A stretch of 64,000 nucleotides of DNA, taken from NCBI GenBank assembly GCA_965230995.1, contig OZ246398.1, positions 400,213 through 464,212 on the forward strand. The letters run 5' to 3'. Source of the stretch: an uncultured Candidatus Saccharibacteria bacterium. Lineage in GTDB: Bacteria; Patescibacteriota; Minisyncoccia; Phycocordibacterales; G965230995. Under the pieces are notes generated by a model. It saw only the letters and a program-made list of their open reading frames with translations, ran no database searches and was not told the DNA's origin. A program made the position numbers and the translations under genes. Of this stretch, positions 1-64,000 are shown piece by piece (positions within the stretch are counted from its first letter, which is position 1; the number at the start of each line of letters is the position of its first letter).

Positions 1-569
1 ATTACTTCGTCGTGTAAATTGTGTGATACAAATGTACCGGTAGAAAGCAAAAGAATAAGACTCAAAATCAAAGTGGTCCAACCACCACCGGCATAGTTAT
101 CAAGACTAAAGTAGGGGAGATAATCAAAAATATGCCAGACTCCACGGAAGAACAAAACTATTCCAATTCCACTTATAAAAGCATAGATAATCGGAGTTTT
201 GCTCAGTTGTATCCTGACCTTGTCTTCAAAAATATCAAAAGGCCTAATTATTTTTTTAAATATGCTCATGCGGCTTTTTTCCTATTTTTATGTTTAACAA
301 CCTTTCTTTGTAGAGATTGTTCGTTGTACCCCTGCGCTTCTCTTTCTGTGAGTGGGTCTTCTTCGCGTACAAATTTTGGTTGCCCATCATCTTTCTTTCT
401 AGGTACTTTGTCTATGTTAAATTTATGCCAATCATTTCTCGCGTATGGTTCACTAAAAGCAAGATTTTTTTCCGCCTCGTTCATACCTTCAATGTTCACT
501 GCAAGTGGATTAGGTCGCTCATTATTTTGTGGTTGTTCTCCCATATTCTTATTATATCAAAATTATATT

Positions 570-1139
570 TTATTTGTACTCTTTAATTAAAAGAAGCTCG
601 TCAATAGAATTAATACTGTCTAGTATATCCATTTTAGGTGAACGAAAATCATCTGTTCCCAAAAGGCTTTTAAATTTTTCAAAAGACACAAGTTCAACTG
701 ATATTCTCTCTCCATTATCTAATTTTTGTTCAGTCTGATCTATAACATCCCACGCAAGAAATATATAGACAAACTGTTCTATTTTGTTATGAGGTTGTTT
801 TATTGATATAAGTCTCCAGTTTTTACATACCAATCCTGTCTCTTCCTGTAATTCACGCTTTGCAGCAGTAAATTCGTCTTCGTCATCTACATCATGCATA
901 CCACCTGGGATATCCAAAAATTCTTTTGAATTTGGTTGCATTTGTCTTGTAATTACAATCTTTTCATCTTTGATTGCTATGGCTTTTATGGTATCTGATC
1001 GCTTTAACATTTCAAATGTCGACAATGACCCATCAAACATTTTTTGTTTCCAGTGATAGACATCGTAAATGATACCCTTGAAAACTTTTTCTGCTTCTTT
1101 GGGCACCAGTCTTGCATTTCTTGGAATAATTTTCCTCAT
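570..1139 (-). CDS. NUDIX hydrolase
   Basis: Nudix box GX5EX7REUXEEXGU is present as ...AAKRELQEETGLV... Confidence 0.7.
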   Translation of the reverse strand: MRKIIPRNARLVPKEAEKVFKGIIYDVYHWKQKMFDGSLSTFEMLKRSDTIKAIAIKDEKIVITRQMQPNSKEFLDIPGGMHDVDDEDEFTAAKRELQEETGLVCKNWRLISIKQPHNKIEQFVYIFLAWDVIDQTEQKLDNGERISVELVSFEKFKSLLGTDDFRSPKMDILDSINSIDELLLIKEYK

Positions 1140-1358
1140 AAAAAGATTATATCAATAAAATAGTATTCTTGCCCCTTATGTTAATTGCGGTGACGATGTC
1201 CGGAACTTTGAACCGGTATTCGCCTTAAAGGCCTTATCTTATGGCCGTATTGATAAAATTATACGCCGTTTACGGTTATTTTACAAGGAAAATCCAGCCT
1301 CTTTTGAAGTTCCAGCATTCGCTGTAAAGGTTTATTAATCGGTATTCGCTTAATTTAG

Positions 1359-1577
1359 CTAAAATTGGTCACCCTTCGTGTCTGATTCCTCAATTAGCTT
1401 ACTTTCCTTAAGGTATCGGCTTACCGCATACCACGCAGAGTTTATTATCGGTATCAGCAGTGTCCAGCGTGGGTCATGCTCTACATAAGCCAAAACGATC
1501 GGCAGTATTGATGAGATTCCGGAATACAGGAAAACGATCGCTAGGTGTTTCAAGGCTTCTTTTTGTGGTGTTGTCAT
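1359..1577 (-). CDS. Small membrane protein (two TM helices) distal to the endolysin. Possibly a holin or spanin-like lysis accessory protein.
   Basis: 72 aa and hydrophobic. Sits immediately downstream of the amidase gene in the lysis cassette. Confidence 0.3.
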   Translation of the reverse strand: MTTPQKEALKHLAIVFLYSGISSILPIVLAYVEHDPRWTLLIPIINSAWYAVSRYLKESKLIEESDTKGDQF

Positions 1578-1580
1578 AGT

Positions 1581-2150
1581 TTAATAAATTATTTTCTTTA
1601 TAATGGCCAAACCCTCCTCGATCTTTCTCACACCATCCTCGACTGAGGTATTTGGCGTGTGATCGCTGGCAAGGGCGACAAGCTCGTCCAGTATCCGCTT
1701 GTCGGTTGCGGGACAATTTGGTTTCTTTGAGTAAATCTCAAAATGGCCAACAATGTGATCACGGTCGACCGGTATTTGCCATCGTTGGCAGATCTCGTGG
1801 ATCATCATTGCGCTCGCTTGTTTCATTGCCTCCGTCCAGATGTCATCAGGCTTTCCCTCGTGTTCAATCCCGATCGTATAAAGGTTTGGATTAATCTTTT
1901 GCTTTATTAGCTTCCAAGTTGGTGCATCTACACGGCCAGCGTGCCAAGCAGTATCTTCCTCTCGAACATATTGATGCACCTCACCATTCTTTCCAATGCC
2001 GTAATGAGCACTTACTTGCGATGCTGGATTTGTAAACCACGCATCAGTTCCGGCCAGCGTGCCGTCCATAATGTGAATGACAATTGCTTCCGGTCGATAA
2101 CTATTGCGACCAGCCCAGAAGTTTGGAGACTTTTTTTGAATAATGTTCAT
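1581..2150 (-). CDS. N-acetylmuramoyl-L-alanine amidase (Amidase_2/PGRP family, T7-lysozyme-like endolysin)
   Basis: Motifs AHYGIGKNGEVHQYV and AWHAG, with the H...H...C zinc amidase layout. Lies between the holin-like genes. Confidence 0.75.
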   Translation of the reverse strand: MNIIQKKSPNFWAGRNSYRPEAIVIHIMDGTLAGTDAWFTNPASQVSAHYGIGKNGEVHQYVREEDTAWHAGRVDAPTWKLIKQKINPNLYTIGIEHEGKPDDIWTEAMKQASAMMIHEICQRWQIPVDRDHIVGHFEIYSKKPNCPATDKRILDELVALASDHTPNTSVEDGVRKIEEGLAIIKKIIY

Positions 2151-2154
2151 AATT

Positions 2155-2400
2155 TTATTTATTTACTGTTATTAATAAATTGATCAGGGCGGTTATCAGA
2201 CCTCCCACTGATGCAGTTGCTAAAATCCAAAAGAAACGCTTGAGCCAGTCGACATCAGTCCCGACTTTCGTCACATCCTCTTGCAAGTGAACAAGATGGT
2301 TGTCTTTGATTTCGTTTACAGTTTTCTCGACTCGATCAAGTCGTTCATCTTGTATTTGGTTTTGGTATTCTGTTTTATCCATATTTTTATTTCGGGACAT
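2155..2400 (-). CDS. Holin-like protein (N-terminal coiled coil, C-terminal TM helix)
   Basis: 81 aa with C-terminal hydrophobic segment ILATASVGGLITALINLLI. Sits directly upstream of the endolysin. Confidence 0.4.
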   Translation of the reverse strand: MSRNKNMDKTEYQNQIQDERLDRVEKTVNEIKDNHLVHLQEDVTKVGTDVDWLKRFFWILATASVGGLITALINLLITVNK

Positions 2401-5400
2401 ATGCCCTCTGATACTGTTTTAGGAGACCTCTGTTTTGCAAAGCTTGTTCGATGTTGTCTTGCTGTTCTTGATCACGCCAAAACTTTTCTTTTTCAATGTC
2501 GACCGATTTTGCTTTTGCACCAATGAGTCCGTACAAAAACTTAACCGCACCAGATGTCTTATCATCGGTCAGTTTTCCAGCTGTAGTGTAAAATCTCCCC
2601 AACGCAGTATTTAAGAAATGGAGTTTGTAAGCATTGGCAACATAACTGGTCGATCCGTCTTTGTTTTTCTTTTCTGTTACTTCAAGCCAATCACGGAGTC
2701 CTGGAACTTTACTCATGAACGGATAGACATTGTTATTCGCTTCTATCGATTCACCGGTGAAGAGGTTTTGTCCGGTTCCGGCTTCTATTGGATATTTAAG
2801 GAGTGGAGACAATTCGCCAATAAAGCTGGCCAGAGTTCTTTGTGGGCTTCCTTTATATAGTCTGTTCACATCCTCAACCGGCAACCCTAAGCCATAGAGG
2901 TATTGTGAGAATCCGCCTTTTTCGCCAAGTCTGATCGGCAAACCCTCTCTCATATATGGAGGTAAGATTGGAAATTCCTCTTTTGCTTTTTCTTTATCTG
3001 ATTGCAACCCTTGAACGGCTTTCCCGATTCCAGCATATTTGCCCGGCTGTTTTACCATTTGTTCAAGTTGAAGTGGAATATTGCCCCGAGTCCATTTGTA
3101 GAATGGCAATAAACGCTTCATGATATTCTGTTCGAATGGTGCTAACGATTCCGGTGCATAGTCGAAGTGGAATTGGAACACGGCTTTGGCCGCCTGTTCG
3201 GGTGCATCGCCCTTGATTAAGCGGTCAACAAATAAAGGCAAACGGAGTCTGTTTTCCACGATCTCCATAGCTTTTTTGGGAGTATCCATCAGTTTTGCCA
3301 CTGGACCTTTTCCAATATCTTTTTCGACTTCTTTCATCACATCCAAATAACCGGGCTGTCCCACGACTCCGAGTCTGTTGGCAATATCTCGTATTTGACC
3401 GTAAGTGTATTTAGTCCCAAGTTGCGTGGTTATTGCACCCTCGGCTCCTCTGGCAATTTGATCAGCTTGCAAGTATCGAGTCGGGCTTTTTACTCCAGCA
3501 ATCCAGTTATTGAAAATTCCACCAATTGAGTTTCTTGTATGGAAAGCTGGAAACCATCCAGTGACTGAACCTTTCCAAAAATTCAAAACCTTATCATAAA
3601 GACCGAGAAACTTTTTCGTTGCTTCCTCGTTGGTTAGAACTTTATAAGTGTCATCAACATGCTTTACAATCTGTTCAGGCAAAAGCGTTCCTTTGAGTTG
3701 TGGCACTGAACTTTCAATATATTTGATTCCGTTTTCGTAGATTGGCTTTGTGATCTCTTTGGTTACCATTTTTCCTGTTACTGGATTTTTGATTTCTTTG
3801 GTCATCACTTCAGCTGGTCGGCCAAATTCCTTTCCGACATTGGTTAAGAAATCATAAGTATTCACAGCTTTGATGTGTTCTGCTTTTCGAGCCGCGAAAG
3901 CTTTAAATGCATCACTTTCAAACATCTGACTGACACCGTGTTGCTTTTGGAAGTATTTATTGATTCCGCCAATCGTATCGTTTAACTCTCTTTCTTTTGC
4001 AAAGGGTGTTTTTATTCGCAACGGTTTATTTAATTCACCGGTGATGTTCGCACTTCCTTTTTGCAAGAAATCACGACCCTCTGGTGTTAGGTAGTGGCGG
4101 AGATAATCCGGCAAAGTGTAGTCGAGGAGACCTCGTTCTTTTTCTTTGGTGGCAAATGTTTTGTGTTGGCCTCTTATGTAGTCAGTGATCTCGTTTATAA
4201 CTTTATTACCGGCTTGTGCAGTATCATCGTTTACTTTCATCATTCCATTCCAATATGGTTTCGGGACTTTTACAGCCGTTCCGGAATATAAGCGACTCTG
4301 ATCTTTTCTACCGGTATATAGCATCGCATCCAGTAATTCATCGCCTTGGCTTTCAGGCATGATGAAGTATTGGACTTTTCCTTTTTTGATTACGATCGGA
4401 CTTGGAAGACCTCCAGCATTTTTGAATTTCATCGAGCCGTCTTTAACTTTCACGAAAACATCAACATCATTTGGTTTTAGTTTTCCCTCCACAGAAGATC
4501 CAAACACTTTCATGTCTACGATGTTGTTTCGGTCGACTCCTTTGATATCGCCAAGATCCACGCCTTTGACCATATCTTTGATTGGTTCAAGAGCTCTCGG
4601 TAGTGGCATTTGAGGTTTAGGCACATTCTCAAGTATTTTTCCTACTTCAATTCCAGCTTTATCTCCCAGTTCTTTCTTGGCTGTTTTTCCGAGAGCCGAC
4701 ACTTCCTCAACCGCTTTGCCAACCTCTGATCTTGTTGCCTTGCTGAAGGCGGAGAATTTATCGACATACTGTTGACCAATTCCACCCGGCATGTCTTTAA
4801 TTGATTTGAATGGCACAAATGCTTTACCAGCCAAATCTTTTGCGCCTTGATATAATTTTCCGACCACTGGAGTTTTCTCTACCAGCGTATCTGCGACTTT
4901 GAATGGTGCCGTTACTACACTGCGAGGCAAGATTTGTTTACCCATGAATTTCAATCCATCTTTGGCCAAAAACTTTTCACCGCCTTCCTCGAGTACTTTT
5001 GTGGCAACGGCTTTTCGTCCGGCCTCCTCGCCAAGCTCTAAAATTGATTTTTTAAGCAGACTACTCCCAGCTTTACTCAATGCTACTTCACCAGCTTTAG
5101 TCGCCAGCTTGGCTTCCGCCCCATACCCGAATGTTATGTAAGTGGTTGGATCAAGTAAGACATCGGCGATAAAACCACCGACTGGGTTTTTAATGCCAAG
5201 AGCTTCAGATGGCAAGGTGTGTTCTTGAATTCCTTTCACAATTCCTTTTCCGCTTATAACTCCTCCCACGGCATAGGCACCGGTGTTTAAGACATGAAGA
5301 ATTTTTTGCAGAGTTGATTCTTGAGGTTGGGCATCAGAAACATCAACATTGTTTTTTAAGGCGTAATCTTTAAGTCCGGCCACCGTAGTGATGTTTGGTT

Positions 5401-5572
5401 TGGCAGAAGTTCCGGCAGAAGTGTCCGTCTCAATTTTTGTGTATCCGCCTTGAGCATTTTTACCGTACTTAACATTCCCAGCAGAAGCTGGAACAGAAGT
5501 TTTCACTGTTGCGGTTGGCACCGTGTCAGTGACTATGTATTTTCCGGTTTTTGGGTCTTTAAGATATGCCAT
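2387..5572 (-). CDS. Large virion/ejection protein (1061 aa) with an embedded minimal nucleotidyltransferase (Pol-beta-fold) motif
   Basis: Lies between the tail genes and the lysis cassette. The motif FGSSVEGKLKPNDVDVFV fits the hG[GS]-x(9-13)-DhD NTase signature. Confidence 0.5.
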   Translation of the reverse strand: MAYLKDPKTGKYIVTDTVPTATVKTSVPASAGNVKYGKNAQGGYTKIETDTSAGTSAKPNITTVAGLKDYALKNNVDVSDAQPQESTLQKILHVLNTGAYAVGGVISGKGIVKGIQEHTLPSEALGIKNPVGGFIADVLLDPTTYITFGYGAEAKLATKAGEVALSKAGSSLLKKSILELGEEAGRKAVATKVLEEGGEKFLAKDGLKFMGKQILPRSVVTAPFKVADTLVEKTPVVGKLYQGAKDLAGKAFVPFKSIKDMPGGIGQQYVDKFSAFSKATRSEVGKAVEEVSALGKTAKKELGDKAGIEVGKILENVPKPQMPLPRALEPIKDMVKGVDLGDIKGVDRNNIVDMKVFGSSVEGKLKPNDVDVFVKVKDGSMKFKNAGGLPSPIVIKKGKVQYFIMPESQGDELLDAMLYTGRKDQSRLYSGTAVKVPKPYWNGMMKVNDDTAQAGNKVINEITDYIRGQHKTFATKEKERGLLDYTLPDYLRHYLTPEGRDFLQKGSANITGELNKPLRIKTPFAKERELNDTIGGINKYFQKQHGVSQMFESDAFKAFAARKAEHIKAVNTYDFLTNVGKEFGRPAEVMTKEIKNPVTGKMVTKEITKPIYENGIKYIESSVPQLKGTLLPEQIVKHVDDTYKVLTNEEATKKFLGLYDKVLNFWKGSVTGWFPAFHTRNSIGGIFNNWIAGVKSPTRYLQADQIARGAEGAITTQLGTKYTYGQIRDIANRLGVVGQPGYLDVMKEVEKDIGKGPVAKLMDTPKKAMEIVENRLRLPLFVDRLIKGDAPEQAAKAVFQFHFDYAPESLAPFEQNIMKRLLPFYKWTRGNIPLQLEQMVKQPGKYAGIGKAVQGLQSDKEKAKEEFPILPPYMREGLPIRLGEKGGFSQYLYGLGLPVEDVNRLYKGSPQRTLASFIGELSPLLKYPIEAGTGQNLFTGESIEANNNVYPFMSKVPGLRDWLEVTEKKNKDGSTSYVANAYKLHFLNTALGRFYTTAGKLTDDKTSGAVKFLYGLIGAKAKSVDIEKEKFWRDQEQQDNIEQALQNRGLLKQYQRAYVPK

Positions 5573-5577
5573 AAGTT

Positions 5578-6906
5578 TTAATTTCCGCTACCGAAAAGAC
5601 CCTTGAAGAATCCTTTCGTTCCACCCCACACACTCTTTGCTACTCCCGGTATCTGTTTAGTGAAGACATCTTGTAAGCCAGCCCCGAATTGTTGTGCTGT
5701 TATCGGAGGAGTGTTGTCTATAATTGCTGGTGTACTATTTGCTGTCGCTGATTCCGCTTCGGCTTTTATTTGATCTCTTTTTGTGATCACTTGTCCTCGG
5801 ATACTTTGAGGCACATTACTTATTGAGAAGTTTGGATTATTTAAGAGTTCCAATGCGTAAGCTTCGACATCATTACCGTCGGTTCCTGATCCGCTTCCTG
5901 TTTTTCCTTTGAGCCCGACTACTTTATTTCCTCCCACATCAAGCACGGTTCCGGCTGGAGTATCATTGGCCAGCTGGGCAAGTTTTAAGGCACGGTCAAT
6001 AACATCTTGAGCATCTTTCTTTTCTTGTTCTTTTCCGTATTTTGCAGAGTCAATTAAATTAGCAACATCTTTTTCTGATGCACCGTATACCTGACTTAGA
6101 ATGTCACCGAGCACACTGTACTGATCTTTTTGGAATCCGAGAGTTTTCTCTGCAACAGTTAAAGGCAAGGTTGAGTCCTCATACTGCATTCCGGCCATTT
6201 CTTTTGCGGAGGCATCAGCCGTTCCCATTTCAGTCGCAAGTTTATTTCTTTCATTCAATAATTTTCTATATTCATCTATCAGTGGTTGTTTTTCGGAAGC
6301 TACAAGTCTTTGCGTTTGGCTCTCGGTTACCAAACCATTACTTGCAACAGTTCTGTCTCTGATATCTTTCTCTGAGCTGTTGATTGCTTCCTCCATTGTG
6401 GCCAATCGATCATCCAAACTTTTCAGATTTGTTTGCATCGTATCAATACCTCTCTTAGTTCTTTCTTGTTGATAGATGTCAGATTTTTTCGGCAAATTTT
6501 TGAGGGTATCGAGATAGGAAGTCTGGCTGTCTTGCATGCTTTTTAAGGTGGAATCAAGACCTAGTTCGGACCGGTATTGTTTAAGCAAAGATGTGTTAGA
6601 AGGCACTTCCGTCCCATAAAGGGTGCTTTTAGCTGACACAGAGCTTGTCCCCGGGCTCGAATTTTGGGCAACGGGCGGTGTTACGGTCGAAGAAGGTGTC
6701 ACGGTGGGACTTGGGTTCGGAACGCTTGCCTTAGGGGCAACAACGGGTGAAGTTGGTGATCCGGGCAAATTCAAGGTAGAGCCTGCGTATATCAGGTTGG
6801 CATTCTTGATGGTCGGGTTGGCTTTCATGATCGCATCAACAGTGGTGCCTTGCTGTTTGGCGATTCCCGATAATGTTTGACCTTTTTGTATGGTAATTTG
6901 AGCCAT
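5578..6906 (-). CDS. LysM-domain phage protein with a Pro/Ser/Thr linker and a coiled-coil region. Possibly a tail/ejection protein that binds peptidoglycan.
   Basis: N-terminal LysM: TIQKGQTLSGIAKQQGTTVDAIMKANPTI...NLIYAGSTLNLP. A low-complexity PSPT linker follows. Confidence 0.6.
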   Translation of the reverse strand: MAQITIQKGQTLSGIAKQQGTTVDAIMKANPTIKNANLIYAGSTLNLPGSPTSPVVAPKASVPNPSPTVTPSSTVTPPVAQNSSPGTSSVSAKSTLYGTEVPSNTSLLKQYRSELGLDSTLKSMQDSQTSYLDTLKNLPKKSDIYQQERTKRGIDTMQTNLKSLDDRLATMEEAINSSEKDIRDRTVASNGLVTESQTQRLVASEKQPLIDEYRKLLNERNKLATEMGTADASAKEMAGMQYEDSTLPLTVAEKTLGFQKDQYSVLGDILSQVYGASEKDVANLIDSAKYGKEQEKKDAQDVIDRALKLAQLANDTPAGTVLDVGGNKVVGLKGKTGSGSGTDGNDVEAYALELLNNPNFSISNVPQSIRGQVITKRDQIKAEAESATANSTPAIIDNTPPITAQQFGAGLQDVFTKQIPGVAKSVWGGTKGFFKGLFGSGN

Positions 6907-6912
6907 ATGATT

Positions 6913-7116
6913 TTAAGTTAGCGTTACATACCTCCACACTCCGTTAAAAAATATATAAAACCGTCTTGTACCGCCGTTGTCGTATAAAGCGAAACTGATC
7001 GGGGTTCTCGGTGTGTCGGACGGCGGTGAGTTCAATATCGGAATATCACGGAGAAGATTGAGTATCGAACCCAGATTCGGATCAAATGGTTGATCTTGGT
7101 TTGGTGCGTTGTTCAT
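6913..7116 (-). CDS. Hypothetical small phage protein
   Basis: ORF of 67 aa sitting in the operon context only. Confidence 0.25.
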   Translation of the reverse strand: MNNAPNQDQPFDPNLGSILNLLRDIPILNSPPSDTPRTPISFALYDNGGTRRFYIFFNGVWRYVTLT

Positions 7117-7310
7117 GTTTGTGGAAGTTTCTTATACTCGGCCAAGACCTCATTAATTTGGTCGAGTTGTTTTTGCATTGCAGTGATCTGTTGTTCCAGT
7201 TCGGCTTTTTGTTTTTCTAAAGCCGGAATGTTCACTGTCGAGACATCCTCACGAATGTCTGTCTTTTTTACATTCTCTTGGTCTATTTTTTCCAATGTGA
7301 ATTTTGTCAT
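7113..7310 (-). CDS. Hypothetical coiled-coil phage protein
   Basis: 65 aa with heptad-like, charged, helical sequence. Its stop and start overlap the neighbouring genes. Confidence 0.35.
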   Translation of the reverse strand: MTKFTLEKIDQENVKKTDIREDVSTVNIPALEKQKAELEQQITAMQKQLDQINEVLAEYKKLPQT

Positions 7311-7314
7311 ATGT

Positions 7315-9006
7315 TTATTTGATTATTCTGTCCGGAACGAATACGGCCGACACATCTTTTAACCCCATATCCCACTCACCGGAATATCCGGAGTTACTCC
7401 AGACTTCGACTTTGAATTGAATTTTTTTCGACCTCGCATTGAACCGAAGCATTTTATTTACTTTGCCTTGATTCTCGTTTCCCTTAATCGTTCCAAGTCT
7501 TTTGAAAGGTGTTATCGCCACATAATCTCCGGCTTGCAGATATCCCTGTGAAGTTCCGACATAGTACAAAGTCTCATCCAAATAAATTGTTTTTGTAGCA
7601 TTGTCCATGCTTTTTATGTGCCTGATCTGTCCAGCCGCCGGACCGGCAAGAACAATCACTTCGTCACCGACCTCATACGAACTACCAAAATAAGAAACGG
7701 TAAAGTAATCCGACCCTCCACCGGTCACATATTTTGCTTGATCTCTTATATTTTGTTCGGTGATGTTGTACTTGATTTCAAATCTTGCAAAACTGCTATT
7801 AGGCATCGGTTTGAAAAAGTTCAGGATCATTTGTTTCCATCTTTTGCGAAGATATGGATCGTTATCTATTAGTGGACTAATCCAGTACGCCCCGAATTCG
7901 TAAGGTCTGAATGTTCCAGTATCGTGGTTCACATCGATAATCGACTTATTGCCATCGCTGTACATCACACGGATTGTGTTGTTGTCGACATAGAGTCCGT
8001 ACATTACCGCTAGTCCCGGAGTCACATGGTTAACCGCACCGGTTGATACTCGGTGTTTGAAATAGAGAGCATTGGTTGATGGGTTATAGCACCAAATTCC
8101 GCAATACTGATTTCGACGACTCACATCGTAAGTGTTCGATCCTTTGGCAATTAGAATTGTGCCTTGATAAACTTTCATGCAACCGGCTTTCAGTGAGATG
8201 TAGTCCTCGTGGTTCATTTCCGGGAACTTGTTAAGCTTCTCAATTCCTGAACCGTTAAAGCGACAGATCCAGCCGTCTCGTGTTAAGAAATACAAAACAT
8301 TTTTATCAACAGCACCGGCAAGACTTTGTGTTTGGGTTAATTGCAGGACACGGTTATAAGTTTGCGAATATCCATCCCAGAAAAACAAAGCTGATCCGAA
8401 TGTCGGATGGTGAGCAGAAATAACAAGATAGTCGGTGAGCGGTGCGAGCCACATAATCACATAACCGGTCGGTAGTGTGAGCTTGTTGGGATTCCAAGAG
8501 CTTGCCCCTGTATCCCATGTAGCCAAATAGTTTTTATTTCCGAAACAAATGAATTTCAAGAACTTAGTAATCGGAACATCGTCAAACGCTGTGTTCACAT
8601 TGAACGACTGCCAGTTGTCCACCCAAGTATTTTTATCAAAGCGACCGACCCAAGTACTTCCGGCATAGTACATATAATCGTCATCGGCATATAATCCGCT
8701 TCCTCCCCAGATGTTTGTGCTGTCGTGTACTTCAGTCCAGCTGTTGTAGGTATTCTCAAAAATCTTTCCGTCATCATGATTGACGCAGTAATATCGATAA
8801 TTGAAATAACACATGTAAGTCGGCTGATTCAGTGTTGGAACGCTCACACTGTCGCTCTCTTTGAAAAACTTATTTGCCACTTTCAAATATGGAGGATACT
8901 GATCAAATTCCAATCCGTTCGAAAACCAAAAAGTTCCCTCGGCATTAAGGTTTGAAATACCTTTGTGGAATTGAGATGTTTTCCAAATCTTTTTTGGTAG
9001 TGACAT
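7315..9006 (-). CDS. Phage tail/baseplate-associated protein (hypothetical, 563 aa)
   Basis: Long Trp/Tyr-rich ORF within the tail gene block. No motif recognised. Confidence 0.45.
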   Translation of the reverse strand: MSLPKKIWKTSQFHKGISNLNAEGTFWFSNGLEFDQYPPYLKVANKFFKESDSVSVPTLNQPTYMCYFNYRYYCVNHDDGKIFENTYNSWTEVHDSTNIWGGSGLYADDDYMYYAGSTWVGRFDKNTWVDNWQSFNVNTAFDDVPITKFLKFICFGNKNYLATWDTGASSWNPNKLTLPTGYVIMWLAPLTDYLVISAHHPTFGSALFFWDGYSQTYNRVLQLTQTQSLAGAVDKNVLYFLTRDGWICRFNGSGIEKLNKFPEMNHEDYISLKAGCMKVYQGTILIAKGSNTYDVSRRNQYCGIWCYNPSTNALYFKHRVSTGAVNHVTPGLAVMYGLYVDNNTIRVMYSDGNKSIIDVNHDTGTFRPYEFGAYWISPLIDNDPYLRKRWKQMILNFFKPMPNSSFARFEIKYNITEQNIRDQAKYVTGGGSDYFTVSYFGSSYEVGDEVIVLAGPAAGQIRHIKSMDNATKTIYLDETLYYVGTSQGYLQAGDYVAITPFKRLGTIKGNENQGKVNKMLRFNARSKKIQFKVEVWSNSGYSGEWDMGLKDVSAVFVPDRIIK

Positions 9007-9015
9007 AGTGTTTGT

Positions 9016-9648
9016 TTATACGAGACTGCTTCTTGGAATCTCGGCTTGATCCGAAGCCGTAGACATTCTGGCTAATTCTTGATCTCGCCATTTTCCAATC
9101 ATTATTCTCTCGAAGTTATTTTCTGCCTGTCGTTCAAGCTCGGTGTCGCCCTGTTGGTTGTAGTACATTTTCTTGCCCCACTCGACATAAGCTTGGTGAT
9201 AGAGTTTTTCGACCTCCGGTTCGTCATTGTCAGATGCAAAGTCGTCTGATATTCGGACAAAGACAAACCTCATGGCACTACCGTCGACTGTTGGTGTCGC
9301 TACTGGGTAAAAATAACCGCCCAGCATATACACTGCATGGTCATCAAACTTGTCTCTGTCTCGGAAGTCGATCAGCTTAAAAGGTGTTTTATCAGTTCCG
9401 ATTCTTAGTTCGATAAACGCACGATAGTTTTCCGGTACGGGATATTTCTCTTGGTTAGCAACAGTTGTGAACGGCTGTTCGGTCTTGAGATAATCCCAAT
9501 AGTCAAAAGTCTGATCTCGATCATCTGATGGACGCCAGCTCTGCACTTTTTCATCGGCTCTTTGAACCCATGTGTTAAGTAGTGTTGAGTCAACGGTCTG
9601 ATCATCGACTTCGTTTTTTATTGCTGTTTTAATATCGCCTCTGGTCAT
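9016..9648 (-). CDS. Hypothetical phage structural protein (210 aa)
   Basis: Operon context only. Tightly packed with its neighbours. Confidence 0.4.
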   Translation of the reverse strand: MTRGDIKTAIKNEVDDQTVDSTLLNTWVQRADEKVQSWRPSDDRDQTFDYWDYLKTEQPFTTVANQEKYPVPENYRAFIELRIGTDKTPFKLIDFRDRDKFDDHAVYMLGGYFYPVATPTVDGSAMRFVFVRISDDFASDNDEPEVEKLYHQAYVEWGKKMYYNQQGDTELERQAENNFERIMIGKWRDQELARMSTASDQAEIPRSSLV

Positions 9649-9652
9649 AGTT

Positions 9653-9967
9653 TTAGATGTCAGCTCTTATTGTGATTCCGATTTGTTTATAGCCGGTCTG
9701 AATCTTTCCGTCAGGAAAAGTGACCTCGACCTCTCCCACATAAGTTCCGGCTGTGTTTGTGTCCGATGAAGTCCAGAGATATTTGCATTTACCTTTGGTG
9801 GCATCGGTTATCACGCAAGTGCTACCGCTAATTTTTACTGATCCGCTGGTGGCATCTTTCATGTAGAATTTGACCGTGCATCCAGTTAAATCTACAGGTG
9901 AACCATCTTGAGTCAGATTGAATTCCAACGGTGGCCTTGTATCGTCTTGAACAATTTTTACGCTCAT
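9653..9967 (-). CDS. Small beta-rich phage protein, possibly a fibre distal/receptor-binding or Ig-like domain protein
   Basis: 104 aa. Start overlaps the stop of the repeat fibre gene by 4 bp (9964-9967). Thr/Ser/Gly-rich. Confidence 0.4.
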   Translation of the reverse strand: MSVKIVQDDTRPPLEFNLTQDGSPVDLTGCTVKFYMKDATSGSVKISGSTCVITDATKGKCKYLWTSSDTNTAGTYVGEVEVTFPDGKIQTGYKQIGITIRADI

Positions 9968-11433
9968 AGTTTTATATCTTTATTACCTTTGCCAAGACCG
10001 ACTTCCAATTTTGCTGATTGTAGTGATTGATCTTGTTTGGCATTTTTGACCTCGATGTTTGTCCTAGCGTTAACCAATCCAAGTGACTCTCTGGCATTAA
10101 GCATCAGGACCGAAAGTTTTGCGGAAAGAAATTCAACCGCTATTTTTATACCCTCAATTATTTTCCAAATCCTGAAGCGATAAGTCCAAACTTTTGCGAT
10201 CAAACCTCGGATGTCGAATAGGTATGTCCATTGCTTTCCAGCGGTAATCAGGATGTCTAATTTGTAAGTCCACCATTTTGCGATCTTGCTTAGGATGTCC
10301 AAGATGTATGTTTCAGTTTTGGCAATCAAATTTCTAATATCCAGCACATAGGTTTCGATCTTTGTGGCAAGATTCCGGATGTCTAATTTATAAGATTCCA
10401 GCTTGGCAATAAGAACTCGAATATCCAACACATACCGCATCGCCTTGGCCGTTAAACTCCTGATATTTAAGAGATAGATTGTCTGTCTCAAAACAGTGAT
10501 CAACGAATCAAATAAATATCGGGTGTTTTTGGCAATAAGGTTTTTAATGTCGAGCAAATAACTTTCTGTTTTGCCGGCAATATTTCTTATGTCCAAGATG
10601 TAAGTCCAAGCTTTGGGTATAAGGCTTCTGATGTCGATCAAATATCTCTCGATCTTGGTGGCCAAATTTCTGATATCAAGTTTATATGTTTCTGTTTGTG
10701 TGATTGTATTCCTGATATCTGTCACATAGGCCATTAACTTTTGAGCTATGTTTCTTATGTCCCATTTGTATATCGACTGTTTGAGAACCGTAAGAAAAGA
10801 ATCAAACTTGTAGGTTATTGTTCGTCCGAGAGTGATCAGAGTGTCGAATCGGTATGCAATGCTTTTTGCAGTGATATTTCTGACATCGAGTTTATAAACT
10901 AACCCCAGCCAAGCACCGCCGATTATGTCGAACAAGTATGATGCGGTTTTATTCACCTTTAGACGAATATCTAAAACATAAGTCTCAAGTTTTGTGGCAA
11001 GATTTCTGATATCCAGTTTATAAGTGAGCAGTTTTGCAATAAGTCCGAATACATCGAGGAGATATCTTTCCGTTTTAGCAACGATGATTCTGATGTCGAA
11101 TTTGTATGTCAGACTTTTTGTGACTATTTGGAATATATCCAAAACATAAGATTCCATCTTGGCAATCAGACTCCTAACATCAAACCTGTAAGCAATCGTC
11201 TTGTTTGAAAGTCCGAAAGTATCGAGAATGTAGGTTTCTATTTTTGCTATCAGGTTCTTAATGTCGAGGATATATGTTTTGGCGTGCGAAATCGTGACGA
11301 AACTATCAAGCAAATATGTAATCTGTTTGTTTATCAATCCGAATACATCCAGCACATAACTCACGGCTTTAGCAATTGGCTTTGAGCCAGTGTTATTTAA
11401 TTGGGCTGTGTTGAATTGATAAGCGTTGAACAT
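9964..11433 (-). CDS. Tail fibre shaft protein built from about 28 tandem 14-residue repeats (Y-x-[LF]-D-[IV]-[RF]-x-[LI]-[IA]-x-K-x-x-[TS])
   Basis: Near-perfect 42-bp periodicity across about 1.2 kb of coding sequence. Sits directly beside the beta-helix tailspike gene. Confidence 0.6.
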   Translation of the reverse strand: MFNAYQFNTAQLNNTGSKPIAKAVSYVLDVFGLINKQITYLLDSFVTISHAKTYILDIKNLIAKIETYILDTFGLSNKTIAYRFDVRSLIAKMESYVLDIFQIVTKSLTYKFDIRIIVAKTERYLLDVFGLIAKLLTYKLDIRNLATKLETYVLDIRLKVNKTASYLFDIIGGAWLGLVYKLDVRNITAKSIAYRFDTLITLGRTITYKFDSFLTVLKQSIYKWDIRNIAQKLMAYVTDIRNTITQTETYKLDIRNLATKIERYLIDIRSLIPKAWTYILDIRNIAGKTESYLLDIKNLIAKNTRYLFDSLITVLRQTIYLLNIRSLTAKAMRYVLDIRVLIAKLESYKLDIRNLATKIETYVLDIRNLIAKTETYILDILSKIAKWWTYKLDILITAGKQWTYLFDIRGLIAKVWTYRFRIWKIIEGIKIAVEFLSAKLSVLMLNARESLGLVNARTNIEVKNAKQDQSLQSAKLEVGLGKGNKDIKL

Positions 11434-11437
11434 AGTT

Positions 11438-12991
11438 TTATCCGGAAGCCGGTATGTTAGTACCTCTCACTGAGTTCGTGCCTTGCATGCTTATTTGTGC
11501 GGTCACCGCATCTTTGCAAACATTGCCAATCGCTAAGTTGTAGTCATCGCTCGCACTTTGCTCTCTGATGTGATAAGCGGATTTGTTTGTTTGCGTGGCA
11601 TGTAAGTTGTTTGATGAGATCACATTGTAGGTTGAATACACTGAGCCATTGTTTGAGAGATAGATGCTGTTCGAAGTGTTGTTAGTAGTTCGCGAAGCAT
11701 TATCTATGGCATTTCCAGTTATGGTGTTGTAGGACGATCCATAAAGATATATCCCATGTCCACCGGCCCCGAAGATATGGTTTCCGCTTATAACATTGCT
11801 TACGGTCGTTCCCGAACCGTAATAAAGAGCAATGCCTTGGCTGGTTGGGTATGTGATTGTATTTCCAGTGATCACATTGTATTTGGTGGCGTTGGAACTA
11901 TTACCGACCACAATACTCCAGCTGTCGCCATAGAAGTGATTGCCAGTTACCGTTACTCTTTGAGCACCAACAAGATAAACTCCGTAGTTTGTGCTGGTGA
12001 AGACCATATTGCCTGTGAACACTTCTCGCCAGCCACTGTTCACATAAAAACCGTAGCCATTATTGCGAATGACATTGCCGGTGATTGTGTTGTAGTTGCA
12101 AGCGTTGTCGTATATTCCGTAGGAATTTGAAGCAAGCACATTGCCAACGATGCTGATGTATTGAGAGCTGGTGAATAATCCGATCGCTGTTCCGGTGTTC
12201 GAATAAATGTAGCAATTTTTTATCACGCTATCCTCAATGGCAATAACTTTCATGCAATCTTGTTTTGCACCAGTCAGCCACATGTTTTCTATCGTTAGCT
12301 TGCTGTGCTTGTACGATGCGGTTCCCCAGAGTACGAGCGGACTGTTGGCACCTGATGTTTGATTGGCTTGATTGCCGTCAATCATGAAGTCTCGAACAGT
12401 GATGTTTGTGTAGCTTACACTTCCGCCGTTTCCAATTCTCACCACATCGCCAAGATTGGCGGAATTGGCCACCCGCAAAATTGTTGATACTCCTTCACCC
12501 TCGAGAATCACATTACTTTTTAAGATTTCAACGACACCAGTCAGGTTATAAGTTCCTTTCTTGATTCTGACTATTCCGCCACCCGATGGTAGATTGCTTA
12601 TGGCTTCATTGATCTCTGTCTGATCGGCTGTGCCGTCGCAGTTGTAGTCACCAGAACCGTCGGTTGCGACAATAACTTCGGTTCTTGTTTGAAAGTCGTC
12701 AAAAAGTTTGGCTGTCACCAAAAGTTCAAGGCGTGTGCCTTGAGGCCATTGTTGGGCAGTGGTGTTTTCTTTGGCTCGTTCGATTGTGAATTGATCGGTT
12801 ACGATCGTTGTTACTTTCACAATCTCTCCCACGCTAGGATCACTTGAGTAAAGCGTGGCGTGGAATGGTGCCGATGGAAACTTCGTCCCGTCACCGGTCT
12901 GCACATTGAGGATAGTCGCACCCGAAAGCAGTGGATTGTCCGTGATTGTGCTTTTGGCGTTATTCTTTTTTGTTAAGAAAGTTTTAGCCAT
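11438..12991 (-). CDS. Tailspike / depolymerase with a right-handed parallel beta-helix (pectate-lyase-like)
   Basis: Many PbH1-type repeats such as ...ITGNVIRNNGYGFYV..., ...VTGNHFYGDSWSIVVGN..., ...ITGNTITY... and ...ISGNHIFGAGGHGIYL... Confidence 0.7.
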   Translation of the reverse strand: MAKTFLTKKNNAKSTITDNPLLSGATILNVQTGDGTKFPSAPFHATLYSSDPSVGEIVKVTTIVTDQFTIERAKENTTAQQWPQGTRLELLVTAKLFDDFQTRTEVIVATDGSGDYNCDGTADQTEINEAISNLPSGGGIVRIKKGTYNLTGVVEILKSNVILEGEGVSTILRVANSANLGDVVRIGNGGSVSYTNITVRDFMIDGNQANQTSGANSPLVLWGTASYKHSKLTIENMWLTGAKQDCMKVIAIEDSVIKNCYIYSNTGTAIGLFTSSQYISIVGNVLASNSYGIYDNACNYNTITGNVIRNNGYGFYVNSGWREVFTGNMVFTSTNYGVYLVGAQRVTVTGNHFYGDSWSIVVGNSSNATKYNVITGNTITYPTSQGIALYYGSGTTVSNVISGNHIFGAGGHGIYLYGSSYNTITGNAIDNASRTTNNTSNSIYLSNNGSVYSTYNVISSNNLHATQTNKSAYHIREQSASDDYNLAIGNVCKDAVTAQISMQGTNSVRGTNIPASG

Positions 12992-13007
12992 AACTTTTTA
13001 ATTTCTT

Positions 13008-13787
13008 TTAGGCCGCAGTGTCACCCTCGGATTTCACTTGGGTTGTCGTAGCGGTTACTGCACCGGCACCGGCTGGCCATGTAATGCGATACCACAGTCC
13101 GAAGTTTCCGGCAGGTGCGACATCACCGGACTTCAATCCGGTTGCCTTGCTGGCCATATCGCCACCCTCGGCGTTAACTAATGAGCCACCGGAGTATTTC
13201 TTTCCAAACCATAGGAAGCAAATCTTTTTATTTGTTCCAATAGTTCCTCTTGCTGTGCCTCCCGAACCTTGTTTGATGGTCACGGTTCTTGAGGCAGATA
13301 GAGAGTTGGCATAAACCGCATACACTTTGGAAAATGTAAGCGATCCGACTACTTCGGTCGCACCGTTTAAGGTTAAGGTCTCGGTCTGTCTGTTTCCTGA
13401 TGCATCCTCACCAACAACGGTTAATTGTCTGGTGTCTGCACCGTCAGAAACTACGGCAACAACCGCATTCGCCCCGAACGCCGTCATGTTTCCTTGGCCA
13501 CCGTCGGCATCATCGGCATGATCCAATCCGAATCCGAATGACAATGCAGAGTTGGTTGGTTGGCTTAATAGCCATGAGACTATGTTTTGCCAAGTAAGCG
13601 TTGCGTGGGTGTTCTTTCTGAATATCTTTCGATACTCAGTACCACCGGCAGTCGCTTCGTCACCAGTTATGTCGGTGAACAGGTTGTTATCGGTATTGTC
13701 GACTACTTCAGTCGCCGAAATTCCAGCACCGTCAGAATTGGTTGCTGATGATTTATATTCTTTTAAGTCTGCTGATACGATTGGCAT
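13008..13787 (-). CDS. Hypothetical Gly/Ala/Thr-rich structural protein
   Basis: Positioned between the capsid and tail genes. No motif recognised. Confidence 0.4.
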   Translation of the reverse strand: MPIVSADLKEYKSSATNSDGAGISATEVVDNTDNNLFTDITGDEATAGGTEYRKIFRKNTHATLTWQNIVSWLLSQPTNSALSFGFGLDHADDADGGQGNMTAFGANAVVAVVSDGADTRQLTVVGEDASGNRQTETLTLNGATEVVGSLTFSKVYAVYANSLSASRTVTIKQGSGGTARGTIGTNKKICFLWFGKKYSGGSLVNAEGGDMASKATGLKSGDVAPAGNFGLWYRITWPAGAGAVTATTTQVKSEGDTAA

Positions 13788-13819
13788 AAGTTTGTTTTAG
13801 ATTATCGACCTCTTACGGT

Positions 13820-14176
13820 TTACTTGTCAGTCAAAAGCTCGACCAGTCTTTCTTTTGTTTCAGTGCCGTCGACCTCAACACCTTTTTCTTTTGCCAGAGA
13901 TTGAAGCTCTTTTTTGGTTAGCTTCACAAAGTCTTTGTCGACCGTTGTGTCCTCGACAGGACTGGATTCATCAGACACACGCCAAAAATCTATTTTGAAT
14001 GTGTCTAAGCCCTCAAGTTTTTTGATGAGTTCCTCATCTTTGGTCTCAAATTGACCATCTTCGAATGTAGCGTACACTCCCGGCTGATCGCCGATTTTCA
14101 ATCCGCCCTCAAATATCGGCGTAGCCGGTTTAAGGACGATCTTGAGTCTTTTGATATGGGAATTAAATTTAGCCAT
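13820..14176 (-). CDS. Hypothetical head-associated protein with a C-terminal SAP/Rho-N-like helix-extended-helix motif
   Basis: C-terminus reads LTKKELQSLAKEKGVEVDGTETKERLVELL. Sits next to the MCP gene. Confidence 0.35.
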   Translation of the reverse strand: MAKFNSHIKRLKIVLKPATPIFEGGLKIGDQPGVYATFEDGQFETKDEELIKKLEGLDTFKIDFWRVSDESSPVEDTTVDKDFVKLTKKELQSLAKEKGVEVDGTETKERLVELLTDK

Positions 14177-14280
14177 ATAGTTTTATTAATTAAGTTTTTA
14201 ATTTTTAATCTGGCATCCGCCCTTACTCCTGGCTTCCACAGAGTGGAGGCCAGCGAGTCAGAGCAGAGCCTTGGTCAGGT

Positions 14281-15504
14281 TTAGGCAACACCCTTAAGCA
14301 AAGCGTTCTTTTCGAAGTTGACTCTCTGCAAACCGACTTCGGTTTTGTACTGGTCGACTTCCTCGTCAGCATCGTTGTCTTGAATGTTGGTTTCGAGCGT
14401 GGTGTCTCGACCATTCAAAGGACAATGCTTCAAGGTTGAAAGATCCAATACGACTCCCATACCGGCATACTGATTGTCGAACATCGGATGACGGACAATG
14501 TTCAAGGTACCGAATGAAGACTGGAATTTACGGATTTCTACACCGTAGGTCTTATCGGTTGGAACGACATACATCTTGCTCGTGGCAAAGCCTTCCAAAT
14601 AACCGAGCACGGTATTGCCACAGAAGAAGTACTTCTCGCTTGAACCATACTTAAAGGCATAGTTCTGCAAAAACGATCGGAATTCGGCTTCGGTTAAGCT
14701 CGAGCTTGATTCGTCTTGCACATTTCCAGCAGAGATGATGGATTCCAAGATACCTCCGGTTAAACGGAGAGGTTTACCGTCGGGACCGGTGACTTCTTTC
14801 TTTTCACCGAACCAATATGCGCGTTCGATTTTCTTGGCTTGTTCGATACCATGTTTTGCACGCAGGTATTTCAAGTCCGCACCCGGCGTACCGGACGGAT
14901 AGAGTTTCGAAGCGTTCTCGGTTTGAGTGACACCGAATTTTGTTTTGAAGATTTGGGTATAGTTGGTGACCTTCACGAGTTTAGTCGTGTTGGAATCTCC
15001 AGACTTTGATCCTTCCTCAAAAGCAGGACCGATAACCAACAGCCAGTCGTCATCATTGATGGCGGCCGCCGCAGTGGCACCGGCTCCACGAGTTACGGTG
15101 AGAGTATTCGTGGAATAATTAACATTGGTGACTCTCATGATTTCACCGGTACGAGTGTTTTTAATCAGATCGTACTTGGAGAAAATTGAGGCACCCGGAC
15201 TATCGACAACAATGTCGGTCGCACCTACGAGGTAGCCACCGCCGTTGTTAATTCGAGCCCAGACACCAGAGTACTGATCCTCATATTCAGTAAACTCTGG
15301 GTTATAGACGACTCTTTTTTGAAGAGCCATTCCTTTGAACTTGCCTCCACCGTCACCAATCTTTCCGATTTGGGTCAAGAAAGCAGTGAGCGGTGATTCG
15401 CCTGGTTCAAGAAGGAATATTTTGTCATCGACATCGGGAATACGCTGTGATTGTTCAATCGTCAGCGTGTTTCTCGTTCCGATGAGATGGGTTGGTTCAG
15501 ACAT
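14281..15504 (-). CDS. Major capsid protein (probably HK97-fold)
   Basis: 407 aa. Follows the scaffold-like gene and sits downstream of portal and terminase. The size and position are typical for an MCP. Confidence 0.55.
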   Translation of the reverse strand: MSEPTHLIGTRNTLTIEQSQRIPDVDDKIFLLEPGESPLTAFLTQIGKIGDGGGKFKGMALQKRVVYNPEFTEYEDQYSGVWARINNGGGYLVGATDIVVDSPGASIFSKYDLIKNTRTGEIMRVTNVNYSTNTLTVTRGAGATAAAAINDDDWLLVIGPAFEEGSKSGDSNTTKLVKVTNYTQIFKTKFGVTQTENASKLYPSGTPGADLKYLRAKHGIEQAKKIERAYWFGEKKEVTGPDGKPLRLTGGILESIISAGNVQDESSSSLTEAEFRSFLQNYAFKYGSSEKYFFCGNTVLGYLEGFATSKMYVVPTDKTYGVEIRKFQSSFGTLNIVRHPMFDNQYAGMGVVLDLSTLKHCPLNGRDTTLETNIQDNDADEEVDQYKTEVGLQRVNFEKNALLKGVA

Positions 15505-15563
15505 AATTTTGTTTTATGTTAGAAAGCCGGTAACCGCTCACGAGACCTCAAATCTAATAAGCA

Positions 15564-16475
15564 TTACCTGACTTTGTTTGGGTTGATACTTTCGCCCACA
15601 AGATCGTCAAAGGGATTGTCTTTGGGCGTTTGGCCTTTGGCAGTTGGTGAACCGCCTCCGACACCTGATGCATTTTCACGCTCAAGATTTTTCACTTCCT
15701 CTTTTTTCAAAGCTTCCTCGGTTGCTTTCTTGGCTTGGGCATCCTTGGTGATGGAGTCGTAGGCCAGTTGAAGCGTGCGAGCATTGAACGGTAGTTTTTC
15801 TTTTTCGATGATGTCGAGAACTTTGTGTCCCACCTCTGGGTCTTTGAAGTCCTCGTGACCCTCGATCCACTTATCAATTTCCGCTTTGGTTTTTGCTTTC
15901 GTTTCTCTTTCCTCAAGCTTTTTATCGAGGATAGCTTCTATGTCGGGCGTATCCTCCGGCTCCGATTCGCCGGACTTCATGGTCTCGGCAAGCACCGCTT
16001 TTAGCTGTTCAGCTAATTGCGGATTCTTGACCAATGCTCGATCCAGCACGGAGAGAAACTGTTCATTTTTCTCGTGCAGGGTTTTTAAGTCATTGATCTC
16101 TTTTCCTTGCTCGATGATCTTGGTCTGGGCTTCGTCATACGAGCGTTTAGCATCATCTTCGCTCTTAAACTTTCCCCAGAAGGATTTGTCGCCCTCGGGC
16201 TTTTTGCCGTCGGGACTTTCGCCCTTATCGCTGGGCGTATCGCCAGATTGATCCTTGGGTTGTTCACCCTTAGCGTCTGGTTTTTTGTCAGGTTGCTCTC
16301 CGCTCGGAGTGCCTGACGGAACTGAATTGACCGGTTGTTCCTTTCCGACCGCATCGTCAAAAGACGGAGTCTCTGGCTTTGCGTTTGGATCGGCGCCGGA
16401 ATTGTTTGGTTTTTCCATAGGCGTATTAATTGGCGGATTGTTCTTTTCCAGTCTGACCTCACGAAAGACTTTCAA
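15564..16475 (-). CDS. Scaffolding protein (charged, helical)
   Basis: Low-complexity, Lys/Glu-rich, coiled-coil sequence lying between the portal and MCP genes. Confidence 0.5.
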   Translation of the reverse strand: MKVFREVRLEKNNPPINTPMEKPNNSGADPNAKPETPSFDDAVGKEQPVNSVPSGTPSGEQPDKKPDAKGEQPKDQSGDTPSDKGESPDGKKPEGDKSFWGKFKSEDDAKRSYDEAQTKIIEQGKEINDLKTLHEKNEQFLSVLDRALVKNPQLAEQLKAVLAETMKSGESEPEDTPDIEAILDKKLEERETKAKTKAEIDKWIEGHEDFKDPEVGHKVLDIIEKEKLPFNARTLQLAYDSITKDAQAKKATEEALKKEEVKNLERENASGVGGGSPTAKGQTPKDNPFDDLVGESINPNKVR

Positions 16476-16622
16476 AGCGTCCGTCTGTTAATAAAACCGA
16501 GCCCCTTTGTGGAGGCTCGGTTGGCTTCTCAAGATGTGGAAATCGCCAGAAATCCCATCTCAAGAGGCCAGCTGAACCTCTCAAAATTTTGGCGATTTCC
16601 TTAAATTGTTTTTATCAGGTTT

Positions 16623-16862
16623 TCATACTTTTGGTTTTATAAATTCGTCATGGATTGCTTTTATTCTGAGCAACACGACTCCCAGTCCTTCGGCTCGACC
16701 TTGATAGTGCCGAATGTCATCGGTAGTCAGACCTTTGTTTAATAACCAAGTCTTGGTTATTTCCAATTCATCGGCAATCAAGTCGGACAATGCTTCAAAA
16801 TACTTTGTCTCGTACAAGTTGCTGATGGTTTCCTCGGTTTGTTTGTTTATTTTTTCACTCAT
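16623..16862 (-). CDS. Hypothetical small phage protein
   Basis: 79 aa ORF between portal and scaffold. Confidence 0.3.
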   Translation of the reverse strand: MSEKINKQTEETISNLYETKYFEALSDLIADELEITKTWLLNKGLTTDDIRHYQGRAEGLGVVLLRIKAIHDEFIKPKV

Positions 16863-16866
16863 AGTT

Positions 16867-18816
16867 TTATTGCTTTATTGCGTTTCCTAACATCGCACCC
16901 ATTTCGTTTCCGGGAAGTGACGGTGCTGGAGGTTCGTTTGGATCAATGGCAGGTGCTTCACCTGTAGGGATTGCCGAACCTTGGTCTGTCGGCACAACCG
17001 GTGGTTGTTTTTGTTCAGTGATGTAATTTGTCGGCTCCCAGCCATAATCCTCAAAAAGCTTCATCAGTATTTTGAATTTCTTGATTGAATACACGGTTCC
17101 GGTTTCCGCATCAGTTAATTCGTTCACATCCTTGATCAAACCCCAGAGTTCCAAATCTTTGGCTTTCTTAAGTTCGGAAGATGTGGCCAGTGAGGATGTT
17201 GATTCGAGGGACATCTCGTACTCATCATCGAATAATCCGTTTACGCTTTCATCGGCTTCGGTTATAAGTCCGTGTCTGGTCAAGATTGCTATGGCCTTAT
17301 CGGGCATTACGGACTTCTTTGTCCAAAATTGTTTTATCATGCTGATCCAGTGGTCGAAGTGCATGATGTAAGAATTGCGAAGCATGATCAGGAATAATTT
17401 TACGCCCTCGAGTGTTGCTTCTCGCATGAATGAGGCAACGGTCGCAGTCTCTTTTCTGTCTACACCGGCCGTGGTGGTGAATTCGTCTATACCGACTGCA
17501 ATTCTCATCGCTTCCTTGATGTGGTCTGGTTCTACAAAAGCCGAAGAGTTCACATCACCGAATTTAAGTTCTTTGACTGAGTTCGGGTCGTTAGTCCATA
17601 AGATTCCAAGTGGTTTGACTGTTATGGTTGATTGCTTGTATCCGGGCAGAGCCACCGGTGCGGCCGCAATCATGCTGTGAATTTTCATTGTCACCGCATC
17701 GACTCGTTGGTTGGTTACGGAGTTGAGAAGTTCTTGCAAATGGTCGACAAGCTTCGGAATACCAAGCCAGTAAAATGAGAATGGTCTTGGGAAGAAGCCT
17801 GTTCGGGAATAAGGTTTCTGTTCGTGATCATACGGGTTGTCACCGTCCTTGATTTCTATTGGTGTACCGTCCATTGGCAGGAACACGGTGAACCTCTCGT
17901 CAATCCAGCGTTCAACGACTTCGAATAACTTCTCGCTGGTGATTGGCATTTGGATCGGATTGTTTGGATTGCCCTCAATCGGACTCGATGCTTTTGTTGT
18001 TTCTCTCAAACTCTTTCTAAGTTGGATCAATACTTCTTTTCTCACATAGGCATAGTCGGTGATGTCACCACCGGACTTTGCCACTTCGCCGTCTGTGTTT
18101 AGGAATTGTTTCCACACGCTCTCGTTTACATCCGGATATTGGGACTTCATTTCATCCAGTGTCAGCACATAACGGTGGAATACTGGGAATGGATCGGCAA
18201 TCTTTTTCATTCTCGGATGTGGGTAGAAGTTATAAATATCTACCGGATCAAAATCTGGTCGGAATACAATCTTGGATGTTGATGTTTTAAATATCAGCTT
18301 CTTGATCTTGTCGATTATACCAATTTCTTTCTGTCTCTTTTTCTTAGTTTCTTTTCTGAGGAAGTCTTTTCCGATTGTAGTTCCACAGATAAATACTTGC
18401 AGGAAGAAGTCGATTAAGTCATCACTCATTCCAATCTCCCATAACCACAGCACAAGGTCTTTTAATGCCTCATTGTTTTTACCCTCAAGCTTGAAGTCTG
18501 GTGTTATACCGACTGTCTTTTGTAAAAAGGTTTTGATGTATGAAAAAACTTGAGGAATAAAAACATTTGATTGCCAGACTTCGCCGTCAATTGTCTTTTC
18601 TAATTGTTCGGCACGATCACCGTTGAAAGAGGAGAACAGCTTATAGCCCCGATCAAATTCGGGTTTGTAGTAGTACAGGAAGTTTTTCTTGGCTTCATCG
18701 TACTCACTGTTGAATTTTTGTAGTTCTTTTGTATTTGCCATATTTAATAAAGTTTTATTGTTCGACCTTTGTGTGCAATTGGCATTTCGCTTGGCAATTC
18801 TTTCAATCCTTGCCAT
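16867..18816 (-). CDS. Portal protein
   Basis: 649 aa, immediately downstream of TerL (the two overlap). A position-based call. Confidence 0.55.
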   Translation of the reverse strand: MARIERIAKRNANCTQRSNNKTLLNMANTKELQKFNSEYDEAKKNFLYYYKPEFDRGYKLFSSFNGDRAEQLEKTIDGEVWQSNVFIPQVFSYIKTFLQKTVGITPDFKLEGKNNEALKDLVLWLWEIGMSDDLIDFFLQVFICGTTIGKDFLRKETKKKRQKEIGIIDKIKKLIFKTSTSKIVFRPDFDPVDIYNFYPHPRMKKIADPFPVFHRYVLTLDEMKSQYPDVNESVWKQFLNTDGEVAKSGGDITDYAYVRKEVLIQLRKSLRETTKASSPIEGNPNNPIQMPITSEKLFEVVERWIDERFTVFLPMDGTPIEIKDGDNPYDHEQKPYSRTGFFPRPFSFYWLGIPKLVDHLQELLNSVTNQRVDAVTMKIHSMIAAAPVALPGYKQSTITVKPLGILWTNDPNSVKELKFGDVNSSAFVEPDHIKEAMRIAVGIDEFTTTAGVDRKETATVASFMREATLEGVKLFLIMLRNSYIMHFDHWISMIKQFWTKKSVMPDKAIAILTRHGLITEADESVNGLFDDEYEMSLESTSSLATSSELKKAKDLELWGLIKDVNELTDAETGTVYSIKKFKILMKLFEDYGWEPTNYITEQKQPPVVPTDQGSAIPTGEAPAIDPNEPPAPSLPGNEMGAMLGNAIKQ

Positions 18817-20390
18817 GCAAGCATTGCCGAAATTAATGCATCATCTTTTTGTCCAGTTTCCGCTCCCATGCCGTACTTATTGCTTTCGCTGGTGTGAACG
18901 AATGTCATCATCTGGCTGACGGTTGATTGGCTCGACAAACCAATGTCATCGTCACGCAATCCGGCTATAAAGTCATCGACCATCAGAGGTTTGGTTGTTT
19001 GACTGGTTTTCCAGCCAAGTTCTTTTCTCTTAGTGTTCGTAGCTTTATCAAAAACCGTTCGTTGGTAGATATTCGTGTATTCGGTCTTGAGGGCGTTGAT
19101 TACCGCTAGTCCGTGATTGTTTATTTCAATTACTGCCAGAGCATTGTTGAACAGTTCAGCTGATTGTCTTATTTTCTTGGCAAATAAGTCCGGCTGTATT
19201 TGTCCGATGTAGCTTCCGACCTCTCGTCCGGTCATCTTGTCTATGATCGTGATCGCCGAGTCGTCTTTTCCGATGCCCTCGGCCGGATCGGCACCTAGAC
19301 TGTAGAAATGTCTCAGGTTGGGTTCCTCGTATATCAGGATGTCGTCCAGTTTTCTTATCGGCTGTCTGACGAATTTGCTTTGAGCTTCGATATACTGCTT
19401 CGGAATTACTGCCTTACTTGAAGCAACGAATGATTCCTCAATAGTGGCTGGATATTCTTGTTTGAATTTATCGGTATCGCCACCGCAGAGGTTTTGGATT
19501 GCCCATCTACGCCATTTCAGTTGCTCGTAGGTTAGGTTCTCTTTCGTTCTCAATTCTTTCTCGTATTCGTCCAATGTTTCGGCAAACTTCTTTTTCTCGG
19601 CATCATTTGCGAATGGTTGGCTATATTCGGGCATCAGGTGCCATGGTAGGAATATAAGCTCAAACTCGTTCTTACCGGCTAGAGCATCTTGCACCATTTG
19701 GTAGAAGTATTCGCCGTCACCACCGAAACCGTTGGCCGTTGATTCAAGAAAGACAGCAGTGTTTGGAAGACTTGGGATTGATTGCAGTACTGAGAGCATC
19801 AAGGCTTTGGCATTTTTCCAAAAGGCTACCTCTGAGCCGTGGAAGTTGTGAATGGTTAGACCTCTACCAATTTTTGTCTTATCGGCGGTTGATATAACCA
19901 TTCGGCTTCGCAGTCCGGGATTATTGGTTCGGCCTTTCTCGTCCGGATTCTCAAACACCATTTGCTTTTTGTTGTCGTACCGTCGCATCGGCTTAACATC
20001 AAACGGCAGAAGGTCGTAGAATAGTTTGCTCATTGAGAATATTGCATCGGTTGATTCGGGTTCGTGGGCAACGATCAGTGAATTGGTATTTTCAAATCTC
20101 GCTGTCCGTTCGAATATCAAACCCTCGCAAAGCGTGGACACACCCTCTTGTCTGGCTTTAAGAATAATCATTCTTATTGGCTTCTTTTGGTCTTTAAGCT
20201 GTTTGATTCTCTTATAAATCAGGTACTGAGCGGTATTAAACTTTAAAGGAACAGTTTGCTGGTCTTTGGTCTTTATGAACAGGCACTCCTCAATGAATTC
20301 TCTCGGATCAGCATCGAAAAAATTCACGAAATCCACCAGCGTTTTAACCGTCGGGTGGTCTCTCTCTTGCTTTTCTGAGTATTTGTTCAT
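18744..20390 (-). CDS. Terminase large subunit
   Basis: N-terminal ATPase P-loop variant KARQEGVST, acidic Walker B-like FLESTANGFGG, and a C-terminal RNaseH-like nuclease region. Preceded by a small-subunit-like gene. Confidence 0.7.
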   Translation of the reverse strand: MNKYSEKQERDHPTVKTLVDFVNFFDADPREFIEECLFIKTKDQQTVPLKFNTAQYLIYKRIKQLKDQKKPIRMIILKARQEGVSTLCEGLIFERTARFENTNSLIVAHEPESTDAIFSMSKLFYDLLPFDVKPMRRYDNKKQMVFENPDEKGRTNNPGLRSRMVISTADKTKIGRGLTIHNFHGSEVAFWKNAKALMLSVLQSIPSLPNTAVFLESTANGFGGDGEYFYQMVQDALAGKNEFELIFLPWHLMPEYSQPFANDAEKKKFAETLDEYEKELRTKENLTYEQLKWRRWAIQNLCGGDTDKFKQEYPATIEESFVASSKAVIPKQYIEAQSKFVRQPIRKLDDILIYEEPNLRHFYSLGADPAEGIGKDDSAITIIDKMTGREVGSYIGQIQPDLFAKKIRQSAELFNNALAVIEINNHGLAVINALKTEYTNIYQRTVFDKATNTKRKELGWKTSQTTKPLMVDDFIAGLRDDDIGLSSQSTVSQMMTFVHTSESNKYGMGAETGQKDDALISAMLAWQGLKELPSEMPIAHKGRTIKLY

Positions 20391-20766
20391 AACTTAGGCC
20401 TGTTCCATATAATCCCTTATGTTCAATCGTTTCTTTCGGGCTTCCGAGTTCTCGGTCGAGAATCTCTTTGCACGCCCGAAATTTTACGCCGTCATCGGGA
20501 CTGCCCATAAGGGCAACGAGCATTGAAGCGGCGGTCTCAACGCTCTTTTGCATGATCCATTGGGCTTGCAGTTTTCTATTTTCATTCTGTTCATCTCGGT
20601 ATTTTTCGTACTCATCCTTAAGCAATCCGCCAAAAGTGAACCATTTTTCGACAGTCGAGACCGGAGTTTGTATTTTTCTGGCAATAACAGGATAAGACTC
20701 GCCGTTATATCTAAGGCGAATCGCTTCTTGGTACTTTCCGGTTTTGATGTCGACTTTTTTGCTCAT
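20344..20766 (-). CDS. Terminase small subunit / HTH DNA-binding protein
   Basis: 140 aa with an HTH-like N-terminus. Overlaps the TerL start. Confidence 0.45.
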   Translation of the reverse strand: MSKKVDIKTGKYQEAIRLRYNGESYPVIARKIQTPVSTVEKWFTFGGLLKDEYEKYRDEQNENRKLQAQWIMQKSVETAASMLVALMGSPDDGVKFRACKEILDRELGSPKETIEHKGLYGTGLSYEQILRKARERPPDG

Positions 20767-21572
20767 TTTGTTGCGGTTTGTTGCGGAATGTTGCCGTTAA
20801 GTGTATTTATAAACTGGTTGCACACTTCGGCGATTGCCTCACTCTCGGTCATTTTTGATTGTTTTGACAGGATGTTTAATGCTTCATCTATCACGCCCTT
20901 TTGCGGATTCGTGACATTGAAACTTACAAGGGCAATGGTTTCTCTTTTGGTATTAATATCTTTGACTGCTTTTTCGACCTTTACGCCTTTTGCTTTCGCA
21001 AATGCAGTCACGGCTTTTATAAATTCATCGGCTGATGCTTCAGGGTCTTTGTCTACGATGAAATTCAAAACGACAGTATTTTCTCGCTCGGCTTTTTTGA
21101 GCTCAATCATTTTCTTTTCTATTTCATCTTTCACTAAGTCGAGAGCATCTTTGACATTGATATCTTCCTCGCCAAGATTCTGAGCAATGTCTTTGATTGA
21201 ATATCCGTTTTGGGTTAATTCGTAGGCGAGCTTGCCGAGTTTTAATTGTTGGTTTGATCCGTGAATGTTGTCGGTTAATCCATAAAGTTTGGCTTCGTCC
21301 TCATTCTTGAAATTGTGGATATTAGCTTCGATCTCGGTTTCGCCGAGTTCGCCAAGGACTTTCCAAGTATGGTAACCGCCAACGATCACATATCCGTCTT
21401 TAACTTTCATGTTCGGCCAGACGCCCACTTGTATCGGTTTGGTTTGTCCATACTTAGTTAAAGCTTTTTTCAGCGAAGTAAATTGGCGAGCGTTCATTTC
21501 GTTTGGATTCCACCAGTTCGGAACGCACTCTTTTATTTTCACTATTTTGATTTCTGTTTTTTCTTTTTTCAT
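20763..21572 (-). CDS. ParB-like nuclease (ParB N-terminal domain) protein
   Basis: ParB/Srx-like segment ...YVIVGGYHTWKVL... ParB-NTD is commonly paired with phage DNA MTases. The start overlaps the MTase stop. Confidence 0.55.
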   Translation of the reverse strand: MKKEKTEIKIVKIKECVPNWWNPNEMNARQFTSLKKALTKYGQTKPIQVGVWPNMKVKDGYVIVGGYHTWKVLGELGETEIEANIHNFKNEDEAKLYGLTDNIHGSNQQLKLGKLAYELTQNGYSIKDIAQNLGEEDINVKDALDLVKDEIEKKMIELKKAERENTVVLNFIVDKDPEASADEFIKAVTAFAKAKGVKVEKAVKDINTKRETIALVSFNVTNPQKGVIDEALNILSKQSKMTESEAIAEVCNQFINTLNGNIPQQTATK

Positions 21573-22588
21573 AAAGTTACGATCATGTATTCGATGTTAT
21601 TGCTTTGGTTTCGACCTCCGGCATTCGCCACACTCCATTTGTGATCAAGCATCTGCACTTCGGCTTTGCGGTGTTTCTGCACCATTGCCAAAAGTTTTTC
21701 CGGCTTCACTCCAATGTCCTCTTTGTTTTGTCCAAGTGAGATGACCCATTGAGGAATGTGTTTCGCCGACTCAAACATTTTTTCTAAAAATTCATCAGCA
21801 TCTTTGTTTGAGAAATCACTCGGTTTGTTATCCAGTTTTTTATTGGCGAGAATATTATCTAAAATCCCGTACTCGACTTCGTAGGCAGAAGAGCCAGGAT
21901 AAGGAGGATCAAAATAAACAACATCACCCTGAACAGTTTTAAGAAAATCAAAAACATCTTTTTGGTGTATTTCGTTGTCTTGATGGTTGTCAAAGATTCC
22001 ATGATTAATTTCATCTTTTAATTTTTCCAAAGTCATCATCGGATTTTGTATCATCCGCAAATTTTTCGGGGCGTGGGATTTGGACCGGAGAGGCCACTCC
22101 CATTTTCGAGCTTCCAAGTCCAGTGTGTCCCGGGTGTGAGTAAACTTTCCAAACTGTCGGCAAGATAGAATAAATTTGATTAATAAATGCAATAAAAGAT
22201 AGCGTTTAGTATCATTTTCCACCTTGTTGGCGGAGGCAAATGCATTATCTAAAAAGTCGGCAATCTTGGTGGTGAATACTTTCGGACAATAATTATTTTT
22301 TATAAAGCTGTCGTGTTTTGTTTCAAAAAATAGTCTGGCCAAATCCTCTGATTCAAGTTTGACAGAATTGTTGGCGATAATCGCTCGACCAATGATTACT
22401 GATCGGAAGGCGATGTCATTGCTTATAACTTTGTAGCCTTTTGCTTTTGCATAGAGACTTACTGATCCGCCTCCCAAGAATGCATCAATAAAAATTCCCT
22501 CGGTCTTTTTGATCGGCTTAAAAATGTGCTTGACCAATTTTCTTTTTCCGCCGAAGTAACTCGGCAATGCTTGAAATTTACTAAACAT
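21569..22588 (-). CDS. DNA methyltransferase, amino-MTase (N6-adenine or N4-cytosine)
   Basis: Motif I IDAFLGGGSV and motif IV VYFDPPYPGS (DPPY). Confidence 0.8.
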   Translation of the reverse strand: MFSKFQALPSYFGGKRKLVKHIFKPIKKTEGIFIDAFLGGGSVSLYAKAKGYKVISNDIAFRSVIIGRAIIANNSVKLESEDLARLFFETKHDSFIKNNYCPKVFTTKIADFLDNAFASANKVENDTKRYLLLHLLIKFILSCRQFGKFTHTRDTLDLEARKWEWPLRSKSHAPKNLRMIQNPMMTLEKLKDEINHGIFDNHQDNEIHQKDVFDFLKTVQGDVVYFDPPYPGSSAYEVEYGILDNILANKKLDNKPSDFSNKDADEFLEKMFESAKHIPQWVISLGQNKEDIGVKPEKLLAMVQKHRKAEVQMLDHKWSVANAGGRNQSNNIEYMIVTL

Positions 22589-23150
22589 AATTTTTTAATT
22601 CTCAAATCTCTGGCACGCCCACATCCCTTGTATATTTTTTATTACCCGAACCCTTGAGCTCGGGCAGTGTGAGGTCGATTAACAAGATTGGATGTCGACC
22701 GTTATTGGGCGTGGCAGAGAGCTGGCAACAATCAAACAAAAAAGAGCTCGCGATTGATTACCACAAAAAGTGATAATTAATCGCAAGCTCTTAAACTTGG
22801 AATTCCTTTCAGGATGCCTCGTGAGGCATAACTCTATTTGATTGTTAATTGCATTATACTACTTTTCAAAAAACAGCACAATAGTTTTTTCTGTGCATAA
22901 TTTATTTACTCTCGAACGGGGATCATTTTACATAAAGCCCGCCACCAAGAGTAGAAACCTTTCGGTCTCAACGCACGAGTTTCCCCATACGACCATCCAA
23001 GGATCCCTGATGACGGGTTCTATATCTTGGATGGATTTTTTGCCATGCCTACCGCAGTGCGATAAGTTTAGGCGATTAAATTGTCACTTATTATTTTAAT
23101 ATAAAATGGGTAAAAACACCAGACCGAATTTATTTCCAGAAATGAAGAAG

Positions 23151-23211
23151 GGGTTATCCGCATTGCTGTGGATAACCCCTTTGGAATTTTGTAGCGACCG
23201 CCTTCGGCGGA
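23151..23211 (-). promoter_or_regulatory. Two GC-rich hairpins just 3' of the VR: ggggttatcc-N10-ggataacccc and ccgcc-ttc-ggcgg. Candidate DGR homing-enhancing hairpin/cruciform and IMH region.
   Basis: Perfect 10-bp and 5-bp stems within 100 bp downstream of the VR stop codon. Confidence 0.45.
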
Positions 23212-23271
23212 AATTCAAGGATCAAATGACAAGGAGTCAAAAGACCCAAGAATTCAAGCACTCAAGGATCA

Positions 23272-24156
23272 CTACTGCGAGACAAGACCGGAAGCCGAAC
23301 CGTAGCCGTCGTTGGCACCGTCGACCCAGTGCGCGACGAACCTGACCTTGCCGTCGTAGAACCCGAAGCACGGAGACCCCGAGAAGCCGCCACCGGCACC
23401 CGGTGCGAACTCGTCCCCGGCACAGTCGATCCAGAGATCGTCATAGTGCTGGAGTCGTTCCGGATGCGTCAGGATCATGATCCCGATGGCGAAAGCCCCG
23501 AGACCGAACTCGCTGGCGCTCATGACTTCGCGTGCCCGGCGAACCGAACGGCCCCTGTGACGGAGACCGAACTGAGCCGAAACGACGAGAATGTCGTGAT
23601 CCTTCTGCTCGTCGCCGAGCTTCTGGAACGCCTTGGCCGACTTCTGCGACTGACGGAGATACTGCGGACCGAGCTGGCCTTCACGGTAATTGTAGAACGC
23701 ACCGTTTCGGGTCTGCTTGATCAGGTCGAGCACCTTCTGCACGGCTTCGCCGTATGTCGGGGCGATCTTCTCCCACCTCGGAATGGCGAACCATCCTTCG
23801 GCGTTCGGGGGAAGATCCTGCTCGGCCAGCTTCTCATCGGCGTAGCCAATCCCGGGGAACAACTCGTGCAACCGGTTGGTCTGCTCGGTGATTCCTTTGG
23901 GCTTGTAGCCGGAGAGGTAGCCGTAGTTGGATTCCGTTTCCTCGTCTGCGAACTGATTGCTCACAGAGAGTTCACGGACGGCCGTCACGATCCTTGCTTG
24001 GAATTCGTCGCCGTTTTCGATGAGCTTCTGAAGCCCGTCCTTGTCGAGACCCGTTTCTTTGAGCGCACGCTCGGCGGCGTCCTCGACGAACCTGAAGTAC
24101 TGCTTTTTCTGTCCTTCGGTGATGCTGGTGTTGGTGATCGATGTTTTCATCGTCAT
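23272..24156 (-). CDS. DGR target (variable) protein. The VR occupies the C-terminal ~44 codons. GC-rich gene.
   Basis: The 3' terminal 131 bp (23275-23405) is the reverse complement of TR 24632-24762, with only A-to-N differences. Confidence 0.8.
   Translation of the reverse strand: MTMKTSITNTSITEGQKKQYFRFVEDAAERALKETGLDKDGLQKLIENGDEFQARIVTAVRELSVSNQFADEETESNYGYLSGYKPKGITEQTNRLHELFPGIGYADEKLAEQDLPPNAEGWFAIPRWEKIAPTYGEAVQKVLDLIKQTRNGAFYNYREGQLGPQYLRQSQKSAKAFQKLGDEQKDHDILVVSAQFGLRHRGRSVRRAREVMSASEFGLGAFAIGIMILTHPERLQHYDDLWIDCAGDEFAPGAGGGFSGSPCFGFYDGKVRFVAHWVDGANDGYGSASGLVSQ
23275..23405 (-). repeat. DGR variable repeat (VR)
   Basis: Aligns to the TR across ~131 bp. About 19 mismatches, all at TR adenines. 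Confidence 0.85.
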
Positions 24157-24631
24157 CCTCCTTCTTTTTTGAATTCCCAGAGTCGCTCTGGTCAGCGTCT
24201 TGCCTCTTTGTGAGGCGAGCGTGCTGGATACAAAAACCGCTTATATCCAATACGCCAACCTCACAAAATCGCTATATTTAGCCTTTTTGAAAGAACATTT
24301 AACTTCATGTCAGTATAGCAAATATCAACGGTTTTGTCAAGCGTTTTAATGCTACCTGATTTTAGGGTATAATAGCACTGAGTATAGGCTAATGCACGGC
24401 CGTTTAAGGATTGCCGGCGCCGAACTCTCTCATCAAGAGATAAACAACCGGAGTCTTGGGGATCACGGTTTCCAAGAGTGTGTTGCATTGAGGAGATACT
24501 GCTTGCTTTTGTTCAGAACGGGTTCCTTTGCTGGATACCGTCGAATCAAATTCAGGATTGAGAGCATATAGTTCCGTTGCCAACGGGAAGTAAAGCTCGA
24601 GGTCTGGTGACAAGGACGAACAAAAGCAAAA

Positions 24632-24762
24632 TTCCGGATGCCGATGGCGACTTCTCGAAGTCTCCGTACTTCAAGTTCAACGACGGCAAGGTCAAGTTCG
24701 ACACGAACTGGGTCGACAATGCCAACGACAACTACGGTTCGGCTTCCGGTCTTGTCTCGAAG
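24632..24762 (+). repeat. DGR template repeat (TR)
   Basis: Adenine-rich (AAC/AAG codons) counterpart of the VR. Same strand as the RT gene, 410 bp upstream of the RT start. Confidence 0.85.
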
Positions 24763-24808
24763 TCACTCCTCTTTTTAAGAAAGGGTACCCTCACGGGTAC
24801 CCTTTCTC

Positions 24809-25159
24809 TTACTCGGCTTTCACCGAGCGAATCCATCCTCCCAGCATTCTTCCGATTTCATCGATTACGCTTTCAAGTATCATATATTTTTTAGCGTCTA
24901 TCGTTTTTGTGTCCTTCATTAGTCGAATGAAGACTCTTAGCATGTTGAGCTTGAGGCTGGCCTTTTCAAGTGTTGGCAATTTTTCTTTTTTCTGCTCTCC
25001 ACTTGCTTTCATTATACTTTCCAAAACATCTAAAATCGCACACTCGGACTTTTCAAAAACCGTGAAGCGATCTTGTTTGGGAACGAGTTTGCGATACTCA
25101 TTGAATGTTTTGTATAAGTCATAGCTTTTCTTAAAAATAGGAATATCAAAGTCATTCAT
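24809..25159 (-). CDS. avd: Avd, the accessory variability determinant (four-helix-bundle family)
   Basis: 116 aa and basic. The C-terminus ...IDEIGRMLGGWIRSVK resembles the Avd/S23-IVS family ending. Lies between the TR and the RT. Confidence 0.7.
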   Translation of the reverse strand: MNDFDIPIFKKSYDLYKTFNEYRKLVPKQDRFTVFEKSECAILDVLESIMKASGEQKKEKLPTLEKASLKLNMLRVFIRLMKDTKTIDAKKYMILESVIDEIGRMLGGWIRSVKAE

Positions 25160-25171
25160 AGTTTTAATTTT

Positions 25172-26221
25172 ATGAGAGTTTATACTAATTTATTCGAGAA
25201 AATAATTTCAATCCCTAATATTTTTACTTCGTGGGAAGAATTCAAAAGCGACAAACGCAAGAAGGCGGATGTCCAAGAATTTGAATTTAACCTTGAGCCG
25301 AATTTGTTTGCTCTTTACCGTGATTTAAAGGGCAAAAGATATGTTCATTCTCCATACTCTGGATTTTATATTTATGATCCAAAGGTCAGGCATGTCCATA
25401 AGGCTTCAGTGCGTGATCGTATTTTGCATCATGCTATTTTTCGCATTCTTAATCCGCTTTACGACAAGACTTTTATAGCGAATTCGTTCTCATGCCGAAT
25501 AAACAAAGGAACGCATAAAGGAGTATTGGCTGTTGAGCGAATGATTCGAAGCGAAAGTCGAAATTTTACCAGACCGTGTTTTGCCTTAAAGTGTGATGTC
25601 AGAAAATTTTTTGACAGCATTGACCATCGCACCTTACTAAGCATTCTCGGTAAAAAAATAACAGATCAAGACACTATGTGGCTTTTGAACAGGGTTGTGG
25701 AAAGTTACTCGGCCAGTCAGACTAATTTATTCGATAGGCAGGGTTTACCCATAGGCAATTTAACCTCGCAACTTTTCGCGAATGTTTACATGAATGAATT
25801 TGATCAATTCGTGAAGCATAAACTTAAGGTTGTCAATTATGCTCGATACACCGACGACTTCGTTATTGTCTCGACCGACAGAGCGTATCTTGAAAATATC
25901 CTAGATCCAATCAAGGAGTTTTTGGATAAAAATTTACAATTGTCGCTCCATCCCAATAAGGTATCGATCCGGGCGTGTCATCAGGGCGTTGACTTCTTGG
26001 GATATGTCGCTTTCCCGTACCACCGTCTTGTAAGAGCAAGAACAAAACGGAGAATATTCCGCAAGATGAAAGAACGCATCGCCATGTTCAGAAGCGGAAC
26101 AATCAGCGAGGATGCTCTTTCGCAATCTTTGCGATCATATTTGGGTGTTCTTTCCCATGCCAACGCCCACCAACTTTCAGAAGGCCTTAAGAATCAGTAT
26201 TGGTTTTGGTTGCACGATTAA
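25172..26221 (+). CDS. DGR reverse transcriptase
   Basis: RT domain with catalytic YTDD and the DGR-specific motif GLPIGNLTSQLFANVY ([I/L]GxxxSQ). Confidence 0.9.
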   Translation: MRVYTNLFEKIISIPNIFTSWEEFKSDKRKKADVQEFEFNLEPNLFALYRDLKGKRYVHSPYSGFYIYDPKVRHVHKASVRDRILHHAIFRILNPLYDKTFIANSFSCRINKGTHKGVLAVERMIRSESRNFTRPCFALKCDVRKFFDSIDHRTLLSILGKKITDQDTMWLLNRVVESYSASQTNLFDRQGLPIGNLTSQLFANVYMNEFDQFVKHKLKVVNYARYTDDFVIVSTDRAYLENILDPIKEFLDKNLQLSLHPNKVSIRACHQGVDFLGYVAFPYHRLVRARTKRRIFRKMKERIAMFRSGTISEDALSQSLRSYLGVLSHANAHQLSEGLKNQYWFWLHD

Positions 26222-26416
26222 AAAACCCCGCAAACCATCCTTTGCGTATACAAACGCAAAAAGTCCTTTGCGAGGCTCTCTTGGATGGTTTTGCGACCAT
26301 GCCCTGATTCGGGTTTAGGCCTTATTCGGTTGTTTGCCTATTTTAGCAGGAAAAATCAATAATTGGCAGAATGTCTGTAAATATTGGCAATACTTGCCCA
26401 CAGTAGCTGGACTTGC

Positions 26417-26545
26417 ATTTACCGCTGTAATCCGTTATAATCCACTATATGGTGTATAGCGTTAAATCAATACGGCTCGACATTGTTTTTACCGCTGTAA
26501 TCCGTTATAATTAACTGTATAAACTATAGCGTTAAAATTATTAAT
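26417..26545 (+). repeat. Two tandem ~70-bp direct repeats (tttaccgctgtaatccgttataat...tatagcgttaaa) upstream of fic. Possible duplicated promoter/operator.
   Basis: Visible duplication at 26417-26470 and 26487-26545. Each copy contains a tataat. Confidence 0.5.
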
Positions 26546-26552
26546 CAAATCT

Positions 26553-27623
26553 ATGTCTATGGACAACATTTTTAACAAATTTGATCATCGAATAAAAAAT
26601 CTTGACCCACACATTGTGGCTATTTTGGCTGAGATTGACGGAATTCGAGGCGAATTTAAATCTGGCTTGCGAATGACTCCCCAGGCAATTACTAATCTCA
26701 AAAAATCTACACTGATCACTTCAGCCGGTGCTTCTACTCGTATTGAGGGTGCAAAGCTTACCGACGAAGAGGTGGAGAAAGTCATGAGAGGTCTTGCTAT
26801 CTCAAAGTTTGCTGATCGTGATTCTCAAGAGGTTCAGGGATATTTGGAAACACTCCAAAATGTTTTTGATAGTTATCAGGATTTACCACTTAGGGAAAGT
26901 TTGATCACCTCACTCCACAATCAGCTTCTTAAGTATTCGCACAAAGACGACACTCATCGTGGCAGTTACAAAAAGAAAGAGAATACTGTCGGAGTACTTG
27001 GACCGGATGGAAACATTGCAAAGATAATGTTTGAAACCACGCCGGCTTTTCTAACCGGCAAAGAGATGCAGGAACTTGTCGAATGGACAAATGATGCTTT
27101 TGAGAAGAATCGTTTCCACAATCTTTTAATTATCGCAAACTTTGTTGTTGAATTTTTGAAGATCCACCCATTTGAAGATGGTAATGGTCGTCTTTCTCGT
27201 GTTCTCACGAATCTTTTACTTTTGCGATCAGGTTATCAGTTCGTTCAGTATGTCTCACACGAGCAATTAGTTGAACATAGAAAAGACGAATATTATATTG
27301 CACTCCGTAAATCTCAAGAAACATTCAAAACCGACCACGATACAATTTCGCCATGGCTTAATTTCTTTTTATCAGTTATTAGAGAACAAGCCGTGAAGGC
27401 ACTATCGTATCTGGAAGAAGAAAAGATTGAGGACACTCTCTCTCCCAAGCAATATGAGGTATGGAAATATCTCACAGGTGTTGAACAGGCAGGACCGGGT
27501 GAGATTGTGAAGGAAACGAACATAGCACTCGGAACGGTACGCCAAGCACTCGACCGGTTGGTTGAACTTGGTAAGGTCAAGCGTGTCGGGCGTGGCCGAG
27601 GTACGAGGTATGTAAAAATATAA
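26553..27623 (+). CDS. Fic/Doc family protein (AMPylation-type) with a C-terminal winged-helix domain
   Basis: Canonical Fic motif HPFEDGNGRLSRVL. Confidence 0.85.
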   Translation: MSMDNIFNKFDHRIKNLDPHIVAILAEIDGIRGEFKSGLRMTPQAITNLKKSTLITSAGASTRIEGAKLTDEEVEKVMRGLAISKFADRDSQEVQGYLETLQNVFDSYQDLPLRESLITSLHNQLLKYSHKDDTHRGSYKKKENTVGVLGPDGNIAKIMFETTPAFLTGKEMQELVEWTNDAFEKNRFHNLLIIANFVVEFLKIHPFEDGNGRLSRVLTNLLLLRSGYQFVQYVSHEQLVEHRKDEYYIALRKSQETFKTDHDTISPWLNFFLSVIREQAVKALSYLEEEKIEDTLSPKQYEVWKYLTGVEQAGPGEIVKETNIALGTVRQALDRLVELGKVKRVGRGRGTRYVKI

Positions 27624-27630
27624 ACTTTAA

Positions 27631-28158
27631 TTGGAAATCGCTATGAAAAAACAAGAAGATAAAAAAGAGGAAAATATACATCAGGAAGGTAAACGATATT
27701 TGAAGAAATTTGAAATCGTTGAGACTGATGTCGAACTACCTATTCAGGGTCAGGTTCGTGATCCTGAGGACTTATATAAATTTCTCAAAGACTTGGAAAA
27801 CGAAAATGTTTCCAAGATTATTGGAATTTATCTTGATGACAAAAACTTATTCCTCGGTCATCAAGTTTTCCTCGGATCATCTCCCAAGAATTTCGATACT
27901 CAAATGCTTTGGCATTACTTCTCTCTATTCTTGGCCAAGAAGTTTATTATACTCATGAACCACCCCGGCTCTATTGATCCGACTCCGGATGAAGCGGACC
28001 GAAAGCTTATACGGTCATTGCAAGCCGACTCTCAGGTTTTGTCATTCCATCCTAACTTCGAGGACTTTATTATCGTTTCAAAACGGTCATACTTTAGCGT
28101 GTCAACAAATGATGGCACTGCATGTCATTGTGGTCATCAGGAATACATTCCAGAATAA
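27631..28158 (+). CDS. RadC-like JAB-domain protein (DUF2466 family)
   Basis: JAB/RadC motif ...ILMNHPGSIDPTPDEADRKL..., in the form HNHPSG..PS..D. Confidence 0.6.
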   Translation: MEIAMKKQEDKKEENIHQEGKRYLKKFEIVETDVELPIQGQVRDPEDLYKFLKDLENENVSKIIGIYLDDKNLFLGHQVFLGSSPKNFDTQMLWHYFSLFLAKKFIILMNHPGSIDPTPDEADRKLIRSLQADSQVLSFHPNFEDFIIVSKRSYFSVSTNDGTACHCGHQEYIPE

Positions 28159-28230
28159 ATTTATATTTTACGAAAGCATAAAAACAAATTAATTGGTCAC
28201 GGACTAATTAAAAATTCATCATCAATCATT

Positions 28231-29217
28231 ATGCCAAAAAAGAAATTCGATATTAAAAAAGCAAAATTTATTGACTTATTCGCTGGAATAGGAGGCTTTA
28301 GATATGCACTTGAATCCCATGGGTTAGAATGTGTCTATACTTCCGAATGGGACAAGTATGCACAGATGACTTATGAGGCCAATTTTGGAGAAACACCAGA
28401 TGGAGATATAACAAAAGTCGATGAGAAAAAAATTCCAAAACACAATATTATCTGTGCGGGATTTCCATGTCAGGCTTTTAGCATATCCGGTAAACAGCGA
28501 GGTTTTGAAGACACAAGAGGAACGCTGTTTTTTGATGTAGCGAGGATTGCTAAATATCATAAACCGGAAATTTTGTTTTTAGAGAATGTTAAAAATTTTG
28601 CAAAACACAACGATGGACAAACATTAGAGGTAATAAAGAAAACTCTTGATGAACTCAACTATAATGTTTTTTACAAAGTTTTGAATGCGAGTCAATATGG
28701 TGCTCCGACATCAAGGGAGAGAGTCTATATTATTTGTTTTAGAAAGGATTTGGGTGTAGATGATTTTTCTTTTCCCTTACCGGTCAATAAACCAGTAAAG
28801 CTCAAGGATTATCTTGTGGATGACAAGGAGTCGGCTTCATATGTAATAAAAAGAGACGATATAAAAATTAGAGAAAAAAATATAACAGCCGATATCTTCG
28901 GAAATTATTCACAAGGACCGATACGAATTGGCACAATAAATAATGGTGGCCAGGGTGAACGAATTTATAGTGACCTTGGACACGCCATAACCTTTTCAGC
29001 TTATGGAGGCGGTGCTGGTAGTAGAACGGGAGCTTATCTTATAAATGGTAAGGTTAGAAAACTCACGCCCAAGGAATGTTCAAGAGTGATGGGGTTTCCG
29101 GAAAACTTTAAAATACCAGTGAATAAAACCCAGGCTTACAAGCAATTTGGCAATAGCGTGGTTGTGCCAGTCTTGAAGCAAATTATGAAACAGATAATTT
29201 TAACAATAGAAAAATAA
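28231..29217 (+). CDS. DNA (cytosine-5)-methyltransferase
   Basis: Motif I LFAGIGGF, motif IV GFPCQAFS, ENV motif, and QRGFEDTRGTLFFD. Confidence 0.9.
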   Translation: MPKKKFDIKKAKFIDLFAGIGGFRYALESHGLECVYTSEWDKYAQMTYEANFGETPDGDITKVDEKKIPKHNIICAGFPCQAFSISGKQRGFEDTRGTLFFDVARIAKYHKPEILFLENVKNFAKHNDGQTLEVIKKTLDELNYNVFYKVLNASQYGAPTSRERVYIICFRKDLGVDDFSFPLPVNKPVKLKDYLVDDKESASYVIKRDDIKIREKNITADIFGNYSQGPIRIGTINNGGQGERIYSDLGHAITFSAYGGGAGSRTGAYLINGKVRKLTPKECSRVMGFPENFKIPVNKTQAYKQFGNSVVVPVLKQIMKQIILTIEK

Positions 29218-29218
29218 T

Positions 29219-29986
29219 ATGCCTATAAATAAAGATTTAAAGAAAGCGATCCTTTTAGGATCAAATACCGCTAGAGGCGGTTTTAGAAACGAAGATGATG
29301 TTGTCGAAAAATTTAACAACTGGAAAACCGACGAAGATGCTCAAAAGTGGTTAGAGACTATGGGTTATCCAATTAAGGAAATAGAGAGGGTTGAAGCAAT
29401 AAAATTGCACGGTTATAAAACCGATGTCCAAGTTCAAATTACAATTTATTTAAAAAAAGCAATTTCGGCTGAAAATATTTCAATAAAACTCGTCAGCAAT
29501 CCTCAAGGATTTAATCAGGTTGATAAAAGATGGGTAGAAAATTATATTGAAATGTGGGAAATTCCTTCTGATTTGGCGAAAGTGTTAAAGCAATTTACCG
29601 GCGAGATTCTCCCAGAAAATACAGACGGATTACGAGATCCTCGAAGACTATTTTTGGATGAAATGAGCAAAGCAGTACAAAATAAAATAATTGATTTTTT
29701 TACAAAAAATAAAATTCTCGTAGTTTCGGATATTCTAAAAGGAAGAGGAAAATTTTCAGCCGGTTGGATGCTTGTAGTGTTAAAATCAAAAGACGAAAGC
29801 AGATGGGTATTAAAATCAATAAACCACGCCATGAATGTGTTCGCGGAAGGCGAAGTTAGAATTACTCCACAAGGTAGCTTAAAAATTGGTAAAATTGGCA
29901 TGCAAAGAAAAGGTGGAGATGGTGGTCGAGATTCCGCAAAGATGTTGCAATTTAAGATAAATCCAGTTGAGCTCTTTAAAGATTAG
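29219..29986 (+). CDS. Putative type II restriction endonuclease partnered with the C5-MTase
   Basis: Its start (29219) lies 2 bp after the MTase stop (29217), placing it in the same operon. It has no MTase motifs. A possible PD-(D/E)xK-like segment is D...ISIK. Confidence 0.4.
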   Translation: MPINKDLKKAILLGSNTARGGFRNEDDVVEKFNNWKTDEDAQKWLETMGYPIKEIERVEAIKLHGYKTDVQVQITIYLKKAISAENISIKLVSNPQGFNQVDKRWVENYIEMWEIPSDLAKVLKQFTGEILPENTDGLRDPRRLFLDEMSKAVQNKIIDFFTKNKILVVSDILKGRGKFSAGWMLVVLKSKDESRWVLKSINHAMNVFAEGEVRITPQGSLKIGKIGMQRKGGDGGRDSAKMLQFKINPVELFKD

Positions 29987-30028
29987 TGACAAGGCATTTT
30001 TCAAAAATATTTAACTTCAAAATAAGTT

Positions 30029-30820
30029 ATGGATTTAGAATCTTTCAAATTACCAGCCCTTGAGGCACTGGCAAAAATAATAGGAGATCATTTCACCGGC
30101 ACAGAGGTTTCCGAGTTATTTCGCAAAGCTGGTTTTCCAGAGATTCGCCATGATGGAGGGACAAAATGGAGGTTTGTATATTCTGCGATGGAACAAATGC
30201 AAAAACAGCAGTACGGAAGCCACAACATAGCAAAGTTAATCCAACAAGTATGTGATCCTCAAGAATACTTTTCATCCCCAGACGCTCATGAGGATGTTTG
30301 TAAAAAGGTAAATAACATTTTGAGCTTCTATGGATTGGCTGTAGGTAATGATGGAAAATTAAGAAAAACTGGAGATAAGGCCACCTCACTCGCCAAAACA
30401 ATCCCCGAAAATGCAAAAATTTTTGATGATCGTCATTTTCACACAAAGATTAATCAACATGCTCGTAAATTGTTTACTGAGGGCAATTATTTTCATGCTG
30501 TTTTCGAATGTTGCAAAGTCTATGACAAAGAGGTTCAAGATAAATCCAAGATGTCTGGTTACGGAGCTCGATTAATGGAAACAGCACTTGCAACAACGGG
30601 CACAATTAAACTTAACAGTCAGATCAATCGCACTGAGGTCAATGAACAAGAAGGAGTAATGCATCTCTCGGTCGGATTGATGCGTGCCATAAGAAATCCC
30701 CAGGCTCACGAACCAGCCCTTGATTGGCCGATTATTAGAGATGAAGCCTTAGACCTTTTGTCTTTTCTTAATTTCTTGTTTAGAAAATTAGACAAAGCAG
30801 TCTACTTCAATAATAATTAA
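30029..30820 (+). CDS. HEPN-domain protein (TIGR02391/Hypoth_Ymh-like), a putative abortive-infection RNase
   Basis: C-terminal Rx4H HEPN motif in ...LMRAIRNPQAHEP... Sits next to the R-M system. Confidence 0.45.
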   Translation: MDLESFKLPALEALAKIIGDHFTGTEVSELFRKAGFPEIRHDGGTKWRFVYSAMEQMQKQQYGSHNIAKLIQQVCDPQEYFSSPDAHEDVCKKVNNILSFYGLAVGNDGKLRKTGDKATSLAKTIPENAKIFDDRHFHTKINQHARKLFTEGNYFHAVFECCKVYDKEVQDKSKMSGYGARLMETALATTGTIKLNSQINRTEVNEQEGVMHLSVGLMRAIRNPQAHEPALDWPIIRDEALDLLSFLNFLFRKLDKAVYFNNN

Positions 30821-30828
30821 CACTTTTT

Positions 30829-33804
30829 ATGAGTAATCTATACCAAAGAGGATCGGAGTGGCGAAAGTGGGATTTGCATGTTCACACCCCAAAATCAATA
30901 ATTCAAGAATATGGCGGAGATACAAAAGCAGTATGGGACGCATTTATTTTAAAAATAGCATCTTTACCACCCGAAATTAAAGTGATTGCAGTCACGGACT
31001 ATTTATTTTGTGACGGGTATGAATATTTACTTACAAGACGAGGTGAGTTTACAAATATTGAACTATTAATTCCAAATATAGAATTTAGACTTAATACTTT
31101 TAGTGGGACGGCCAACAACACTCGTAGACATAATTTTCATGTACTATTTGATCCAACCGTTAGTGTGCAAGATATTAGGGATCAGCTTTTAAATTGTCTA
31201 TCGAGTGGGTATAAAATAGAAGATAATACTAAATGGGAACAAACACCAACGAGACGATCGTTGGAAGATCTCGGCAAACAAATTAAGGCGGCGGCTCCGA
31301 CAGGAAACACTATACATAGCAAAACTGATCTTGAAGTAGGATTTGATAATATTACCTACGACAGAGATACAATTTATGAATTATTAAGCAAAAATTGTTT
31401 TACTGGAAAATTTGTAACTGCCATAGGTTATTCTGAATGGGATCATTCTCGATGGGATCAGTCAGCTGTTGAAAAGAGAGACTTGATAAATTCTGCGAAC
31501 TTTTGTCTTACATCTCTTGATGACCCATCTAAAATAAGTGAGAATCGCCAAGACCTCGAAACAAACAAATTAAACAGTATTGTTTTACATTCATCTGATG
31601 CACACAAACTTGATCGTGTCGGTCAGTCAATGCTCTGGGTTAAAGCTGATCCGACATTCGCTGGTCTCAAACAGGTACTAAATGAACCAGAAGCCCGTGT
31701 TTTTATTGGCGAGACACCTCCCAACCTTAAACCAGATCACAAAGTAATAAAAAAAATATCTATTCCACTATCTAATGGATGGTTTGCCAATGACTTTGAA
31801 TTAGAATTAAATCGGGACTTAATAACAGTTATTGGTGGCCGTGGTTCAGGTAAATCTGCCCTAGCGGAGGCGATTGCCTATGGCGCTGGAAGTAAAGATA
31901 ACAGTGATGATGCATTTTTAAAGAAAGCTTCGAAACATAAAAATTCTATAGCTGGAACTAAAATTAAAATTGACTGGGCAGATGGATCGTCTACAGAATT
32001 TGAAGTCGGGAAACTTACAGAGGATCAAGGGCTTGTTCAGTATTTACCGCAAGGAGCTGTGGAAGATCTATGCTCACACCGTAATAGTGAAAAGTTACAG
32101 AAACAAATCGAGAATGTTATTTTTCAAAAGCTTGATGACACCGAACGAATGGGTGCTTCAGATTTTGATGAACTCAGGACACGAATACTTAGTGGCTTTA
32201 AATATGAAAAAGAACAGGTTGTCGAAAAAATCCATGACATCAATCATAAGATAGGTGAGCTAGTTTCTGTACTCCGGAATCTACCGGAAAAGGAAAAACA
32301 GCTCGGCGAGAAAAAAGCCGAACTTGAAAGATTAAACAAAAGTTTGCCAGAATTGCCAGCTGAAGATAAAAAAGGACAAGAAGAACTTGCCAAACTCGCA
32401 GAAGTTAAGAAAAAGTATGAGGCCAAAATAGTTGAGCTTCAAGGTAAACTAAATAAAATTAGTGATGTTGAGACTAAAGTTAAAATTTTTAAATCTAAAA
32501 TTAAAGAATTTAAAGATGAAATTGATGTTTTGCTTACTGGGCTAGGTCTATCGGAGTCAGATGTATTTACCGTTACATTTAATGAAGACGCTATAAAAAA
32601 ATCTCTTGATTCAGAGAAGAATGAAATTGCCGAACATCTAAAAACTATTAAACAAGGAAAGAAACGGGAGGTCGCCCAGCTTCTTTCTATTGAAGAATCT
32701 GAATTACCTTTTGATAACTTGCAGGACTTGAACAAAGGTATAGAAGATAAACAGAAAGAGACGAGAGCTTTTGAAACTACAAAATTAAAATATCAGCAAC
32801 AAAAGAAAACTATTTTAACGGTTGAGAGTACAATTAAGGCAATTGATGGAGAAATTACTCGAATAAAGTCAGAATCAACCCCGGAAAAAGAACGACTGGA
32901 GAAAGAACGCTTTGGAGCTTATAGCAGTTATTTTGAGCTACTTAAAAGCGAAAAATCTAAAATGGAAGAGTTGTATAAACCACTACAAGATTCACTTTTA
33001 GCTGGAACAGATACTGATAAAAAATTGGTTTTTGAAGCACAAATTAATTATCGACTTGAACTTCATAATAAGGCAGGTCTCGATATTATTGACAGGTCAC
33101 GCAAAGGAAACTTCCGAGAAATTGATAGCTTAAAAAAGGTTCTCAGTGAGCACTCAGATGAATTTATAAGGCACGAGTTTGATCTGACTATTCTTGAAAC
33201 AAAATTAAAAGCGACTCTGGATAATTTTTTAACATTTGAGGAAAATGAAATTCTTATTGAAGATCAGCTAAGAGAAAATCACAATCTTGAAGACTTTTAT
33301 AATTGGTTATTTGATCCTACTTATTTTGAGATTATTTCATCGCTTAAGTTTGACGATACCGATCTTTATTTGCTCTCACCTGGACAGAAAGGAATTATCC
33401 TTCTGATTTTATATCTTAAGATTGATGAGGATGATTACAGGCCATTAATAATCGACCAGCCTGAGGAGAATCTTGATAATCTTTCCGTATATAGGGATTT
33501 AATTGAGTATTTCAGAGACAGAAAGCAGTTCAGGCAAATTATAATGGTTACGCATAATCCCAACCTTGTTGTAAATACTGATGCAGAACAAATTGTTGTC
33601 GCAAATTATAATGGCAAGCGAACGCCAAAACTCGAATATTGTTCGGGCTCTCTTGAGGATCAGGCAAGAAAAATACCCGATGTAGAAATTGAAAAATTCG
33701 AAGATGGGATAATTGAACAAGTTTGCAATATACTTGAGGGTGGTGAACCGGCATTTGCAAAGAGAAAAAAGAAATATCAAATTTCAATAAGAAGTAAAAT
33801 TTAA
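30829..33804 (+). CDS. PHP-domain fused to an ABC/SMC-like ATPase with a long coiled-coil insert ('Ppl'-like antiphage protein)
   Basis: N-terminal PHP motif WDLHVHTPKS, Walker A VIGGRGSGKSALAE, a coiled coil of roughly 250 aa, ABC signature LSPGQKGIILL, and Walker B/D-loop LIIDQPEENLD. Confidence 0.6.
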   Translation: MSNLYQRGSEWRKWDLHVHTPKSIIQEYGGDTKAVWDAFILKIASLPPEIKVIAVTDYLFCDGYEYLLTRRGEFTNIELLIPNIEFRLNTFSGTANNTRRHNFHVLFDPTVSVQDIRDQLLNCLSSGYKIEDNTKWEQTPTRRSLEDLGKQIKAAAPTGNTIHSKTDLEVGFDNITYDRDTIYELLSKNCFTGKFVTAIGYSEWDHSRWDQSAVEKRDLINSANFCLTSLDDPSKISENRQDLETNKLNSIVLHSSDAHKLDRVGQSMLWVKADPTFAGLKQVLNEPEARVFIGETPPNLKPDHKVIKKISIPLSNGWFANDFELELNRDLITVIGGRGSGKSALAEAIAYGAGSKDNSDDAFLKKASKHKNSIAGTKIKIDWADGSSTEFEVGKLTEDQGLVQYLPQGAVEDLCSHRNSEKLQKQIENVIFQKLDDTERMGASDFDELRTRILSGFKYEKEQVVEKIHDINHKIGELVSVLRNLPEKEKQLGEKKAELERLNKSLPELPAEDKKGQEELAKLAEVKKKYEAKIVELQGKLNKISDVETKVKIFKSKIKEFKDEIDVLLTGLGLSESDVFTVTFNEDAIKKSLDSEKNEIAEHLKTIKQGKKREVAQLLSIEESELPFDNLQDLNKGIEDKQKETRAFETTKLKYQQQKKTILTVESTIKAIDGEITRIKSESTPEKERLEKERFGAYSSYFELLKSEKSKMEELYKPLQDSLLAGTDTDKKLVFEAQINYRLELHNKAGLDIIDRSRKGNFREIDSLKKVLSEHSDEFIRHEFDLTILETKLKATLDNFLTFEENEILIEDQLRENHNLEDFYNWLFDPTYFEIISSLKFDDTDLYLLSPGQKGIILLILYLKIDEDDYRPLIIDQPEENLDNLSVYRDLIEYFRDRKQFRQIIMVTHNPNLVVNTDAEQIVVANYNGKRTPKLEYCSGSLEDQARKIPDVEIEKFEDGIIEQVCNILEGGEPAFAKRKKKYQISIRSKI

Positions 33805-33805
33805 T

Positions 33806-34555
33806 ATGTCAGAATACTACACAGCACAAAGGGTAAAAGGTTTATATGATTCAAAGGTTACCGAACCTTTTAAATTATCACGATCAAAGATTGATCTGTT
33901 CTTAAATTGTCCAAGATGTTTTTATTACGATCGCAAACTTGGTGTCGGCCGTCCACCGGGTTTTCCTTTTGCCCTCAATTCGGCAGTTGACCATCTCTTA
34001 AAACTTGAGTTTGATATTCATCGTGCAAATGGCACGAAACATCCTCTTATAGAAAAGTATGGAGTTGATGCTCGTCCGGTTGCCCACGAGGATTTGGATA
34101 AATGGCGACATAACTTTACCGGCATTCAACACTTGCACGAACTTACAAACTTTTTGATATTTGGTGCGATTGATGATCTTTGGATAAATTCTAAGGGTGA
34201 ATACATTGTTGTTGATTATAAGTCCACTTCAAAAGATGAAGATATCACGGAGTTGAATAAAGATTGGCAAATCGGCTATAAGAGACAAATGGAGGTTTAT
34301 CAATGGTTACTTCGCCAAAATGGATACAAGGTTTCTAATACTGGATATTTTGTTTACTGCAACGGACAGACTGATCGGAAGGCATTTGATGGAAAGCTTG
34401 AGTTTGATATCACATTGATTCCTTATGAGGGCGATGATTCGTGGGTAGAAAAAACTATCATTCAGGCACACAATTGTTTAAATAGTGAAAAAATTCCCGA
34501 AGCCAGTTTAGAATGTGATTACTGTAATTATGTTCGGGCAATAAATAGCAAATAA
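33806..34555 (+). CDS. Cas4/RecB-like PD-(D/E)xK nuclease with a 4-Cys cluster
   Basis: N-terminal CPRC, catalytic GAIDD...EYIVVDYKS (D...D/E-x-K), and C-terminal CDYC. Starts 2 bp after the ATPase stop. Confidence 0.65.
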   Translation: MSEYYTAQRVKGLYDSKVTEPFKLSRSKIDLFLNCPRCFYYDRKLGVGRPPGFPFALNSAVDHLLKLEFDIHRANGTKHPLIEKYGVDARPVAHEDLDKWRHNFTGIQHLHELTNFLIFGAIDDLWINSKGEYIVVDYKSTSKDEDITELNKDWQIGYKRQMEVYQWLLRQNGYKVSNTGYFVYCNGQTDRKAFDGKLEFDITLIPYEGDDSWVEKTIIQAHNCLNSEKIPEASLECDYCNYVRAINSK

Positions 34556-34559
34556 AATA

Positions 34560-34733
34560 TGTCAGACGATATTGAAAAAGAAATCGAGAATGATGACGCT
34601 CCCACCGAAGAAGTGGCAGAGTTAATGGAAAGTCATGATCTCGACAAGGAAGAAGCCGAGCATGTTCAGGAAATTATGGAGGAATACGGGTTAGATGAGG
34701 ATGATGCGGTGGAACTGTCGGACGAGCTGTAGA
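34560..34733 (+). CDS. Very acidic 57-aa protein (MSDDIEKEIENDDAPTEEVAELMESHDLDKEEAEHVQEIMEEYGLDEDDAVELSDEL). Possible DNA mimic or regulator.
   Basis: ORF with ATG 4 bp after the nuclease stop. Over 40% Asp/Glu. Missed by the 60-aa ORF cutoff. Confidence 0.35.
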
Positions 34734-34809
34734 AAGCTCGCCCAAGGGGCAAACAAACGGCAAAAAAGGGGCTCAAAAAGGGCTCCTTTTGCTTTATAAC
34801 ACCGTTAAG

Positions 34810-35100
34810 TCAGAAGATGCCGTCAAGTATGTCGAAACTGTTTGATAAAAGATCTATAGCTGTCGGAAGGAACAAGACAAAGATGATCATGGTCAGCTTG
34901 GTTCCGGGATATTTACTTCCTTTGTGATCATCGACTGGAAGCAAAATAATCTCGACCTTTTTTCTTATACACACTTTAACTGGTTTCTGACAGTGGGGAC
35001 ATCGGGTTATAAACACAGCTTCGGAATTGAAGACCGCATCACGAAAAATAACCTTTGTGCAATGAGGACAATTGCCGACATTTGTTTCATCTTTGTCCAT
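34810..35100 (-). CDS. Zinc-ribbon (CPHC...CPHC) small membrane protein
   Basis: Two CxxC pairs plus a C-terminal TM helix. Confidence 0.3.
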   Translation of the reverse strand: MDKDETNVGNCPHCTKVIFRDAVFNSEAVFITRCPHCQKPVKVCIRKKVEIILLPVDDHKGSKYPGTKLTMIIFVLFLPTAIDLLSNSFDILDGIF

Positions 35101-35204
35101 ACTGTTTTTTATTTGTGGGCTTTTTGGGCCCTGATCATAAATGATTAATAAACGACCATTTAATAGCCCGGGTTCGACCTCCTCCCCGAACCGTTAAAAG
35201 CAAT

Positions 35205-35783
35205 CTAAGTATCCTTGACTGCCTCCCATCGTTGCCCCGTCCACATATGCTTCCTGCCGTCTATGATTTTTATCTTTACCCCTCCGATGGACATTTTTTC
35301 TGCTAACATCGACCTGATCTCTTTTAAGTTATCCACAGTTTTTTTATTGTCGCCGTAATTCTTTTTATTTAAATCTTTTTCTTTATTCTTGTTAGTAGTT
35401 CCGGCTGACCGATCCCACCGGTCTGTATGACCGAACTGCCGGTCAGGCTGACCGATCTTATTTAAGTTCGGTCTATCTGACCTATCTACTTTCAACAGGT
35501 AATACACATTGGAAAATTTTCGGCGTTTCTTGTTTATCAGTCCAAGTTTGATCATCTGGCGGATACCTCTTTGCACACTGGAAACGCTCGAGCCAATTCT
35601 GTCGGCAATAAGCTTGTGGGATGGAAAACAAAAACCCTCCTGATTGGCATGTTCAGCGAGGCAATTATAAATAGCAATACCAATCGGTTTGATTTCGCTT
35701 CCGTACTCATCGAGAAGTACTTTACTGATCCAAAACCAATCGCCATTTCTTAAATCTCTTACTTTTATTTTATCGTCCGACAT
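35205..35783 (-). CDS. HTH DNA-binding protein, probably a phage replication initiator/organizer-like protein
   Basis: HTH segment HKLIADRIGSSVSSVQRGIRQMIKLGLI with a basic linker. Lies between the cro side and the defence block. Confidence 0.4.
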   Translation of the reverse strand: MSDDKIKVRDLRNGDWFWISKVLLDEYGSEIKPIGIAIYNCLAEHANQEGFCFPSHKLIADRIGSSVSSVQRGIRQMIKLGLINKKRRKFSNVYYLLKVDRSDRPNLNKIGQPDRQFGHTDRWDRSAGTTNKNKEKDLNKKNYGDNKKTVDNLKEIRSMLAEKMSIGGVKIKIIDGRKHMWTGQRWEAVKDT

Positions 35784-35972
35784 GGCCGTAATAAAAAGGT
35801 GGACCGACCCACAGATCGCACCTTATTCCTCCCTTCACGCCTGGCGTCATTGAGGGGAGAGTAAGGCGCTATCTACCACTCTCTGGATTTCGGTAGAGCA
35901 CGGTCGATGTTGTCCATTGCTCTACAGAAGTCACGCCGGATAGTTGGATTCTCTAATTCACGGATTGTAAAA

Positions 35973-36251
35973 TTACTCAGCAAGCTCTCCCTCCTCGCCA
36001 AGAGTTCTCTCCGAGTCGGTGGTTTCCGAGTCATCCGTTTCCAGATTCTCTGAATTAATCTTTTGATTAGAATTCTCGTTGTCATACTTTTTGATGTGAT
36101 CTAAATGCTCCAGTAGCATGAATGCCATGCGTTTGAAGCCAGCATGGACACGCCAAACTTCTTGCTTACTTGGTTCTCGGCCGAGCACCTCTGACAAGGC
36201 GTTTTTGGTAAGCTCAATGAGAGCTTCCTCATCCTTTGTTGGTTTGGACAT
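35973..36251 (-). CDS. Hypothetical small protein downstream of cro
   Basis: 92 aa with an acidic C-terminus. Overlaps the alternative ORF 35873-36085 in another frame, so only one of the two can be real. Confidence 0.3.
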   Translation of the reverse strand: MSKPTKDEEALIELTKNALSEVLGREPSKQEVWRVHAGFKRMAFMLLEHLDHIKKYDNENSNQKINSENLETDDSETTDSERTLGEEGELAE

Positions 36252-36330
36252 GTGATTTGGTTCATAAGAGTGACCTCACACTTTTATTGACCCCACACAG
36301 TCTTTTCAATTAAGCGTTTTTGCTTAATCT

Positions 36331-36537
36331 CTAAGGCAAAAAAATATCCTCTACTTTTACCCCCAACGCTAGGGCAATTCTTTGGGCGGTTTCCAAATTC
36401 GGCCGTTTTCGTCCGGTCTCATATCGGCTGATCGCTGTGTTATGTTTAAAGCCAAGAATACGGGCTAGTTTGTATTGCGTTAGCCCTTTCTCGATTCTAA
36501 GATCCCTCAGTCGTATGTTGGTTGGTGTTTTTTTCAT
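36331..36537 (-). CDS. cro: Cro-like XRE-family HTH regulator
   Basis: 68 aa with the HTH LTQYKLARILGFKHNTAISRYETG. Divergent from the cI-like gene. Confidence 0.7.
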   Translation of the reverse strand: MKKTPTNIRLRDLRIEKGLTQYKLARILGFKHNTAISRYETGRKRPNLETAQRIALALGVKVEDIFLP

Positions 36538-36568
36538 AGTTTGATAAATTAGACCTCTATAGTCATAT

Positions 36569-36627
36569 TAAGCAATTTTGCTTAATTCGTCAATTACCCC
36601 TCTTGTGGATAAGCATATTTGCTTAAT
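36569..36627. promoter_or_regulatory. cI/cro operators: palindromes ttaagcaattttgcttaa (36569-36586) and ataagcatatttgcttaa (36610-36627). The second overlaps a -35/-10 (ttgctt-17-tatact) for cI.
   Basis: Perfect dyad symmetry with consensus TTAAGCA-N4-TGCTTAA. A third copy, ttaagcgtttttgcttaa, lies at 36310-36327. Confidence 0.6.
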
Positions 36628-36691
36628 ATTTACATATTTGCTATACTGGACTAATATAAAGTTAAGCAGTTAGTTAATTAATTATAAAAAT

Positions 36692-37414
36692 ATGTCATTT
36701 GGCTCATATCTAAAAAAACAGAGAGAAACCAACAAATGGACGGCCAAGGATATCGCTGATCGCCTTGGTTTTTCGGCCAGTTATGTCAGTCAGTTGGAAA
36801 ACGATGCCAGACTCCCTTCTCAGAAGCAGTTGGGGCTTTTGGCTAAGGCTTACGAGGTCGACGAGGACGAATTAAAAAAACAGTGGACCGAATCAAAGAT
36901 CCATAAGGTCAGCATTTCTACAAACTATAAATTCAACATCAAAGACGCTGGCGAGAAGCGTGTTGAAGAAATGACTCACAAACTGGAAGCAGGTTTGGAG
37001 GAATTAAAAAAGACGATCACAGCCGATGAAGTGGCACATTACAAAATGCCACTGTTCAATACCATTCCAGTGGAAGATCTCGATCTGCATCTCAAACATG
37101 CGGAGGAATTTATTTTTATTCCTAAGAACGGGATTGTTCGTGATCACCGTATATTCGGCATTCGTGTTTCCGATGTTCAATTTCCGGAGGCAGGTATAAT
37201 CGAAGGCGACCTGATTATGCTTGATGCGGACATTGAGGCAAGTGACGGAGACATTGTAGTGTTGTCTACGCCAGACGGTCTGGTCATGACTTACTTCAAA
37301 AAGCGTGGTGACTTTTTGGAGATTGCGACCAGCAATAAAGGTTTTCAAAAAAGTTATCCGGACAAGAGTGTCCGATTAATAGGTCGGCTAATTTATCACA
37401 TAAAAAAATACTAA
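36692..37414 (+). CDS. cI: CI-like repressor: N-terminal XRE HTH plus a C-terminal S24 (LexA-like) peptidase domain
   Basis: HTH WTAKDIADRLGFSASYVSQLE, and a C-terminal ...GIRVSDVQF...GIIEGDLIMLD...DGDIVVL... beta-barrel region. Confidence 0.6.
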   Translation: MSFGSYLKKQRETNKWTAKDIADRLGFSASYVSQLENDARLPSQKQLGLLAKAYEVDEDELKKQWTESKIHKVSISTNYKFNIKDAGEKRVEEMTHKLEAGLEELKKTITADEVAHYKMPLFNTIPVEDLDLHLKHAEEFIFIPKNGIVRDHRIFGIRVSDVQFPEAGIIEGDLIMLDADIEASDGDIVVLSTPDGLVMTYFKKRGDFLEIATSNKGFQKSYPDKSVRLIGRLIYHIKKY

Positions 37415-37459
37415 CCCCAGGGCTCGCCAAGAGCCCTGCTGTTTTTTATAGCAAACATT

Positions 37460-39166
37460 ATGAGTACAAATTATTTAATTTACGGCCGTGTTTCTACCTC
37501 TCGTCAGGCCGAACGAGAATTAAGTATTCCGGCACAGGTCAAAGCGTGCCAAAAGTATGGAATGGATCATCATTGGAATTTACTTCCCGATGGCATCTAC
37601 GAGGAAAAAGGCGAATCCGCAAGAACGACTGATCGTCCACAGCTCCAGAAAATGCTTCATCGAGCAAAGACGGACAGCAAGGTTGATGTCATCTTAGTCC
37701 ACAAGCTTGATCGTATGTGTCGCAATGTGGCTGATTACGCCGCCATTAAGATGATGCTTAAAAAGCACGATGCCAAACTCGTTTCAGTGGTTGAACAATT
37801 CGATGAGTCCTTTTCCGGTGAGCTGGTTGAGAACATCATGGCATCGATTGCTCAATGGACTTCACAAAACATCAGCTGGGAGGTCAGGAAGGGTCTTAAA
37901 GAGGCCGTAGAGCGTGGCAGGTTCCCGGGGTATGCACCAATTGGGTATACGAACGATAAAAAGACCAAGTCTCTTATTATTGATAATATTCGAGCCCCTT
38001 ATATAAAACTGGCTTTTGAACTTTACGCCACCGGCAAGTATTCATACGATTCTTTGTCTGCCGAACTTAATAAGCGGGGTCTAAAAAGTAAATCCGGCAA
38101 ACATGTTAATCGCAAATCAATTGAGCATTTTCTTTGCAATCCAATTTACTATGGTTTGATAAAAACTCGATCAGCTACTTGTCAGGCAAACTTTCCGCCT
38201 CTAATTTCTAAAAAACTTTTTGATGATGTTCAGGAGGTAGTCCAACAGCACAATCATTATGCAGACCGTACTCGCAAGCACTCGTATCCTATGGCAGGGT
38301 TTATGAGATGTGCTGTGTGTGGGTCTACGCTCTGCGGACAGATGCAAAAGGGTCATCTTTATTATTCTTGTACTCACTGGCAGGACAAAAACTGTACTGA
38401 ACGCAAATACATGCGATGGGAGGTTGTTGAGGAACAGGTTGCAAACCATTTATCACGGGTTCATTTACCTGATAAGTTTAAGAAGGTACTCGATTCATAT
38501 TTCCAATATTTTGCAAAAGAACGACTCGAACAGGAGGATAAAGAACGCAAGAGTCTCAAGCGTGAGCTTATAAGAGTTCAACAGCAGATTCGCAATATCG
38601 TTGTGGATCGTTCTCAGCGTATCATTGACGCCGATGTCTTTATAAAGATTCAGGACGAGCTTCTTAAGGAGAAGGAAATGTATCAGGATCGCTTGGGTGT
38701 ACTTGAGGGCAAATCTGATAAATTCGTGCAGAAATTTAATGAGTTACTGGACTTCACGGATCATGCCGACAAGGTGTTTAACACCAGCTCAATGCATCAA
38801 AAACGCACTCTGATGAAGCTTTGTTTTGAGGGGTTCACTGTCAGTAATCAAAAACTGACGCCGATATGGACGCCAGTCTTTGATGTTCTTATGGATTTGC
38901 AAGTTTCCAAACTCGAACCACCGAAACCGTCAAAGGGCTTGAAAACCCTTGCAGTTTCTAAGGTTCAAAGTTGGAAATCTGGCGGAAGAGGAGGGATTCG
39001 AACCCTCGATGGGCTTTCGCCCATACCAGTTTTCGAAACTGGGACATTCAGCCTCTCTGCCACTCTTCCGTATGTAGATAGCCTATCACTTTTTGCATTT
39101 TTTACAAAAAATGTTATATTATTCCAGTCGGTTTGGTGTCTACCAAATCCACGGCCTTATCGTTAA
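37460..39166 (+). CDS. Large serine recombinase (phage integrase)
   Basis: Catalytic motif IYGRVSTSRQ, a recombinase domain, and the zinc ribbon CAVCGSTLCGQ...YYSCTHW...C. 568 aa. Confidence 0.85.
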   Translation: MSTNYLIYGRVSTSRQAERELSIPAQVKACQKYGMDHHWNLLPDGIYEEKGESARTTDRPQLQKMLHRAKTDSKVDVILVHKLDRMCRNVADYAAIKMMLKKHDAKLVSVVEQFDESFSGELVENIMASIAQWTSQNISWEVRKGLKEAVERGRFPGYAPIGYTNDKKTKSLIIDNIRAPYIKLAFELYATGKYSYDSLSAELNKRGLKSKSGKHVNRKSIEHFLCNPIYYGLIKTRSATCQANFPPLISKKLFDDVQEVVQQHNHYADRTRKHSYPMAGFMRCAVCGSTLCGQMQKGHLYYSCTHWQDKNCTERKYMRWEVVEEQVANHLSRVHLPDKFKKVLDSYFQYFAKERLEQEDKERKSLKRELIRVQQQIRNIVVDRSQRIIDADVFIKIQDELLKEKEMYQDRLGVLEGKSDKFVQKFNELLDFTDHADKVFNTSSMHQKRTLMKLCFEGFTVSNQKLTPIWTPVFDVLMDLQVSKLEPPKPSKGLKTLAVSKVQSWKSGGRGGIRTLDGLSPIPVFETGTFSLSATLPYVDSLSLFAFFTKNVILFQSVWCLPNPRPYR

Positions 39167-39233
39167 ATGAAACAAGAAGAGTTATCGACTATGTTGAATT
39201 TAAAAGGCGGGGTTTACAATTGAATATATAAAT

Positions 39234-39308
39234 GGCCTTATCGTCTAACGGTCAGGACACGGCCTTTTCAAGGCTGTAATCGGGGTTCGATTCCCCGTAA
39301 GGTCACCA
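39234..39308 (+). tRNA. tRNA-Glu (anticodon UUC), with CCA encoded
   Basis: Cloverleaf: acceptor ggcctta/taaggtc, anticodon stem cggcc/ggctg with loop uuUUCaa, and T-arm cggggTTCGAttccccg. Confidence 0.8.
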
Positions 39309-39312
39309 GTAC

Positions 39313-39343
39313 AAAAAAGAGCACACGTTAGTGTGCCTTTTTT
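39313..39343 (+). terminator. Rho-independent terminator after tRNA-Glu
   Basis: aaaaaagaGCACACgttaGTGTGCctttttt. Confidence 0.7.
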
Positions 39344-39346
39344 GTT

Positions 39347-39482
39347 TGGTGACCTTAAGCAAGCAAATAATTTTGCTTGCGTCGGGGAATCGAAAAGGTT
39401 TCCTTTATTTATGAAAAGCTTTGCTTTGAATAAATAGGAAACCTATACTGTCCATGTAATGGAAGATTCCCCGTAAGGTCAC
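39347..39482. repeat. tRNA-Glu-associated composite. It comprises an inverted copy of the tRNA 3' half with a 24-nt hairpin insertion (39347-39394), the shared 20-mer atactgtccatgtaatggaa (39445-39464), and an 18-bp direct copy of the tRNA 3' end (39465-39482).
   Basis: Direct sequence comparison with tRNA 39289-39308. The same architecture follows tRNA-Lys. Confidence 0.75.
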
Positions 39483-39552
39483 TAAAAGGAGATGTATTCT
39501 TGGTGTATTTTAGGGTGTTTTAACAAGTTCTCAGAGCTGATATAATTAAATT

Positions 39553-39786
39553 ATGGAAAACACACCAAGTTTTGAAAAAGAGAGACCTTTACCATTTCGC
39601 ACAATAAGAAAAATAGTGCTTGAAATTTTACCAACAGGAGAACATGTAGAAGAGGTAATAGAGTGCAACGGTAGTCATCACAGGAAATGTGTAGATGAGA
39701 TTACATATGACTCTGCTGGAAATATTACATATGCAGATCAGCGTTCTAGGGATGAACTTGGTGAATGTGATTGCGCTAAGTCCTAA
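39553..39786 (+). CDS. Hypothetical Cys-containing small protein
   Basis: ORF of 77 aa. No motif recognised. Confidence 0.3.
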   Translation: MENTPSFEKERPLPFRTIRKIVLEILPTGEHVEEVIECNGSHHRKCVDEITYDSAGNITYADQRSRDELGECDCAKS

Positions 39787-39907
39787 TGCTTTAAAATTAG
39801 TTTCTTCTGCTGTATTTTGGTATATTATCGGTTGGATTTTAGGATTTTTTGTTGATGTTACCAAACGAATGATTGCTTAATTGATTGAATGTAGCGTCTG
39901 TTTTTAA

Positions 39908-40675
39908 TTGGTTAAAATGAAAACCTCAAGAAAAATAGTCGCAATAGGTGGTGGAGAAATAGGACGGCCGGGCTTTCCTGTCGAAACTACTTTGATTGAT
40001 AAAGAAATAATTAGACTTTCTGGTAAAAGTAAACCAAACCTACTTTTTATCCCAACTGCCAGCTCTGATTCCGAAGGATATTTTAAAGTAGTAGAAAAAC
40101 ATTTTGGAAAAAGACTTGGTTGCAATGTATCTTGTTTATGGCTGATAAAAGAAAAACCATCTAAAGATAAAATTTCTGAAGCAATAAATTCTGCCGATAT
40201 AATCTATGTTGGTGGTGGTAATACATTAAAAATGATCCGCATTTGGCGGAAATATGGCGTTGATAAAATGCTTATCAAGGCATGGAAAAATGGCACAGTC
40301 CTATCTGGTCTGAGCGCCGGTTCTATATGCTGGTTTTCTAATGGATTATCTGATTCTAGAAGATTTAAGAATCCTAATGCTGGGCTCATAAAAGTAAGTG
40401 GACTTGGTTTGATACCTGCTCTACATTCACCACATTTTGATTCTGAGCCAGAGAGAAGAGTCGAGCTATCAAGGATAATGAAGAACACAAAAGGAGTTGC
40501 TATCGCTCTTGAAAATTGCTGTGCGATAGAATTCGTGGATGATAAATATCGCGTAATTGTATCTAAACCAAAAGCCAAAGCTTATAAAACATATTATAAA
40601 AAAGGAAAATATTACGAAGAGGAAATTTTAAGAGAAAATAATTTTCAAGATATGAATTTACTACTTGAAAAGTAG
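39908..40675 (+). CDS. Peptidase S51 family (cyanophycinase / dipeptidase E-like)
   Basis: Motifs IYVGGGNT and GLSAGSICW (nucleophile Ser). Confidence 0.75.
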   Translation: MVKMKTSRKIVAIGGGEIGRPGFPVETTLIDKEIIRLSGKSKPNLLFIPTASSDSEGYFKVVEKHFGKRLGCNVSCLWLIKEKPSKDKISEAINSADIIYVGGGNTLKMIRIWRKYGVDKMLIKAWKNGTVLSGLSAGSICWFSNGLSDSRRFKNPNAGLIKVSGLGLIPALHSPHFDSEPERRVELSRIMKNTKGVAIALENCCAIEFVDDKYRVIVSKPKAKAYKTYYKKGKYYEEEILRENNFQDMNLLLEK

Positions 40676-40709
40676 TGGGGGATAAGATTTTGTACAGATA
40701 TGTACAAAA

Positions 40710-41330
40710 TTGTATTTGTTGTGTATAATAATTGTGGAATTGAGGCTTGAAACTTTGTGTCACAAACTGACGGAGGCTCACATGAGTGCTTTCACTGACG
40801 GCGTTGTTCGCGCAGCTGACGGGGTGTTCGGGATCCAACTCAACCGTGAATGGTTCGTCAAGAACGGCTGGAAGATCGCCACGGCTGCCCTCCTGATCGT
40901 CACGGTTGTCTTTGTGAAGTTGTACCTCACAACCAAGGACAAGCTTGAGGGCTATCAGGCTCATGAAGCGGAGCTGTACGTTCCGCCCATCACTGGTGGG
41001 CAGACGAGCATCTCCAAGCTCGTGTACACCGGCAAGGTGTACCCGAGCGAGGTCTATCAGGTCGTTGCTAACGGCAGGGTGATAGTGAGTGAGCCGGATG
41101 GCCTGCCGCTCGTCAACGTGAACATCCGTCTGCTCGACGGGTCGGTTACGGACCGGACGGTCGTCTTTTCGGGAAGCGACCAAGAGATGAGCAGTGTCCA
41201 GTTTGGAACTCTGCTGGACTACGCGGTTAGGCTCGTCAACTCGACACCTGTCTCGCCCGGCACAGGCATGATCGAAATCGTTTTCCCGATCAGGGACACG
41301 GCATTGCCTGTTACTCTCATCGGGCAGTAG
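40710..41330 (+). CDS. GC-rich membrane-anchored hypothetical protein. The likely true start is the ATG at 40782.
   Basis: The high-GC ORF has an N-terminal TM helix, KIATAALLIVTVVFV. The antisense ORF 40563-41183 is judged spurious. Confidence 0.4.
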   Translation: MYLLCIIIVELRLETLCHKLTEAHMSAFTDGVVRAADGVFGIQLNREWFVKNGWKIATAALLIVTVVFVKLYLTTKDKLEGYQAHEAELYVPPITGGQTSISKLVYTGKVYPSEVYQVVANGRVIVSEPDGLPLVNVNIRLLDGSVTDRTVVFSGSDQEMSSVQFGTLLDYAVRLVNSTPVSPGTGMIEIVFPIRDTALPVTLIGQ

Positions 41331-41424
41331 TCACACCCACCCAAGGGGCAGGAAATCTGCTCCGCAAGGGTGGGTTTTCTGTATATAGTTTTGATAAAAA
41401 ACGATATTTTGGTATAAATATCTG

Positions 41425-42168
41425 ATGGATATACAACCAATTGTGCTTGCTGGAGGAAAGGGGACGAGGATGGAAAGTGAATTACCAAAAGTCTTGGTAC
41501 CTCTCAAAGGTAAACCATTAGTTTCTTATTTATTCGATACTATCGAAAGTATAAAAGATTTACCCAAACCAATCGCTGTGATTGGTTATGGCAGGGAAGA
41601 GGTAAAAAAAGTTTTAGGAGACAGATGTCTTTACGCGGTGCAAGAAGAACAGCTCGGCACGGGGCACGCTGTTTCTTGTGCTCTTGATCAAGTGAGCATG
41701 CCATCTGTAATTGTAATGTATGGAGATATGCCTTTTATCTCAAAAGATGATTTGCTGAAAATGATCGATACTCACAATAGAGAAAAAAATGTTCTCACTA
41801 TGGTGACTGTAACCGTTCCAGATTTTAATGAAGAAAGAAAAAATGTTGAAAGATATGGTAGAGTAATTAGAAAAGATGGAAAAGTAGTAGAGACTATTGA
41901 ATATAAAGACGCAAGCGAAGAGATTAGGTTGATAAAAGAACTTACACCGTCATATTTTGTTTTTGATACAAAATGGCTCAAAGATAGTATAGGAATGATA
42001 AAAGCTGAAAATGTTCAGCACGAATATTATCTTCCAGATTTGGTCAAAATAGCTATTATGCAGGGAAAAACCATATCTACTGTAACTCTTGATTACAAGA
42101 GCGTTTTAGGGGCAAATACAAGGCAAGAATTGGCTGTTTTAGAGGATATTTTGGATAAAAAGAGATAA
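41425..42168 (+). CDS. Sugar-phosphate nucleotidyltransferase (GlmU N-terminal-like NTP-transferase)
   Basis: N-terminal motif LAGGKGTRMESELPKVL. Confidence 0.7.
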   Translation: MDIQPIVLAGGKGTRMESELPKVLVPLKGKPLVSYLFDTIESIKDLPKPIAVIGYGREEVKKVLGDRCLYAVQEEQLGTGHAVSCALDQVSMPSVIVMYGDMPFISKDDLLKMIDTHNREKNVLTMVTVTVPDFNEERKNVERYGRVIRKDGKVVETIEYKDASEEIRLIKELTPSYFVFDTKWLKDSIGMIKAENVQHEYYLPDLVKIAIMQGKTISTVTLDYKSVLGANTRQELAVLEDILDKKR

Positions 42169-42199
42169 TTTAAACAAAAACGCCGTTAGGCGTTTTTGT

Positions 42200-43123
42200 T
42201 TATCTTCGTCTTAGCCATTGATATAAATCTTCGAGGGCTCTTACTGCGTCACCTGCTGCTATGTTGTTTTGGTGATAGAGTCCATCTGTACAATCTCCCG
42301 CTGCCCATATTCCGTCCGTGGAGGTTCTCTGAGTCTTTGGATCTACGATAATTTGTTTAATCTCGTTCATTGATACAATGCCTTCGGCATAATTTGTTGC
42401 GGGTATTAAACCAATCTCAACAAATATACCTTTTACGGGAAGCTCGAATAATTCACTATTAGTTTTGTTTTTAAGTGTTATACTCTCTACAAATTTATCG
42501 CCTTTAATTTCCACAACATCAGTATTCACTAGAGCCTTTACATTTTTGTGTGCAAGAACTTTTGATACGGTTATTTCATCAGCACGGAATTTTTCGCTTC
42601 GGTTTATGACTGTAACTGTTTTGCAGTATGCAAGAAGCTGTGCAGTTGATTCGAAACCTGCGTTTCCTGCACCAATTACAGCAACATCTTGGCCAGAGAA
42701 AAGAGGTCCATCGCAAGATGCACAATATGTAAGTCCCTTGTTTTCAAATTTATCTGCTCCTGGAACTGTTAATTTTCTGCGACTACTGCCTGTCGCAATT
42801 AAAACGCTTTTTGTATTGAATTGGTTTTTCTCGGTGGATACAACAAAAGTGCCGTCATCATTTTTTTTGATAGATTGAACTCTTTCTCCGGTGTGAATCT
42901 TTAGGATGTCGCCTTCGTATTTTCGAACGTGATTTTCAAAACTTTTTGCCAAATCTCTACCAGATATTGAAGGTGTACCAATCCAATTTTGAATATCGTC
43001 TGACACAGAAGACTGCCCGCCGAATTCTTCGGTTATGAGAAGTGTTTTTAAAAGCTTTCTTGAGGCATAAACTGCACCTGCTGTTCCACCCGGACCTCCA
43101 CCAATTATTACAAGATCGTACAT
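42200..43123 (-). CDS. trxB: Thioredoxin-disulfide reductase
   Basis: FAD motif VIIGGGPGG, redox-active CASCDG, and NADPH motif GAGNAG. Confidence 0.85.
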   Translation of the reverse strand: MYDLVIIGGGPGGTAGAVYASRKLLKTLLITEEFGGQSSVSDDIQNWIGTPSISGRDLAKSFENHVRKYEGDILKIHTGERVQSIKKNDDGTFVVSTEKNQFNTKSVLIATGSSRRKLTVPGADKFENKGLTYCASCDGPLFSGQDVAVIGAGNAGFESTAQLLAYCKTVTVINRSEKFRADEITVSKVLAHKNVKALVNTDVVEIKGDKFVESITLKNKTNSELFELPVKGIFVEIGLIPATNYAEGIVSMNEIKQIIVDPKTQRTSTDGIWAAGDCTDGLYHQNNIAAGDAVRALEDLYQWLRRR

Positions 43124-43184
43124 AGCTGTTTGTTAAATGTTATTAAACCATTTTAACAGATAGGTGGAGAAAGGACAAAAGAAG

Positions 43185-43205
43185 TGCCCCCGCCGTAGGC
43201 GGGGG
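43185..43205. terminator. Bidirectional GC hairpin terminator between trxB and ftsZ
   Basis: gcccccgcc-gta-ggcgggggc. Confidence 0.6.
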
Positions 43206-43216
43206 CGCTTCAATTC

Positions 43217-44380
43217 TTATTTTATTTTAGATCTTCGCAAGAAAGCTGGAACTGCACCCCAATCGTCATCGTCATCTTCTGTATTTTCTGTCTTCTTTTT
43301 TTGTTCAGGTTCTTTTTCTGGGTTTGGTATCGAATTAAAGATTCTGCCTTTTTTTTGCTCTGGTTCCTTGTCTTTCTTTTCAATGTGTTCAACAGAAATT
43401 GATGGTCGTCTGGTTATCTGTTGTCCTTCTGGAAAACCAGATGCAATGACTGTTATTTTTACTTCACCTTTCTTTAATTTGTCATCGTAAATAGTACCAA
43501 AGATTATTTTTGCATCTGGATCTGCTGATTCTGTGATAATTTTTGCGGCGTCTTGTATTTCGAACATTGTGAGATCCTCACCGCCAGAAATTGAGAACAA
43601 AACACCCTTTGCTCCATTGATTGATATATCAAGAAGGGGAGAGTTGATTGCCATTTTTGCTGCCTCTTCTGCTCGTTTTTCACCAGTCGCAGTTCCAATT
43701 CCCATTAGTGCCGGTCCAGCATTTTCCATAATCGCCCTAATATCAGCAAAGTCTATGTTAATCTTTCCGGGTGTTGTAATGAGATTAGAAATTCCTTCAA
43801 CTGCCTGTCTCAAGATTTCATCACACATAGCGAATGCGCTGATTGCTGTTGTGTTTTTGTCTATATTTACCAAAAGCCTGTCATTTGGAATGACTATTAT
43901 TGCATCAACATTTTGTTTAAGTTCTGTGAGACCAGCATCTGCGAGTCTCATTCTCTGTTGTCCTTCAAAGAAAAAAGGTTTTGTTACAACAGCAACTGTG
44001 AGGGCACCGAGCTCTTTCGCTGTTCTTGCAATAATAGGGGAAACACCTGTTCCGGTTCCGCCACCAAGCCCACCTGCAATAAAAACCATATCAGCACCCT
44101 TGATTGATTCCTGAATTTCTTCGAGTGTTTCTTCGGCTGCTCTTTTGCCAATATCAGGATTCATTCCGGTTCCTAATCCTCGTGTCAGATTTTTGCCGAT
44201 GTGAATTTTTTTCTTTGCTGAGGAATTATGCAAATCTTGTGAATCGGTATTAATCGCAATGAAATCAACTCCTTTAACTTTGGAATTGATCATATGGTTG
44301 GTTGCATTTTTTCCCGATCCTCCAACGCCAATGACTTTTATTCTGGCGAATGCTTCTACTTCTGGTTTTACTTGTGGCAT
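43217..44380 (-). CDS. ftsZ: Cell division protein FtsZ
   Basis: Tubulin signature GGLGGGTGTG, NTDSQDL, and a C-terminal acidic tail. Confidence 0.9.
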   Translation of the reverse strand: MPQVKPEVEAFARIKVIGVGGSGKNATNHMINSKVKGVDFIAINTDSQDLHNSSAKKKIHIGKNLTRGLGTGMNPDIGKRAAEETLEEIQESIKGADMVFIAGGLGGGTGTGVSPIIARTAKELGALTVAVVTKPFFFEGQQRMRLADAGLTELKQNVDAIIVIPNDRLLVNIDKNTTAISAFAMCDEILRQAVEGISNLITTPGKINIDFADIRAIMENAGPALMGIGTATGEKRAEEAAKMAINSPLLDISINGAKGVLFSISGGEDLTMFEIQDAAKIITESADPDAKIIFGTIYDDKLKKGEVKITVIASGFPEGQQITRRPSISVEHIEKKDKEPEQKKGRIFNSIPNPEKEPEQKKKTENTEDDDDDWGAVPAFLRRSKIK

Positions 44381-44489
44381 ATTGTGGTTTGTCCGTTTAA
44401 TATTGGATATATAATATCAGATGAGGTGGTAAATAGAAACATCTTGAAAAAGCAATTTATTTGTGTTTTTATTGGCAACCAGTTTTGTA

Positions 44490-45662
44490 TTATGGGAGAA
44501 ATTGTTTGAACCAAGAACCAATTTTTTTGATTGCAGTATCCATATTAAATACAGGATGAGAGATTTCATTTTCTGAAAGTCCCAAAACACATAATCCATA
44601 GGCGACAGACCAAAAAGCATCGTCAATATTTTCCTTTGTGTCATAGGAACTAAGTCCTGCAATTCGAGAGGGAAGTTTCAAAACTGATTTTGCAAGATCG
44701 CTTGCTGTAGTTACGCCAGCGCTTCCTCCTGTTAGGATTATTCCAGCAGGCAGTAACCCGCTTCTGCCTATTTTTTTGAGATGACTGTCTATCAGTTCAA
44801 ACATATCATTTAATCTGGCTTCTACTATTTCTTCGAGTTTTTTTCGCGGGTAGAGAGATGTGCCTATTCCGTGTTTTTTTATTTCTTCGGCTTCTTCGAG
44901 AGATATTTTTAATCCTAAAGCTATGTCGTTTGTAATGTCAGCCCCACCGATAGGAAATACTTCGAGTGAAATCGGAATGTTATTTTCAAAGACGACGATA
45001 GAGAGTGTTTCTGCACCGATATTGGCAAGAACGCACCCAGCCATCTTTTGGGCTTTTGAAAGGGTAATGAAGCTAGCAGCAATTGGTGAAGCTAAAACAT
45101 CAATAACGTGAACGCCGGCACTTTCGGTTGCCTCGATCAAGTCTTCCAAATGTCTTTCGATTGCTGTTATGAAAAGAATAGTTGCTTCTAATTTTACCCC
45201 CCGCATCCCAGCTGGGTGTCCTAGTACGGGTTTGTCATCGATTCTATATTCAAGCGGAATTGTGTGTACGATTTTGCGATTGATAGATTCTGATTTTGGT
45301 ATTGCTTCTTGTGCTATTTCTGTAACTTTTTCTAGGTCTAATTCTGTAATTTCTAAATCCGCTTTTGATATGATAACGGAACCTTTTGATGTAACGCTAG
45401 AAAGACCAACTCCACCGATAGATAAATAGGCGTTTTCTATTGCAACACCAGCAGTTCTTTCGGCTTCCGTGACGGCCTGTCTGACGCTTCTGCCGACATC
45501 TGCGCTGTTTATAAGATAACCATGACGAAGGCCTTTTGATTCTGCAAGTCCAGTTCCGATTATATGAGGAAAACGCTGGCCAACGCCTTTTGTGTATTCT
45601 GTCACAACTACTTTTACTTGTGACGAACCTATATCAATGCCAGCAGTAATAATCTTTTTCAT
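44490..45662 (-). CDS. ftsA: Cell division protein FtsA
   Basis: Actin-like ATPase start GIDIGSSQVKVVV. Sits upstream of ftsZ. Confidence 0.85.
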   Translation of the reverse strand: MKKIITAGIDIGSSQVKVVVTEYTKGVGQRFPHIIGTGLAESKGLRHGYLINSADVGRSVRQAVTEAERTAGVAIENAYLSIGGVGLSSVTSKGSVIISKADLEITELDLEKVTEIAQEAIPKSESINRKIVHTIPLEYRIDDKPVLGHPAGMRGVKLEATILFITAIERHLEDLIEATESAGVHVIDVLASPIAASFITLSKAQKMAGCVLANIGAETLSIVVFENNIPISLEVFPIGGADITNDIALGLKISLEEAEEIKKHGIGTSLYPRKKLEEIVEARLNDMFELIDSHLKKIGRSGLLPAGIILTGGSAGVTTASDLAKSVLKLPSRIAGLSSYDTKENIDDAFWSVAYGLCVLGLSENEISHPVFNMDTAIKKIGSWFKQFLP

Positions 45663-45760
45663 AGAAAAATAGCCTTACTTGATATTGTACTAAATATATA
45701 CACACACGAAAAGGCACAGTAAAAATATTTACCTGTGAATAAGATTAATTTAAAAATAAT

Positions 45761-46147
45761 TTAGATTGAAAACTTGTTTCTAAAATCAGCTTCTATTTTT
45801 TCCATTTTTTCTCCGTGGTCATATCCAAGCAAATGTACAAGTCCGTGTAAAAAAACAAATTCCAAATAATTTTCTGATGTCCTGCCAAATAATTTTGATT
45901 TTTTATCTGCTATCTCTATACAAATATATATTTCTCCCATTTCATCTGAAATAGGGAAAGATAAAATGTCCGTCGCTCTATCTATGCCCCTGTGTTTTTT
46001 GTTTAAAGATTGAATTTTCTTTTTTCCAACAAAAGTCAGATCAAGTTCGTATTGATTTTTTAAAACAGAATTTTTTATCTGCTCAAAACGCAAGCTGGGA
46101 AGCTTGCGTTTTGTTGTGTTGTAGATGTTTGTATTACCTTGGTTCAT
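45761..46147 (-). CDS. ybeY: rRNA maturation endoribonuclease YbeY
   Basis: Motif HGLVHLLGYDH. Confidence 0.85.
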   Translation of the reverse strand: MNQGNTNIYNTTKRKLPSLRFEQIKNSVLKNQYELDLTFVGKKKIQSLNKKHRGIDRATDILSFPISDEMGEIYICIEIADKKSKLFGRTSENYLEFVFLHGLVHLLGYDHGEKMEKIEADFRNKFSI

Positions 46148-46389
46148 TATTGTCTCCTGAAAGTAGGCATTGGCATTTTTCCAAGCTTTATTTGTTCCTC
46201 GATATTTTCCTTGAATTTTATTGCCTGAACTTTTTCTTTGTTCTTTCGGAATTTTGTAACAGGTCTTCCGCTGTATCTGATTCCTCTAACCCTAGGAAGA
46301 ACACCTGAGTTTTGAACTTTTTTTGTGAAGCGTCGCAATATGCTGCCCGCTGTTTCGTTTTCTTTTCGTTTTACTTCAACGTTTATCAT
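46147..46389 (-). CDS. rpsU: 30S ribosomal protein S21
   Basis: A small basic protein with the conserved S21 core ...AGSILRRFTKKVQNSGVLPRVRG... Confidence 0.6.
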   Translation of the reverse strand: MINVEVKRKENETAGSILRRFTKKVQNSGVLPRVRGIRYSGRPVTKFRKNKEKVQAIKFKENIEEQIKLGKMPMPTFRRQ

Positions 46390-46475
46390 AGTGGCTGTAA
46401 TCCTAACACAACTTTAAAAACAGTTCAAGTGCTAAAAAGGCTATTTTTGCCCTTGTTTTAAGCCATTTTTTAGGG

Positions 46476-47648
46476 TTATTTAGAAGAAGGCTTTTTGAGC
46501 TTTTTTAAATATTCAACAATTTTATCTAGACCGACGTTAGTTTGTGATCTTGTTTCGATGTCTCTTACAACAACACTTTTCTCTAAAGCCTCCATTTGTC
46601 CCATAATTAGCATATGGGAAGCTCCTGCTCTTTCGGCACCAGCCATTTGTGCTGTTATTTTGTCTCTCGTTAGGTTGTGACCGATTCTGATTTTGTTTTT
46701 TCGGAGGAGATCTATGATGTTTAAAGCACGAAGTCTTGCTTCAAAACCAAGCTGAATGAAATAAAAGTCAGCTTTTTTCATTCTCGAAATTGTTGTGTAT
46801 GAAATTTTCTTTTTTCTTGGAAAATTAATCTCTACCGACAAAGCAGGTAAATCTTTTTTCCAGCCCAAATCTTTTGAAATGTGATTGTATCTTGTTCCGG
46901 TTGCAAAAATTGTGTCAGTTTTTTGAGTCTTTCCTGGAATTTTAATTTCAAATATTGTATGGACACAAATGCCTCTTTCTCCGACGAGAAATGGATCTAT
47001 CTTGTATGGGATTTCTAGTACTTCTAGGAATTCTAGAACTTCTTTGAAATGTTTTCGGCTAATATCAGAAAGACAATTCATCGCTTTTGGAGCGTTGTTC
47101 TTGAATTCTTCTGCTTTCGGATCATCTGTTCTGTAAATATTCCAAATATCCTTTTTGAATAGTTGTCTTAGTCCAGATGAAAGTGTGCTCATATTTTTTC
47201 TGTAATATGAAGCGAGTTCTCTTTCGAGTCTTGCAAATGATTCTTTGTCTCCAACACTGTTTATACTAACGTAAGCATCTTTGTAGCCGTCGTCTTCGAT
47301 TATAGACATTGCTGTTTTTATTGCGATTGCATCAGAAATACTTTGGAGAGTCCCGACTATTTCGAGTGCGATTTCAGAATGTTTTGGATTTTTTCTTTTT
47401 AGACCTTTTTTGAGCGGTAGTTCGTATGAAAGGAGAATTGGTTGAGCTTCTTTTTTGACAAGATTGCTTTCAATGTAAAACGAAAGAAAAGATAATTTTG
47501 AATTATATAAATCTGAATGTTTAGGTGACTTTTGTGTCATCTCTGGAGTTTCTATTGGTGTAAAACCAAAGAAATGAGCAGTCTCAAGCTCGTGTGATAT
47601 TTTATCAATAATGTATTTTGGTGGTGTCTTTTTTGTTTCGTTTTTCAT
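46476..47648 (-). CDS. Histidyl-tRNA synthetase-like protein (class II core remnant plus anticodon-binding domain). Could be a divergent HisRS or a HisZ-like paralog.
   Basis: C-terminal class II anticodon-binding-domain-like region, plus a GTRYNHISKDLG segment reminiscent of the HisRS GGRYD motif. Motifs 1 and 2 are not clearly visible. Confidence 0.4.
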   Translation of the reverse strand: MKNETKKTPPKYIIDKISHELETAHFFGFTPIETPEMTQKSPKHSDLYNSKLSFLSFYIESNLVKKEAQPILLSYELPLKKGLKRKNPKHSEIALEIVGTLQSISDAIAIKTAMSIIEDDGYKDAYVSINSVGDKESFARLERELASYYRKNMSTLSSGLRQLFKKDIWNIYRTDDPKAEEFKNNAPKAMNCLSDISRKHFKEVLEFLEVLEIPYKIDPFLVGERGICVHTIFEIKIPGKTQKTDTIFATGTRYNHISKDLGWKKDLPALSVEINFPRKKKISYTTISRMKKADFYFIQLGFEARLRALNIIDLLRKNKIRIGHNLTRDKITAQMAGAERAGASHMLIMGQMEALEKSVVVRDIETRSQTNVGLDKIVEYLKKLKKPSSK

Positions 47649-47653
47649 AAAGT

Positions 47654-48256
47654 TTAATTGTTATCTCCCGGAAATATTCCAATCGTAGTTAAAGGGAGAA
47701 GTCTCAGAAATGGTCTACCGACAATGTTGTCTCTTGGAACAGCGCCCCAGAATCTCGAATCAGAGCTCACCGCTCTATTGTCGCCCATAACAAAAAATTG
47801 ATCAGAATTTAATGTGAGTTCTGCGTCGTCATATTTTTTAAATTTTAAATAAGGCTCGTCTAAAACAAACCCCTTTGGATTTTCCTTGTTTATGATTGTG
47901 ACAATTCCGTTTTCAACCTTTACTGTTTCTCCAGGAAGTCCGATTACTCTTTTTATAAAAAATTGTTTTGGGTCACGAGGGTATTTAAAAATAATTACCG
48001 AGCCTCTCTTTGGTTCTGTCAGGTGATACGATAATTGGTCAACTATTAAATACTGACCGTTATGAAATGTTGGGTCCATTGAAGCTCCTTCGACAATAAA
48101 TGGCTGGGCGACGAATATTCGGAAGGGAATTATTATAAAGACGACAATTAGAAAAAACTTGAAAAGTTCACCAAAAAAACCGCTTTCCTTGGCTTTTTTT
48201 GGTGACTCCGCAACCTGCTCGGTGGGGGTTTTCTGCATTTCGCTATTGTAATACAC
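47654..48256 (-). CDS. lepB: Signal peptidase I
   Basis: S26 motifs EGASMDPTF and GDNRAVSSDSRFWG. Confidence 0.85.
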   Translation of the reverse strand: MYYNSEMQKTPTEQVAESPKKAKESGFFGELFKFFLIVVFIIIPFRIFVAQPFIVEGASMDPTFHNGQYLIVDQLSYHLTEPKRGSVIIFKYPRDPKQFFIKRVIGLPGETVKVENGIVTIINKENPKGFVLDEPYLKFKKYDDAELTLNSDQFFVMGDNRAVSSDSRFWGAVPRDNIVGRPFLRLLPLTTIGIFPGDNN

Positions 48257-48312
48257 TATTTGTTTTATAGCAAAGGCTGGTCGTTTTTTGTTTTCTGGCT
48301 TATACTTATTTT

Positions 48313-48906
48313 GTGAAATACATTATTGGACTCGGGAATCCAGGAGCAAAATACGAATATACTAGACACAATGTCGGAGCAATGATTCTAGATCATGTCC
48401 GCAGGATATTTTCGATGGATAGATGGGAGAAAGATAATATGAGAAATGCTTTCGTCTCGAAAGGAAAAATAAACGAACACGATGCTGTGCTTATTTTTCC
48501 TCAGACTTTTATGAATAATTCTGGGCAAAGTATAAAAGATTTATCTGGTACAGAAAAAATAAAAGACATTGTGGTTATCCATGATGATATTGATTTGCCA
48601 TTTGGAACACTTCGAATTTCAAGAGATAGGGGAACCGGAGGTCATAATGGAATTGAATCTATTGTCTCTCATTTAAAAACAAAAGACTTTGTGAGGATCC
48701 GCGTTGGTGTTACTCCGGTTAGAGATGGGGAATTAAAAAAACCAAAAGGCGACGAAGAAATAGAAAAATTCGTTCTCGGTAGTCTGGGTCAGACAGAAAG
48801 AGATGCTATTTCGGAATTATCAAAAAAGATTGCAGAAATTTTGAATGTAATTTTTAGTAAAGGGGATAGTGAGGCTATGAATCTTTTTAATGGTTTAAAA
48901 GATTGA
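48313..48906 (+). CDS. pth: Peptidyl-tRNA hydrolase
   Basis: N-terminus YIIGLGNPGAKYEYTRHNVG. Confidence 0.85.
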   Translation: MKYIIGLGNPGAKYEYTRHNVGAMILDHVRRIFSMDRWEKDNMRNAFVSKGKINEHDAVLIFPQTFMNNSGQSIKDLSGTEKIKDIVVIHDDIDLPFGTLRISRDRGTGGHNGIESIVSHLKTKDFVRIRVGVTPVRDGELKKPKGDEEIEKFVLGSLGQTERDAISELSKKIAEILNVIFSKGDSEAMNLFNGLKD

Positions 48907-48954
48907 TTTTTTTTGTATAACTATTGTATAATATAAGAGAAGGGGGGGGAACAA

Positions 48955-49092
48955 ATGAAAAACTTTCTCCACAGTGTGACACTCACGCAAGTCCTGTTCT
49001 ATATTATGCTGGCGGTAGGAATCTTCGCGATTGCCTACCGCGTCTTCACCGGTCATCCCGAAGCCTTGCAGTTCGCTTGGCCTCTTGGGTGA
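48955..49092 (+). CDS. Putative 45-aa membrane peptide (MKNFLHSVTLTQVLFYIMLAVGIFAIAYRVFTGHPEALQFAWPLG)
   Basis: A strong RBS, agggggggaacaaATG. Sits in a locally GC-rich patch and is followed by a strong terminator. Confidence 0.25.
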   Translation: MKNFLHSVTLTQVLFYIMLAVGIFAIAYRVFTGHPEALQFAWPLG

Positions 49093-49138
49093 CAAAGTTT
49101 TACCCCCCCCGCGCACGTCGCGGGGTTTCGCTATATAA

Positions 49139-49176
49139 AGAAAAACACCGCCACAAAGTGGCGGTGTTTTTCTTTT
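49139..49176. terminator. Bidirectional rho-independent terminator (pth side and rpsA side)
   Basis: aaaaaCACCGCCACaaaGTGGCGGTGtttttcttttt. Confidence 0.8.
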
Positions 49177-49181
49177 TTGTA

Positions 49182-50285
49182 TTATTTGTTTCCAGAATAT
49201 GTCAGAGTCATCTTTTGGTCCTTTGGATCAAACAGAGTGATCTTGAATTTGTATGTTTTTCCAAGCTCTAGGGCTTCTCTCAATTTTTCTTCACCACCGA
49301 AATCTGAGATGTGGACCAATCCAGCAACTCCTTCTTCGATTGAAACGAGTGCTCCGTGTTTGTTGAATTTGATAACAACACCAGATACGTCCAAATCTTT
49401 CTTGTATTTCTTTGATGCTTCAACCCAAGGATTTTCTTTGAGAGCCTTGATTGAGAGAGAAATTTTTCCTTCTTTAATTTCTATTACCTTTACGTTTACT
49501 TTGTCTCCAACTCTAAACATTGCTCTTGGATCTTCGACAAGTCCCCAGTCAATTTCAGAAATGTGGACAAGCCCTTCTAAACCTTCTTCGATTTTTACGA
49601 ATACTCCAAAGTCAACGACTCCGGTGACTTCACCCTTGATGACATCACCAAGATTGTATTTGTCGATTATTCTTTCTTTATTTTTCTCTTCTGGATCTTT
49701 TTCAGAAAAGATTAGCTTTCCTTCTTTTGGAACTGCTGTGATTATAGAAACAGACAATTTGCCTCCAATGAATTTTCGCAATTCTTCCAAAATCTTGTCT
49801 TTGTCTCCGTCAGAAACTCGAGGATAGTGCTCGGTTTTGAGCTGAGAAGCGGGAAGAAATCCGTGGATACCTTGCCAGTTGATGATAAGACCTCCTTTGT
49901 TTGCTTCGACAACAGGAAGCTCGAGAACTTTTTTATCTCGGATTGCTTCTTCTGCTTCTTCCCAAATCAAAGCTTGTCTTGCTTCTTTTAGAGATATTTC
50001 TATGTAACCTTCTTTGTTGTCCAAAGAAACAACCTTTCCGGCTACTTTGTCTCCGATATTTATCTTTTTGATAATATCTCTTGCGATTATGAACTCTCGT
50101 CCAAAAATCATTCCCGTTCCAAATGGGGGAAGATCAACAAAAAGAGCATTTTTCTCTATGCCTATAACTTCACCTTCTACGACATCTCCAGGAAGTGGTG
50201 GGTTCTGTACGTCAGCCATTTTTGCCGACATAATTGTCACAACTTCTGCAGGAGCTTCTACAGTAGTATCTTGTTTTTTTGCCAT
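49182..50285 (-). CDS. rpsA: 30S ribosomal protein S1 (short form, 4 S1 domains)
   Basis: Four S1 repeats with GxV...G.I.....FGAFV-type cores. 367 aa. Confidence 0.85.
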   Translation of the reverse strand: MAKKQDTTVEAPAEVVTIMSAKMADVQNPPLPGDVVEGEVIGIEKNALFVDLPPFGTGMIFGREFIIARDIIKKINIGDKVAGKVVSLDNKEGYIEISLKEARQALIWEEAEEAIRDKKVLELPVVEANKGGLIINWQGIHGFLPASQLKTEHYPRVSDGDKDKILEELRKFIGGKLSVSIITAVPKEGKLIFSEKDPEEKNKERIIDKYNLGDVIKGEVTGVVDFGVFVKIEEGLEGLVHISEIDWGLVEDPRAMFRVGDKVNVKVIEIKEGKISLSIKALKENPWVEASKKYKKDLDVSGVVIKFNKHGALVSIEEGVAGLVHISDFGGEEKLREALELGKTYKFKITLFDPKDQKMTLTYSGNK

Positions 50286-50492
50286 TTTTTGAAGATAAAT
50301 AGGGGCTTGTGTGGACGGTTATGTTAATTTGTCCTCCCAAGTTTTACTCTATATATCCTTTCTGCTAATTTTGTAAAACAAAAGCAGAACGACAATATAT
50401 CATATAAATATGTTTTTTACAATATAAACAAAAACCCAGCTGATGCTGGGTTTTTGATAATTAATATCTTTTCGTTCCGTATCTTTCCGCTG

Positions 50493-51995
50493 TTATTTTT
50501 GAGGTATAGCTCCTTGTAATACTTTGAACGAACCATCACTTGAATCCTTCAGGATAGTCTTTCCATCTTTGATTGTGACTTCAATTTTATAATTATCACC
50601 AGGCACAACATATTCAGGAATTTTGACCGATTCGTAGCCATCATTTTTCATATCAGTAGTTGTTGGTTGAAGTACGTATTCGTTCGTTGGACTATATAGC
50701 CTAATCTGGGAAAGTTTTGAAGTTGTTCTCGTAAAGCTGGTTGTCCATCGTATCGCAGTGCTACTATTTGTGTACATTACGTCATCTGCACTGTTTGGAA
50801 GAACAACGCTGATATATTCACCTTTCAAATCGTCTGGGTTCTCTGGAGCGACGATCGTAAAGTATTGACTGTATGAATCAAGACTAAATTTTTTGCTTAG
50901 CTTTGAAACAATATGTAATCTGTATATTCCAGGTTCAATCTTTTTTAGATTTATAGTTGTAGCTCCTTTTTCCACAATTCCTTTTTTCAATTTTATATCA
51001 GTATCAGAACCTTTCTTTTGAAGATACAAAGTGTTAGAAAGTGTTTGTGGCTCGCTATCTTCGTCGTCTCCAAAAATACTTCCTGTTGCAAAGCTTAGAG
51101 GATTTATGACGTTTTCTACTACCTTTAGAGCACCTTTGACGTCAAAAGCTCTTAGAGATGTAAAGTTTAATGTAACGAAAACTCCATAAGCTTGCGGACT
51201 AAGTACAGACAATACTGCTATACCTTCTTTTGAAAGACCTGTAATTTTTGATGCTTCTGTTGGGTCTAGTAGAGATAGAAAATCTGGGTCAGTTCTTGAA
51301 AGCAGTAGCAAGTCATCATCTGAAAGACCAAGAATTTTTGCTCGGTCTTCCTCAGGAATTTTTTTCAAGTCTAAACTGGCACCACCTTTGTCTACACCGT
51401 ATGTAGGTACAATCTTTGCACCAGCATATTTTGCTTTTGTATCTTGGTCTTTATTTAACCCTTTCCTAAAGTTTGCAGTCCAGGTGATTTTTTGTTTTGA
51501 ACCTGCAACCCATTTTTCTCCGCCAACTGGTGAAGTAATTGTCAAAAGGGGATCAGGTCTTTTTGCGATTTCAACCTTATATTGGCTAACAGAGAAAATA
51601 TGAGGCTTACCTTTTGGCATATATCCAATCTTTACGTAATATTCGCCATATTCTACTTTTTCAAGTGCTTTGGGTGCGATAGCGGCTTTTTCTTTGTAGG
51701 CAGGCTTGCTCCTGGCTATCAATATATCTCCCTTGTCTTTTGAAGGGTTATTGTTTTTTGAAAGATATACACTGACTCGGTTTGCTTTTTTAAAGCCACT
51801 GGCTTTCCATCTAACATCGATACTAGTTGCTTTTTTCCACACCTCGCGTGTCTTTGGGTATGTCATTACAAGTGATTTTGTGGTACCTGTGGTTTGCGCT
51901 TGTAAAATCAAATGCGGAGTAAGAGATACAACCACTGTAAAGAGAATGAGAATTGCAACTGTTACAAAAAATTTTTTTGAAAATCTAGAATTCAT
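50493..51995 (-). CDS. Secreted/surface hypothetical protein with a signal peptide
   Basis: N-terminal TM/signal segment FVTVAILILFTVVVSL. 500 aa with no recognisable catalytic motif. Confidence 0.45.
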   Translation of the reverse strand: MNSRFSKKFFVTVAILILFTVVVSLTPHLILQAQTTGTTKSLVMTYPKTREVWKKATSIDVRWKASGFKKANRVSVYLSKNNNPSKDKGDILIARSKPAYKEKAAIAPKALEKVEYGEYYVKIGYMPKGKPHIFSVSQYKVEIAKRPDPLLTITSPVGGEKWVAGSKQKITWTANFRKGLNKDQDTKAKYAGAKIVPTYGVDKGGASLDLKKIPEEDRAKILGLSDDDLLLLSRTDPDFLSLLDPTEASKITGLSKEGIAVLSVLSPQAYGVFVTLNFTSLRAFDVKGALKVVENVINPLSFATGSIFGDDEDSEPQTLSNTLYLQKKGSDTDIKLKKGIVEKGATTINLKKIEPGIYRLHIVSKLSKKFSLDSYSQYFTIVAPENPDDLKGEYISVVLPNSADDVMYTNSSTAIRWTTSFTRTTSKLSQIRLYSPTNEYVLQPTTTDMKNDGYESVKIPEYVVPGDNYKIEVTIKDGKTILKDSSDGSFKVLQGAIPQK

Positions 51996-52130
51996 ATTTG
52001 TTAATAAACGAATAAACTTTGTTCAATTATAGCACTTTATCTTGAATAACAATATAAAATTGGGGATATAAAATAGAAGTGATTGAGAAAGCCAGTTTTT
52101 TTGTTATAATGTTTCCATAAAATAAAAGTT

Positions 52131-52769
52131 ATGATCATCACTCATCAAGGCGGGGAATCTATAAAGGTACAGTTTAGCGATACAATATTGGCGTTTAATC
52201 CAATTTCAAAATCTTCAAAATTAAAAAGCCAAAGTTTCGGCTCGGATATTGTTTTGGTGACCCTGAACCATCCAGATATGAACGGTATAGAAAATGCTAC
52301 CAGAGGTGATCGTGCTCCATTTGTTGTTAGGGGGCCAGGTGAATATGAAATCCAAGGTGTCTTTATTAGAGGTTTTGCCTCAAAGAGCACTTACGGAGGA
52401 AAAGAATCCATAAACACTATATATTGTGTCACGATAGAAGATATGAATATTGTCTATTTAGGTGCTGTTGATACAACAGAAGTTCCTCCTGAAATAATGG
52501 AAAGTGTCGATAATGTAGATATTGTTTTTGTCCCAATTGGTGGTGGAGGTGTCTTGTCTGCAAGTGAAGCTCACAAACTAGCTCTAAAATTTGAACCAGA
52601 ATTAATTATTCCTATACATTACGAAGGAATAGAGGCAGAAAAAGATGCTCTTAAAACTTTTGTAAAAGAAGGCGGTGATGAAAAAGCTTCTCCAGTAGAA
52701 AAATTAACTATAAAGAAGAAAGATATTGCAGACAAAGATGGTGAGGTTGTTGTCTTAAAGGCAATATAG
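52131..52769 (+). CDS. Metallo-beta-lactamase-fold hydrolase (UPF0173-like)
   Basis: MIITHQGGESI... start with conserved His/Asp positions (HPD, IPIHY). Confidence 0.65.
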   Translation: MIITHQGGESIKVQFSDTILAFNPISKSSKLKSQSFGSDIVLVTLNHPDMNGIENATRGDRAPFVVRGPGEYEIQGVFIRGFASKSTYGGKESINTIYCVTIEDMNIVYLGAVDTTEVPPEIMESVDNVDIVFVPIGGGGVLSASEAHKLALKFEPELIIPIHYEGIEAEKDALKTFVKEGGDEKASPVEKLTIKKKDIADKDGEVVVLKAI

Positions 52770-52771
52770 AT

Positions 52772-53056
52772 ATGGAATGGTTAAAAAAAATTAGAAATAA
52801 AGAACCGGAAACGAGAAAAGGTATTGCGCTTGCTTTGGCTTTGATCATAACAGTAGTCTTTGCTGTTCCTTGGTTTTATTACAAATATGTCGCAGAAAAA
52901 CCTCCGATTTCTATGGAAACTATCGGTTCACCTTTTGCAAGTGTCGCGGGTGTCTTTAGTAAACCACTAGGAAAAATGATAAAAGAGGGGAAAGACAAAA
53001 TTTTTAATTCTGTTTCTAATCTATTTCTAGGTGAGGACGAATACGAGAAAAAATAG
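52772..53056 (+). CDS. Small membrane protein
   Basis: 94 aa with one TM helix. Translationally coupled to the upstream gene. Confidence 0.35.
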   Translation: MEWLKKIRNKEPETRKGIALALALIITVVFAVPWFYYKYVAEKPPISMETIGSPFASVAGVFSKPLGKMIKEGKDKIFNSVSNLFLGEDEYEKK

Positions 53057-53109
53057 AATGGCGTTTACCCTTCAAATATGATAAAATAGTCGAATAATAT
53101 TTTTAATGT

Positions 53110-55587
53110 ATGGCTAAAAAAGAAGACAAAAAACCAGAAAATGACGGACTTCCAGCAGAGATAAACCCTCGTATTTCTGTGGTTTCTAGAAATGTTGTCG
53201 ATGAAATGAAAGAATCTTTCATTGACTATGCGATGTCTGTTATTACAGAAAGAGCCTTGCCAGACGTCAGGGACGGTCTCAAACCAGTACACCGAAGAAT
53301 ACTATATTCTATGTACGAAAATGGGCATACTTTTAATGCAAAATTTGTAAAAAGTGCGCGTATTGTTGGAGACGTGCTTGGAAAATATCACCCACACGGT
53401 GATGCGGCTGTTTACGAATCAATGGTTAAATTGGCACAAGATTTTGCTACCAGATATCCTTTGATACTTGGACAAGGAAACTTTGGTTCAATCGACGGCG
53501 ACAATGCCGCTGCTATGAGATACACCGAGGCAAAAATGTCTAAAATGGCAAATGAGCTTCTTCGTGATATCGACAAAGAAACAGTTCCTTTTCATCCAAA
53601 CTACGACGCCACAAGAAAAGAGCCGGGCGTTTTGCCTACTGCAGTTCCGAATTTGCTTCTCAATGGTACTTTGGGAATTGCTGTCGGTATGGCAACAAAC
53701 ATTCCTCCTCACAATTTGGGGGAATTATGCAATGCCATAATTCATATGATAGATAATCCGAATGCTACAGCCGAGGATTTGCTTTCTTTCGTAAAAGGTC
53801 CAGATTTTCCAACTGGATGTATTATATTCAACCAAAAAGACATACAGCACGCCTATGCAACAGGTAGGGGCGGAATAGTCACTCGTGGTGTTGCAGAAAT
53901 AGTTGAATCAAAAGCCGGAAGTTACCAAATCATCATTACATCAATACCATATAGAGTTAACAAAGCAGATTTGATTGTAAAAATTGCTGATTTGGTTAGA
54001 GAAAAGAAAATTGACGGTATAAAAGACGTCAGAGACGAATCAACAAAAGACATCAGAGTGGTGATTGAACTCAAGGGCAACAGCCATCCTCAAAAAGTCC
54101 TTAACTTTTTATACAAGCATACACAACTAGAAGAAACCTTCCACTTGAATATGGTGGCGCTTGTTGATGGTGTACCTCAGACTCTTTCACTGAAGGGAAT
54201 CCTTGAGCATTTTATTGATCACAGACTTGTTGTTATTAAAAAACGAACTGAATACGATCTCGCAAGGGCTCTCGAAAGAGAACATATTCTCCTCGGTTTG
54301 AAAAAAGCTCTCGATCATATTGATGAAATTATCAAAACCATCAAGGCCTCAAAAGACACACAATCTGCTCACGAGAACTTGATGAAAAAATTCAAATTCT
54401 CTGACAGGCAGGCAACTGCAATTTTGGAAATGAAACTCCAAAGATTGGCAGGTCTAGAAAGAAAGAAAATCGAAGACGAATTGCTTGCTGTACAGGAATT
54501 AATCGAAAAATTAAAGAAAATTCTTTCTTCAAAGAAAGAGATGACAAACATCATCAAAACAGAATCGACAGAAATCATCGAAAAATTTGCTGATGAAAGA
54601 AAAACAAGAATCATAAAACAAGGTGCAAAAGTCCTCTCAGTCGAAGACCTGGTTCCAGACGAAGAACAGACACTTGTGTTGACTTCTGGCGGGTATGTAA
54701 AAAGAACCAGCCCAGATGAATTCAAAAGACAAAAACGAGGCGGGGTAGGTGTCGTTGATTTGGATACCAAAGAGGAAGACTTTGTCACGACGTTCCTAAC
54801 TGCAAGCACTCACAGCGATGTCTTGTTCTTTACCGACAAAGGTAAAGCATACCAAGTAAAAATGTATGATTTGCCAGAAGGAAAAAGAGCCACAAAAGGA
54901 AAATCTATTATCAACTTTATCGGAATGGCAGAAGATGAAAAAGTCACTTCAGTTTTGGCGATGCCAAAGGAAATAAAAGAGATGGATTTTTCTGTTTTGA
55001 TGGTAACAAAACACGGGGTTACTAAAAAAGTCGATGCAAAGAGCTTCCATGATGTAAGACGAAACGGCATAATCTCAATTAAACTCGCAGATGGAGATGA
55101 ACTCATTTCTGTATCATTTGTGGGTGGAAAAGACACCATAGTGGTTGTAACCAAAAACGGTCAATCAATTAGGTTTTCATCTGATGATGTTAGAGAAATG
55201 GGTAGGGGTGCAGCAGGTGTAAGAGCAATTAAACTCGGCAAGGGTGACGAAGTAGTTGCTTCAGGTAGAATTCTTGAAAATGCAAAAGTCGACTTGCTCG
55301 TACTTATGGAAAACGGATACGGAAAAAAGACACCAATTGATGAATACAAAGTCCAGAATAGAGGTGGTTCAGGTATAAAGACAGCAAAGGTAACAACAAA
55401 AACAGGAAAATTGATATCCGCACACGTTGTAACTGCAGAAGAAGCCGAAATTGTCACAATTTCAAAGAAGAGCCAGGTGATTAGAACGGGAATAGACGAA
55501 ATACCCACTCTCGGTAGACAGACTCAAGGGGTTAGAATAATGAAACTCCGCGATGGTGATGGTATAGCTTCTCTCATTTGTTTGTAG
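53110..55587 (+). CDS. gyrA: DNA gyrase subunit A
   Basis: Active-site region [12 protein letters not shown], a QRDR-like HPHGD, and C-terminal beta-pinwheel repeats. Confidence 0.95.
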
Positions 55588-55592
55588 AAATA

Positions 55593-55623
55593 AAAAGCCC
55601 CGCGCTTCGCGCGGGGCTTTTTA
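55593..55623 (+). terminator. Rho-independent terminator after gyrA
   Basis: aaaaaGCCCCGCGCttcGCGCGGGGCttttt. Confidence 0.85.
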
Positions 55624-55674
55624 GATCTCCACAGTTATTTTTCTATTTTCTTTTGTAAGTGTTATAATTTAACA

Positions 55675-56202
55675 ATGTTTACAGATCCAGTATCTAATCT
55701 AGATTCTTTTGGTATTGAGCCGGGTATGAAGATTGCCGATATGGGAGCCGGCTCGGGTTTTTATTCAATAGAAGCAAGCAAACGTGTTGGTGATACGGGC
55801 AGGGTATATGCAATCGAAGTCCAAAAAGAAATTCTTGCAAAAATAAAAAATGATGCCGAGAAACTTGGGATTACAAATATAGAATATATCTGGGGAGATA
55901 TAGAAGCACCCAACGGAACAAAAATAGGAAACAATGTTGTCGACGCTATTTTTCTTTCAAATACTCTATTTCAGGTTGAAGACAAAAAAGGTGTTGTGCA
56001 TGAAGCACGTAGAATACTTAAACCTCGTGGTAAAATTTTGATCTTAGATTGGGCAGATTCTTTTGGTGGAATGGGACCATCTCAAAATATGCTCGTCCCC
56101 AAAGAAGATGTTCGCAAAATGTTCGAGGAATCCGGTTTTGTTTTTGTAAAAGAATTTGATCCAGGGGATCATCATTATGCATTAGTAATGAAAAAACAAT
56201 GA
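55675..56202 (+). CDS. Class I SAM-dependent methyltransferase
   Basis: Motif I IADMGAGSGFYS. Confidence 0.75.
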   Translation: MFTDPVSNLDSFGIEPGMKIADMGAGSGFYSIEASKRVGDTGRVYAIEVQKEILAKIKNDAEKLGITNIEYIWGDIEAPNGTKIGNNVVDAIFLSNTLFQVEDKKGVVHEARRILKPRGKILILDWADSFGGMGPSQNMLVPKEDVRKMFEESGFVFVKEFDPGDHHYALVMKKQ

Positions 56203-57488
56203 CAAAATTTCAACTTATTCTAACAATGGTTTTCGGTGCCTTTATTATTATTGGCGTCATCTTCTTTTCACTCGGAAGATCCGGATCAAACCAAGCTATA
56301 TCAAAAGTCTTGGTATGGGGCTACCTTCCAGAAAATCAATTTCAAGAAATTCTAAAACAGACGGGTGTAAGCGATGATAAAAACTTTTCTGTTACATACG
56401 AACAGATAGACAGAGATAATTTTGATGATAATTTTGTTAACGCCCTAGCCGATGGCTATGGTCCTGATGTTTTGTATATTGGTCAAGATCAAATATTAAA
56501 ACAAAAAAACAGGCTTGCGCTGATACCTTACGAATATTATCCGTTAAGAAACTTCCAGAATACTTTTACAGAGGGAACAGAAATTATGCTTGCTGATGGT
56601 GGAATCAGGGCGATACCTATCACAGTAGACCCCTTGGTTTTGTATTGGAATAGAGATACTTTTGCTGAAGCTGGTTTGGTTAACCCACCAAAAAATTGGC
56701 CAGAGTTAACATATGAAATGATTTTTCCGTTCACAAAAAAAGACGGTCCCGTGACATTGCTCCAAAGCGCTATTCCTTTGGGTACGTGGAGTAATCTAAA
56801 TCACGCAAAAGGAATTCTATCTGCTTTGATTATGCAATCCGGTGGCAATGTTACTTCTAAAATGGCATCGGGTGTTGTATCTGCTCTTGGAAATAGAATT
56901 GCAAATGGTGCTAGACCAGCTGAATCCGCCCTCAATTTCTTTGTTGATTTTTCAAATCCACAAACTAATTTCTATACTTGGAACGGGGCATTGTCTAATT
57001 CAATAGATTATTTTGCTTCTGGTAGATCAGCAATGTATATTGGGCTCGCTTCTGATCTTGAAAAAATTAAACAAAGAAATCCTAATCTTAATTTTGATGT
57101 GACCGAATTACCTCAGTCTCCAGAGAGAAAAAGAGCCGTGACCTATGGTGAGATTATGTCGCTTGCAATTCCATCAAGTACATCAAATTTTGCCAGCGCA
57201 CTTAATTTTATAAATGCTGTTTCGACAAAAGAAGGCACTTTAATTCATTCGAGAGTTCTCGGTTCTGCACCATCTAGAAAAGATGCGTTACTTGAACCAG
57301 ACCCAGCAAATGCTTTTGAATCAGTTTTCTTTAATTCTGCAAAATATGCTCTTTCCTGGCTTGACCCAGACAAAACAGAAACCGATAATATTTTTTCTGA
57401 TATGATAAAGAGCGTCACAAGCGGACAGAAAAGAATTAGCGACTCTGTATCGACCGCAAATCAAGAGCTTGTAAACATTCTCAAATAA
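56199..57488 (+). CDS. Membrane-anchored extracellular solute-binding-protein-like protein
   Basis: N-terminal TM segment followed by an SBP-like periplasmic domain. Operonic with the pilin-like genes. Confidence 0.5.
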   Translation: MTKFQLILTMVFGAFIIIGVIFFSLGRSGSNQAISKVLVWGYLPENQFQEILKQTGVSDDKNFSVTYEQIDRDNFDDNFVNALADGYGPDVLYIGQDQILKQKNRLALIPYEYYPLRNFQNTFTEGTEIMLADGGIRAIPITVDPLVLYWNRDTFAEAGLVNPPKNWPELTYEMIFPFTKKDGPVTLLQSAIPLGTWSNLNHAKGILSALIMQSGGNVTSKMASGVVSALGNRIANGARPAESALNFFVDFSNPQTNFYTWNGALSNSIDYFASGRSAMYIGLASDLEKIKQRNPNLNFDVTELPQSPERKRAVTYGEIMSLAIPSSTSNFASALNFINAVSTKEGTLIHSRVLGSAPSRKDALLEPDPANAFESVFFNSAKYALSWLDPDKTETDNIFSDMIKSVTSGQKRISDSVSTANQELVNILK

Positions 57489-57489
57489 A

Positions 57490-57882
57490 ATGAAAAAACT
57501 TTTTGCACATATAATAATCCTGTTTATAGTAATCATTCCAGTTGCTTTTCCAATATTTGCACTAGCACAGGGCAATGCACCAAGCCTAATAGTTTGTGAT
57601 GGTGTTACAGAACCCTGCACATTTAAACATGTCATAGAATTAGCGCAGGCGGTTATGAATTTTCTATTATATATTTCTACATTTATAGCTGCGGGAATGT
57701 TTATCTATTCAGGTTTTCTATATGTGACAGCAGGTGATGATTCTGGAAAAGTCACCACAGCAAAGGGAATCTTTAAAAGTGTTGCACTCGGTTATATCAT
57801 TATGTTATCTGCGTGGGTAATTGTTTATACGCTCGTAAATGCGCTATCAGAAAACCCAGAATACCTAAAATATTTTAAATAA
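57490..57882 (+). CDS. TrbC/VirB2-like pilin family paralog 1
   Basis: A signal peptide plus two hydrophobic helices flanking a charged loop. Confidence 0.5.
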   Translation: MKKLFAHIIILFIVIIPVAFPIFALAQGNAPSLIVCDGVTEPCTFKHVIELAQAVMNFLLYISTFIAAGMFIYSGFLYVTAGDDSGKVTTAKGIFKSVALGYIIMLSAWVIVYTLVNALSENPEYLKYFK

Positions 57883-57886
57883 TAAT

Positions 57887-58369
57887 ATGAAAAAAAATCT
57901 AAGATTTATTGCGATAGTCGGGTTAATGTCATTTCTATTTATATCAAATGTTATTACGATACCTGCTCTGGCACAGACTGAGCCTGCAAAGGGTTCAGTG
58001 ATGAATGATGGTACCGGTTCACCCGAAAAAGGATCTGTTATGAATTCTCCTTCTACAGGTCAAACAACGGGGGATACTTCTGGTGGATTAAAGATAAAAA
58101 ATCCGCTTGGTGACAAGGTAAATACTTTACCTGATCTTTTGATTTTGATTATAGACAAAATTGTTCTACCAATTGGCGGGATTATTGTTGCCTTTATGAT
58201 TATTTATACTGGCTTTAAATTCGTAATGGCACAGGGTGATCCTGGGGAACTGACTAAAGCAAAGCAAAGCCTTATGAATACATTAATTGGTGCCGCTATT
58301 ATATTGGGAGCATTGTCTATTTCAATAATAATAAAATCAATAGTAGATGATATAATCAAGGTTATATGA
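57887..58369 (+). CDS. TrbC/VirB2-like pilin family paralog 2
   Basis: Same architecture. Core reads ...IVAFMIIYTGFKFVMAQGDPGELTKAKQSLMNTLIGAAIILGA... Confidence 0.5.
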   Translation: MKKNLRFIAIVGLMSFLFISNVITIPALAQTEPAKGSVMNDGTGSPEKGSVMNSPSTGQTTGDTSGGLKIKNPLGDKVNTLPDLLILIIDKIVLPIGGIIVAFMIIYTGFKFVMAQGDPGELTKAKQSLMNTLIGAAIILGALSISIIIKSIVDDIIKVI

Positions 58370-58749
58370 AAAAGTATATTTTATCATTTTTACTCCTTGC
58401 ACCGTTCATTGCGAGTGCAAAAATATCAAATTTCAAAGAACTTCTCGATTTATTTTTTGAGTATGCAACCCAAATAGTTTTTCTAATATCAGTTTTGATA
58501 CTGCTTGCGTTTATGTGGGGTGTTGCCGATTTTATCAGAAAAACTGGTAGCGGTGATGACTTGGCAGAAGCAAAAAAAAGACTTTTGTGGGGTGTGATTG
58601 CAGTTTTTGTTGCGTTTTCTTTATGGGGAATATTATCATTTCTTTCAAATGATATATTTGGACCAACACAAGTCGATGTTGCTCCGCAAATATCAGAAGA
58701 TAAAATATTTCAATTTTTTCCTCGCAATAGCACACAAAATGGCCAATAA
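58366..58749 (+). CDS. TrbC/VirB2-like pilin family paralog 3
   Basis: Core reads ...LAFMWGVADFIRKTGSGDDLAEAKKRLLWGVIAVFVAFSLWGIL... Confidence 0.5.
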   Translation: MKKYILSFLLLAPFIASAKISNFKELLDLFFEYATQIVFLISVLILLAFMWGVADFIRKTGSGDDLAEAKKRLLWGVIAVFVAFSLWGILSFLSNDIFGPTQVDVAPQISEDKIFQFFPRNSTQNGQ

Positions 58750-58752
58750 TTT

Positions 58753-59577
58753 ATGAAAAAAATATTTCTCATACTTTCAATAATATTTGTTCCAATGCTA
58801 GCATCTGCCGATGGTGGTTTGGGTTCTCTGCTCAAAGCAATTACAGATATAGCAGAAATGCTCATTCCTATAGTCGCATCGCTTGCTCTACTATATTTTT
58901 TTTGGGGTGTTGCAGAATATGTTCGTGGTGTTGGCGCTTCGGGAAAAGAAGAGGGAAGATCAAAAATGTTTTGGGGCGCTATTGGATTGTTTGTAATGAT
59001 GTCTATTTGGGGACTTGTTAATTTCATAAGCTCAGATTTTTTGGGTATCAAACCAACTTCTTCGGGTGGTTCATATAGCAGTAGTTACAATAATCCAAGA
59101 TTAAATCAAAATACGCCAGTTCCTCCTTGTTATGACACAAGAACAGGAAAGACCGTTGTTAGAAACCCAAATGGTAGTGTGACATATACAATAGGGAACA
59201 AAGACCTTGATCCTTGCAAAACAGACGCAACCAATCAGATAATCAATCTAACAGCCTTTACAATAAATAAGACATGGAGTGCTACAAAATGGACGGCTTC
59301 TAAAATAAAAAATGGCGCAGTCGGTACATTCGAATGGGTTTTTGGTAGCAATAATAAAACTCAAGATACACAAACACAAAACCCTCCAGCAGAAAACACG
59401 AATCCAGCGGATGACGGTACAGATAACGGTATGCTAGAAAGTTACAGAATCGACGGTACAGATGATGTGGATGATTCAAATGTTGATGTTGCCACTGATG
59501 AACCACTAGAAGACGAAGGGGATACAACATATCCAACAGATGGACCAGACGAGAATTGGATGGGCCCCAACGATTAA
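58753..59577 (+). CDS. TrbC/VirB2-like pilin paralog 4 with an extended, acidic C-terminal tail
   Basis: Core ...LALLYFFWGVAEYVRGVGASGKEEGRSKMFWGAIGLFVMMSIWGLVNFI... plus a 170-aa Asn/Thr/Asp-rich tail. Confidence 0.5.
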   Translation: MKKIFLILSIIFVPMLASADGGLGSLLKAITDIAEMLIPIVASLALLYFFWGVAEYVRGVGASGKEEGRSKMFWGAIGLFVMMSIWGLVNFISSDFLGIKPTSSGGSYSSSYNNPRLNQNTPVPPCYDTRTGKTVVRNPNGSVTYTIGNKDLDPCKTDATNQIINLTAFTINKTWSATKWTASKIKNGAVGTFEWVFGSNNKTQDTQTQNPPAENTNPADDGTDNGMLESYRIDGTDDVDDSNVDVATDEPLEDEGDTTYPTDGPDENWMGPND

Positions 59578-59663
59578 TCCACATTGTATCGTTGCTTGCT
59601 TGTTTAAATCGTATTATTATTAGCTAAAGCGTTATATTCGCTAATTTATTAATAAAAGTTTAT

Positions 59664-60023
59664 ATGAAAAAATATTTTCTTGCAGTCTCACTAATTGTTC
59701 TTCCTGTAATCGTATTGGCGGCTGATTCTAATGGTTATTTATCAGATTTGAAATCAATTGTAAGTTCTATTGGAAGGATTATTGGACTTCTCATCCCAAT
59801 CGTATTTGCTCTTGCTCTCCTATATTTCTTCTGGGGATTGGCAAAATACATCCTTGCTTCAGGTGAAGGAAAAGAAGAAGGAAGAAATACTATGATTTGG
59901 GGTGTTGTTGCATTGTTCGTAATGGCATCAATTTGGGGGATAGTTAGTTTTATACAAAAGGCTTTTGGTGTTACCAATAATGCGGATGCTACTGTTCCTA
60001 CTGTAGTTATACCAAAAAAATAA
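59664..60023 (+). CDS. TrbC/VirB2-like pilin paralog 5
   Basis: Core LIPIVFALALLYFFWGLAKYILASGEGKEEGRNTMIWGVVALFVMASIWGIV is identical to paralog 6. Confidence 0.55.
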   Translation: MKKYFLAVSLIVLPVIVLAADSNGYLSDLKSIVSSIGRIIGLLIPIVFALALLYFFWGLAKYILASGEGKEEGRNTMIWGVVALFVMASIWGIVSFIQKAFGVTNNADATVPTVVIPKK

Positions 60024-60079
60024 CAATAAAATTAATTATTTAATTACAAATTATTCGCAAATTTATTAATAAAATTTAT

Positions 60080-60430
60080 ATGAAAAAAAATATTTTTTTA
60101 GCATTGCTAATGGTTCTGCCGTACTTTGTTTCAGCACAGGAACAACTGAAAAATGTAGAGGGGATAGTAGGATCAATAGGAGATATTGTTAATTTACTCA
60201 TCCCAATAGTGTTTGCCCTAGCTCTCCTATATTTCTTCTGGGGATTGGCAAAATACATCCTTGCTTCAGGTGAAGGAAAAGAAGAAGGAAGAAATACTAT
60301 GATTTGGGGTGTTGTTGCATTGTTCGTAATGGCATCAATTTGGGGGATAGTTAGATTTATTCAAAGCGCTTTCAATATTGATAATGAAAATCCAGCAACT
60401 CAAAATGCGCCGGGAATAAAAAAACAATAG
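60080..60430 (+). CDS. TrbC/VirB2-like pilin paralog 6
   Basis: Shares about 160 bp of near-identical DNA with paralog 5, including the upstream promoter/RBS. Confidence 0.55.
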   Translation: MKKNIFLALLMVLPYFVSAQEQLKNVEGIVGSIGDIVNLLIPIVFALALLYFFWGLAKYILASGEGKEEGRNTMIWGVVALFVMASIWGIVRFIQSAFNIDNENPATQNAPGIKKQ

Positions 60431-60473
60431 TGTTACGATATTGTTGTGGTTAATTATTTTCCTTTAAACAAAA

Positions 60474-60710
60474 ATGTTACCCGTAATTAATGTAATTCTA
60501 GACAAGATAGTCAATCCGATAATTTGGGTAATGTTTACGGTAGCTTTGATTGTCTTTCTGTGGGGTATATTCAAATTCCTCTCGAGCGACGAAGGTGGGG
60601 AAGGACGAACAAAAGGAAAAGATTCAATGGTTTGGGGAATTGTAGGGTTTCTAATTATGGTTGGAGTCTGGGGAATAATCGCATTCGTAAAAGAAACACT
60701 AAAGCTTTAA
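60474..60710 (+). CDS. TrbC/VirB2-like pilin paralog 7 (lacks a signal peptide)
   Basis: Core ...ALIVFLWGIFKFLSSDEGGEGRTKGKDSMVWGIVGFLIMVGVWGII... Confidence 0.45.
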   Translation: MLPVINVILDKIVNPIIWVMFTVALIVFLWGIFKFLSSDEGGEGRTKGKDSMVWGIVGFLIMVGVWGIIAFVKETLKL

Positions 60711-60773
60711 AATAAAAAAAAGACAGGGGCGGTCCGCGCGTTGCGGTCCGCCCCTTCGTCGTACCAGCCTTCC

Positions 60774-61388
60774 TTATTGGCTGTTGTTTATAGGTTCAAC
60801 GATTTCGATCTTGATCTCTGCCCCGCTGGGCGAGAGACCCTTCACCCAGAGTAGCGTGAAGGTGCCTTTCGGTTTGTGTTTACCTTCCGTCTTTTCCTCG
60901 TCAACACCGAAGTTCTCGTACCATACGACTTCCTCGGAGACATGCTCCGAGATGAAATCGTTGACACGAATCAGGGCCCTACCCTTGTTAGAGTAAACCT
61001 TGAAGGGGCGTCCGTCGATGTCGAACGGCTCAGAGATCTCTCCTTGGGCTACCGTGACAGTTCTCGATGCGATAACTCTCACGTTCTCGGTGTCAACCTT
61101 ATTGGCAACCTTCGCCTGTACAGCGGTGTTGGTGGTACGAGGGCGCATGTCGTTCATCGCGCCGTTCGTGAACACTCCACTGCATGTTGAGATAAGGCAG
61201 ACGAGCGACAGCAACGCCAGGTACCACAGAATGCTGTGCGATGCCTTCGTGGTCCCCTTCGCAGAGGTAGCCGTTCCCGGAGTGGCTGATCCGCCAGTAC
61301 CCGAGCCCTTTTTCTTCTTGAAGAAGATCACAATCGCCGCTACCACAAACACTGCCAGAACCCCGATCATAACCTGTCTGACTTCCAT
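60774..61388 (-). CDS. GC-rich membrane protein. One TM helix, a Gly/Thr-rich linker, then a second TM helix.
   Basis: ORF with biased codon usage. Sits upstream of the SPFH gene on the same strand. Confidence 0.45.
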   Translation of the reverse strand: MEVRQVMIGVLAVFVVAAIVIFFKKKKGSGTGGSATPGTATSAKGTTKASHSILWYLALLSLVCLISTCSGVFTNGAMNDMRPRTTNTAVQAKVANKVDTENVRVIASRTVTVAQGEISEPFDIDGRPFKVYSNKGRALIRVNDFISEHVSEEVVWYENFGVDEEKTEGKHKPKGTFTLLWVKGLSPSGAEIKIEIVEPINNSQ

Positions 61389-61500
61389 AGAACTCCTCCT
61401 GTTTCCATATTATTATATCATACATACAGTTTATATGTCAAGTACGAAAAAGCGCCGGGGTTTAGCCGGCGCCGTGAATGGCAAGTGTCTGTCGGGGGTC

Positions 61501-62496
61501 CTAATCCCCGTCAGGAACTATCTTTCCACCCGGTGCGTACGTAATGTGAGTCGCATCGGAGAGCCCGATCATCGCTGCTGCAACGGTCTCCGGGTTCTTG
61601 AGCACTGCGTGGATGCGCTCCACCTGGCTCGCCTCAGCCTGTGCGATGCCTTGTGTCTCCTCAACCTTGGCCTCAGCCAAACCCTTGGCCTCCTTGACCC
61701 TGATCGCAGCAAGCTTATCCTCCTTTTCGATCTCTGGTCCTTGACGAACTCTCGCTGCATCTGCTTGTTGATGTGAAGCAGCAAGGTCGGTGAAGCTCTG
61801 ACGCAGAGCCTTCTCTGATGCCGAGTCGTCCCTCTTGGTAATTGTGGCATCAGTTACCTTTAGGGCGAAGCTAGAGTTGTTGAGAGACTGTTGAAGGCCA
61901 ACCTTTCCAGCTTCACTTACTGTTTCGACCTGGGCATCAGTCATTGACTTGACCAATATTTCCAGGTGGCTGGTAACACTTTCCTTCACCAAGAAGATGA
62001 TCTTTGCTTCAGCTTCAGGTTGGGGAAGAATATTGCCATCTGTTGTGAGCAAGTGCTGTTGGATGAAATCAATACAGGTTGGGTTTTCTGTATCGATTGA
62101 CACCATGACACGAAAGTCCAGGTCCTTCTGTCTGCGTGTATGGCTAGCTGTCAAACTGCCATCAGGGTTTAGGATGTTTATTTCAACATCCTTCTTCTGA
62201 CCCACTAAGGTGAAGACCAGTGGCAATGTTCCCTTGACCTTGAAACAAGGATTCAACCCGTACATGATACGAATTGGATTTGCCCAGTGCATCTTCGCCA
62301 CGTGACGGTGGTACATTCCCGGTAACACTATGCCCATAAAGGCTGTGTTTACGAGGGGGTTGTATACACCACGAGGTACATTGTTTACGAAGACAACACT
62401 GAGTGTCCCGCCGTTTACTTCATGATACGACGAGACAATCAGAAGGACGACAAACGCGATGGCAATGAGGATTCCGAGCGTGGTAGTGGTGAACAT
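61501..62496 (-). CDS. SPFH/band-7 (stomatin/flotillin-like) domain protein with a C-terminal Ala/Glu-rich coiled coil
   Basis: N-terminal TM helix, an SPFH-like core, and an AEAKVEETQGIAQAEASQVE helical tail. Confidence 0.65.
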   Translation of the reverse strand: MFTTTTLGILIAIAFVVLLIVSSYHEVNGGTLSVVFVNNVPRGVYNPLVNTAFMGIVLPGMYHRHVAKMHWANPIRIMYGLNPCFKVKGTLPLVFTLVGQKKDVEINILNPDGSLTASHTRRQKDLDFRVMVSIDTENPTCIDFIQQHLLTTDGNILPQPEAEAKIIFLVKESVTSHLEILVKSMTDAQVETVSEAGKVGLQQSLNNSSFALKVTDATITKRDDSASEKALRQSFTDLAASHQQADAARVRQGPEIEKEDKLAAIRVKEAKGLAEAKVEETQGIAQAEASQVERIHAVLKNPETVAAAMIGLSDATHITYAPGGKIVPDGD

Positions 62497-62712
62497 GGTA
62501 GCTCTCCTTGCGTTACGGTTGGCTTGTGTGTAGAACAGTTCAGGCTATATTATATTACATAATTGTGTAAAAGTCAAGCAAAAAGAGAGCTATAAATAAC
62601 GATATTTTTGCCATATTTATTTCCATTGTTTTTGTCGATTATTAATATTCCTCTTAAATTCTTTGTTTTTTTGCGTAAATATGATAAAGTTTTCTTTGTT
62701 GATTTTAAAAAT

Positions 62713-62785
62713 GCGCTCATAGCTCAGCTGGTAGAGCAGTCGCCTCTTAAGCGAACGGTCGTAGGTTCGATTCCTACTGGGCGCA
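62713..62785 (+). tRNA. tRNA-Lys (anticodon CUU)
   Basis: D-arm UAGCUCAGCUGGUAGAGCA, anticodon loop cuCUUaa, T-arm guaggTTCGAUUccuac, acceptor gcgctca/tgggcgc. Confidence 0.8.
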
Positions 62786-62799
62786 CATCGCAATAATAG

Positions 62800-62834
62800 A
62801 AAAACACCTCTGATTTTAAAGGTGTTTTTCTTTT
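62800..62834 (+). terminator. Rho-independent terminator after tRNA-Lys
   Basis: aaaaaCACCtctgattttaaaGGTGtttttctttt. Confidence 0.75.
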
Positions 62835-62928
62835 GCGATGTGCGAGCCGGACCGTAGCGGAGCGGAGGGAGGCGGGGTCGCGACTTTCTGCCGAGAACAC
62901 GAGGCAGAAAAGTAGTGACCACAATGTT

Positions 62929-63062
62929 TGTGCGCCCAAGCAAGTCCGGGGGACTTGCGTGTAGGAATCGAAAGGCTTTTGAGCTGATTTTAGAGTTCGA
63001 GGAACGAGAACGAATAAAATCACCAAAAGGCATACTGTCCATGTAATGGAAGATTCCTACTG
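62929..63062. repeat. tRNA-Lys-associated composite. It comprises an inverted copy of the tRNA 3' half with a 21-nt hairpin insertion (62929-62972), the shared 20-mer atactgtccatgtaatggaa (63032-63051), and an 11-bp direct copy of the tRNA 3' end (63052-63062).
   Basis: Direct comparison with tRNA-Lys 62766-62787. Parallels the tRNA-Glu locus. Confidence 0.75.
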
Positions 63063-63127
63063 AATGAAAGTGACTTGTCCTTCGTTCACAAAAGACGAAA
63101 GTTGTGACCACAAGCAAAAAATAAATT

Positions 63128-63547
63128 TTGTATTTGCATTTTGATATTATTGGGAATAGAATTAATATGTATCGAGACAAACCGACTCGACAGTTTGTAC
63201 ACCTAGAAGTGGAGGAGGTCATGACTACTAGTGCTAGGGTTGACATGAGTAGGTTTGAGAGTGTACTCAAGCCACAATTGGGCCCGCTGTGGGGCAGGGC
63301 CTTGACTATCTTCGAAGGTTACGGTCCGGCCCTGAGTTGGTGTGTGACCAAGTCTCTTGATCTTGCCGTTGATCGGGGAAAAGTGGAGGAGGTGCTAGGT
63401 ATTCTGGAAAGACACTACCGGGACCATCTCTCGTTTCAACACCCTGACATTCGTGGCGCGATCGAAGGGGCCTCTGGTGACCTCACCAACACTATGTTCA
63501 GGCAGATCTTTGAGGTGGTGCTTAAGAAGGCACCTTGTGCGGGGTGA
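63128..63547 (+). CDS. Hypothetical protein in a moderately GC-rich region
   Basis: ORF of 139 aa. No motif recognised. Confidence 0.3.
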   Translation: MYLHFDIIGNRINMYRDKPTRQFVHLEVEEVMTTSARVDMSRFESVLKPQLGPLWGRALTIFEGYGPALSWCVTKSLDLAVDRGKVEEVLGILERHYRDHLSFQHPDIRGAIEGASGDLTNTMFRQIFEVVLKKAPCAG

Positions 63548-63757
63548 GGCATCGCCTCGCCTCGCTATGTTGACCAGTCTTCGGTGACTTCACCATCGGC
63601 TGGTCTTCTTTTTTTGCTAGGGTAAATCCTATGCAACGAAGGTCGCGACCTCGCCTCGGTCTGTTGCAAAATTAAAATAAACAATATAACTGGACAAAAT
63701 TAAGAAAATGTTATAGTGTAATTTGCGAACAGTTCTCAAAATAGAAGGGAGAACGCC

Positions 63758-64000
63758 ATGGCTGGCCATAAACTGGTAGAACATCTGACAACCATCGAGG
63801 ACGGACTGAGGAATGAACACGGTGCAACAATTATCGGTATGCCGATAACCGTCATCATCGAAAACGGCAATGTCGAGCCCGACGACGAATGGGCCTTGTT
63901 CCGTCTGACGGACGCCGGTATGTGGGCTTACTTCGTAGTTGGGTGTGAGATGGCAGAAGCTATCCTGTCGATTTTAATCGACGACAAGCCTGCAGTCGAA
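63758..64000 (+). CDS. Hypothetical protein. Partial, runs off the window end.
   Basis: ATG at 63758 preceded by gaagggagaacgcc (RBS). The ORF is still open at 64000. Confidence 0.3.
   Translation, partial: MAGHKLVEHLTTIEDGLRNEHGATIIGMPITVIIENGNVEPDDEWALFRLTDAGMWAYFVVGCEMAEAILSILIDDKPAVE

Follow-up and report, generated by a model that had tools for sequence, protein, structure and literature searches.

The window (the whole 64,000-nt stretch of DNA that was analysed) carries the structural and lysis genes of what we take, as part of our best explanation, to be an SU10-like podovirus prophage in a CPR (Parcubacteria-type) chromosome (Table 1). An earlier note on this DNA had placed a giant ORF between tail genes and a lysis cassette, and the gene order agrees: the ORF, for which that note named no strand, lies on the minus strand, with SU10-like tail genes on one side and a lysis cassette of TM proteins and an amidase on the other, all in the same orientation. 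The 1061-aa reading frame it had reported at 2387–5572 was also recovered, from ATG to stop, and its start codon is supported because full-length homologues (79–96% identity) align with residues 1–1061, that is, from the first residue. The upstream neighbour, a 442-aa LysM protein, is possibly a virion-associated cell-wall-binding or hydrolase protein; its matches to PHROG transglycosylase and endolysin families are confined to the LysM part. At two other loci (L007 and L008), an analogous “hydrolase” or PG_binding gene stands just ahead of the giant gene. Other conflict genes in the same prophage include Fic, a DGR and methylases.

Table 1. Features of the giant gene and its neighbourhood, in window coordinates.
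Feature	Position	Strand	Remarks
Portal-like gene	16867-18816	-	
SU10-type MCP	14281-15504	-	
Beta-helix fibre	11438-12991	-	
SU10 adaptor	9016-9648	-	
563-aa ORF	7315-9006	-	
LysM-domain protein, 442 aa, upstream neighbour	5578..6906	-	Pfam LysM E 1e-12; 5 nt from giant gene
Giant gene, 1061 aa	2387..5572	-	ATG-to-stop ORF; LPD38-type phage polyvalent (predicted virion/ejection) protein, from full-length homologues and BFVD structural matches
N-terminal scaffold, aa 1-317	4622..5572	-	Kept in all orthologues, with or without insert
Putative effector cassette, aa ~318-450, minimal Pol-beta-fold nucleotidyltransferase domain	4223..4621	-	Discrete, folded insert
Catalytic signature FGSSVEGKLKPNDVDVFV, aa 357-374	4451..4504	-	G358-S359...D369-x-D371 = GSx9DxD
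E407, candidate third carboxylate/catalytic base	4352..4354	-	End of strand YFIMP-E
C-terminal scaffold, aa 451-1061	2390..4222	-	Most widely conserved stretch of family
LPD38-like segment, aa 918-999, IGELSPLLKYPIEAGTGQNLFTGESI...	2576..2821	-	hhalign
81-aa protein, C-terminal TM segment, holin-like, downstream neighbour	2155..2400	-	14-nt overlap with giant gene 3' end
Amidase-type endolysin, lysis cassette	1581..2150	-	PHROG endolysin/amidase families, E down to 5e-23
72-aa TM protein	1359-1577	-	

Most of the giant protein is a scaffold that resembles phage polyvalent proteins in predicted structure. Its C-terminal part (aa 451–1061) is homologous to the giant last structural-module gene of Podoviridae sp. 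ctEqG8 and Cellulosimicrobium phage DS1; in the N-terminal part (aa 1–317), the AlphaFold model has low-confidence or disordered stretches over the first ~60 residues and aa 146–202, with helices after them, including a long one at 262–302. A Pfam LPD38 search of the 1061-aa query gave no direct match, and hhalign paired aa 918–999 with the LPD38 regions of three homologues (P0110, P0112 and P0170) at a probability of only 73.5% (E 3e-5). In structural comparison, a Foldseek search of the scaffold against BFVD returned 66 matches at E<=1e-3 (E down to 3.7e-14), the best of which are annotated as LPD, LPD38, ART-PolyVal, Zeta toxin and helicase polyvalent proteins. The distant homologue P0110 has Pfam LPD38 at E 3.7e-25 plus the same NTase insert, and its gene precedes a small protein and then an Amidase_2 gene, like the query locus; P0112 and P0170 likewise combine Pfam-significant LPD38 and this NTase in one protein. 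The position of the giant gene, at the border of the structural module and the lysis genes, recurs across unrelated phages. With an NTase insert in an LPD-type scaffold, the protein joins disparate domains in one large late-gene product, as polyvalent proteins do, and the insert is the one enzymatic domain recognisable in this copy.

Polyvalent proteins have been described as co-injected effectors (Iyer et al., 2017; PMC5512222), and one with LPD38, phi24B gp47 (LPD5/LPD1/LPD38), has been detected in virions by proteomics. From its gene position and by analogy with gp47, the 1061-aa protein would be packaged in the virion and injected. The earlier note had read it as a virion or ejection protein, a view that gains support from the LPD38-type BFVD matches, from LPD38 and gene context in P0110 and from the gp47 proteomics; the same note held an enzyme to be unusual for a structural module, which it is less than was supposed, because enzymatic effectors are an established theme there (Iyer et al., 2017).

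The insert is set off from the scaffold by its distribution. Among 120 BLASTP homologues, query residues 1–317 and ~450–1061 are conserved, and aa ~318–450 are common only to P0001–P0004, P0110, P0112 and P0113. Most orthologues lack the insert, leaving a 12-aa linker in the empty slot, and some have other inserts at the same site, one of which matches Pfam ART-PolyVal (E 1.6e-6). A syntenic prophage (L017) shares the adaptor, the 563-aa ORF, the LysM protein, the small TM protein and the amidase, with a giant gene that has no insert. The scaffold (aa 1–317 and 451–1061) would have one permissive site, at about aa 317–451, that acts as an effector slot: in various orthologues it is empty or holds one of several unrelated modules, and in the query lineage a predicted minimal NTase of ~130 aa.

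Homologues of the insert form a small family (about 29 clusters at 50% identity), found as stand-alone proteins of 90–205 aa or lodged within giant, unrelated phage proteins, including giant ORFs in phage structural contexts at L008 and, in IMG/VR, L025. Some of the ~45 stand-alone homologues have PF18765, and one is named “predicted nucleotidyltransferase”. Pfam Polbeta (PF18765, which we take to be a model derived from work on polyvalent-protein NTases) is matched by all 21 family members tested (best 9e-6), NTP_transf_2 by 20 and DNA_pol_B_palm by 13. The query itself scores 13–16 bits against Pfam cut-offs of 21–27; a distant member, P0180, passes both gathering thresholds, with 31.9 bits for NTP_transf_2 (cut-off 21) and 27.2 for Polbeta (cut-off 26.9). 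NCBIfam matches of the family are to ANT(3'')/ANT(9) and MntA (MntA_antitoxin in 8/21 members, all matches below family thresholds), and the best PADLOC matches are small candidate-defence NTases (PDC-S09). A profile search of solved structures in PDB returned the minimal NTase 2rff as best match (E 0.0013 over 85 columns), followed by AAD(9) (0.0024), AadA (0.005–0.012), HI0073 (0.026) and DrrA (0.14).

The active-site motif on which the earlier note had built its case is indeed present: F357-G358-S359 is followed, nine residues past GS, by D369-V-D371-V. It had been called diagnostic of the Pol-beta fold. The loose pattern hG[GS]x9-13Dh[DE]h turns up in 2.6% of 20,000 shuffles of the 1061-aa protein, and the motif alone is therefore suggestive, not diagnostic; a stricter pattern, GSx3Gx3-7DhDh, occurs in 0.14% of shuffles. 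What argues for the predicted NTase is homology and modelled structure rather than the motif. Conservation in the family is high, with G and S in 67 of 70 aligned members, D369 in 69/71 and D371 in 70/70. Further along, E407 falls opposite the D-E of “YIVLDEGE” in the alignment with 2rff. The canonical third-carboxylate position (the Asp of “IVLDE” in 2rff) is Pro406 in the query, and the conserved acid comes one residue later (E or D in 63 of the 66 members that could be compared there); E407 may act as third carboxylate or catalytic base. The family's own signature reads GSx9DxD ... YFIMPE ... LLxAMLYTGRKD.

Far from lying in a disordered linker, the motif sits in a folded block of the full-length AlphaFold model (aa 341–420, pLDDT 64–91), with strands at 351–357, 370–376, 393–397 and 400–406 and a helix at 407–418. 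An independent AlphaFold model of the domain by itself is of moderate quality (pLDDT 67.7); in Foldseek it places Hailong HalB on top (prob 0.87–0.91), together with 3c18, 2rff, ANT(4'') and AadA. For the whole 1061-aa model, the only coherent PDB matches are ANT(4'), KNT, HalB (prob up to 0.99) and ASFV Pol X. NTases are thus the top PDB matches of both models (prob 0.87–0.99), but with E values of 0.014–0.4 and TM-scores <0.5, and no PDB match of either reached E<0.01. The Pol-beta NTase fold proposed at the outset finds support in Polbeta matches across the family (21/21), the thresholds passed by P0180, the PDB profile matches and the Foldseek results for the two models.

Several known systems invite comparison. 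Minimal Pol-beta NTases, predicted to NMP-ylate proteins, have been described in polyvalent proteins, and there only in those of Firmicute conjugative elements, as ArdC-N fusions in a T4SS context; LPD38 was listed as phage-only (Iyer et al., 2017). The family studied here resembles those NTases in its predicted minimal four-strand, three-helix type, in its occurrence as solo proteins as well as within polyvalent proteins, and in matching PF18765 in every member tested; it differs in that the query NTase sits in a phage-type, LPD38-type scaffold and under the PF18765 threshold. Phage-type LPD38 proteins include phi24B gp47 (LPD5/LPD1/LPD38/MuF-C) and the gp69-type giant of Bcep22-like podoviruses (LT, methylase, helicase, LPD3, LPD38). 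Like these, the query is the giant gene that ends a podovirus structural module, near cell-wall-binding and lysis genes, and has a predicted enzymatic effector domain within a non-enzymatic scaffold. Unlike them, it is 1061 rather than 2800–4600 aa long, with a single recognisable enzymatic domain, and differs from the large examples in having no metallopeptidase, helicase or lytic transglycosylase domain and in belonging to a CPR host.

The minimal-NTase antitoxin MntA of the type VII HepT/MntA (HEPN/MNT) TA system requires both its G-S and its D-x-D (Yao et al., 2020; PMC7641770). MntA and the structural-genomics MNTs (2rff, HI0073 (1no5) and 1wot) are similar to the insert in size and predicted fold class and have GS...DxD in common with it. 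MntA antitoxins are characterised by poly-AMPylation of a target tyrosine. The spacing of the motif is one residue shorter in the query and its family (GSX9DXD) than in MntA (GSX10DXD; AadA also has x10), an adjacent HEPN (HepT) gene was found in none of the contexts examined, and MntA is a free antitoxin, whereas the query domain is one part of a 1061-aa protein from a structural module. The earlier “cGAS/MNT-like” label can be kept in its MNT half, as an MNT/ANT-like domain, and dropped in its cGAS/CD-NTase half. A CD-NTase or cGAS identity was rejected on size (an insert of ~130 aa against a bilobed cGAS/DncV-like fold of ~300+ aa); no CBASS cyclase model was among the PADLOC matches at E<=1, and the top 50 Foldseek PDB matches listed for each model included no cGAS/DncV structure.

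The reading we favour, and regard as reasonably probable, is that of an injected NMP-transferase effector carried in an LPD38-type polyvalent protein of a podovirus prophage. We infer the catalytic activity of the insert, the nucleotide it uses and its target. Polyvalent proteins of this class are late products that are packaged into the capsid and enter the cell along with the DNA. The two aspartates and E407 would bind Mg2+-NTP, and an NMP, most likely AMP, would be attached to a hydroxyl group on a macromolecule of the host straight after injection, ahead of any phage gene expression. That target would most likely be a protein, for which MntA acting on the HepT toxin and DrrA acting on Rab1 are precedents, and the modification would disable a defence or toxin effector or re-tool host machinery.

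With the same architecture and delivery, the NTase could instead act on nucleic acids or nucleotides, a possibility that we consider doubtful but take seriously. It might tail or block tRNA or other RNA 3' ends and so shut off host translation, like MenT/AbiEii-type NTase toxins, or it might polymerise a short oligonucleotide or nucleotide signal by which an immune sensor of the host is deceived or saturated. HalB is the model for the latter: the Hailong protein (PDB 9dbh/9dbi/9dbj; ~220 aa, a tetramer) makes a tyrosine-primed (protein-primed) oligodeoxyadenylate (oligo-dA) and is paired with the HalA channel, which this product holds closed. For each of the two predicted models it is the best Foldseek match, the alignment covering the NTase core. 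DNA_pol_B_palm matches in 13/21 members, ASFV Pol X and a CCA-adding enzyme among the fold matches, and the finding that polyvalent-protein NTases are closest to the polymorphic-toxin NTase domain NTox45 (Iyer et al., 2017) lean in the same direction. However, the HalB alignments cover only ~85–100 columns at 13–17% identity (E>0.01), and the query has no HalA-like partner. The domain is moreover minimal (~100–130 aa), with no recognisable nucleic-acid-binding or substrate domain, and its sequence-profile matches point rather to MNT and ANT enzymes, whose substrates are hydroxyls of proteins or small molecules.

Alternatively, the protein might not be virion cargo at all and might, through its NTase module, serve the prophage or host as a cytoplasmic defence or TA-type factor, expressed late or in lysogeny (for example in superinfection exclusion), its position being incidental. 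Stand-alone homologues do lie in mobile-element or defence-like contexts: three adjoin Gp49/HI1420-type TA pairs, an adjacency that could point to a defence or TA role rather than counter-defence, and BrxL, HicAB, and TrwB plus a recombinase also occur nearby. The best PADLOC matches are candidate defence proteins, and the prophage holds Fic, a DGR and methylases. We nevertheless think this account improbable: the gene is translationally packed between the tail/LysM genes and the lysis cassette on one strand, its position is conserved across unrelated phages, and the scaffold is structurally like LPD38 proteins, of which one is proven to be virion-associated.

It is very unlikely that the segment is catalytically dead, a spacer or binding module or a chance match to the motif. 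The sub-threshold Pfam scores of the query, the frequency of the loose motif in shuffles (2.6%), the Pro at the canonical third acidic position and the many orthologues that function with no insert would fit such a domain. Against it, G-S, D-x-D and E407 are near-invariant in ~66–70 members that span 22–98% identity and comprise stand-alone proteins as well as domains lodged in at least four unrelated scaffolds, and homology to NTases spans the whole domain, beyond the motif; a spacer is disfavoured because near-invariant catalytic residues are unexpected in one. The aminoglycoside-modifying enzymes ANT(3'')(9)/AadA and ANT(4')/KNT have nearly the same core signature (query FGSSVEGKLKPNDVDVFV, AadA-type YGSAVDGGLKPHSDIDLLV), in an unrelated biological context. 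Although ANT(3'')(9), ANT(9) and ANT(4') figure among the top matches in sequence and in fold, an ANT-like enzyme that detoxifies an antibiotic or other small molecule is scarcely credible, with matches limited to the N-terminal NTase core, the C-terminal helical substrate-binding domain missing, the insert lying within a giant phage structural-module protein and no hint of antibiotic resistance in its context.

A bolder version of the injected-effector reading, which we put forward as speculative and unlikely, treats the scaffold as a plug-in delivery vehicle reloaded with varied warheads (NTase, ART-PolyVal-like, others or none) in one ejection-protein slot of CPR phages. The NTase, an orphan MNT, would be an injected antitoxin mimic: within seconds of the DNA entering, it would AMPylate an abortive-infection effector of the host, of the RNase or toxin type, and silence it. 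Its targets might be HEPN proteins, or RelE/Gp49-type toxins like those adjoining stand-alone relatives; no HEPN (Pfam) or other candidate target was found beside the giant gene or nine stand-alone homologues. If true, an antitoxin mimic of this kind would set the first precedent for enzymatic anti-toxin counter-defence carried as virion cargo, and would give the first functional insight into how CPR phages overcome host immunity.

The giant gene encodes 1061 aa, from an ATG to a stop, on the minus strand; plus-strand coding of the same interval was rejected, as its translation is full of stops. Homologues that are 79-96% identical align with the product end to end (BLASTP), which supports the start codon. 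The gene had been placed between the tail genes and the lysis cassette in the earlier note, and this is correct: the minus-strand order runs from a portal-like gene through the SU10-type major capsid protein (MCP), fibre, adaptor and LysM protein to the giant ORF, a transmembrane (TM) protein and an amidase (see table). In a 489-aa ORF of the structural module, a 42-nt (14-aa) unit recurs in at least 12 diverged copies (10181-11265), a periodicity suggestive of a fibre or coiled-coil protein built from repeats. At the window edge, the lysis cassette is followed directly by a Nudix hydrolase gene (PHROG nudix/MutT, E 2.5e-10).

The window contains a prophage integrated in a bacterial chromosome. 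Its end, and with it the attachment site, likely lies at 37460-39308, where a serine recombinase and two tRNA genes are found; the presence of GyrA shows that the remainder of the window is chromosomal. Relatives occur on CPR contigs of 0.13-1.5 Mb, and the same phage is present in IMG/VR, for example as IMGVR_UViG_3300025323_000028. The prophage also carries a complete diversity-generating retroelement (DGR). Its VR and TR form a 130-nt inverted repeat, and at each of the 18 mismatches the plus-strand copy at 24634-24763, the template repeat, has an adenine. An RVT_1 reverse transcriptase (RT) lies downstream of this copy, and the VR is located at the 3′ end of a 294-aa ORF. Just past the 3′ end of this target gene, a LOOT RNA motif matches Rfam RF03000 with 76.5 bits (gathering score 46.4). 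Two 54-nt direct repeats (26413-26466 and 26483-26536, 83% identical) precede the gene of a Fic/DOC-family protein; Fic is, besides the putative NTase, another AMPylation-type enzyme.

Features of the prophage and its surroundings (window coordinates)
Feature	Position	Strand	Remark
Nudix hydrolase	570-1139	minus
72-aa TM protein	beyond amidase endolysin	minus
Amidase endolysin	1581-2150	minus
81-aa protein	14-nt overlap with giant gene	minus	C-terminal TM segment
Giant ORF, 1061 aa	2387-5572	minus
LysM protein	5578-6906	minus
563-aa ORF	between adaptor and LysM gene	minus
SU10-type adaptor	9016-9648	minus
489-aa ORF	9964-11433	minus
Beta-helix fibre	11438-12991	minus
SU10-type MCP	14281-15504	minus
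Portal-like gene	16867-18816	minus
ParB-like protein	20763-21572		same prophage arm as Fic
Dam-like methylase	21569-22588		same prophage arm as Fic
LOOT RNA motif	22954-23074	minus
Complete DGR	23272-26221
294-aa DGR target ORF	23272-24156	minus
DGR VR	23274-23403
DGR TR	24634-24763
DGR RT	25172-26221
Fic/DOC-family protein	26553-27623	plus
Dcm methylase	28231-29217		same prophage arm as Fic
991-aa SMC/AAA protein	30829-33804		same prophage arm as Fic
Serine recombinase ORF	37460-39166	plus
tRNA-Ser(cga)	38980-39069	minus	overlaps 3′ end of recombinase ORF
tRNA-Glu	39234-39308
GyrA	53110-55587

Throughout 120 metagenome homologues (BLASTP; mostly from CPR/Parcubacteria bins), aa 1-317 and ~450-1061 of the giant protein are conserved, and most orthologues are 937-952 aa long, with a mere 12-38-aa linker joining the two scaffold parts. 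Among scaffold orthologues, aa ~318-450 occur only in the closest relatives (P0001-P0004); the segment is also found at 50-65% identity in P0110, P0112 and P0113, the rest of each being distantly related or unrelated to the query. Elsewhere the slot has other occupants: in some orthologues a 188-aa insert matching Pfam ART-PolyVal (E 1.6e-6) and PARP (that of P0077 is ART-PolyVal-like), in P0021 and P0075 a ~220-aa insert with no Pfam match of its own that aligns loosely with the P0077 insert, and in others coiled-coil-like inserts. A ~120-aa insert (P0009, P0026, P0033, P0082 and P0083) has a ParB-like ‘DGxHR’ motif (‘vLDGxH[RK]LaG’); a ParB/DdrB-ParB identity found no backing in Pfam or PDB profile searches, and the likeness is one of resemblance only. 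In the syntenic prophage of a 1.5-Mb contig (L017), gene order is the same, the neighbours are 50-82% identical and the giant gene lacks the NTase-like insert. This presence, absence and replacement, together with the L017 synteny, mark the NTase-like segment as a discrete module that occupies a permissive slot in an otherwise conserved scaffold. There is no compositional sign of recent acquisition, since the GC content of the insert does not differ meaningfully from that of the rest of the gene (0.414 vs 0.427). One 1279-aa scaffold orthologue (P0091) has an intein with a LAGLIDADG homing endonuclease at aa ~741-971, inside the conserved C-region (Pfam Intein_splicing, LAGLIDADG_3).

The peptide FGSSVEGKLKPNDVDVFV (aa 357-374, window 4451-4504) had been taken as diagnostic of the Pol-beta NTase fold. 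The motif is indeed present, but taken alone it carries little weight: shuffling the giant protein yields the loose superfamily pattern in 2.6% of cases and a stricter form in 0.14%. What upholds the fold is family profiles and structural models. With the full giant protein, Pfam gave Polbeta and NTP_transf_2 below threshold only (E ~0.1), PHROGs a single weak family of no annotated function, GenBank phages two distant hypothetical proteins, and a PDB sequence search no relevant match. A search with the module only returned about 45 small stand-alone proteins (67-205 aa), several of which already bear Pfam PF18765 and one of which is named ‘predicted nucleotidyltransferase’ by its source. In this family G358, S359, D369 and D371 are essentially invariant, and a family-specific block, ‘YFIMPE...LLxAMLYTGRKD’, follows C-terminal to the catalytic signature. 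Within the 21-member module alignment (A1), Pfam Polbeta matches 21 of 21 (best 9e-6), NTP_transf_2 20, DUF6932 19 and DNA_pol_B_palm 13; a distant member, P0180, exceeds the curated cut-offs for NTP_transf_2 (31.9 vs 21 bits) and Polbeta (27.2 vs 26.9). A profile of the broader alignment (A3) matched 13 solved structures, 11 of them NTase-fold proteins, including the minimal NTase 2rff (E 0.0013; 85 aligned columns, covering the second half of the domain too), AAD(9), AadA, HI0073, DrrA and 1wot.

Predicted structures point the same way. AlphaFold gave a pLDDT of 67.7 for the domain alone and 64-91 for the module region in the full-length model (mean 72.5), and both models contain a strand-loop-strand-hairpin-helix core. 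Foldseek against the PDB placed NTases at the top for both: HalB (probability 0.87-0.99), ANT(4′)/KNT, 3c18, 2rff, AadA and ASFV Pol X, with E values of just 0.014-0.4 and low TM-scores. No single test is decisive, but all independent lines converge on the Pol-beta NTase fold, and within it on the MNT/ANT branch; none leads elsewhere. A cGAS-like activity, also raised in the earlier note, was rejected: the domain size does not fit, PADLOC matches at E<=1 include no CBASS cyclase model, and the top 50 Foldseek PDB matches listed for each model include no cGAS or DncV structure.

The module is not confined to this scaffold. HMMER, run exhaustively over 1.84 billion representatives, found it in only 29 clusters, about half of them giant proteins (688-1799 aa) in which its position varies. 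It is embedded in at least 3-4 unrelated giant phage proteins, besides free-standing copies. A 967-aa ORF (P0113, locus L008), flanked by PG_binding_1 proteins in a phage structural block, and a 1210-aa ORF on an IMG/VR contig (L025) otherwise have no BLAST-detectable similarity to the query; there are several further giant carriers, among them the more distantly related P0110, P0112 and P0170. P0170 combines the module with LPD38, and P0181 has a PARP-like segment beside it. (IMG/VR was scanned with A1, A3 being too diverse.) In a Candidatus Jorgensenbacteria contig (L021, JACRFG010000029.1) with an SU10-like structural module at 573-6672, the NTase has a 205-aa gene of its own (5001-5618) outside any giant protein, sharing 23 nt with the end of a 583-aa gene. 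Free-standing copies also occur in mobile-element settings, with SSB/DnaN/MerR/RepO-like genes, with TrwB and a serine recombinase, or with HicAB. In three of nine stand-alone contexts (L022 4152-5282, L023 3216-4580 and the JGI 3300075153 contig of P0124) a toxin-antitoxin pair, Gp49-like (PF05973) and dnstrm_HI1420 (PF21716), immediately precedes the copy on the same strand, with differing outer flanks; the homologues next to such pairs are P0124, P0141 and P0149. Judged by gene order, pair and NTase may form a mobile three-gene TA-plus-NTase cassette.

Several observations support the scaffold as a polyvalent (LPD38-type) protein. Whole-model Foldseek against the PDB found no credible scaffold match (karyopherin and RNA polymerase at probability <=0.06). 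Against BFVD, the full-length model had 66 matches at E<=1e-3 (best 3.7e-14), the best being tailed-phage proteins labelled ‘Large polyvalent protein associated domain’, ‘LPD38’, ‘ART-PolyVal-like’, ‘Zeta toxin’ and ‘Helicase’. Using hhalign, aa 918-999 aligned with the LPD38 region of P0110/P0112/P0170 (probability 73.5%, E 3e-5). P0110, a distant homologue of the query N-region whose LPD38 is Pfam-significant, has the same NTase in the same relative place, and its gene is followed by a small protein and then an Amidase_2 endolysin, as in the window. In GenBank phages, scaffold relatives are encoded by the giant gene that closes the structural module, with a hydrolase before or an endopeptidase after. 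Polyvalent proteins are effectors with several domains, injected together with phage or plasmid DNA, and LPD38 was phage-specific in the survey that described them (Iyer et al., 2017, PMC5512222). The LPD38-bearing gp47 of phi24B was detected in virions by proteomics and proposed to be an ejection protein (2026 preprint). By analogy, there are good grounds to infer that the giant protein is packaged too. An NTase-fold module in a polyvalent-type scaffold is highly probable, and the overall interpretation offered in the earlier note is supported on both counts, with packaging inferred.

How might such a protein act? It would be produced late, packaged in the capsid and ejected along with the DNA, and the module would then transfer NMP from an NTP onto a host macromolecule, ahead of any phage gene expression; we consider this whole statement, injection and transfer to a host target included, somewhat more probable than its alternatives combined. 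A protein target is favoured for four reasons. First, by sequence the module is closest to MNT and ANT enzymes, and MntA is known to poly-AMPylate HepT on a tyrosine (Yao et al., 2020, PMC7641770). Second, DrrA is among the A3 profile matches. Third, the slot alternatives include a polyvalent-type ADP-ribosyltransferase. Fourth, a protein target was predicted for the NTase clade in polyvalent proteins (Iyer et al., 2017, PMC5512222). The main rival, on which the module acts on nucleic acid or makes an oligonucleotide in the manner of HalB or MenT, draws on HalB being the best structural match. A cytoplasmic defence or TA role is less likely; PADLOC matches of the family are small candidate-defence NTases, and no HEPN partner was seen beside stand-alone homologues (neighbours in nine contexts). 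Also less likely is a catalytically dead domain: the module has Pro406 at the canonical third-carboxylate position, but E407 is adjacent, and 63 of 66 family members have E or D there. A further departure from the canon is the spacing, GSx9DxD where MntA and AadA have GSx10DxD. An antibiotic-modifying role is likewise less likely for a module that matches ANT(3″)/ANT(9) as well as the MntA antitoxin in NCBIfam and departs from the NTase canon in lacking a substrate-binding domain.

Co-injected polyvalent proteins are thought to be the phage's first strike at host defences, and to our knowledge a function has been demonstrated for very few of their domains. Phage polyvalent or ejection proteins with enzymatic effector domains are already known; three features appear to be new relative to what has been described. 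Phage-type, LPD38-type scaffolds hold a small NTase clade of their own (GSx9DxD/YFIMPE/MLYTGRKD), this clade occurs in CPR-bacterial prophages, and syntenic orthologues show a clear single-slot cassette polymorphism. In the survey of Iyer et al. (2017, PMC5512222), the Pol-beta NTase domain was seen solely in conjugative-element polyvalent proteins, as ArdC-N fusions of Firmicutes; these effectors now extend to phage-type LPD38 proteins and CPR phages. Near-identical syntenic prophages that differ solely in slot content (minimal NTase, ART-like, other modules or nothing) amount to a natural experiment, and since the module is also free-standing and found in unrelated giant proteins, its function can be tested in isolation. 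CPR bacteria, the hosts of these phages, are little understood; if the target is a toxin or immune effector, the module would add an enzymatic, pre-loaded mechanism of anti-defence.

Follow-up and report, generated by a model that had tools for sequence, protein, structure and literature searches.

A gene for a 489-residue protein, identified in the window (the whole stretch of 64,000 nucleotides of DNA analysed here) and composed mostly of 14-residue units, probably specifies, in a short-tailed (SU10-type) prophage, the shaft of a virion fibre that is attached to the neck or tail, with the length of the fibre being set by the number of units. Comparison with its orthologues showed an old array of repeats that purifying selection maintains, and that is neither recently expanded nor a hypervariable DNA repeat. 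Repetitive beta shafts are already known in viral fibres; this 14-residue family itself is widespread, uncurated and structurally unsolved.

Repeat architecture and gene neighbourhood

According to the ORF list, the gene starts with ATG and encodes 489 amino acids followed by a stop codon (Table 1). Residues 26-417 form 28 consecutive 14-residue units with zero indels, for which the consensus Y-x-[LF]-D-[IV]-[RF]-x-[LI]-[IAV]-x-K-x-x-[TS] was obtained. The array of about 28 such units described in the sequence-only reading was therefore recovered in register, together with a degenerate 29th unit. Y at position 1 is present in all 28 units, D at position 4 in 27 and K at position 11 in 23; strong hydrophobic residues alternate at positions 1, 3 and 5, position 7 is N, G or S in 19 of the 28 units, and neither G nor P is conserved at any position. 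This periodicity is significantly above chance, the protein identity at lag 14 being 0.384, whereas no lag in any of 2000 shuffles gave more than 0.149, and the DNA identity at lag 42 being 0.451, compared with at most 0.333 after codon shuffling. The N-terminal 25 residues show a mean column conservation of 0.87 among 20 non-redundant orthologues, above that of the central units; the same peptide was found in the fragment P0013. Beyond the 29th unit, the 58-aa tail consists from residue 437 onwards, by inspection, of 5-6 copies of a 9-residue motif, [STN]-A-[KR]-x-x-[LIV]-x-[LVM]-x, that is common to the orthologues, and the first 14 of the 58 residues are the most conserved stretch of the whole protein (0.96).

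Table 1. Coordinates of the repeat gene, its parts and the neighbouring structural genes within the window.
Feature	Position	Strand	Evidence
Whole ORF, 14-residue-repeat protein (predicted fibre)	9964..11433	-	ORF list; dN/dS versus orthologues 0.08-0.16
N-terminal 25 aa MFNAYQFNTAQLNNTGSKPIAKAVS, candidate attachment peptide	11359..11433	-	orthologue conservation
28 in-register 14-aa (42-nt) units, residues 26-417	10183..11358	-	unit alignment and shuffle tests
Degenerate 29th unit YRFRIWKIIEGIKI	10141..10182	-	orthologue conservation 0.91
C-terminal 58 aa, starting with AVEFLSAKLSVLML	9967..10140	-	conservation and inspection
Units 5-8, residues 82-137, absent in 433-aa alleles	11023..11190	-	unit-level and MAFFT alignments
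Beta-helix protein with tail-fibre N-terminal anchor, 517 aa, likely tail spike, upstream	11438..12991	-	Pfam, PHROG, PDB
BppU_N-like Ig/beta-sandwich protein, 104 aa, downstream	9653..9967	-	Pfam BppU_N 1.2e-12
SU10-type head-to-tail adaptor, 210 aa	9016..9648	-	Pfam SU10_adaptor 8.9e-17
SU10-type major capsid protein, 407 aa	14281..15504	-	Pfam SU10_MCP 4.4e-40

The repeat gene is located between the genes for the SU10-type capsid and adaptor, and is tightly packed with those for the beta-helix and BppU_N-like proteins: the stop codon of the 517-aa gene lies 4 nt ahead of its ATG, and its own stop codon overlaps the start of the 104-aa gene by 4 nt (ATGA). This gene order is identical in 25 related loci. 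The 517-aa protein, which matches Pfam Beta_helix (2.9e-27) and also PHROG tail-fibre N-termini, and of which residues 9-123 align with residues 7-119 of PDB 8jov ('putative tail fiber protein', E 4e-7), is likely the canonical tail spike. A T7 gp17-type N-terminal adaptor or nozzle-binding domain (about 110-150 aa) is absent from the repeat protein, in which only 25 aa precede the repeats, and such an anchor domain was found instead in the 517-aa neighbour (PDB 8jov, PHROG). In view of this division, 'tail fibre', the label given in the sequence-only reading, is a tentative name for the repeat protein. By analogy with the lactococcal neck passage structure (NPS) and BppU (PMC6669499), the 104-aa BppU_N-like protein might serve as a collar or fibre anchor. 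The Pfam and PHROG assignments of these neighbours support the earlier proposal of a virion fibre-type repeat protein within a phage structural module.

A search of positions 1..27000 for a diversity-generating retroelement, in view of a nearby RT, gave no TR/VR pair, and the only repeats outside the array in this region were two pairs, one of 54 nt at 26413/26483 and one of 47 nt located at two gene junctions. As to a fused ancestor, in which the beta-helix neighbour is homologous to the N-terminal domains carried by members of the repeat family, the phmmer comparison found nothing.

The wider family of 14-residue repeats

An exhaustive HMMER search identified 168 distant relatives at E<=1e-3, 48 of which reach E<=1e-10, and 142 of 148 HMMER matches have a period of 14 or 28. 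Taking as members those proteins that combine significant similarity with the same period and the motif [T]-phi-x-aromatic-[DN]-[IV]-x-x-x-[VIL]-x-K-x-x, we found that the window protein belongs to an uncurated metagenomic family of at least 168 clusters at 50% identity. In the cluster collection, from which the window protein itself is absent, the relatives are all singleton clusters but one. Most often the array makes up the C-terminal portion of a large phage protein. No curated family covers the repeat in Pfam (spurious sub-threshold matches only), NCBIfam (none) or PHROGs (one match at E 0.002), and the other family members are likewise without a curated-family match; phmmer and a profile, run against every PDB chain with E values of up to 10 accepted, gave no fibre match, and the repeat has no solved structure. 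All members are called hypothetical by the annotation pipelines because they have neither a Pfam, NCBIfam or PHROG model nor a structure. No BppU_N domain is on record for the family members examined, and tblastn and megablast searches of cultured phages with the query protein and its region gave no match. Matches to a 'minor head protein' of Bacillus SPO1-like phages, carrying a heptad DxSxLKT repeat, were rejected as a different family. Matches to the 'tail sheath stabilizer' of Vibrio T4-like phages were weak, with irregular W-N/D-x-R motifs, and were set aside.

Using the family member P0006 as the tblastn query, we identified the Aeromonas phages phiA034 and BUCT551 (Casjensviridae, Sharonstreetvirus), whose gpJ-like central tail fibre carries about 19 copies of a related motif, x-P-Y-N-L-R-x-x-x-Q-x-E-L-x, with the same 14-residue period. 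In phiA034 the array forms the C-terminal ~270 aa of this protein; the middle part matches solved gpJ-type tail-tip proteins, and no structure covers the repeat part. The array of this siphophage is fused to a tail-hub/gpJ body of 1100 aa and the protein is annotated as hypothetical, whereas the window protein is free-standing, with 489 aa, in a podophage-type module. In two siphophage contigs (L007 and L038) the family gene is located directly upstream of the tail-tube gene, in three others (L006, L035 and L039) it is near that gene, and L040 carries it four genes upstream of the tape-measure gene. The contexts of the family are several (the C-terminus of gpJ, upstream of the tube gene and upstream of the portal gene), so that context alone cannot fix the virion location of the window protein.

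Some of these locations resemble that of the NPS (collar-whisker) of lactococcal 936 and P335 siphophages, an accessory fibre at the head-tail junction encoded upstream of the tail-tube gene (PMC4759559). In the NPS, a collar domain resembling BppU_N precedes a fibre, which is followed by a CBM or beta-helix (PMC6669499). In the window, BppU_N-like, fibre and beta-helix proteins are encoded next to each other and adjoin the adaptor gene, distant relatives lie upstream of or near the tube gene, and those of L007 and L038 occupy the NPS gene slot (PMC4759559). In contrast, the NPS is a single polypeptide with a coiled-coil fibre, while the window carries three separate genes and a beta repeat. 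An NPS has BppU_N at the N-terminus of the same polypeptide; here this domain is in the separate adjacent 104-aa gene, and the position is analogous only.

Fold and location of the predicted fibre

Each 14-residue unit would form short beta strands split by a turn around positions 6-7, and about 28 such units would stack into a long, regular and probably trimeric rod. From conservation and covariation, the core of this rod may consist of Y1, [LF]3 and [IV]5 together with position 9, while D4 with K11 and R6 with E13 might pair in repeating salt bridges. The full-length AF2 monomer (alignment A1) is all-beta with no helix (pLDDT 55, pTM 0.59), and the AF2 model of a 7-unit fragment, obtained with a gapless in-phase alignment, shows a strictly 14-periodic strand/turn pattern, again with no helix (pLDDT 43); the two monomer models differ in strand topology and both are low-confidence. 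Covariation within the protein is dominated by local pairs, of which those at i,i+2 rank highest, and by ancestry, and supports beta character only. Within one unit, R or K at position 6 is coupled to E or D at position 13 (p=1.7e-9), and no such coupling extends to neighbouring units. As predicted by these models, the repeat region thus appears to be beta-type rather than helical, and the preference of the sequence-only reading for a beta structure over a heptad coiled coil is favoured by the all-beta models, the i,i+2 covariation and the N, G or S at position 7.

The triple beta-spiral of the adenovirus fibre and of reovirus sigma1 has a pseudo-repeat of about 15 residues in which hydrophobic residues alternate and a turn residue occurs, and the number of repeats sets the length of the shaft. 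The window protein is similar in its short repeat, in the alternation of hydrophobic residues and in the frequent N, G or S at position 7, but differs in the period of 14 instead of 15-16, in the near-invariant Y1, D4 and K11, and in the lack of a conserved G or P; comparison with PDB chains at E up to 10 gave no sequence or profile match to the solved shafts. The beta-spiral suggested in the sequence-only reading is a tentative assignment, the two monomer models being of low confidence and discordant. Coils of 14 residues occur in known beta-rolls such as the ryegrass antifreeze protein and the YadA head domain, the latter being an all-beta rod formed by a left-handed parallel beta-roll. YadA differs, however, in its unrelated NSVAIG-type motif and in being a bacterial trimeric autotransporter adhesin, and no PDB sequence match links it to the window protein.

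A rod formed by a monomeric beta-solenoid (beta-roll), in which every unit makes one coil of 14 residues with a rise of ~4.8 A and the total length is ~14 nm, in place of an intertwined trimeric beta-spiral or triple beta-helix, is on balance doubtful, even though it has some evidence in its favour. The best Foldseek matches of the full-length model in the PDB, all non-significant (E>=0.4, TM<=0.31), are solenoids (HK620 tailspike, CsgA 8c50, pectate lyases and LRRs), fold searches being otherwise non-significant or uninformative; the strands of the fragment model are parallel and strictly periodic, and weak couplings between the same positions of adjacent units were detected at the core positions 1, 3, 5, 10 and 12. 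These same-position couplings are, however, equally strong at lags of 2 and 3 units and therefore probably reflect ancestry, and the two models, besides their low pLDDT, are mutually discordant. The confinement of the R6-E13 coupling to a single unit does not agree with the prediction for a uniform coil, and the fusion of the array to the trimeric gpJ implies three chains side by side.

With respect to location, the proposed shaft would dock to partner proteins through both conserved ends, the 25-aa N-terminus and the C-proximal block of units 25-30, while the faster-evolving central units would serve as a spacer. The most likely position of the fibre would be the neck/adaptor region, beside six beta-helix tail spikes, and it might be anchored there through the co-translated 104-aa BppU_N-like protein. 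A comparison is provided by gp52 of phage Pa223, a capsid spike of 295 aa in which an attachment peptide of 40 aa is combined with a triple beta-helix, which is non-repetitive, and with a TNF-like knob (10.1101/2025.06.11.659172). The predicted fibre shares with it a short N-terminal peptide, a candidate attachment peptide in the window protein, ahead of a beta fibre, trimeric in gp52, and gp52 is more variable than the other structural proteins; the capsid protein of its genus, Bruynoghevirus, is distantly related to that of the window, while gp52 itself showed no detected sequence similarity to the repeat protein.

It is unlikely, and less probable than a location at the neck or tail, that the product is a head fibre or capsid spike, attached to the capsid lattice by a short N-terminal peptide and projecting a beta-repeat rod for reversible adsorption, as in the case of phi29 gp8.5 or Pa223 gp52. 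The architecture, in which a conserved N-terminus of short length precedes a predicted long rod of beta type, as in gp52 (10.1101/2025.06.11.659172), the position of the gene between those for capsid and adaptor, the occupation of the tail-fibre slot by the 517-aa protein and the evolution of the repeat protein faster than its neighbours, as for gp52, all agree with this assignment, and Bruynoghevirus accounts for most of the capsid matches in cultured phages, all at or below 30% identity. On the other hand, none of the solved head fibres showed similarity by sequence or profile in the searches of PDB chains, the spike gene of Pa223 does not adjoin its capsid gene, and the same repeat in phiA034 is the distal part of a central tail fibre. 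The adjoining BppU_N-like protein suggests a tail or neck anchor (PMC6669499).

It is very improbable that the units form an alpha-helical coiled coil or a helix-turn-helix supercoil in which 14 residues make two heptads. In its favour, the 3.5-residue harmonic of hydrophobicity ranks first in the family profile and second in the query, the spacing between D4 and K11 is exactly 7 residues, and helix-turn-helix supercoils do exist in the phi29 head fibre. Neither AF2 model contains a helix, however, and hydrophobic residues alternate at positions 1, 3 and 5 with N, G or S at position 7 in most units; I, V, T and Y together make up 36% of residues, the mean beta propensity is higher than the alpha propensity, and the covariation is at i,i+2 and not at i,i+3 or i+4, the coupling of positions 6 and 13 being confined to one unit. 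The protein thus lacks the features of a heptad coiled coil, yet retains the 3.5-residue harmonic, which leaves a small probability for a helical element.

Age of the array and length alleles

Strong periodicity of a protein does not imply recent expansion of a DNA repeat. Although the array had been read as near-perfect 42-bp repeats, the mean pairwise identity between units is 0.40 for protein and 0.47 for DNA, with 0.79 for the best DNA pair. Third codon positions are 0.34 identical between units, identical residues share the codon in only 41% of cases, and the longest exact DNA repeat is 14 nt. Tandem Repeats Finder (TRF), run as the check that had been suggested, reported no 42-nt array at a score of 50 or even 30. 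On these values the array is not a DNA-level tandem repeat, herewith taken as head-to-tail copies of ~70% identity or more (TRF detection or slippage), and with exact repeats no longer than 14 nt it is not the recombination-prone DNA repeat of the earlier proposal. Recent expansion or contraction, also claimed, is contradicted by the randomisation of synonymous sites between units and by the individual conservation of units across alleles of 55-60% identity. An assembly artefact of collapsed repeats is unlikely because the units are so diverged, and the 489-aa length was recovered in five independent assemblies.

A total of 23 full-length orthologues were identified in syntenic prophages, several of them from Parcubacteria/Paceibacterota MAGs. 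Each unit is closest to its own orthologue, even among alleles only 55-60% identical, with orthologous units matching at 7.8-12.1 of 14 residues against ~5.3 of 14 for paralogous units. Conservation is 0.87 at the N-terminus, 0.6-0.8 in the central units and 0.85-0.96 in units 25-30. The dN/dS of the repeat gene was 0.08-0.16, against 0.01-0.08 for the neighbouring genes in gapless comparisons; the protein evolves faster than its neighbours, and the gene is nevertheless a constrained coding gene on this ratio. Since the units track their orthologues and dN/dS is low, the array is old, constrained and not recently expanded. A rapidly expanding and contracting, recombination-prone tandem repeat (a contingency-type locus) or an assembly artefact is scarcely credible and at the DNA level already refuted. 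In its favour, natural alleles do differ by whole-unit indels of 4, 5 and 4 units, but TRF was empty at a DNA identity of 47%, only three length classes, each diverged internally, occur in 24 sequences, and both the tracking of orthologues and the same length in independent assemblies stand against it.

The variation of repeat number among relatives, as expected from the sequence-only reading, was confirmed by the comparison of repeat counts: the full-length proteins, 24 including that of the window, fall into only three lengths of 489, 433 and 363 aa, corresponding to 29, 25 and 20 units, each with substantial sequence divergence, and all indels are a whole number of units. This number would set the length of the fibre. 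The host group of these prophages is apparently Parcubacteria/Paceibacterota (CPR), as taken from MAG record titles that disagree; the phages of this group and their adsorption machinery are almost unknown. A broader proposal, which we regard as possible but tentative, is that the unit phi-x-phi-D-phi-x-x-x-phi-x-K-x-x-T defines a fibre fold that lacks a solved representative and that many uncultivated phages use for the shaft of their central fibres or of whiskers at the neck/collar, and that in a conserved CPR (Parcubacteria) prophage lineage the discrete alleles of 29, 25 and 20 units tune the reach of the virion to the host surface. These alleles constitute a clean natural series suited to testing the relation between repeat number and fibre length, and the prophages that bear them are otherwise 82-100% identical and syntenic. 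Relative to the 489-aa protein, the 433-aa alleles lack exactly 56 aa (4 units), the placement of which is ambiguous by about one unit, and the 363-aa allele (L032) lacks 70 aa around units 5-8 and another 56 aa near residues 234-289.

The 14-residue array and its alleles

The repeat protein, as read from its translation, consists of 25 N-terminal residues, 28 consecutive units without insertion or deletion, a degenerate 29th unit and a tail of 58 residues. Within the unit, Y1 is present in 28 of 28 copies, D4 in 27 and K11 in 23; positions 3, 5, 8 and 9 are hydrophobic, and 19 of the 28 copies carry N, G or S at position 7. There is a genuine and strong 14-aa periodicity, far above chance: the lag-14 protein identity is 0.384, where 2000 shuffles reached at most 0.149 over all lags, and the lag-42 DNA identity is 0.451, where codon shuffles reached at most 0.333. 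The periodicity proposed in the sequence-only reading (about 28 repeats of 42 bp) is thus confirmed, but the description of the repeats as near-perfect was wrong, since the mean identity between units is 40% for protein and 47% for DNA (79% for the top DNA pair). Third codon positions are 34% identical between units, and identical residues use the same codon in only 41% of cases. Tandem Repeats Finder, suggested in that reading as a check, did not report the 42-nt array even at a minimum score of 30. The longest exact repeat within the gene is 14 nt, which, with this level of DNA identity, gives no support to the array being at present the recombination-prone DNA repeat that had been supposed.

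Orthologues are encoded on 1 IMG/VR contig, 10 genome contigs and 15 metagenome contigs, and gene order is fully kept at every one of them; identity to the window is 82-100% for the neighbouring proteins and goes down to 47-63% for the repeat protein. The comparison of repeat counts among relatives, also proposed beforehand, was made on the window protein and its 23 full-length orthologues, and gave lengths of 489 aa (n=6, window included), 433 aa (n=17) and 363 aa (n=1), with gaps of exactly 56, 70 and 56 residues, corresponding to 4, 5 and 4 whole units. The dN/dS was 0.08-0.16 for the repeat gene, and 0.01-0.08 for its neighbours in the gapless comparisons, indicating that the repeat gene is under purifying selection, relaxed by a factor of about two to three relative to the neighbours. 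Orthologous units share 7.8-12.1 residues per 14, compared with about 5.3 for arbitrary unit pairs, and landmark units, among them YxxDIIGGAxxGxx and the W-W-T units 26-28, hold the same position in all alleles. Along the protein, conservation is 0.87 for the 25-aa N-terminus, 0.85-0.96 for units 25-30 and lowest, 0.6-0.8, for the central units; within the unit, Y1, D4 and K11 are nearly invariant among orthologues, and positions 2 and 10 are the most variable. From the unit identities kept across alleles, the purifying selection, the whole-unit length gaps and the conserved ends, it follows that the array is old and constrained, with rare whole-unit indels. It is neither slippage-prone nor recently expanded, as had been proposed, nor is it an assembly artefact.

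By eye, residues 437-489 of the C-terminal tail (9967..10125, minus strand) change to a 9-residue periodicity (SAKLSVLML / NARESLGLV / NARTNIEVK / NAKQDQSLQ / SAKLEVGLG / KGNKDIKL), a pattern common to all orthologues. In one orthologous prophage (CAYMVY010000001.1), the upstream genes (118, 259 and 517 aa) share 94-97% identity with those of the window, the repeat protein only about 50% and the downstream genes 83-94%, a mosaicism that suggests recombination breakpoints on either side of the fibre gene.

A wider family of 14-residue repeat proteins

A word-indexed homologue search with the repeat protein gave no match, and Pfam, NCBIfam, PHROG and PDB sequence searches found no family covering the repeat. 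When 1.84 billion representatives were scanned exhaustively with HMMER, 168 matched at E<=1e-3, 48 of them at E<=1e-10, and the strongest self-periodicity was 14 or 28 residues in 142 of the 148 long enough for the test. The family unit reads T-phi-x-aromatic-[DN]-[IV]-x-x-x-[VIL]-x-K-x-x, with sub-types including THKYNI, TLKFDI, FQWDI and FLYDI and occasional units lengthened to 17-18 residues by extra residues that follow position 7. A typical member has 200-2000 non-repetitive N-terminal residues (sometimes LamG/ConA-like), then about 5-48 units, and ends in a short tail; the window protein, almost without N-terminal part, is atypical. No functional annotation exists at source, the sole name on record being "hypothetical protein", and all clusters but one are singletons.

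The clear cultured-phage case is that of Aeromonas phages phiA034 and BUCT551, where a 1396-aa protein encoded downstream of the tape measure ends in about 19 units and matches, in its middle part, solved gpJ-type tail-tip proteins. On siphophage contigs from metagenomes, the family gene is found immediately upstream of the tail-tube gene (loci L007 and L038), near it (L006, L035 and L039) or four genes upstream of the tape-measure gene (L040), in all six after a block of small head/connector-region genes; in one further contig it is just upstream of an SU10-type portal gene. The layout in L038/L039 (GCA_034680565.1), L007 and L006 is small connector-region genes, repeat protein, Phage_tube_2 tube gene and tape measure. 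A strongly basic stretch of about 45 aa (...RKRYEKQLKKWRETWKVDWKAEFEK...) closes several of the siphophage-contig repeat proteins and is missing from the window protein.

Predicted fold of the repeat

AF2 modelled the full-length protein from an 18-row alignment as all-beta, without helix (pLDDT 55, pTM 0.59), and a 7-unit fragment from a gapless in-phase 41-row alignment as strictly 14-periodic, with a pLDDT of only 43 and a unit made of a nine-residue strand from K11 to I5 and a loop around positions 6-10; the strand topologies of the two models differ. Foldseek gave no significant match to the AF2 model in PDB, those listed being all solenoids with E>=0.4 and TM<=0.31, and the BFVD fold search gave nothing informative. 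Sequence evidence independent of the models also favours beta: in within-protein covariation over 2194 units i,i+2 pairs dominate and i+3 or i+4 pairs are absent, beta-branched and aromatic residues are abundant, and turn-prone residues occupy position 7. The beta-type fibre shaft of the sequence-only reading is supported, and the adenovirus-type beta-spiral named there is one candidate for its form. Counter to pure beta, the hydrophobicity profile also carries a strong 3.5-residue harmonic, for which reason a small probability is kept for a helical element. A single specific contact signal emerged: over the orthologues, R/K6 co-occurs with E/D13 within one unit (Fisher p=1.7e-9), and no such coupling was seen with the preceding or following unit; there are therefore two unit flavours, charged (R6/E13) and hydrophobic (F/L6 with an aliphatic residue at 13).

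The prophage module and the placement of the fibre

The repeat gene is part of a minus-strand module of phage structural genes (about 570..22588), encoding in order of transcription a small-terminase-like HTH protein, a 548-aa protein, SU10-type portal-like and major capsid proteins, 118-aa and 259-aa proteins, the beta-helix protein, the repeat protein, the BppU_N-like protein, the SU10-type adaptor, a 563-aa protein, two small ORFs, a LysM protein, a 1061-aa protein and an amidase. Packing is tight: the beta-helix gene stops 4 nt before the repeat-gene start, and the end of the repeat gene overlaps the start of the BppU_N-like gene by 4 nt.

Features of the prophage in window coordinates
Feature	Position	Strand	Remark
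Repeat-protein ORF, 489 aa	9964..11433	-	ATG start; ORF list
SU10-type major capsid protein	14281..15504	-	
Right-handed beta-helix protein, 517 aa	11438..12991	-	Pfam Beta_helix/NosD
BppU_N-like protein, 104 aa	9653..9967	-	
SU10-type adaptor	9016..9648	-	
Small ORF, 65 aa, coiled-coil-like	7113..7310	-	between 563-aa hub candidate and LysM protein; candidate tail needle or plug component
Small ORF, 67 aa	6913..7116	-	same interval; candidate as preceding ORF
Reverse transcriptase, 349 aa	25172..26221	+	group-II-intron-RT-like and Drt3a-like, under curated cut-offs
54-nt direct repeat, 83% identical	26413..26466 and 26483..26536		after RT gene, just upstream of Fic-domain gene
Fic-domain gene	26553..27623		
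Large serine recombinase	37460..39166		
tRNA-Ser	38980..39069	-	adjoins serine recombinase
tRNA-Glu	39234..39308	+	adjoins serine recombinase

The N-terminal 115 residues of the beta-helix protein match residues 7-119 of the "putative tail fiber protein" in PDB 8jov (E 4e-7; 18 chains in the entry), and this N-terminus also matches PHROG tail-fibre N-termini. By these matches the canonical tail-fibre anchor belongs to the beta-helix neighbour, a likely tail spike, and not to the repeat protein, so that the earlier label "tail fibre" is probably mis-assigned in detail.

In lactococcal 936-group phages, the gene for the neck passage structure (collar and whiskers) is directly upstream of the tube gene, and the structure was seen between head and tail by immunogold EM (PMC4759559); its protein was modelled as a BppU_N-like collar domain followed by a trimeric fibre and a CBM or beta-helix (PMC6669499). 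The family genes of L007 and L038 occupy the same slot, and the window encodes BppU_N-like, fibre and beta-helix proteins side by side, beside the adaptor gene, but as separate polypeptides instead of modules of one. This analogy suggests that the window fibre may be a neck- or adaptor-anchored counterpart built from separate polypeptides.

The repeat protein is a variant form of a known viral fibre-shaft type, from an uncurated repeat family without solved structure. The mechanism with the best support is that of a long beta rod, probably a trimer, whose conserved ends would anchor it at the neck/adaptor region or, with lower probability, on the capsid. The central units would serve as spacer, their number setting a rod length between about 14 nm (for a solenoid) and about 38 nm (for a spiral), depending on the rise per unit, and the allelic indels would shift it by about 2-6 nm. 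Natural repeat-number variation in a beta-type fibre shaft is supported.

A 47-nt stretch, 79% identical, recurs at two gene junctions, that of repeat-gene stop and BppU_N-like start (9954..10000) and that of portal stop and next gene start (16849..16895), and may represent a shared translational-coupling signal or chance. Just beyond the upstream end of the structural operon, past a D12 methyltransferase gene, an Rfam LOOT RNA motif (RF03000) is matched at full length (22954..23074, minus strand; 76.5 bits, gathering score 46.4).

Rightward of the module follow genes for a reverse transcriptase (RT), Fic, a C5 methylase, an SMC-like ATPase and the serine recombinase; a DGR-type TR/VR pair was sought within 1..27000 and not found, and the RT may be a defence RT or a retron-like element. 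Since the recombinase lies by tRNA-Ser and tRNA-Glu and cellular genes (FtsZ, GyrA and a solute-binding protein) come next, the element is an integrated prophage, occupying 1..39300, and 39300..64000 is host. Among the orthologue genome records, plausible host labels are Parcubacteria group and Candidatus Paceibacterota MAGs, the remainder being short, probably mis-binned contigs or 0.55-1.3 Mb contigs titled "uncultured Gammaproteobacteria"; the host of the orthologous prophages is tentatively assigned to Parcubacteria/Paceibacterota (CPR).

Follow-up and report, generated by a model that had tools for sequence, protein, structure and literature searches.

[quoted passage not shown] A GC-rich hairpin or cruciform shortly downstream of the IMH is needed in BPP-1 and Legionella; PMC5758913 finds one in only 34% of DGRs. 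The locus described here lies in a window of 64 kb, meaning the whole stretch of DNA that was analysed, and is very probably an intact candidate-phyla (Patescibacteria) DGR inside an SU10-like prophage, with the template repeat (TR) and the reverse transcriptase (RT) gene on the forward strand and avd pointing the opposite way between them. The preliminary description had already read the region as a DGR, and all the defining parts, namely RT, Avd, TR and variable repeat (VR), are present and intact, at the following positions.

23272..24156, - strand: target (variable protein) gene, 294 aa, helical in its N-terminal region, then a predicted domain remotely resembling C-type lectins
23274..23403, - strand: VR, target codons 252-294 (the last 43 codons), matching TR without gaps over 130 bp
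24312..24340, - strand: promoter-like site of the target gene (TTGACA, 17 nt, TATACT, with TG; 11 of 12 consensus matches)
24634..24763, + strand: TR, with 30 adenines, none of them at a third codon position
24809..25159, - strand: avd accessory gene, 116 aa (NF033474; PF22296 bAvd, 6e-17; phrog_3206)
25172..26221, + strand: DGR reverse transcriptase, 349 aa (8ub7_A match; RVT_1; phrog_1423; IGNLTSQ and YTDD)

Since this order is that of the published B3 architecture, the element belongs to a known kind of DGR, and it is an ordinary member of the known CPR class. Every related locus whose cassette is complete has the TR-(avd)-RT core, and the inversion of the target gene relative to TR recurs in 10 of about 35 complete loci.

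The adenine signature of the TR/VR pair was recomputed from an ungapped alignment of 130 bp, containing 18 mismatches, each at a TR adenine (14 A>G, 2 A>T and 2 A>C), and no difference at any non-A position; a hypergeometric calculation gives 1.7e-14 as the chance of all 18 lying on A. The 30 TR adenines occupy codon positions 1 or 2 throughout, and 18 of them differ in VR. At the 3'-most mismatch TR has A24760 and VR has C (the complement of 23277); 32 of 34 related loci show this same fixed difference between TR and VR, and target residue 294 is an invariant Gln in a cluster of targets at 90% identity, so that 17 of the 18 mismatches, not all of them, are mutagenic. Judging from these alignments, A24760/C is a fixed TR/VR boundary marker rather than a trace of mutagenesis. 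The pair had previously been placed at 24632-24762 and 23275-23405, over 131 bp and with about 19 mismatches, all at A; its gapless match and the confinement of mismatches to TR adenines survive the exact coordinates, while the boundaries, length and count are replaced by those given here. Among the 34 related loci, TR/VR pairs likewise carry mismatches almost exclusively at A, with 446 A>N changes, 329 unchanged A and 17 non-A mismatches in the 26 non-redundant loci. A>G changes make up 61% family-wide, in agreement with 14 of 18 in the window VR, and selection, not only a bias of the RT, could lie behind this preference. No second VR was found within the 64-kb window; a GC-rich patch at 61-62.5 kb, considered as a second target, has no similarity to the target and no Pfam hit.

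The TR appears to be part of a predicted transcript of about 440 nt, in which it is preceded by a conserved, strongly covarying leader of 250 nt. The elements of this putative RNA are the following.

24369..24374, + strand: -10 box TATAAT of the TR-containing RNA, with TATA.T conserved in the alignment
24379..24633, + strand: structured 5' leader of the DGR RNA (alignment, RNAalifold, covariation)
24394-24420, + strand: leader helix P1
24445-24485, + strand: leader helix P2
24492-24502, + strand: proposed primer strand in the leader
24503-24514 with 24618-24629, + strand: leader helix P3, 12 bp with 9 covarying pairs, ending 4 nt before TR
24518-24541, + strand: leader helix P4
24555-24605, + strand: leader helix P5
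24759..24769, + strand: TR 3' end and tail GAAGTCACTCC, including the fixed A24760, with proposed pairing to leader 24492-24502
24778..24807, + strand: stem-loop directly 3' of TR, 11-13 bp with tetraloop TCAC, all 10 pairs covarying

The tested structure comprises 79 pairs, the 3' stem-loop included, and pairing holds in 92% of cells, dropping to 41-51% when the structure is slid; compensatory changes occur at 60 of the 79 pairs. Pairs predicted by RNAalifold inside TR (columns 439-445/465-471), as well as 45-47/429-431, were left out for lack of compensatory changes. The leader RNA matches no family in Rfam, and 44 of the 45 non-redundant metagenomic loci that carry it also encode the target. 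The stem-loop at 24778-24807 is likely, by analogy, to be the end of the RNA and the counterpart of the Avd-binding stem-loop, a comparable structure being described in 10.1101/2023.10.23.563531 and an Avd-binding stem-loop at this position being reported for 207 DGRs.

In the proposed mechanism, the promoter with the -10 box at 24369-24374 would give rise to a separate RNA of about 440 nt, consisting of the 250-nt leader, the 130-nt TR and the terminal stem-loop. The RT-Avd complex would bind this RNA and copy TR into cDNA, misincorporating opposite adenines, and the cDNA would then replace VR at the 3' end of the target gene. How copying is primed is a more tentative matter. At somewhat below even confidence, the DGR RNA is read as a circular permutation of the BPP-1 RNA, self-contained within about 440 nt, with the primer and stop strands located in the leader upstream of TR and with A24760 forming an A.G mismatch in the template:primer helix that marks the start of copying. 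Tentatively, leader 24492-24502 would form pairs with the 3' end of TR, and its neighbour 24503-24514 with 24618-24629, which would leave TR as a loop projecting from a quasi-continuous helix, the arrangement of the BPP-1 RNP. Cognate leader/tail duplexes are the more stable, at -11.1 kcal/mol against -10.3 kcal/mol for non-cognate ones (0 of 2000 permutations), a comparison in which the kinship of the loci is not controlled for.

The main alternative holds that the RNA works in the manner of BPP-1, with the sequence downstream of TR, antisense to avd, serving as spacer, and with a leader unrelated to priming, for example a regulatory RNA or a 5' UTR. Such an arrangement is rather unlikely, though far from negligible, given that the post-TR stem-loop sits where the Avd-binding stem-loop of the 207 DGRs does and that covariation in the leader/TR-end helix is limited. 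This helix is not predicted by RNAalifold, and its few covarying pairs are explained by the near invariance of both strands. Against a downstream spacer, the sequence past the stem-loop is avd antisense, with conservation that by eye is codon-like rather than helical; leader and TR occur together in 44 of 45 loci; P3 stops 4 nt before TR, exactly at the position of the BPP-1 stop duplex; and the cognate leader/tail pairs are the more stable ones.

The following features lie at the 3' end of VR and beyond it.

23278..23301, - strand: A-free GC-rich VR 3' segment GGTTCGGCTTCCGGTCTTGTCTCG, candidate IMH/IMH*, identical in TR 24736-24759
23212..23268, - strand: CTTG(A/G) repeat tract directly after the target stop codon, candidate recipient-site element
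23198..23210, - strand: small GC hairpin CCGCC-GAA-GGCGG, conserved only in the window-type sublineage
23147..23182, - strand: large hairpin with a T-rich run after it; across loci its position is conserved and its stem shows compensatory changes

The shared A-free segment of 24 nt is followed by CAGT in VR and AAGT in TR, and the contrast of CGAAGT at the TR end with CGCAG or CGCAA in VR is found in 32 of 34 loci. The CTTG(A/G) tract is conserved beside VRs and missing beside TRs in the alignment, reaching a CTTG density of 3.1 per 75 nt against a background of 0.37, with at least 3 copies in 47 of 78 loci, and it is present also at targets without a DGR within 6 kb. No BPP-1-like hairpin element directly adjoins VR, the CTTG tract lying there instead. 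Two GC-rich hairpins had been reported just 3' of VR; both exist on that side, but they stand 62-125 nt from the VR end, and the larger, at 23147-23182, looks like a terminator-like end of the target gene. The direction of transfer may be set by the A-free GC-rich segment, the difference between CAGT in VR and AAGT in TR, and the CTTG repeats and hairpin on the VR side.

The gene that would receive this variation encodes a protein with no family annotation that nevertheless belongs to a very large family, whose members occur also in ordinary chromosomal contexts. According to a confident model, its C-terminal part appears to adopt a remote C-type-lectin fold; the C-type-lectin similarity was not recovered by Foldseek, and no FGE-sulfatase or DUF1566 match was obtained against Pfam. 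Neither a signal peptide nor a hydrophobic N-terminus was seen by eye. Adenine avoidance was ruled out as the cause of the GC richness of the target gene, because A3 and T3 are both depleted.

Natural variation was followed in the 90%-identity target cluster, consisting of 13 near-identical proteins from independent samples. Entropy averages 1.69 bits over the 20 codons containing A, compared with 0.03 bits for the remaining 23 codons of VR and 0.09 for residues 5-251 (Mann-Whitney p 7e-9 for A-coded against other VR codons), and the cross-sample variation is restricted to the 19 TR codons that have A as their first or second base. The preliminary claim that the last ~44 residues of the target are hypervaried at Asn/Lys/Asp codons is supported, the cluster varying at A-coded codons only. 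Diversification of VR appears to be ongoing in populations, as the proteins from different samples indirectly suggest, and the binding face of the lectin-like protein could then exist in as many as about 2e16 variants.

The window VR is one snapshot, a single sequence of the locus, and the DGR might once have been active and now be a silent relic in this genome, its TR/VR differences recording old events. Relatives that retain target, TR and an Avd fragment without RT are known (L002-L004, L009 and L034), and roughly half the homologues of the target found in species genomes lack a DGR within 6 kb. Even so, a relic is improbable, as this locus has kept RT, Avd, TR, leader helices and promoters intact, every TR adenine is still at codon positions 1 and 2, the non-A mismatches that a dead pair would accumulate are absent, and the differences among close relatives are limited to A-coded codons. 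Judged from its sequence, the element is a genuine and apparently working DGR.

The RT was assigned to the DGR lineage on the basis of its BPP-1 match, its motifs and its context. Its best match among solved structures, extending along the full length of the protein, is the DGR RT of Bordetella phage BPP-1, 8ub7_A (E 4.7e-47, residues 4-346), group II intron RTs following at E 3e-22, and PHROG 1423 is matched at E 2e-114. The motif PIGNLTSQLFANVY aligns with BPP-1 PIGSLTSQLFANVY, and YTDD is also found there, so both IGNLTSQ and YTDD are confirmed as first noted. Avd scores 83.5 bits against NF033474 DivGenRetAVD (cutoff 80) and 62.4 bits against PF22296, Pfam bAvd (cutoff 40; 6e-17), which substantiates the Avd-like gene first noticed on the opposite strand between TR and RT, and the start codons of RT and avd lie 12 nt apart, head to head. 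That the RT belongs to another retroelement class (group II intron, retron or defence RT), with TR and VR as an ordinary partial gene duplication, is wholly implausible, for although a group II intron RT/maturase is the top NCBIfam RT model (147.9 bits) and Drt3a reaches 88 bits, these scores are far under the model cutoffs of 300 and 200, the BPP-1 bRT leads the solved matches by 25 orders of magnitude, Avd exceeds its curated cutoff head to head with RT, the Rfam search found no intron or retron RNA family, and duplication does not yield A-only mismatches (P 2e-14) that recur in 33 other loci.

The surrounding prophage was recognised by SU10 capsid, portal and adaptor proteins, an amidase, a CI-like repressor and a serine integrase beside tRNAs. 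A comparison of the tRNA region with the rest of the window for att repeats gave nothing longer than 14 nt, and the window probably does not reach the left end of the prophage. A LOOT RNA adjoins the DGR cassette, providing this orphan motif with an organismal and genomic context. A repeat search also identified a 70-bp duplication upstream of a Fic gene, which is unreported by TRF.

Since Patescibacteria are known to be rich in DGRs of this class, one more member adds little by itself. A candidate-phyla-type DGR in a recognisable prophage offers one concrete route by which the cassette could move between ultra-small bacteria, and the same route could carry a very widespread, highly conserved target family of unknown function. 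Additionally, an RNA with strong covariation around TR emerges from 34 genomic loci with TR and 45 metagenomic loci. Should the proposed helices hold, the topology of the BPP-1 RNP would be conserved while being built from a differently ordered RNA, which would explain cDNA priming in DGRs with antisense avd and without a TR-RT spacer, and would supply a defined RNA for the in vitro reconstitution of a second, distant DGR. No published description of a structured leader RNA, a fixed boundary A or CTTG repeats was found in the literature covered, to which Paul et al. 2017 does not belong.

Compared with CPR DGRs (B3, PMC5758913; clade 2, Roux et al. 2021, PMC8144416), the window element shares the TR-(avd)-RT core, the reverse-strand avd, Patescibacteria hosts, a C-terminal VR and a target without recognisable domain or membrane segment, and differs by its clearly identifiable prophage location and by a target gene inverted relative to TR. 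The target has no detectable sequence similarity to Mtd (1yu0), TvpA (2y3c), TaqVP (5vf4) or archaeal AvpA, and its VR motif, FSxSPxFxFxDGxVxFxxxWVxxAxxxYGSASGLVSQ, differs from the GGxWxN...R type of known C-type-lectin DGR proteins. In the BPP-1 DGR (mtd, avd, TR, brt), a single strand carries avd, TR and brt together, whereas avd is antisense here. Its 140-nt TR-brt spacer supplies the primer and stop strands, while the window element is without a spacer and the equivalents of these strands appear about 130 nt upstream of TR. The BPP-1 hairpin abuts the IMH and the nearest hairpin here is 62 nt off; the Rfam RT-10 motif of BPP-1 is unmatched in the window element; and the BPP-1 target is a tail-fibre protein, in contrast to a 294-aa protein found also in ordinary chromosomal contexts. 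Both systems nevertheless have homologous RTs with a common IGxLTSQLFANVY motif, homologous Avd proteins, adenine-specific mutagenesis, a VR at the 3' terminus of a gene for a protein with a lectin fold, predicted in the case of the window element, an A-free GC-rich 3' segment in TR and VR, and a post-TR stem-loop, and the two adjacent duplexes that flank TR, solved in BPP-1, are proposed for the window element as well.

The window carries a real, intact diversity-generating retroelement (DGR), the parts of which are as follows:

23272-24156, - strand: target gene, a 294-aa ORF
23274-23403, - strand: variable repeat (VR)
24634-24763, + strand: template repeat (TR)
24809-25159, - strand: avd, encoding an accessory protein (Avd) of 116 aa
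25172-26221, + strand: reverse transcriptase (RT), 349 aa

In the best register of an ungapped scan, TR and VR align over 130 bp with 18 mismatches, every one of them at a TR adenine (14 A>G, 2 A>T and 2 A>C), and the 100 non-A positions are all identical. With 30 adenines in the TR, the probability of all 18 mismatches landing on adenines is 1.7e-14, and in the VR frame every one of the 30 occupies the first or second position of its codon. The gapless match with A-only mismatches proposed in the preliminary description was borne out by this recomputation, which shifts its coordinates by 1-2 bases and sets the count at 18 rather than about 19; in other respects the description is accurate. 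The theoretical repertoire from the TR amounts to ~7e16 DNA variants and ~2e16 protein variants, and no further VR-like copy was found in the 64 kb searched.

The RT, which matches Pfam RVT_1, has as its top solved-structure match the DGR RT of the Bordetella phage model BPP-1 (8ub7_A, E 4.7e-47, residues 4-346), with group II intron RTs ranking next at ~1e-22. Its motif PIGNLTSQLFANVY aligns to PIGSLTSQLFANVY of the BPP-1 RT, YTDD is also found, and PHROG 1423 is matched at E 2e-114, in support of the DGR-type, YTDD-bearing RT proposed from the sequence. Against the NCBIfam group II intron, retron, Drt and Abi RT models, its scores are all far under the cutoffs. The opposite-strand gene between TR and RT, first described as Avd-like, is recognized by both NF033474, the NCBI curated DGR Avd model (83.5 bits vs a cutoff of 80), and Pfam bAvd; it stands head to head with the RT gene, with 12 nt between the start codons.

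A scan of one genome per species identified 198 species with a relative, from which 80 loci were fetched; 34 of these have a TR with almost only A mismatches within 6 kb. Across 26 non-redundant loci, 446 adenines are changed (61% to G, 24% to T, 15% to C), 329 are unchanged, and 17 mismatches are non-A. A forward TR, a reversed avd and a forward RT form the core common to all complete cassettes, in the majority of which the target lies upstream on the same strand; in the remainder it is inverted as in the window (L001/L005, L007, L016, L019, L031, L039, L043, L046 and L051, handles of related loci from other genomes). In about 40 loci, roughly half of the target homologues in species-representative genomes, the target homologue has no TR, RT or Avd within 6 kb (L006, L008, L010-L012, L014, L021-L023, L032, L033, L035 and ~30 more). 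Most of these retain a VR-like, diversified-looking C-terminus, the CGCAGTA end and downstream CTTG repeats, and they may be served in trans or may be remnants after DGR loss. A few loci retain target, TR and an Avd fragment amid housekeeping genes.

The 90%-identity cluster of the window target comprises 26 members from different samples, of which 13 full-length ones were compared. Among these 13, mean entropy is 0.09 bits over the almost invariant residues 5-251 and 0.03 bits at the 23 VR codons that are A-free in the TR, vs 1.69 bits at the 20 codons whose first or second base is A there (Mann-Whitney p 7e-9). The expected restriction of VR variation to TR-adenine codons is seen across samples of this cluster, rather than in source-sample reads, and the DGR is very probably active within its lineage.

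The 3' ends of the two repeats differ consistently, with TR ...CGAAGT facing VR ...CGCAG or CGCAA in 32 of the 34 loci, and residue 294 of the target is an invariant Gln in the 90% cluster. Judged from these alignments, the 3'-most mismatch is not mutagenesis but a fixed boundary difference, and is the exception to the earlier attribution of all mismatches to that process. Directly before it, TR and VR share an identical GC-rich segment of 24 nt that lacks A, and segment and mismatch together would constitute a boundary like that of IMH/IMH*, the VR/TR boundary elements. A conserved CTTG(A/G) repeat tract lies 3' of the VR and is absent 3' of the TR (3.1 CTTG per 75 nt vs a background of 0.37). 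The two hairpins reported just 3' of the VR are real, and lie 62-125 nt away instead of directly beside it. The small hairpin is conserved in the window-type sublineage only. Conservation of the large one involves compensatory changes, and with the T-rich run behind it this hairpin resembles a terminator of the target gene; hairpin repeats of the IMH-linked kind occur in only 34% of DGRs (Wu et al., PMC5758913). The stem of the large hairpin (23150-23179, - strand) contains the DnaA-box-like TTATCCACA in many loci, including the window, L001, L015, L039, L048, L059 and L064. With these two corrections, one to the boundary mismatch and one to where the hairpins lie and what they are, the DGR interpretation as a whole is supported.

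The target has no sequence match in Pfam, NCBIfam, PHROG or PDB, and its family is very large: 90% clusters gave 3404 matches, the top 120 of which share 70-92% identity with it, and 50% clusters gave 1776. Few of the sources are named; nearly all of those are Patescibacteria MAGs, and every protein is labelled "hypothetical". We interpret the target as remotely lectin-like in fold, its C-terminal strands containing the VR. No signal peptide was seen by eye at the N-terminus. This agrees with Roux et al. Separately, the target gene is a GC-rich island (58% GC vs 43% in the flanks, 79 of 81 family loci; GC3 74% vs 42-45% for the RT and Avd genes in these cassettes), whether or not a DGR lies close by. 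Adenine avoidance was rejected as its cause, since third positions are depleted of both A and T. A second GC-rich patch at 61000-62500 (53.5% vs ~38%) adjoins tRNA-Lys (62713-62786), and its ORFs match nothing in Pfam and do not resemble the DGR target.

The element lies in a prophage within a Patescibacteria-type chromosome, and the SU10-like prophage span covers 1581-39308 of the window:

1581-2150: amidase, a phage gene
further phage genes: beta-helix tail protein; SU10-type adaptor, capsid and portal
18744-20390: candidate terminase, a putative assignment without Pfam match
up to 22588, just before the DGR: ParB-like protein and Dam methylase
after the DGR, accessory block: Fic, RadC, Dcm/R.HinP1I restriction-modification pair, Abi-like protein (Hypoth_Ymh), SMC-like ATPase, PD-(D/E)XK nuclease
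36692-37414: CI-like repressor
37460-39166: serine integrase, adjoining tRNA-Ser and tRNA-Glu

FtsZ and GyrA lie beyond the integrase and tRNAs, and a search of the window gave no att repeat. The same cassette occurs in the related prophages L001, L019, L162 and L164 at 87-92% DNA identity. Because the target gene is outside the structural module and its family also occurs in non-phage contexts, the target is unlikely to be a tail fibre. A 54-nt unit occurs twice at 26413-26536 (+ strand; 83% identical, 70-nt spacing), a short way upstream of the Fic-domain gene (26553-27623). Each copy contains TTTACCGCTGTAATCCGTTATAAT, and the pair may represent a duplicated promoter or operator.

A full-length LOOT RNA (RF03000, an Rfam motif) lies at 22954-23074 (- strand; 76.5 bits vs a gathering score of 46.4), ~200 nt downstream of the target stop codon on the same strand. 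It recurs at this position in five of the seven other window-type loci tested (L001 9066-9185; L007 3618-3738 and 4295-4412; L031 7047-7175; L039 5639-5762; L051 7044-7168), and also near the family loci L015, L027, L048, L034 and L032. A degenerate LOOT 5' half, GGCATGG..AAAACCATCCAAGA (26242-26321, - strand; Rfam E 0.86), directly follows the RT stop, so that the cassette is bracketed by LOOT-like sequences of like orientation, which may be a trace of cassette insertion. The 500-nt intergenic stretch from the Dam methylase gene to LOOT may be structured; a sub-threshold Rfam match there to ciliate telomerase RNA (22734-22875, - strand; 27.9 bits, E 0.16) is almost certainly spurious.

In every locus the TR is preceded by a -10 box and, after this box, ~250 nt of highly conserved sequence; immediately 3' of the TR, a stem-loop capped by a tetraloop precedes the avd stop codon. 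A consensus structure from the alignment of 26 loci retained helices of 79 pairs, in which 92% of cells are paired vs 41-51% with partners slid; both sides change in 60 of the 79, and none of 500 shuffles reaches any observed measure. Rfam 15, including the RT-1 to RT-19 motifs, gave no family match on the TR strand. An 18-base leader pattern matched at least 120 metagenomic contigs, and the 45 non-redundant true leaders have beside them a target homologue in 44 cases, Avd in 38 and RT in 32.

In BPP-1, the downstream spacer supplies a primer strand that pairs with the TR 3' end and, two nt later, a second strand that pairs just upstream of the TR as a "stop" duplex; the TR is looped out between the two adjacent duplexes, and an Avd-binding stem-loop lies just after it (10.1101/2023.10.23.563531). 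In the window, leader segment 24503-24514 forms a 12-bp helix with 24618-24629, ending 4 nt before the TR (9 covarying pairs, 99% of cells paired). The strand immediately 5' of it, GGAGATACTGC (24492-24502), is complementary to G[A]AGTCACTCC (24759-24769), the TR 3' end plus tail. This second helix is nearly invariant, which limits its covariation to two pairs (78% of cells paired vs 34-66% slid). Compensatory changes arose in separate lineages (G-C to A-U; A-U to G-C), with C-G to U-A in L118/L147 and G.A to C-G in L041, where TR equals VR at that base. Cognate leader/tail duplexes average -11.1 vs -10.3 kcal/mol for non-cognate ones (0 of 2000 permutations, relatedness not being controlled). 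The leader would pair through 24492-24502 with the TR 3' end and through 24503-24514 just before the TR. The fixed A24760 would sit opposite G24501 in the former helix, 3' of the presumed copying start, which would explain its never appearing in the VR. It is a tentative reading, a little short of probable, that the RNP topology is that of BPP-1 with the RNA permuted. This RNA organisation, which is directly testable, may be the single new aspect of the DGR. The element itself is one more DGR of an already described group: its core has the "B3" order of Wu et al. 2018, known beforehand, to which 90% of their candidate-phyla DGRs conform and which hardly occurs elsewhere (PMC5758913). It is thus a member of the known candidate-phyla B3 group, here prophage-borne; for candidate-phyla DGRs, Wu et al. 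had essentially no information on phage association (PMC5758913).
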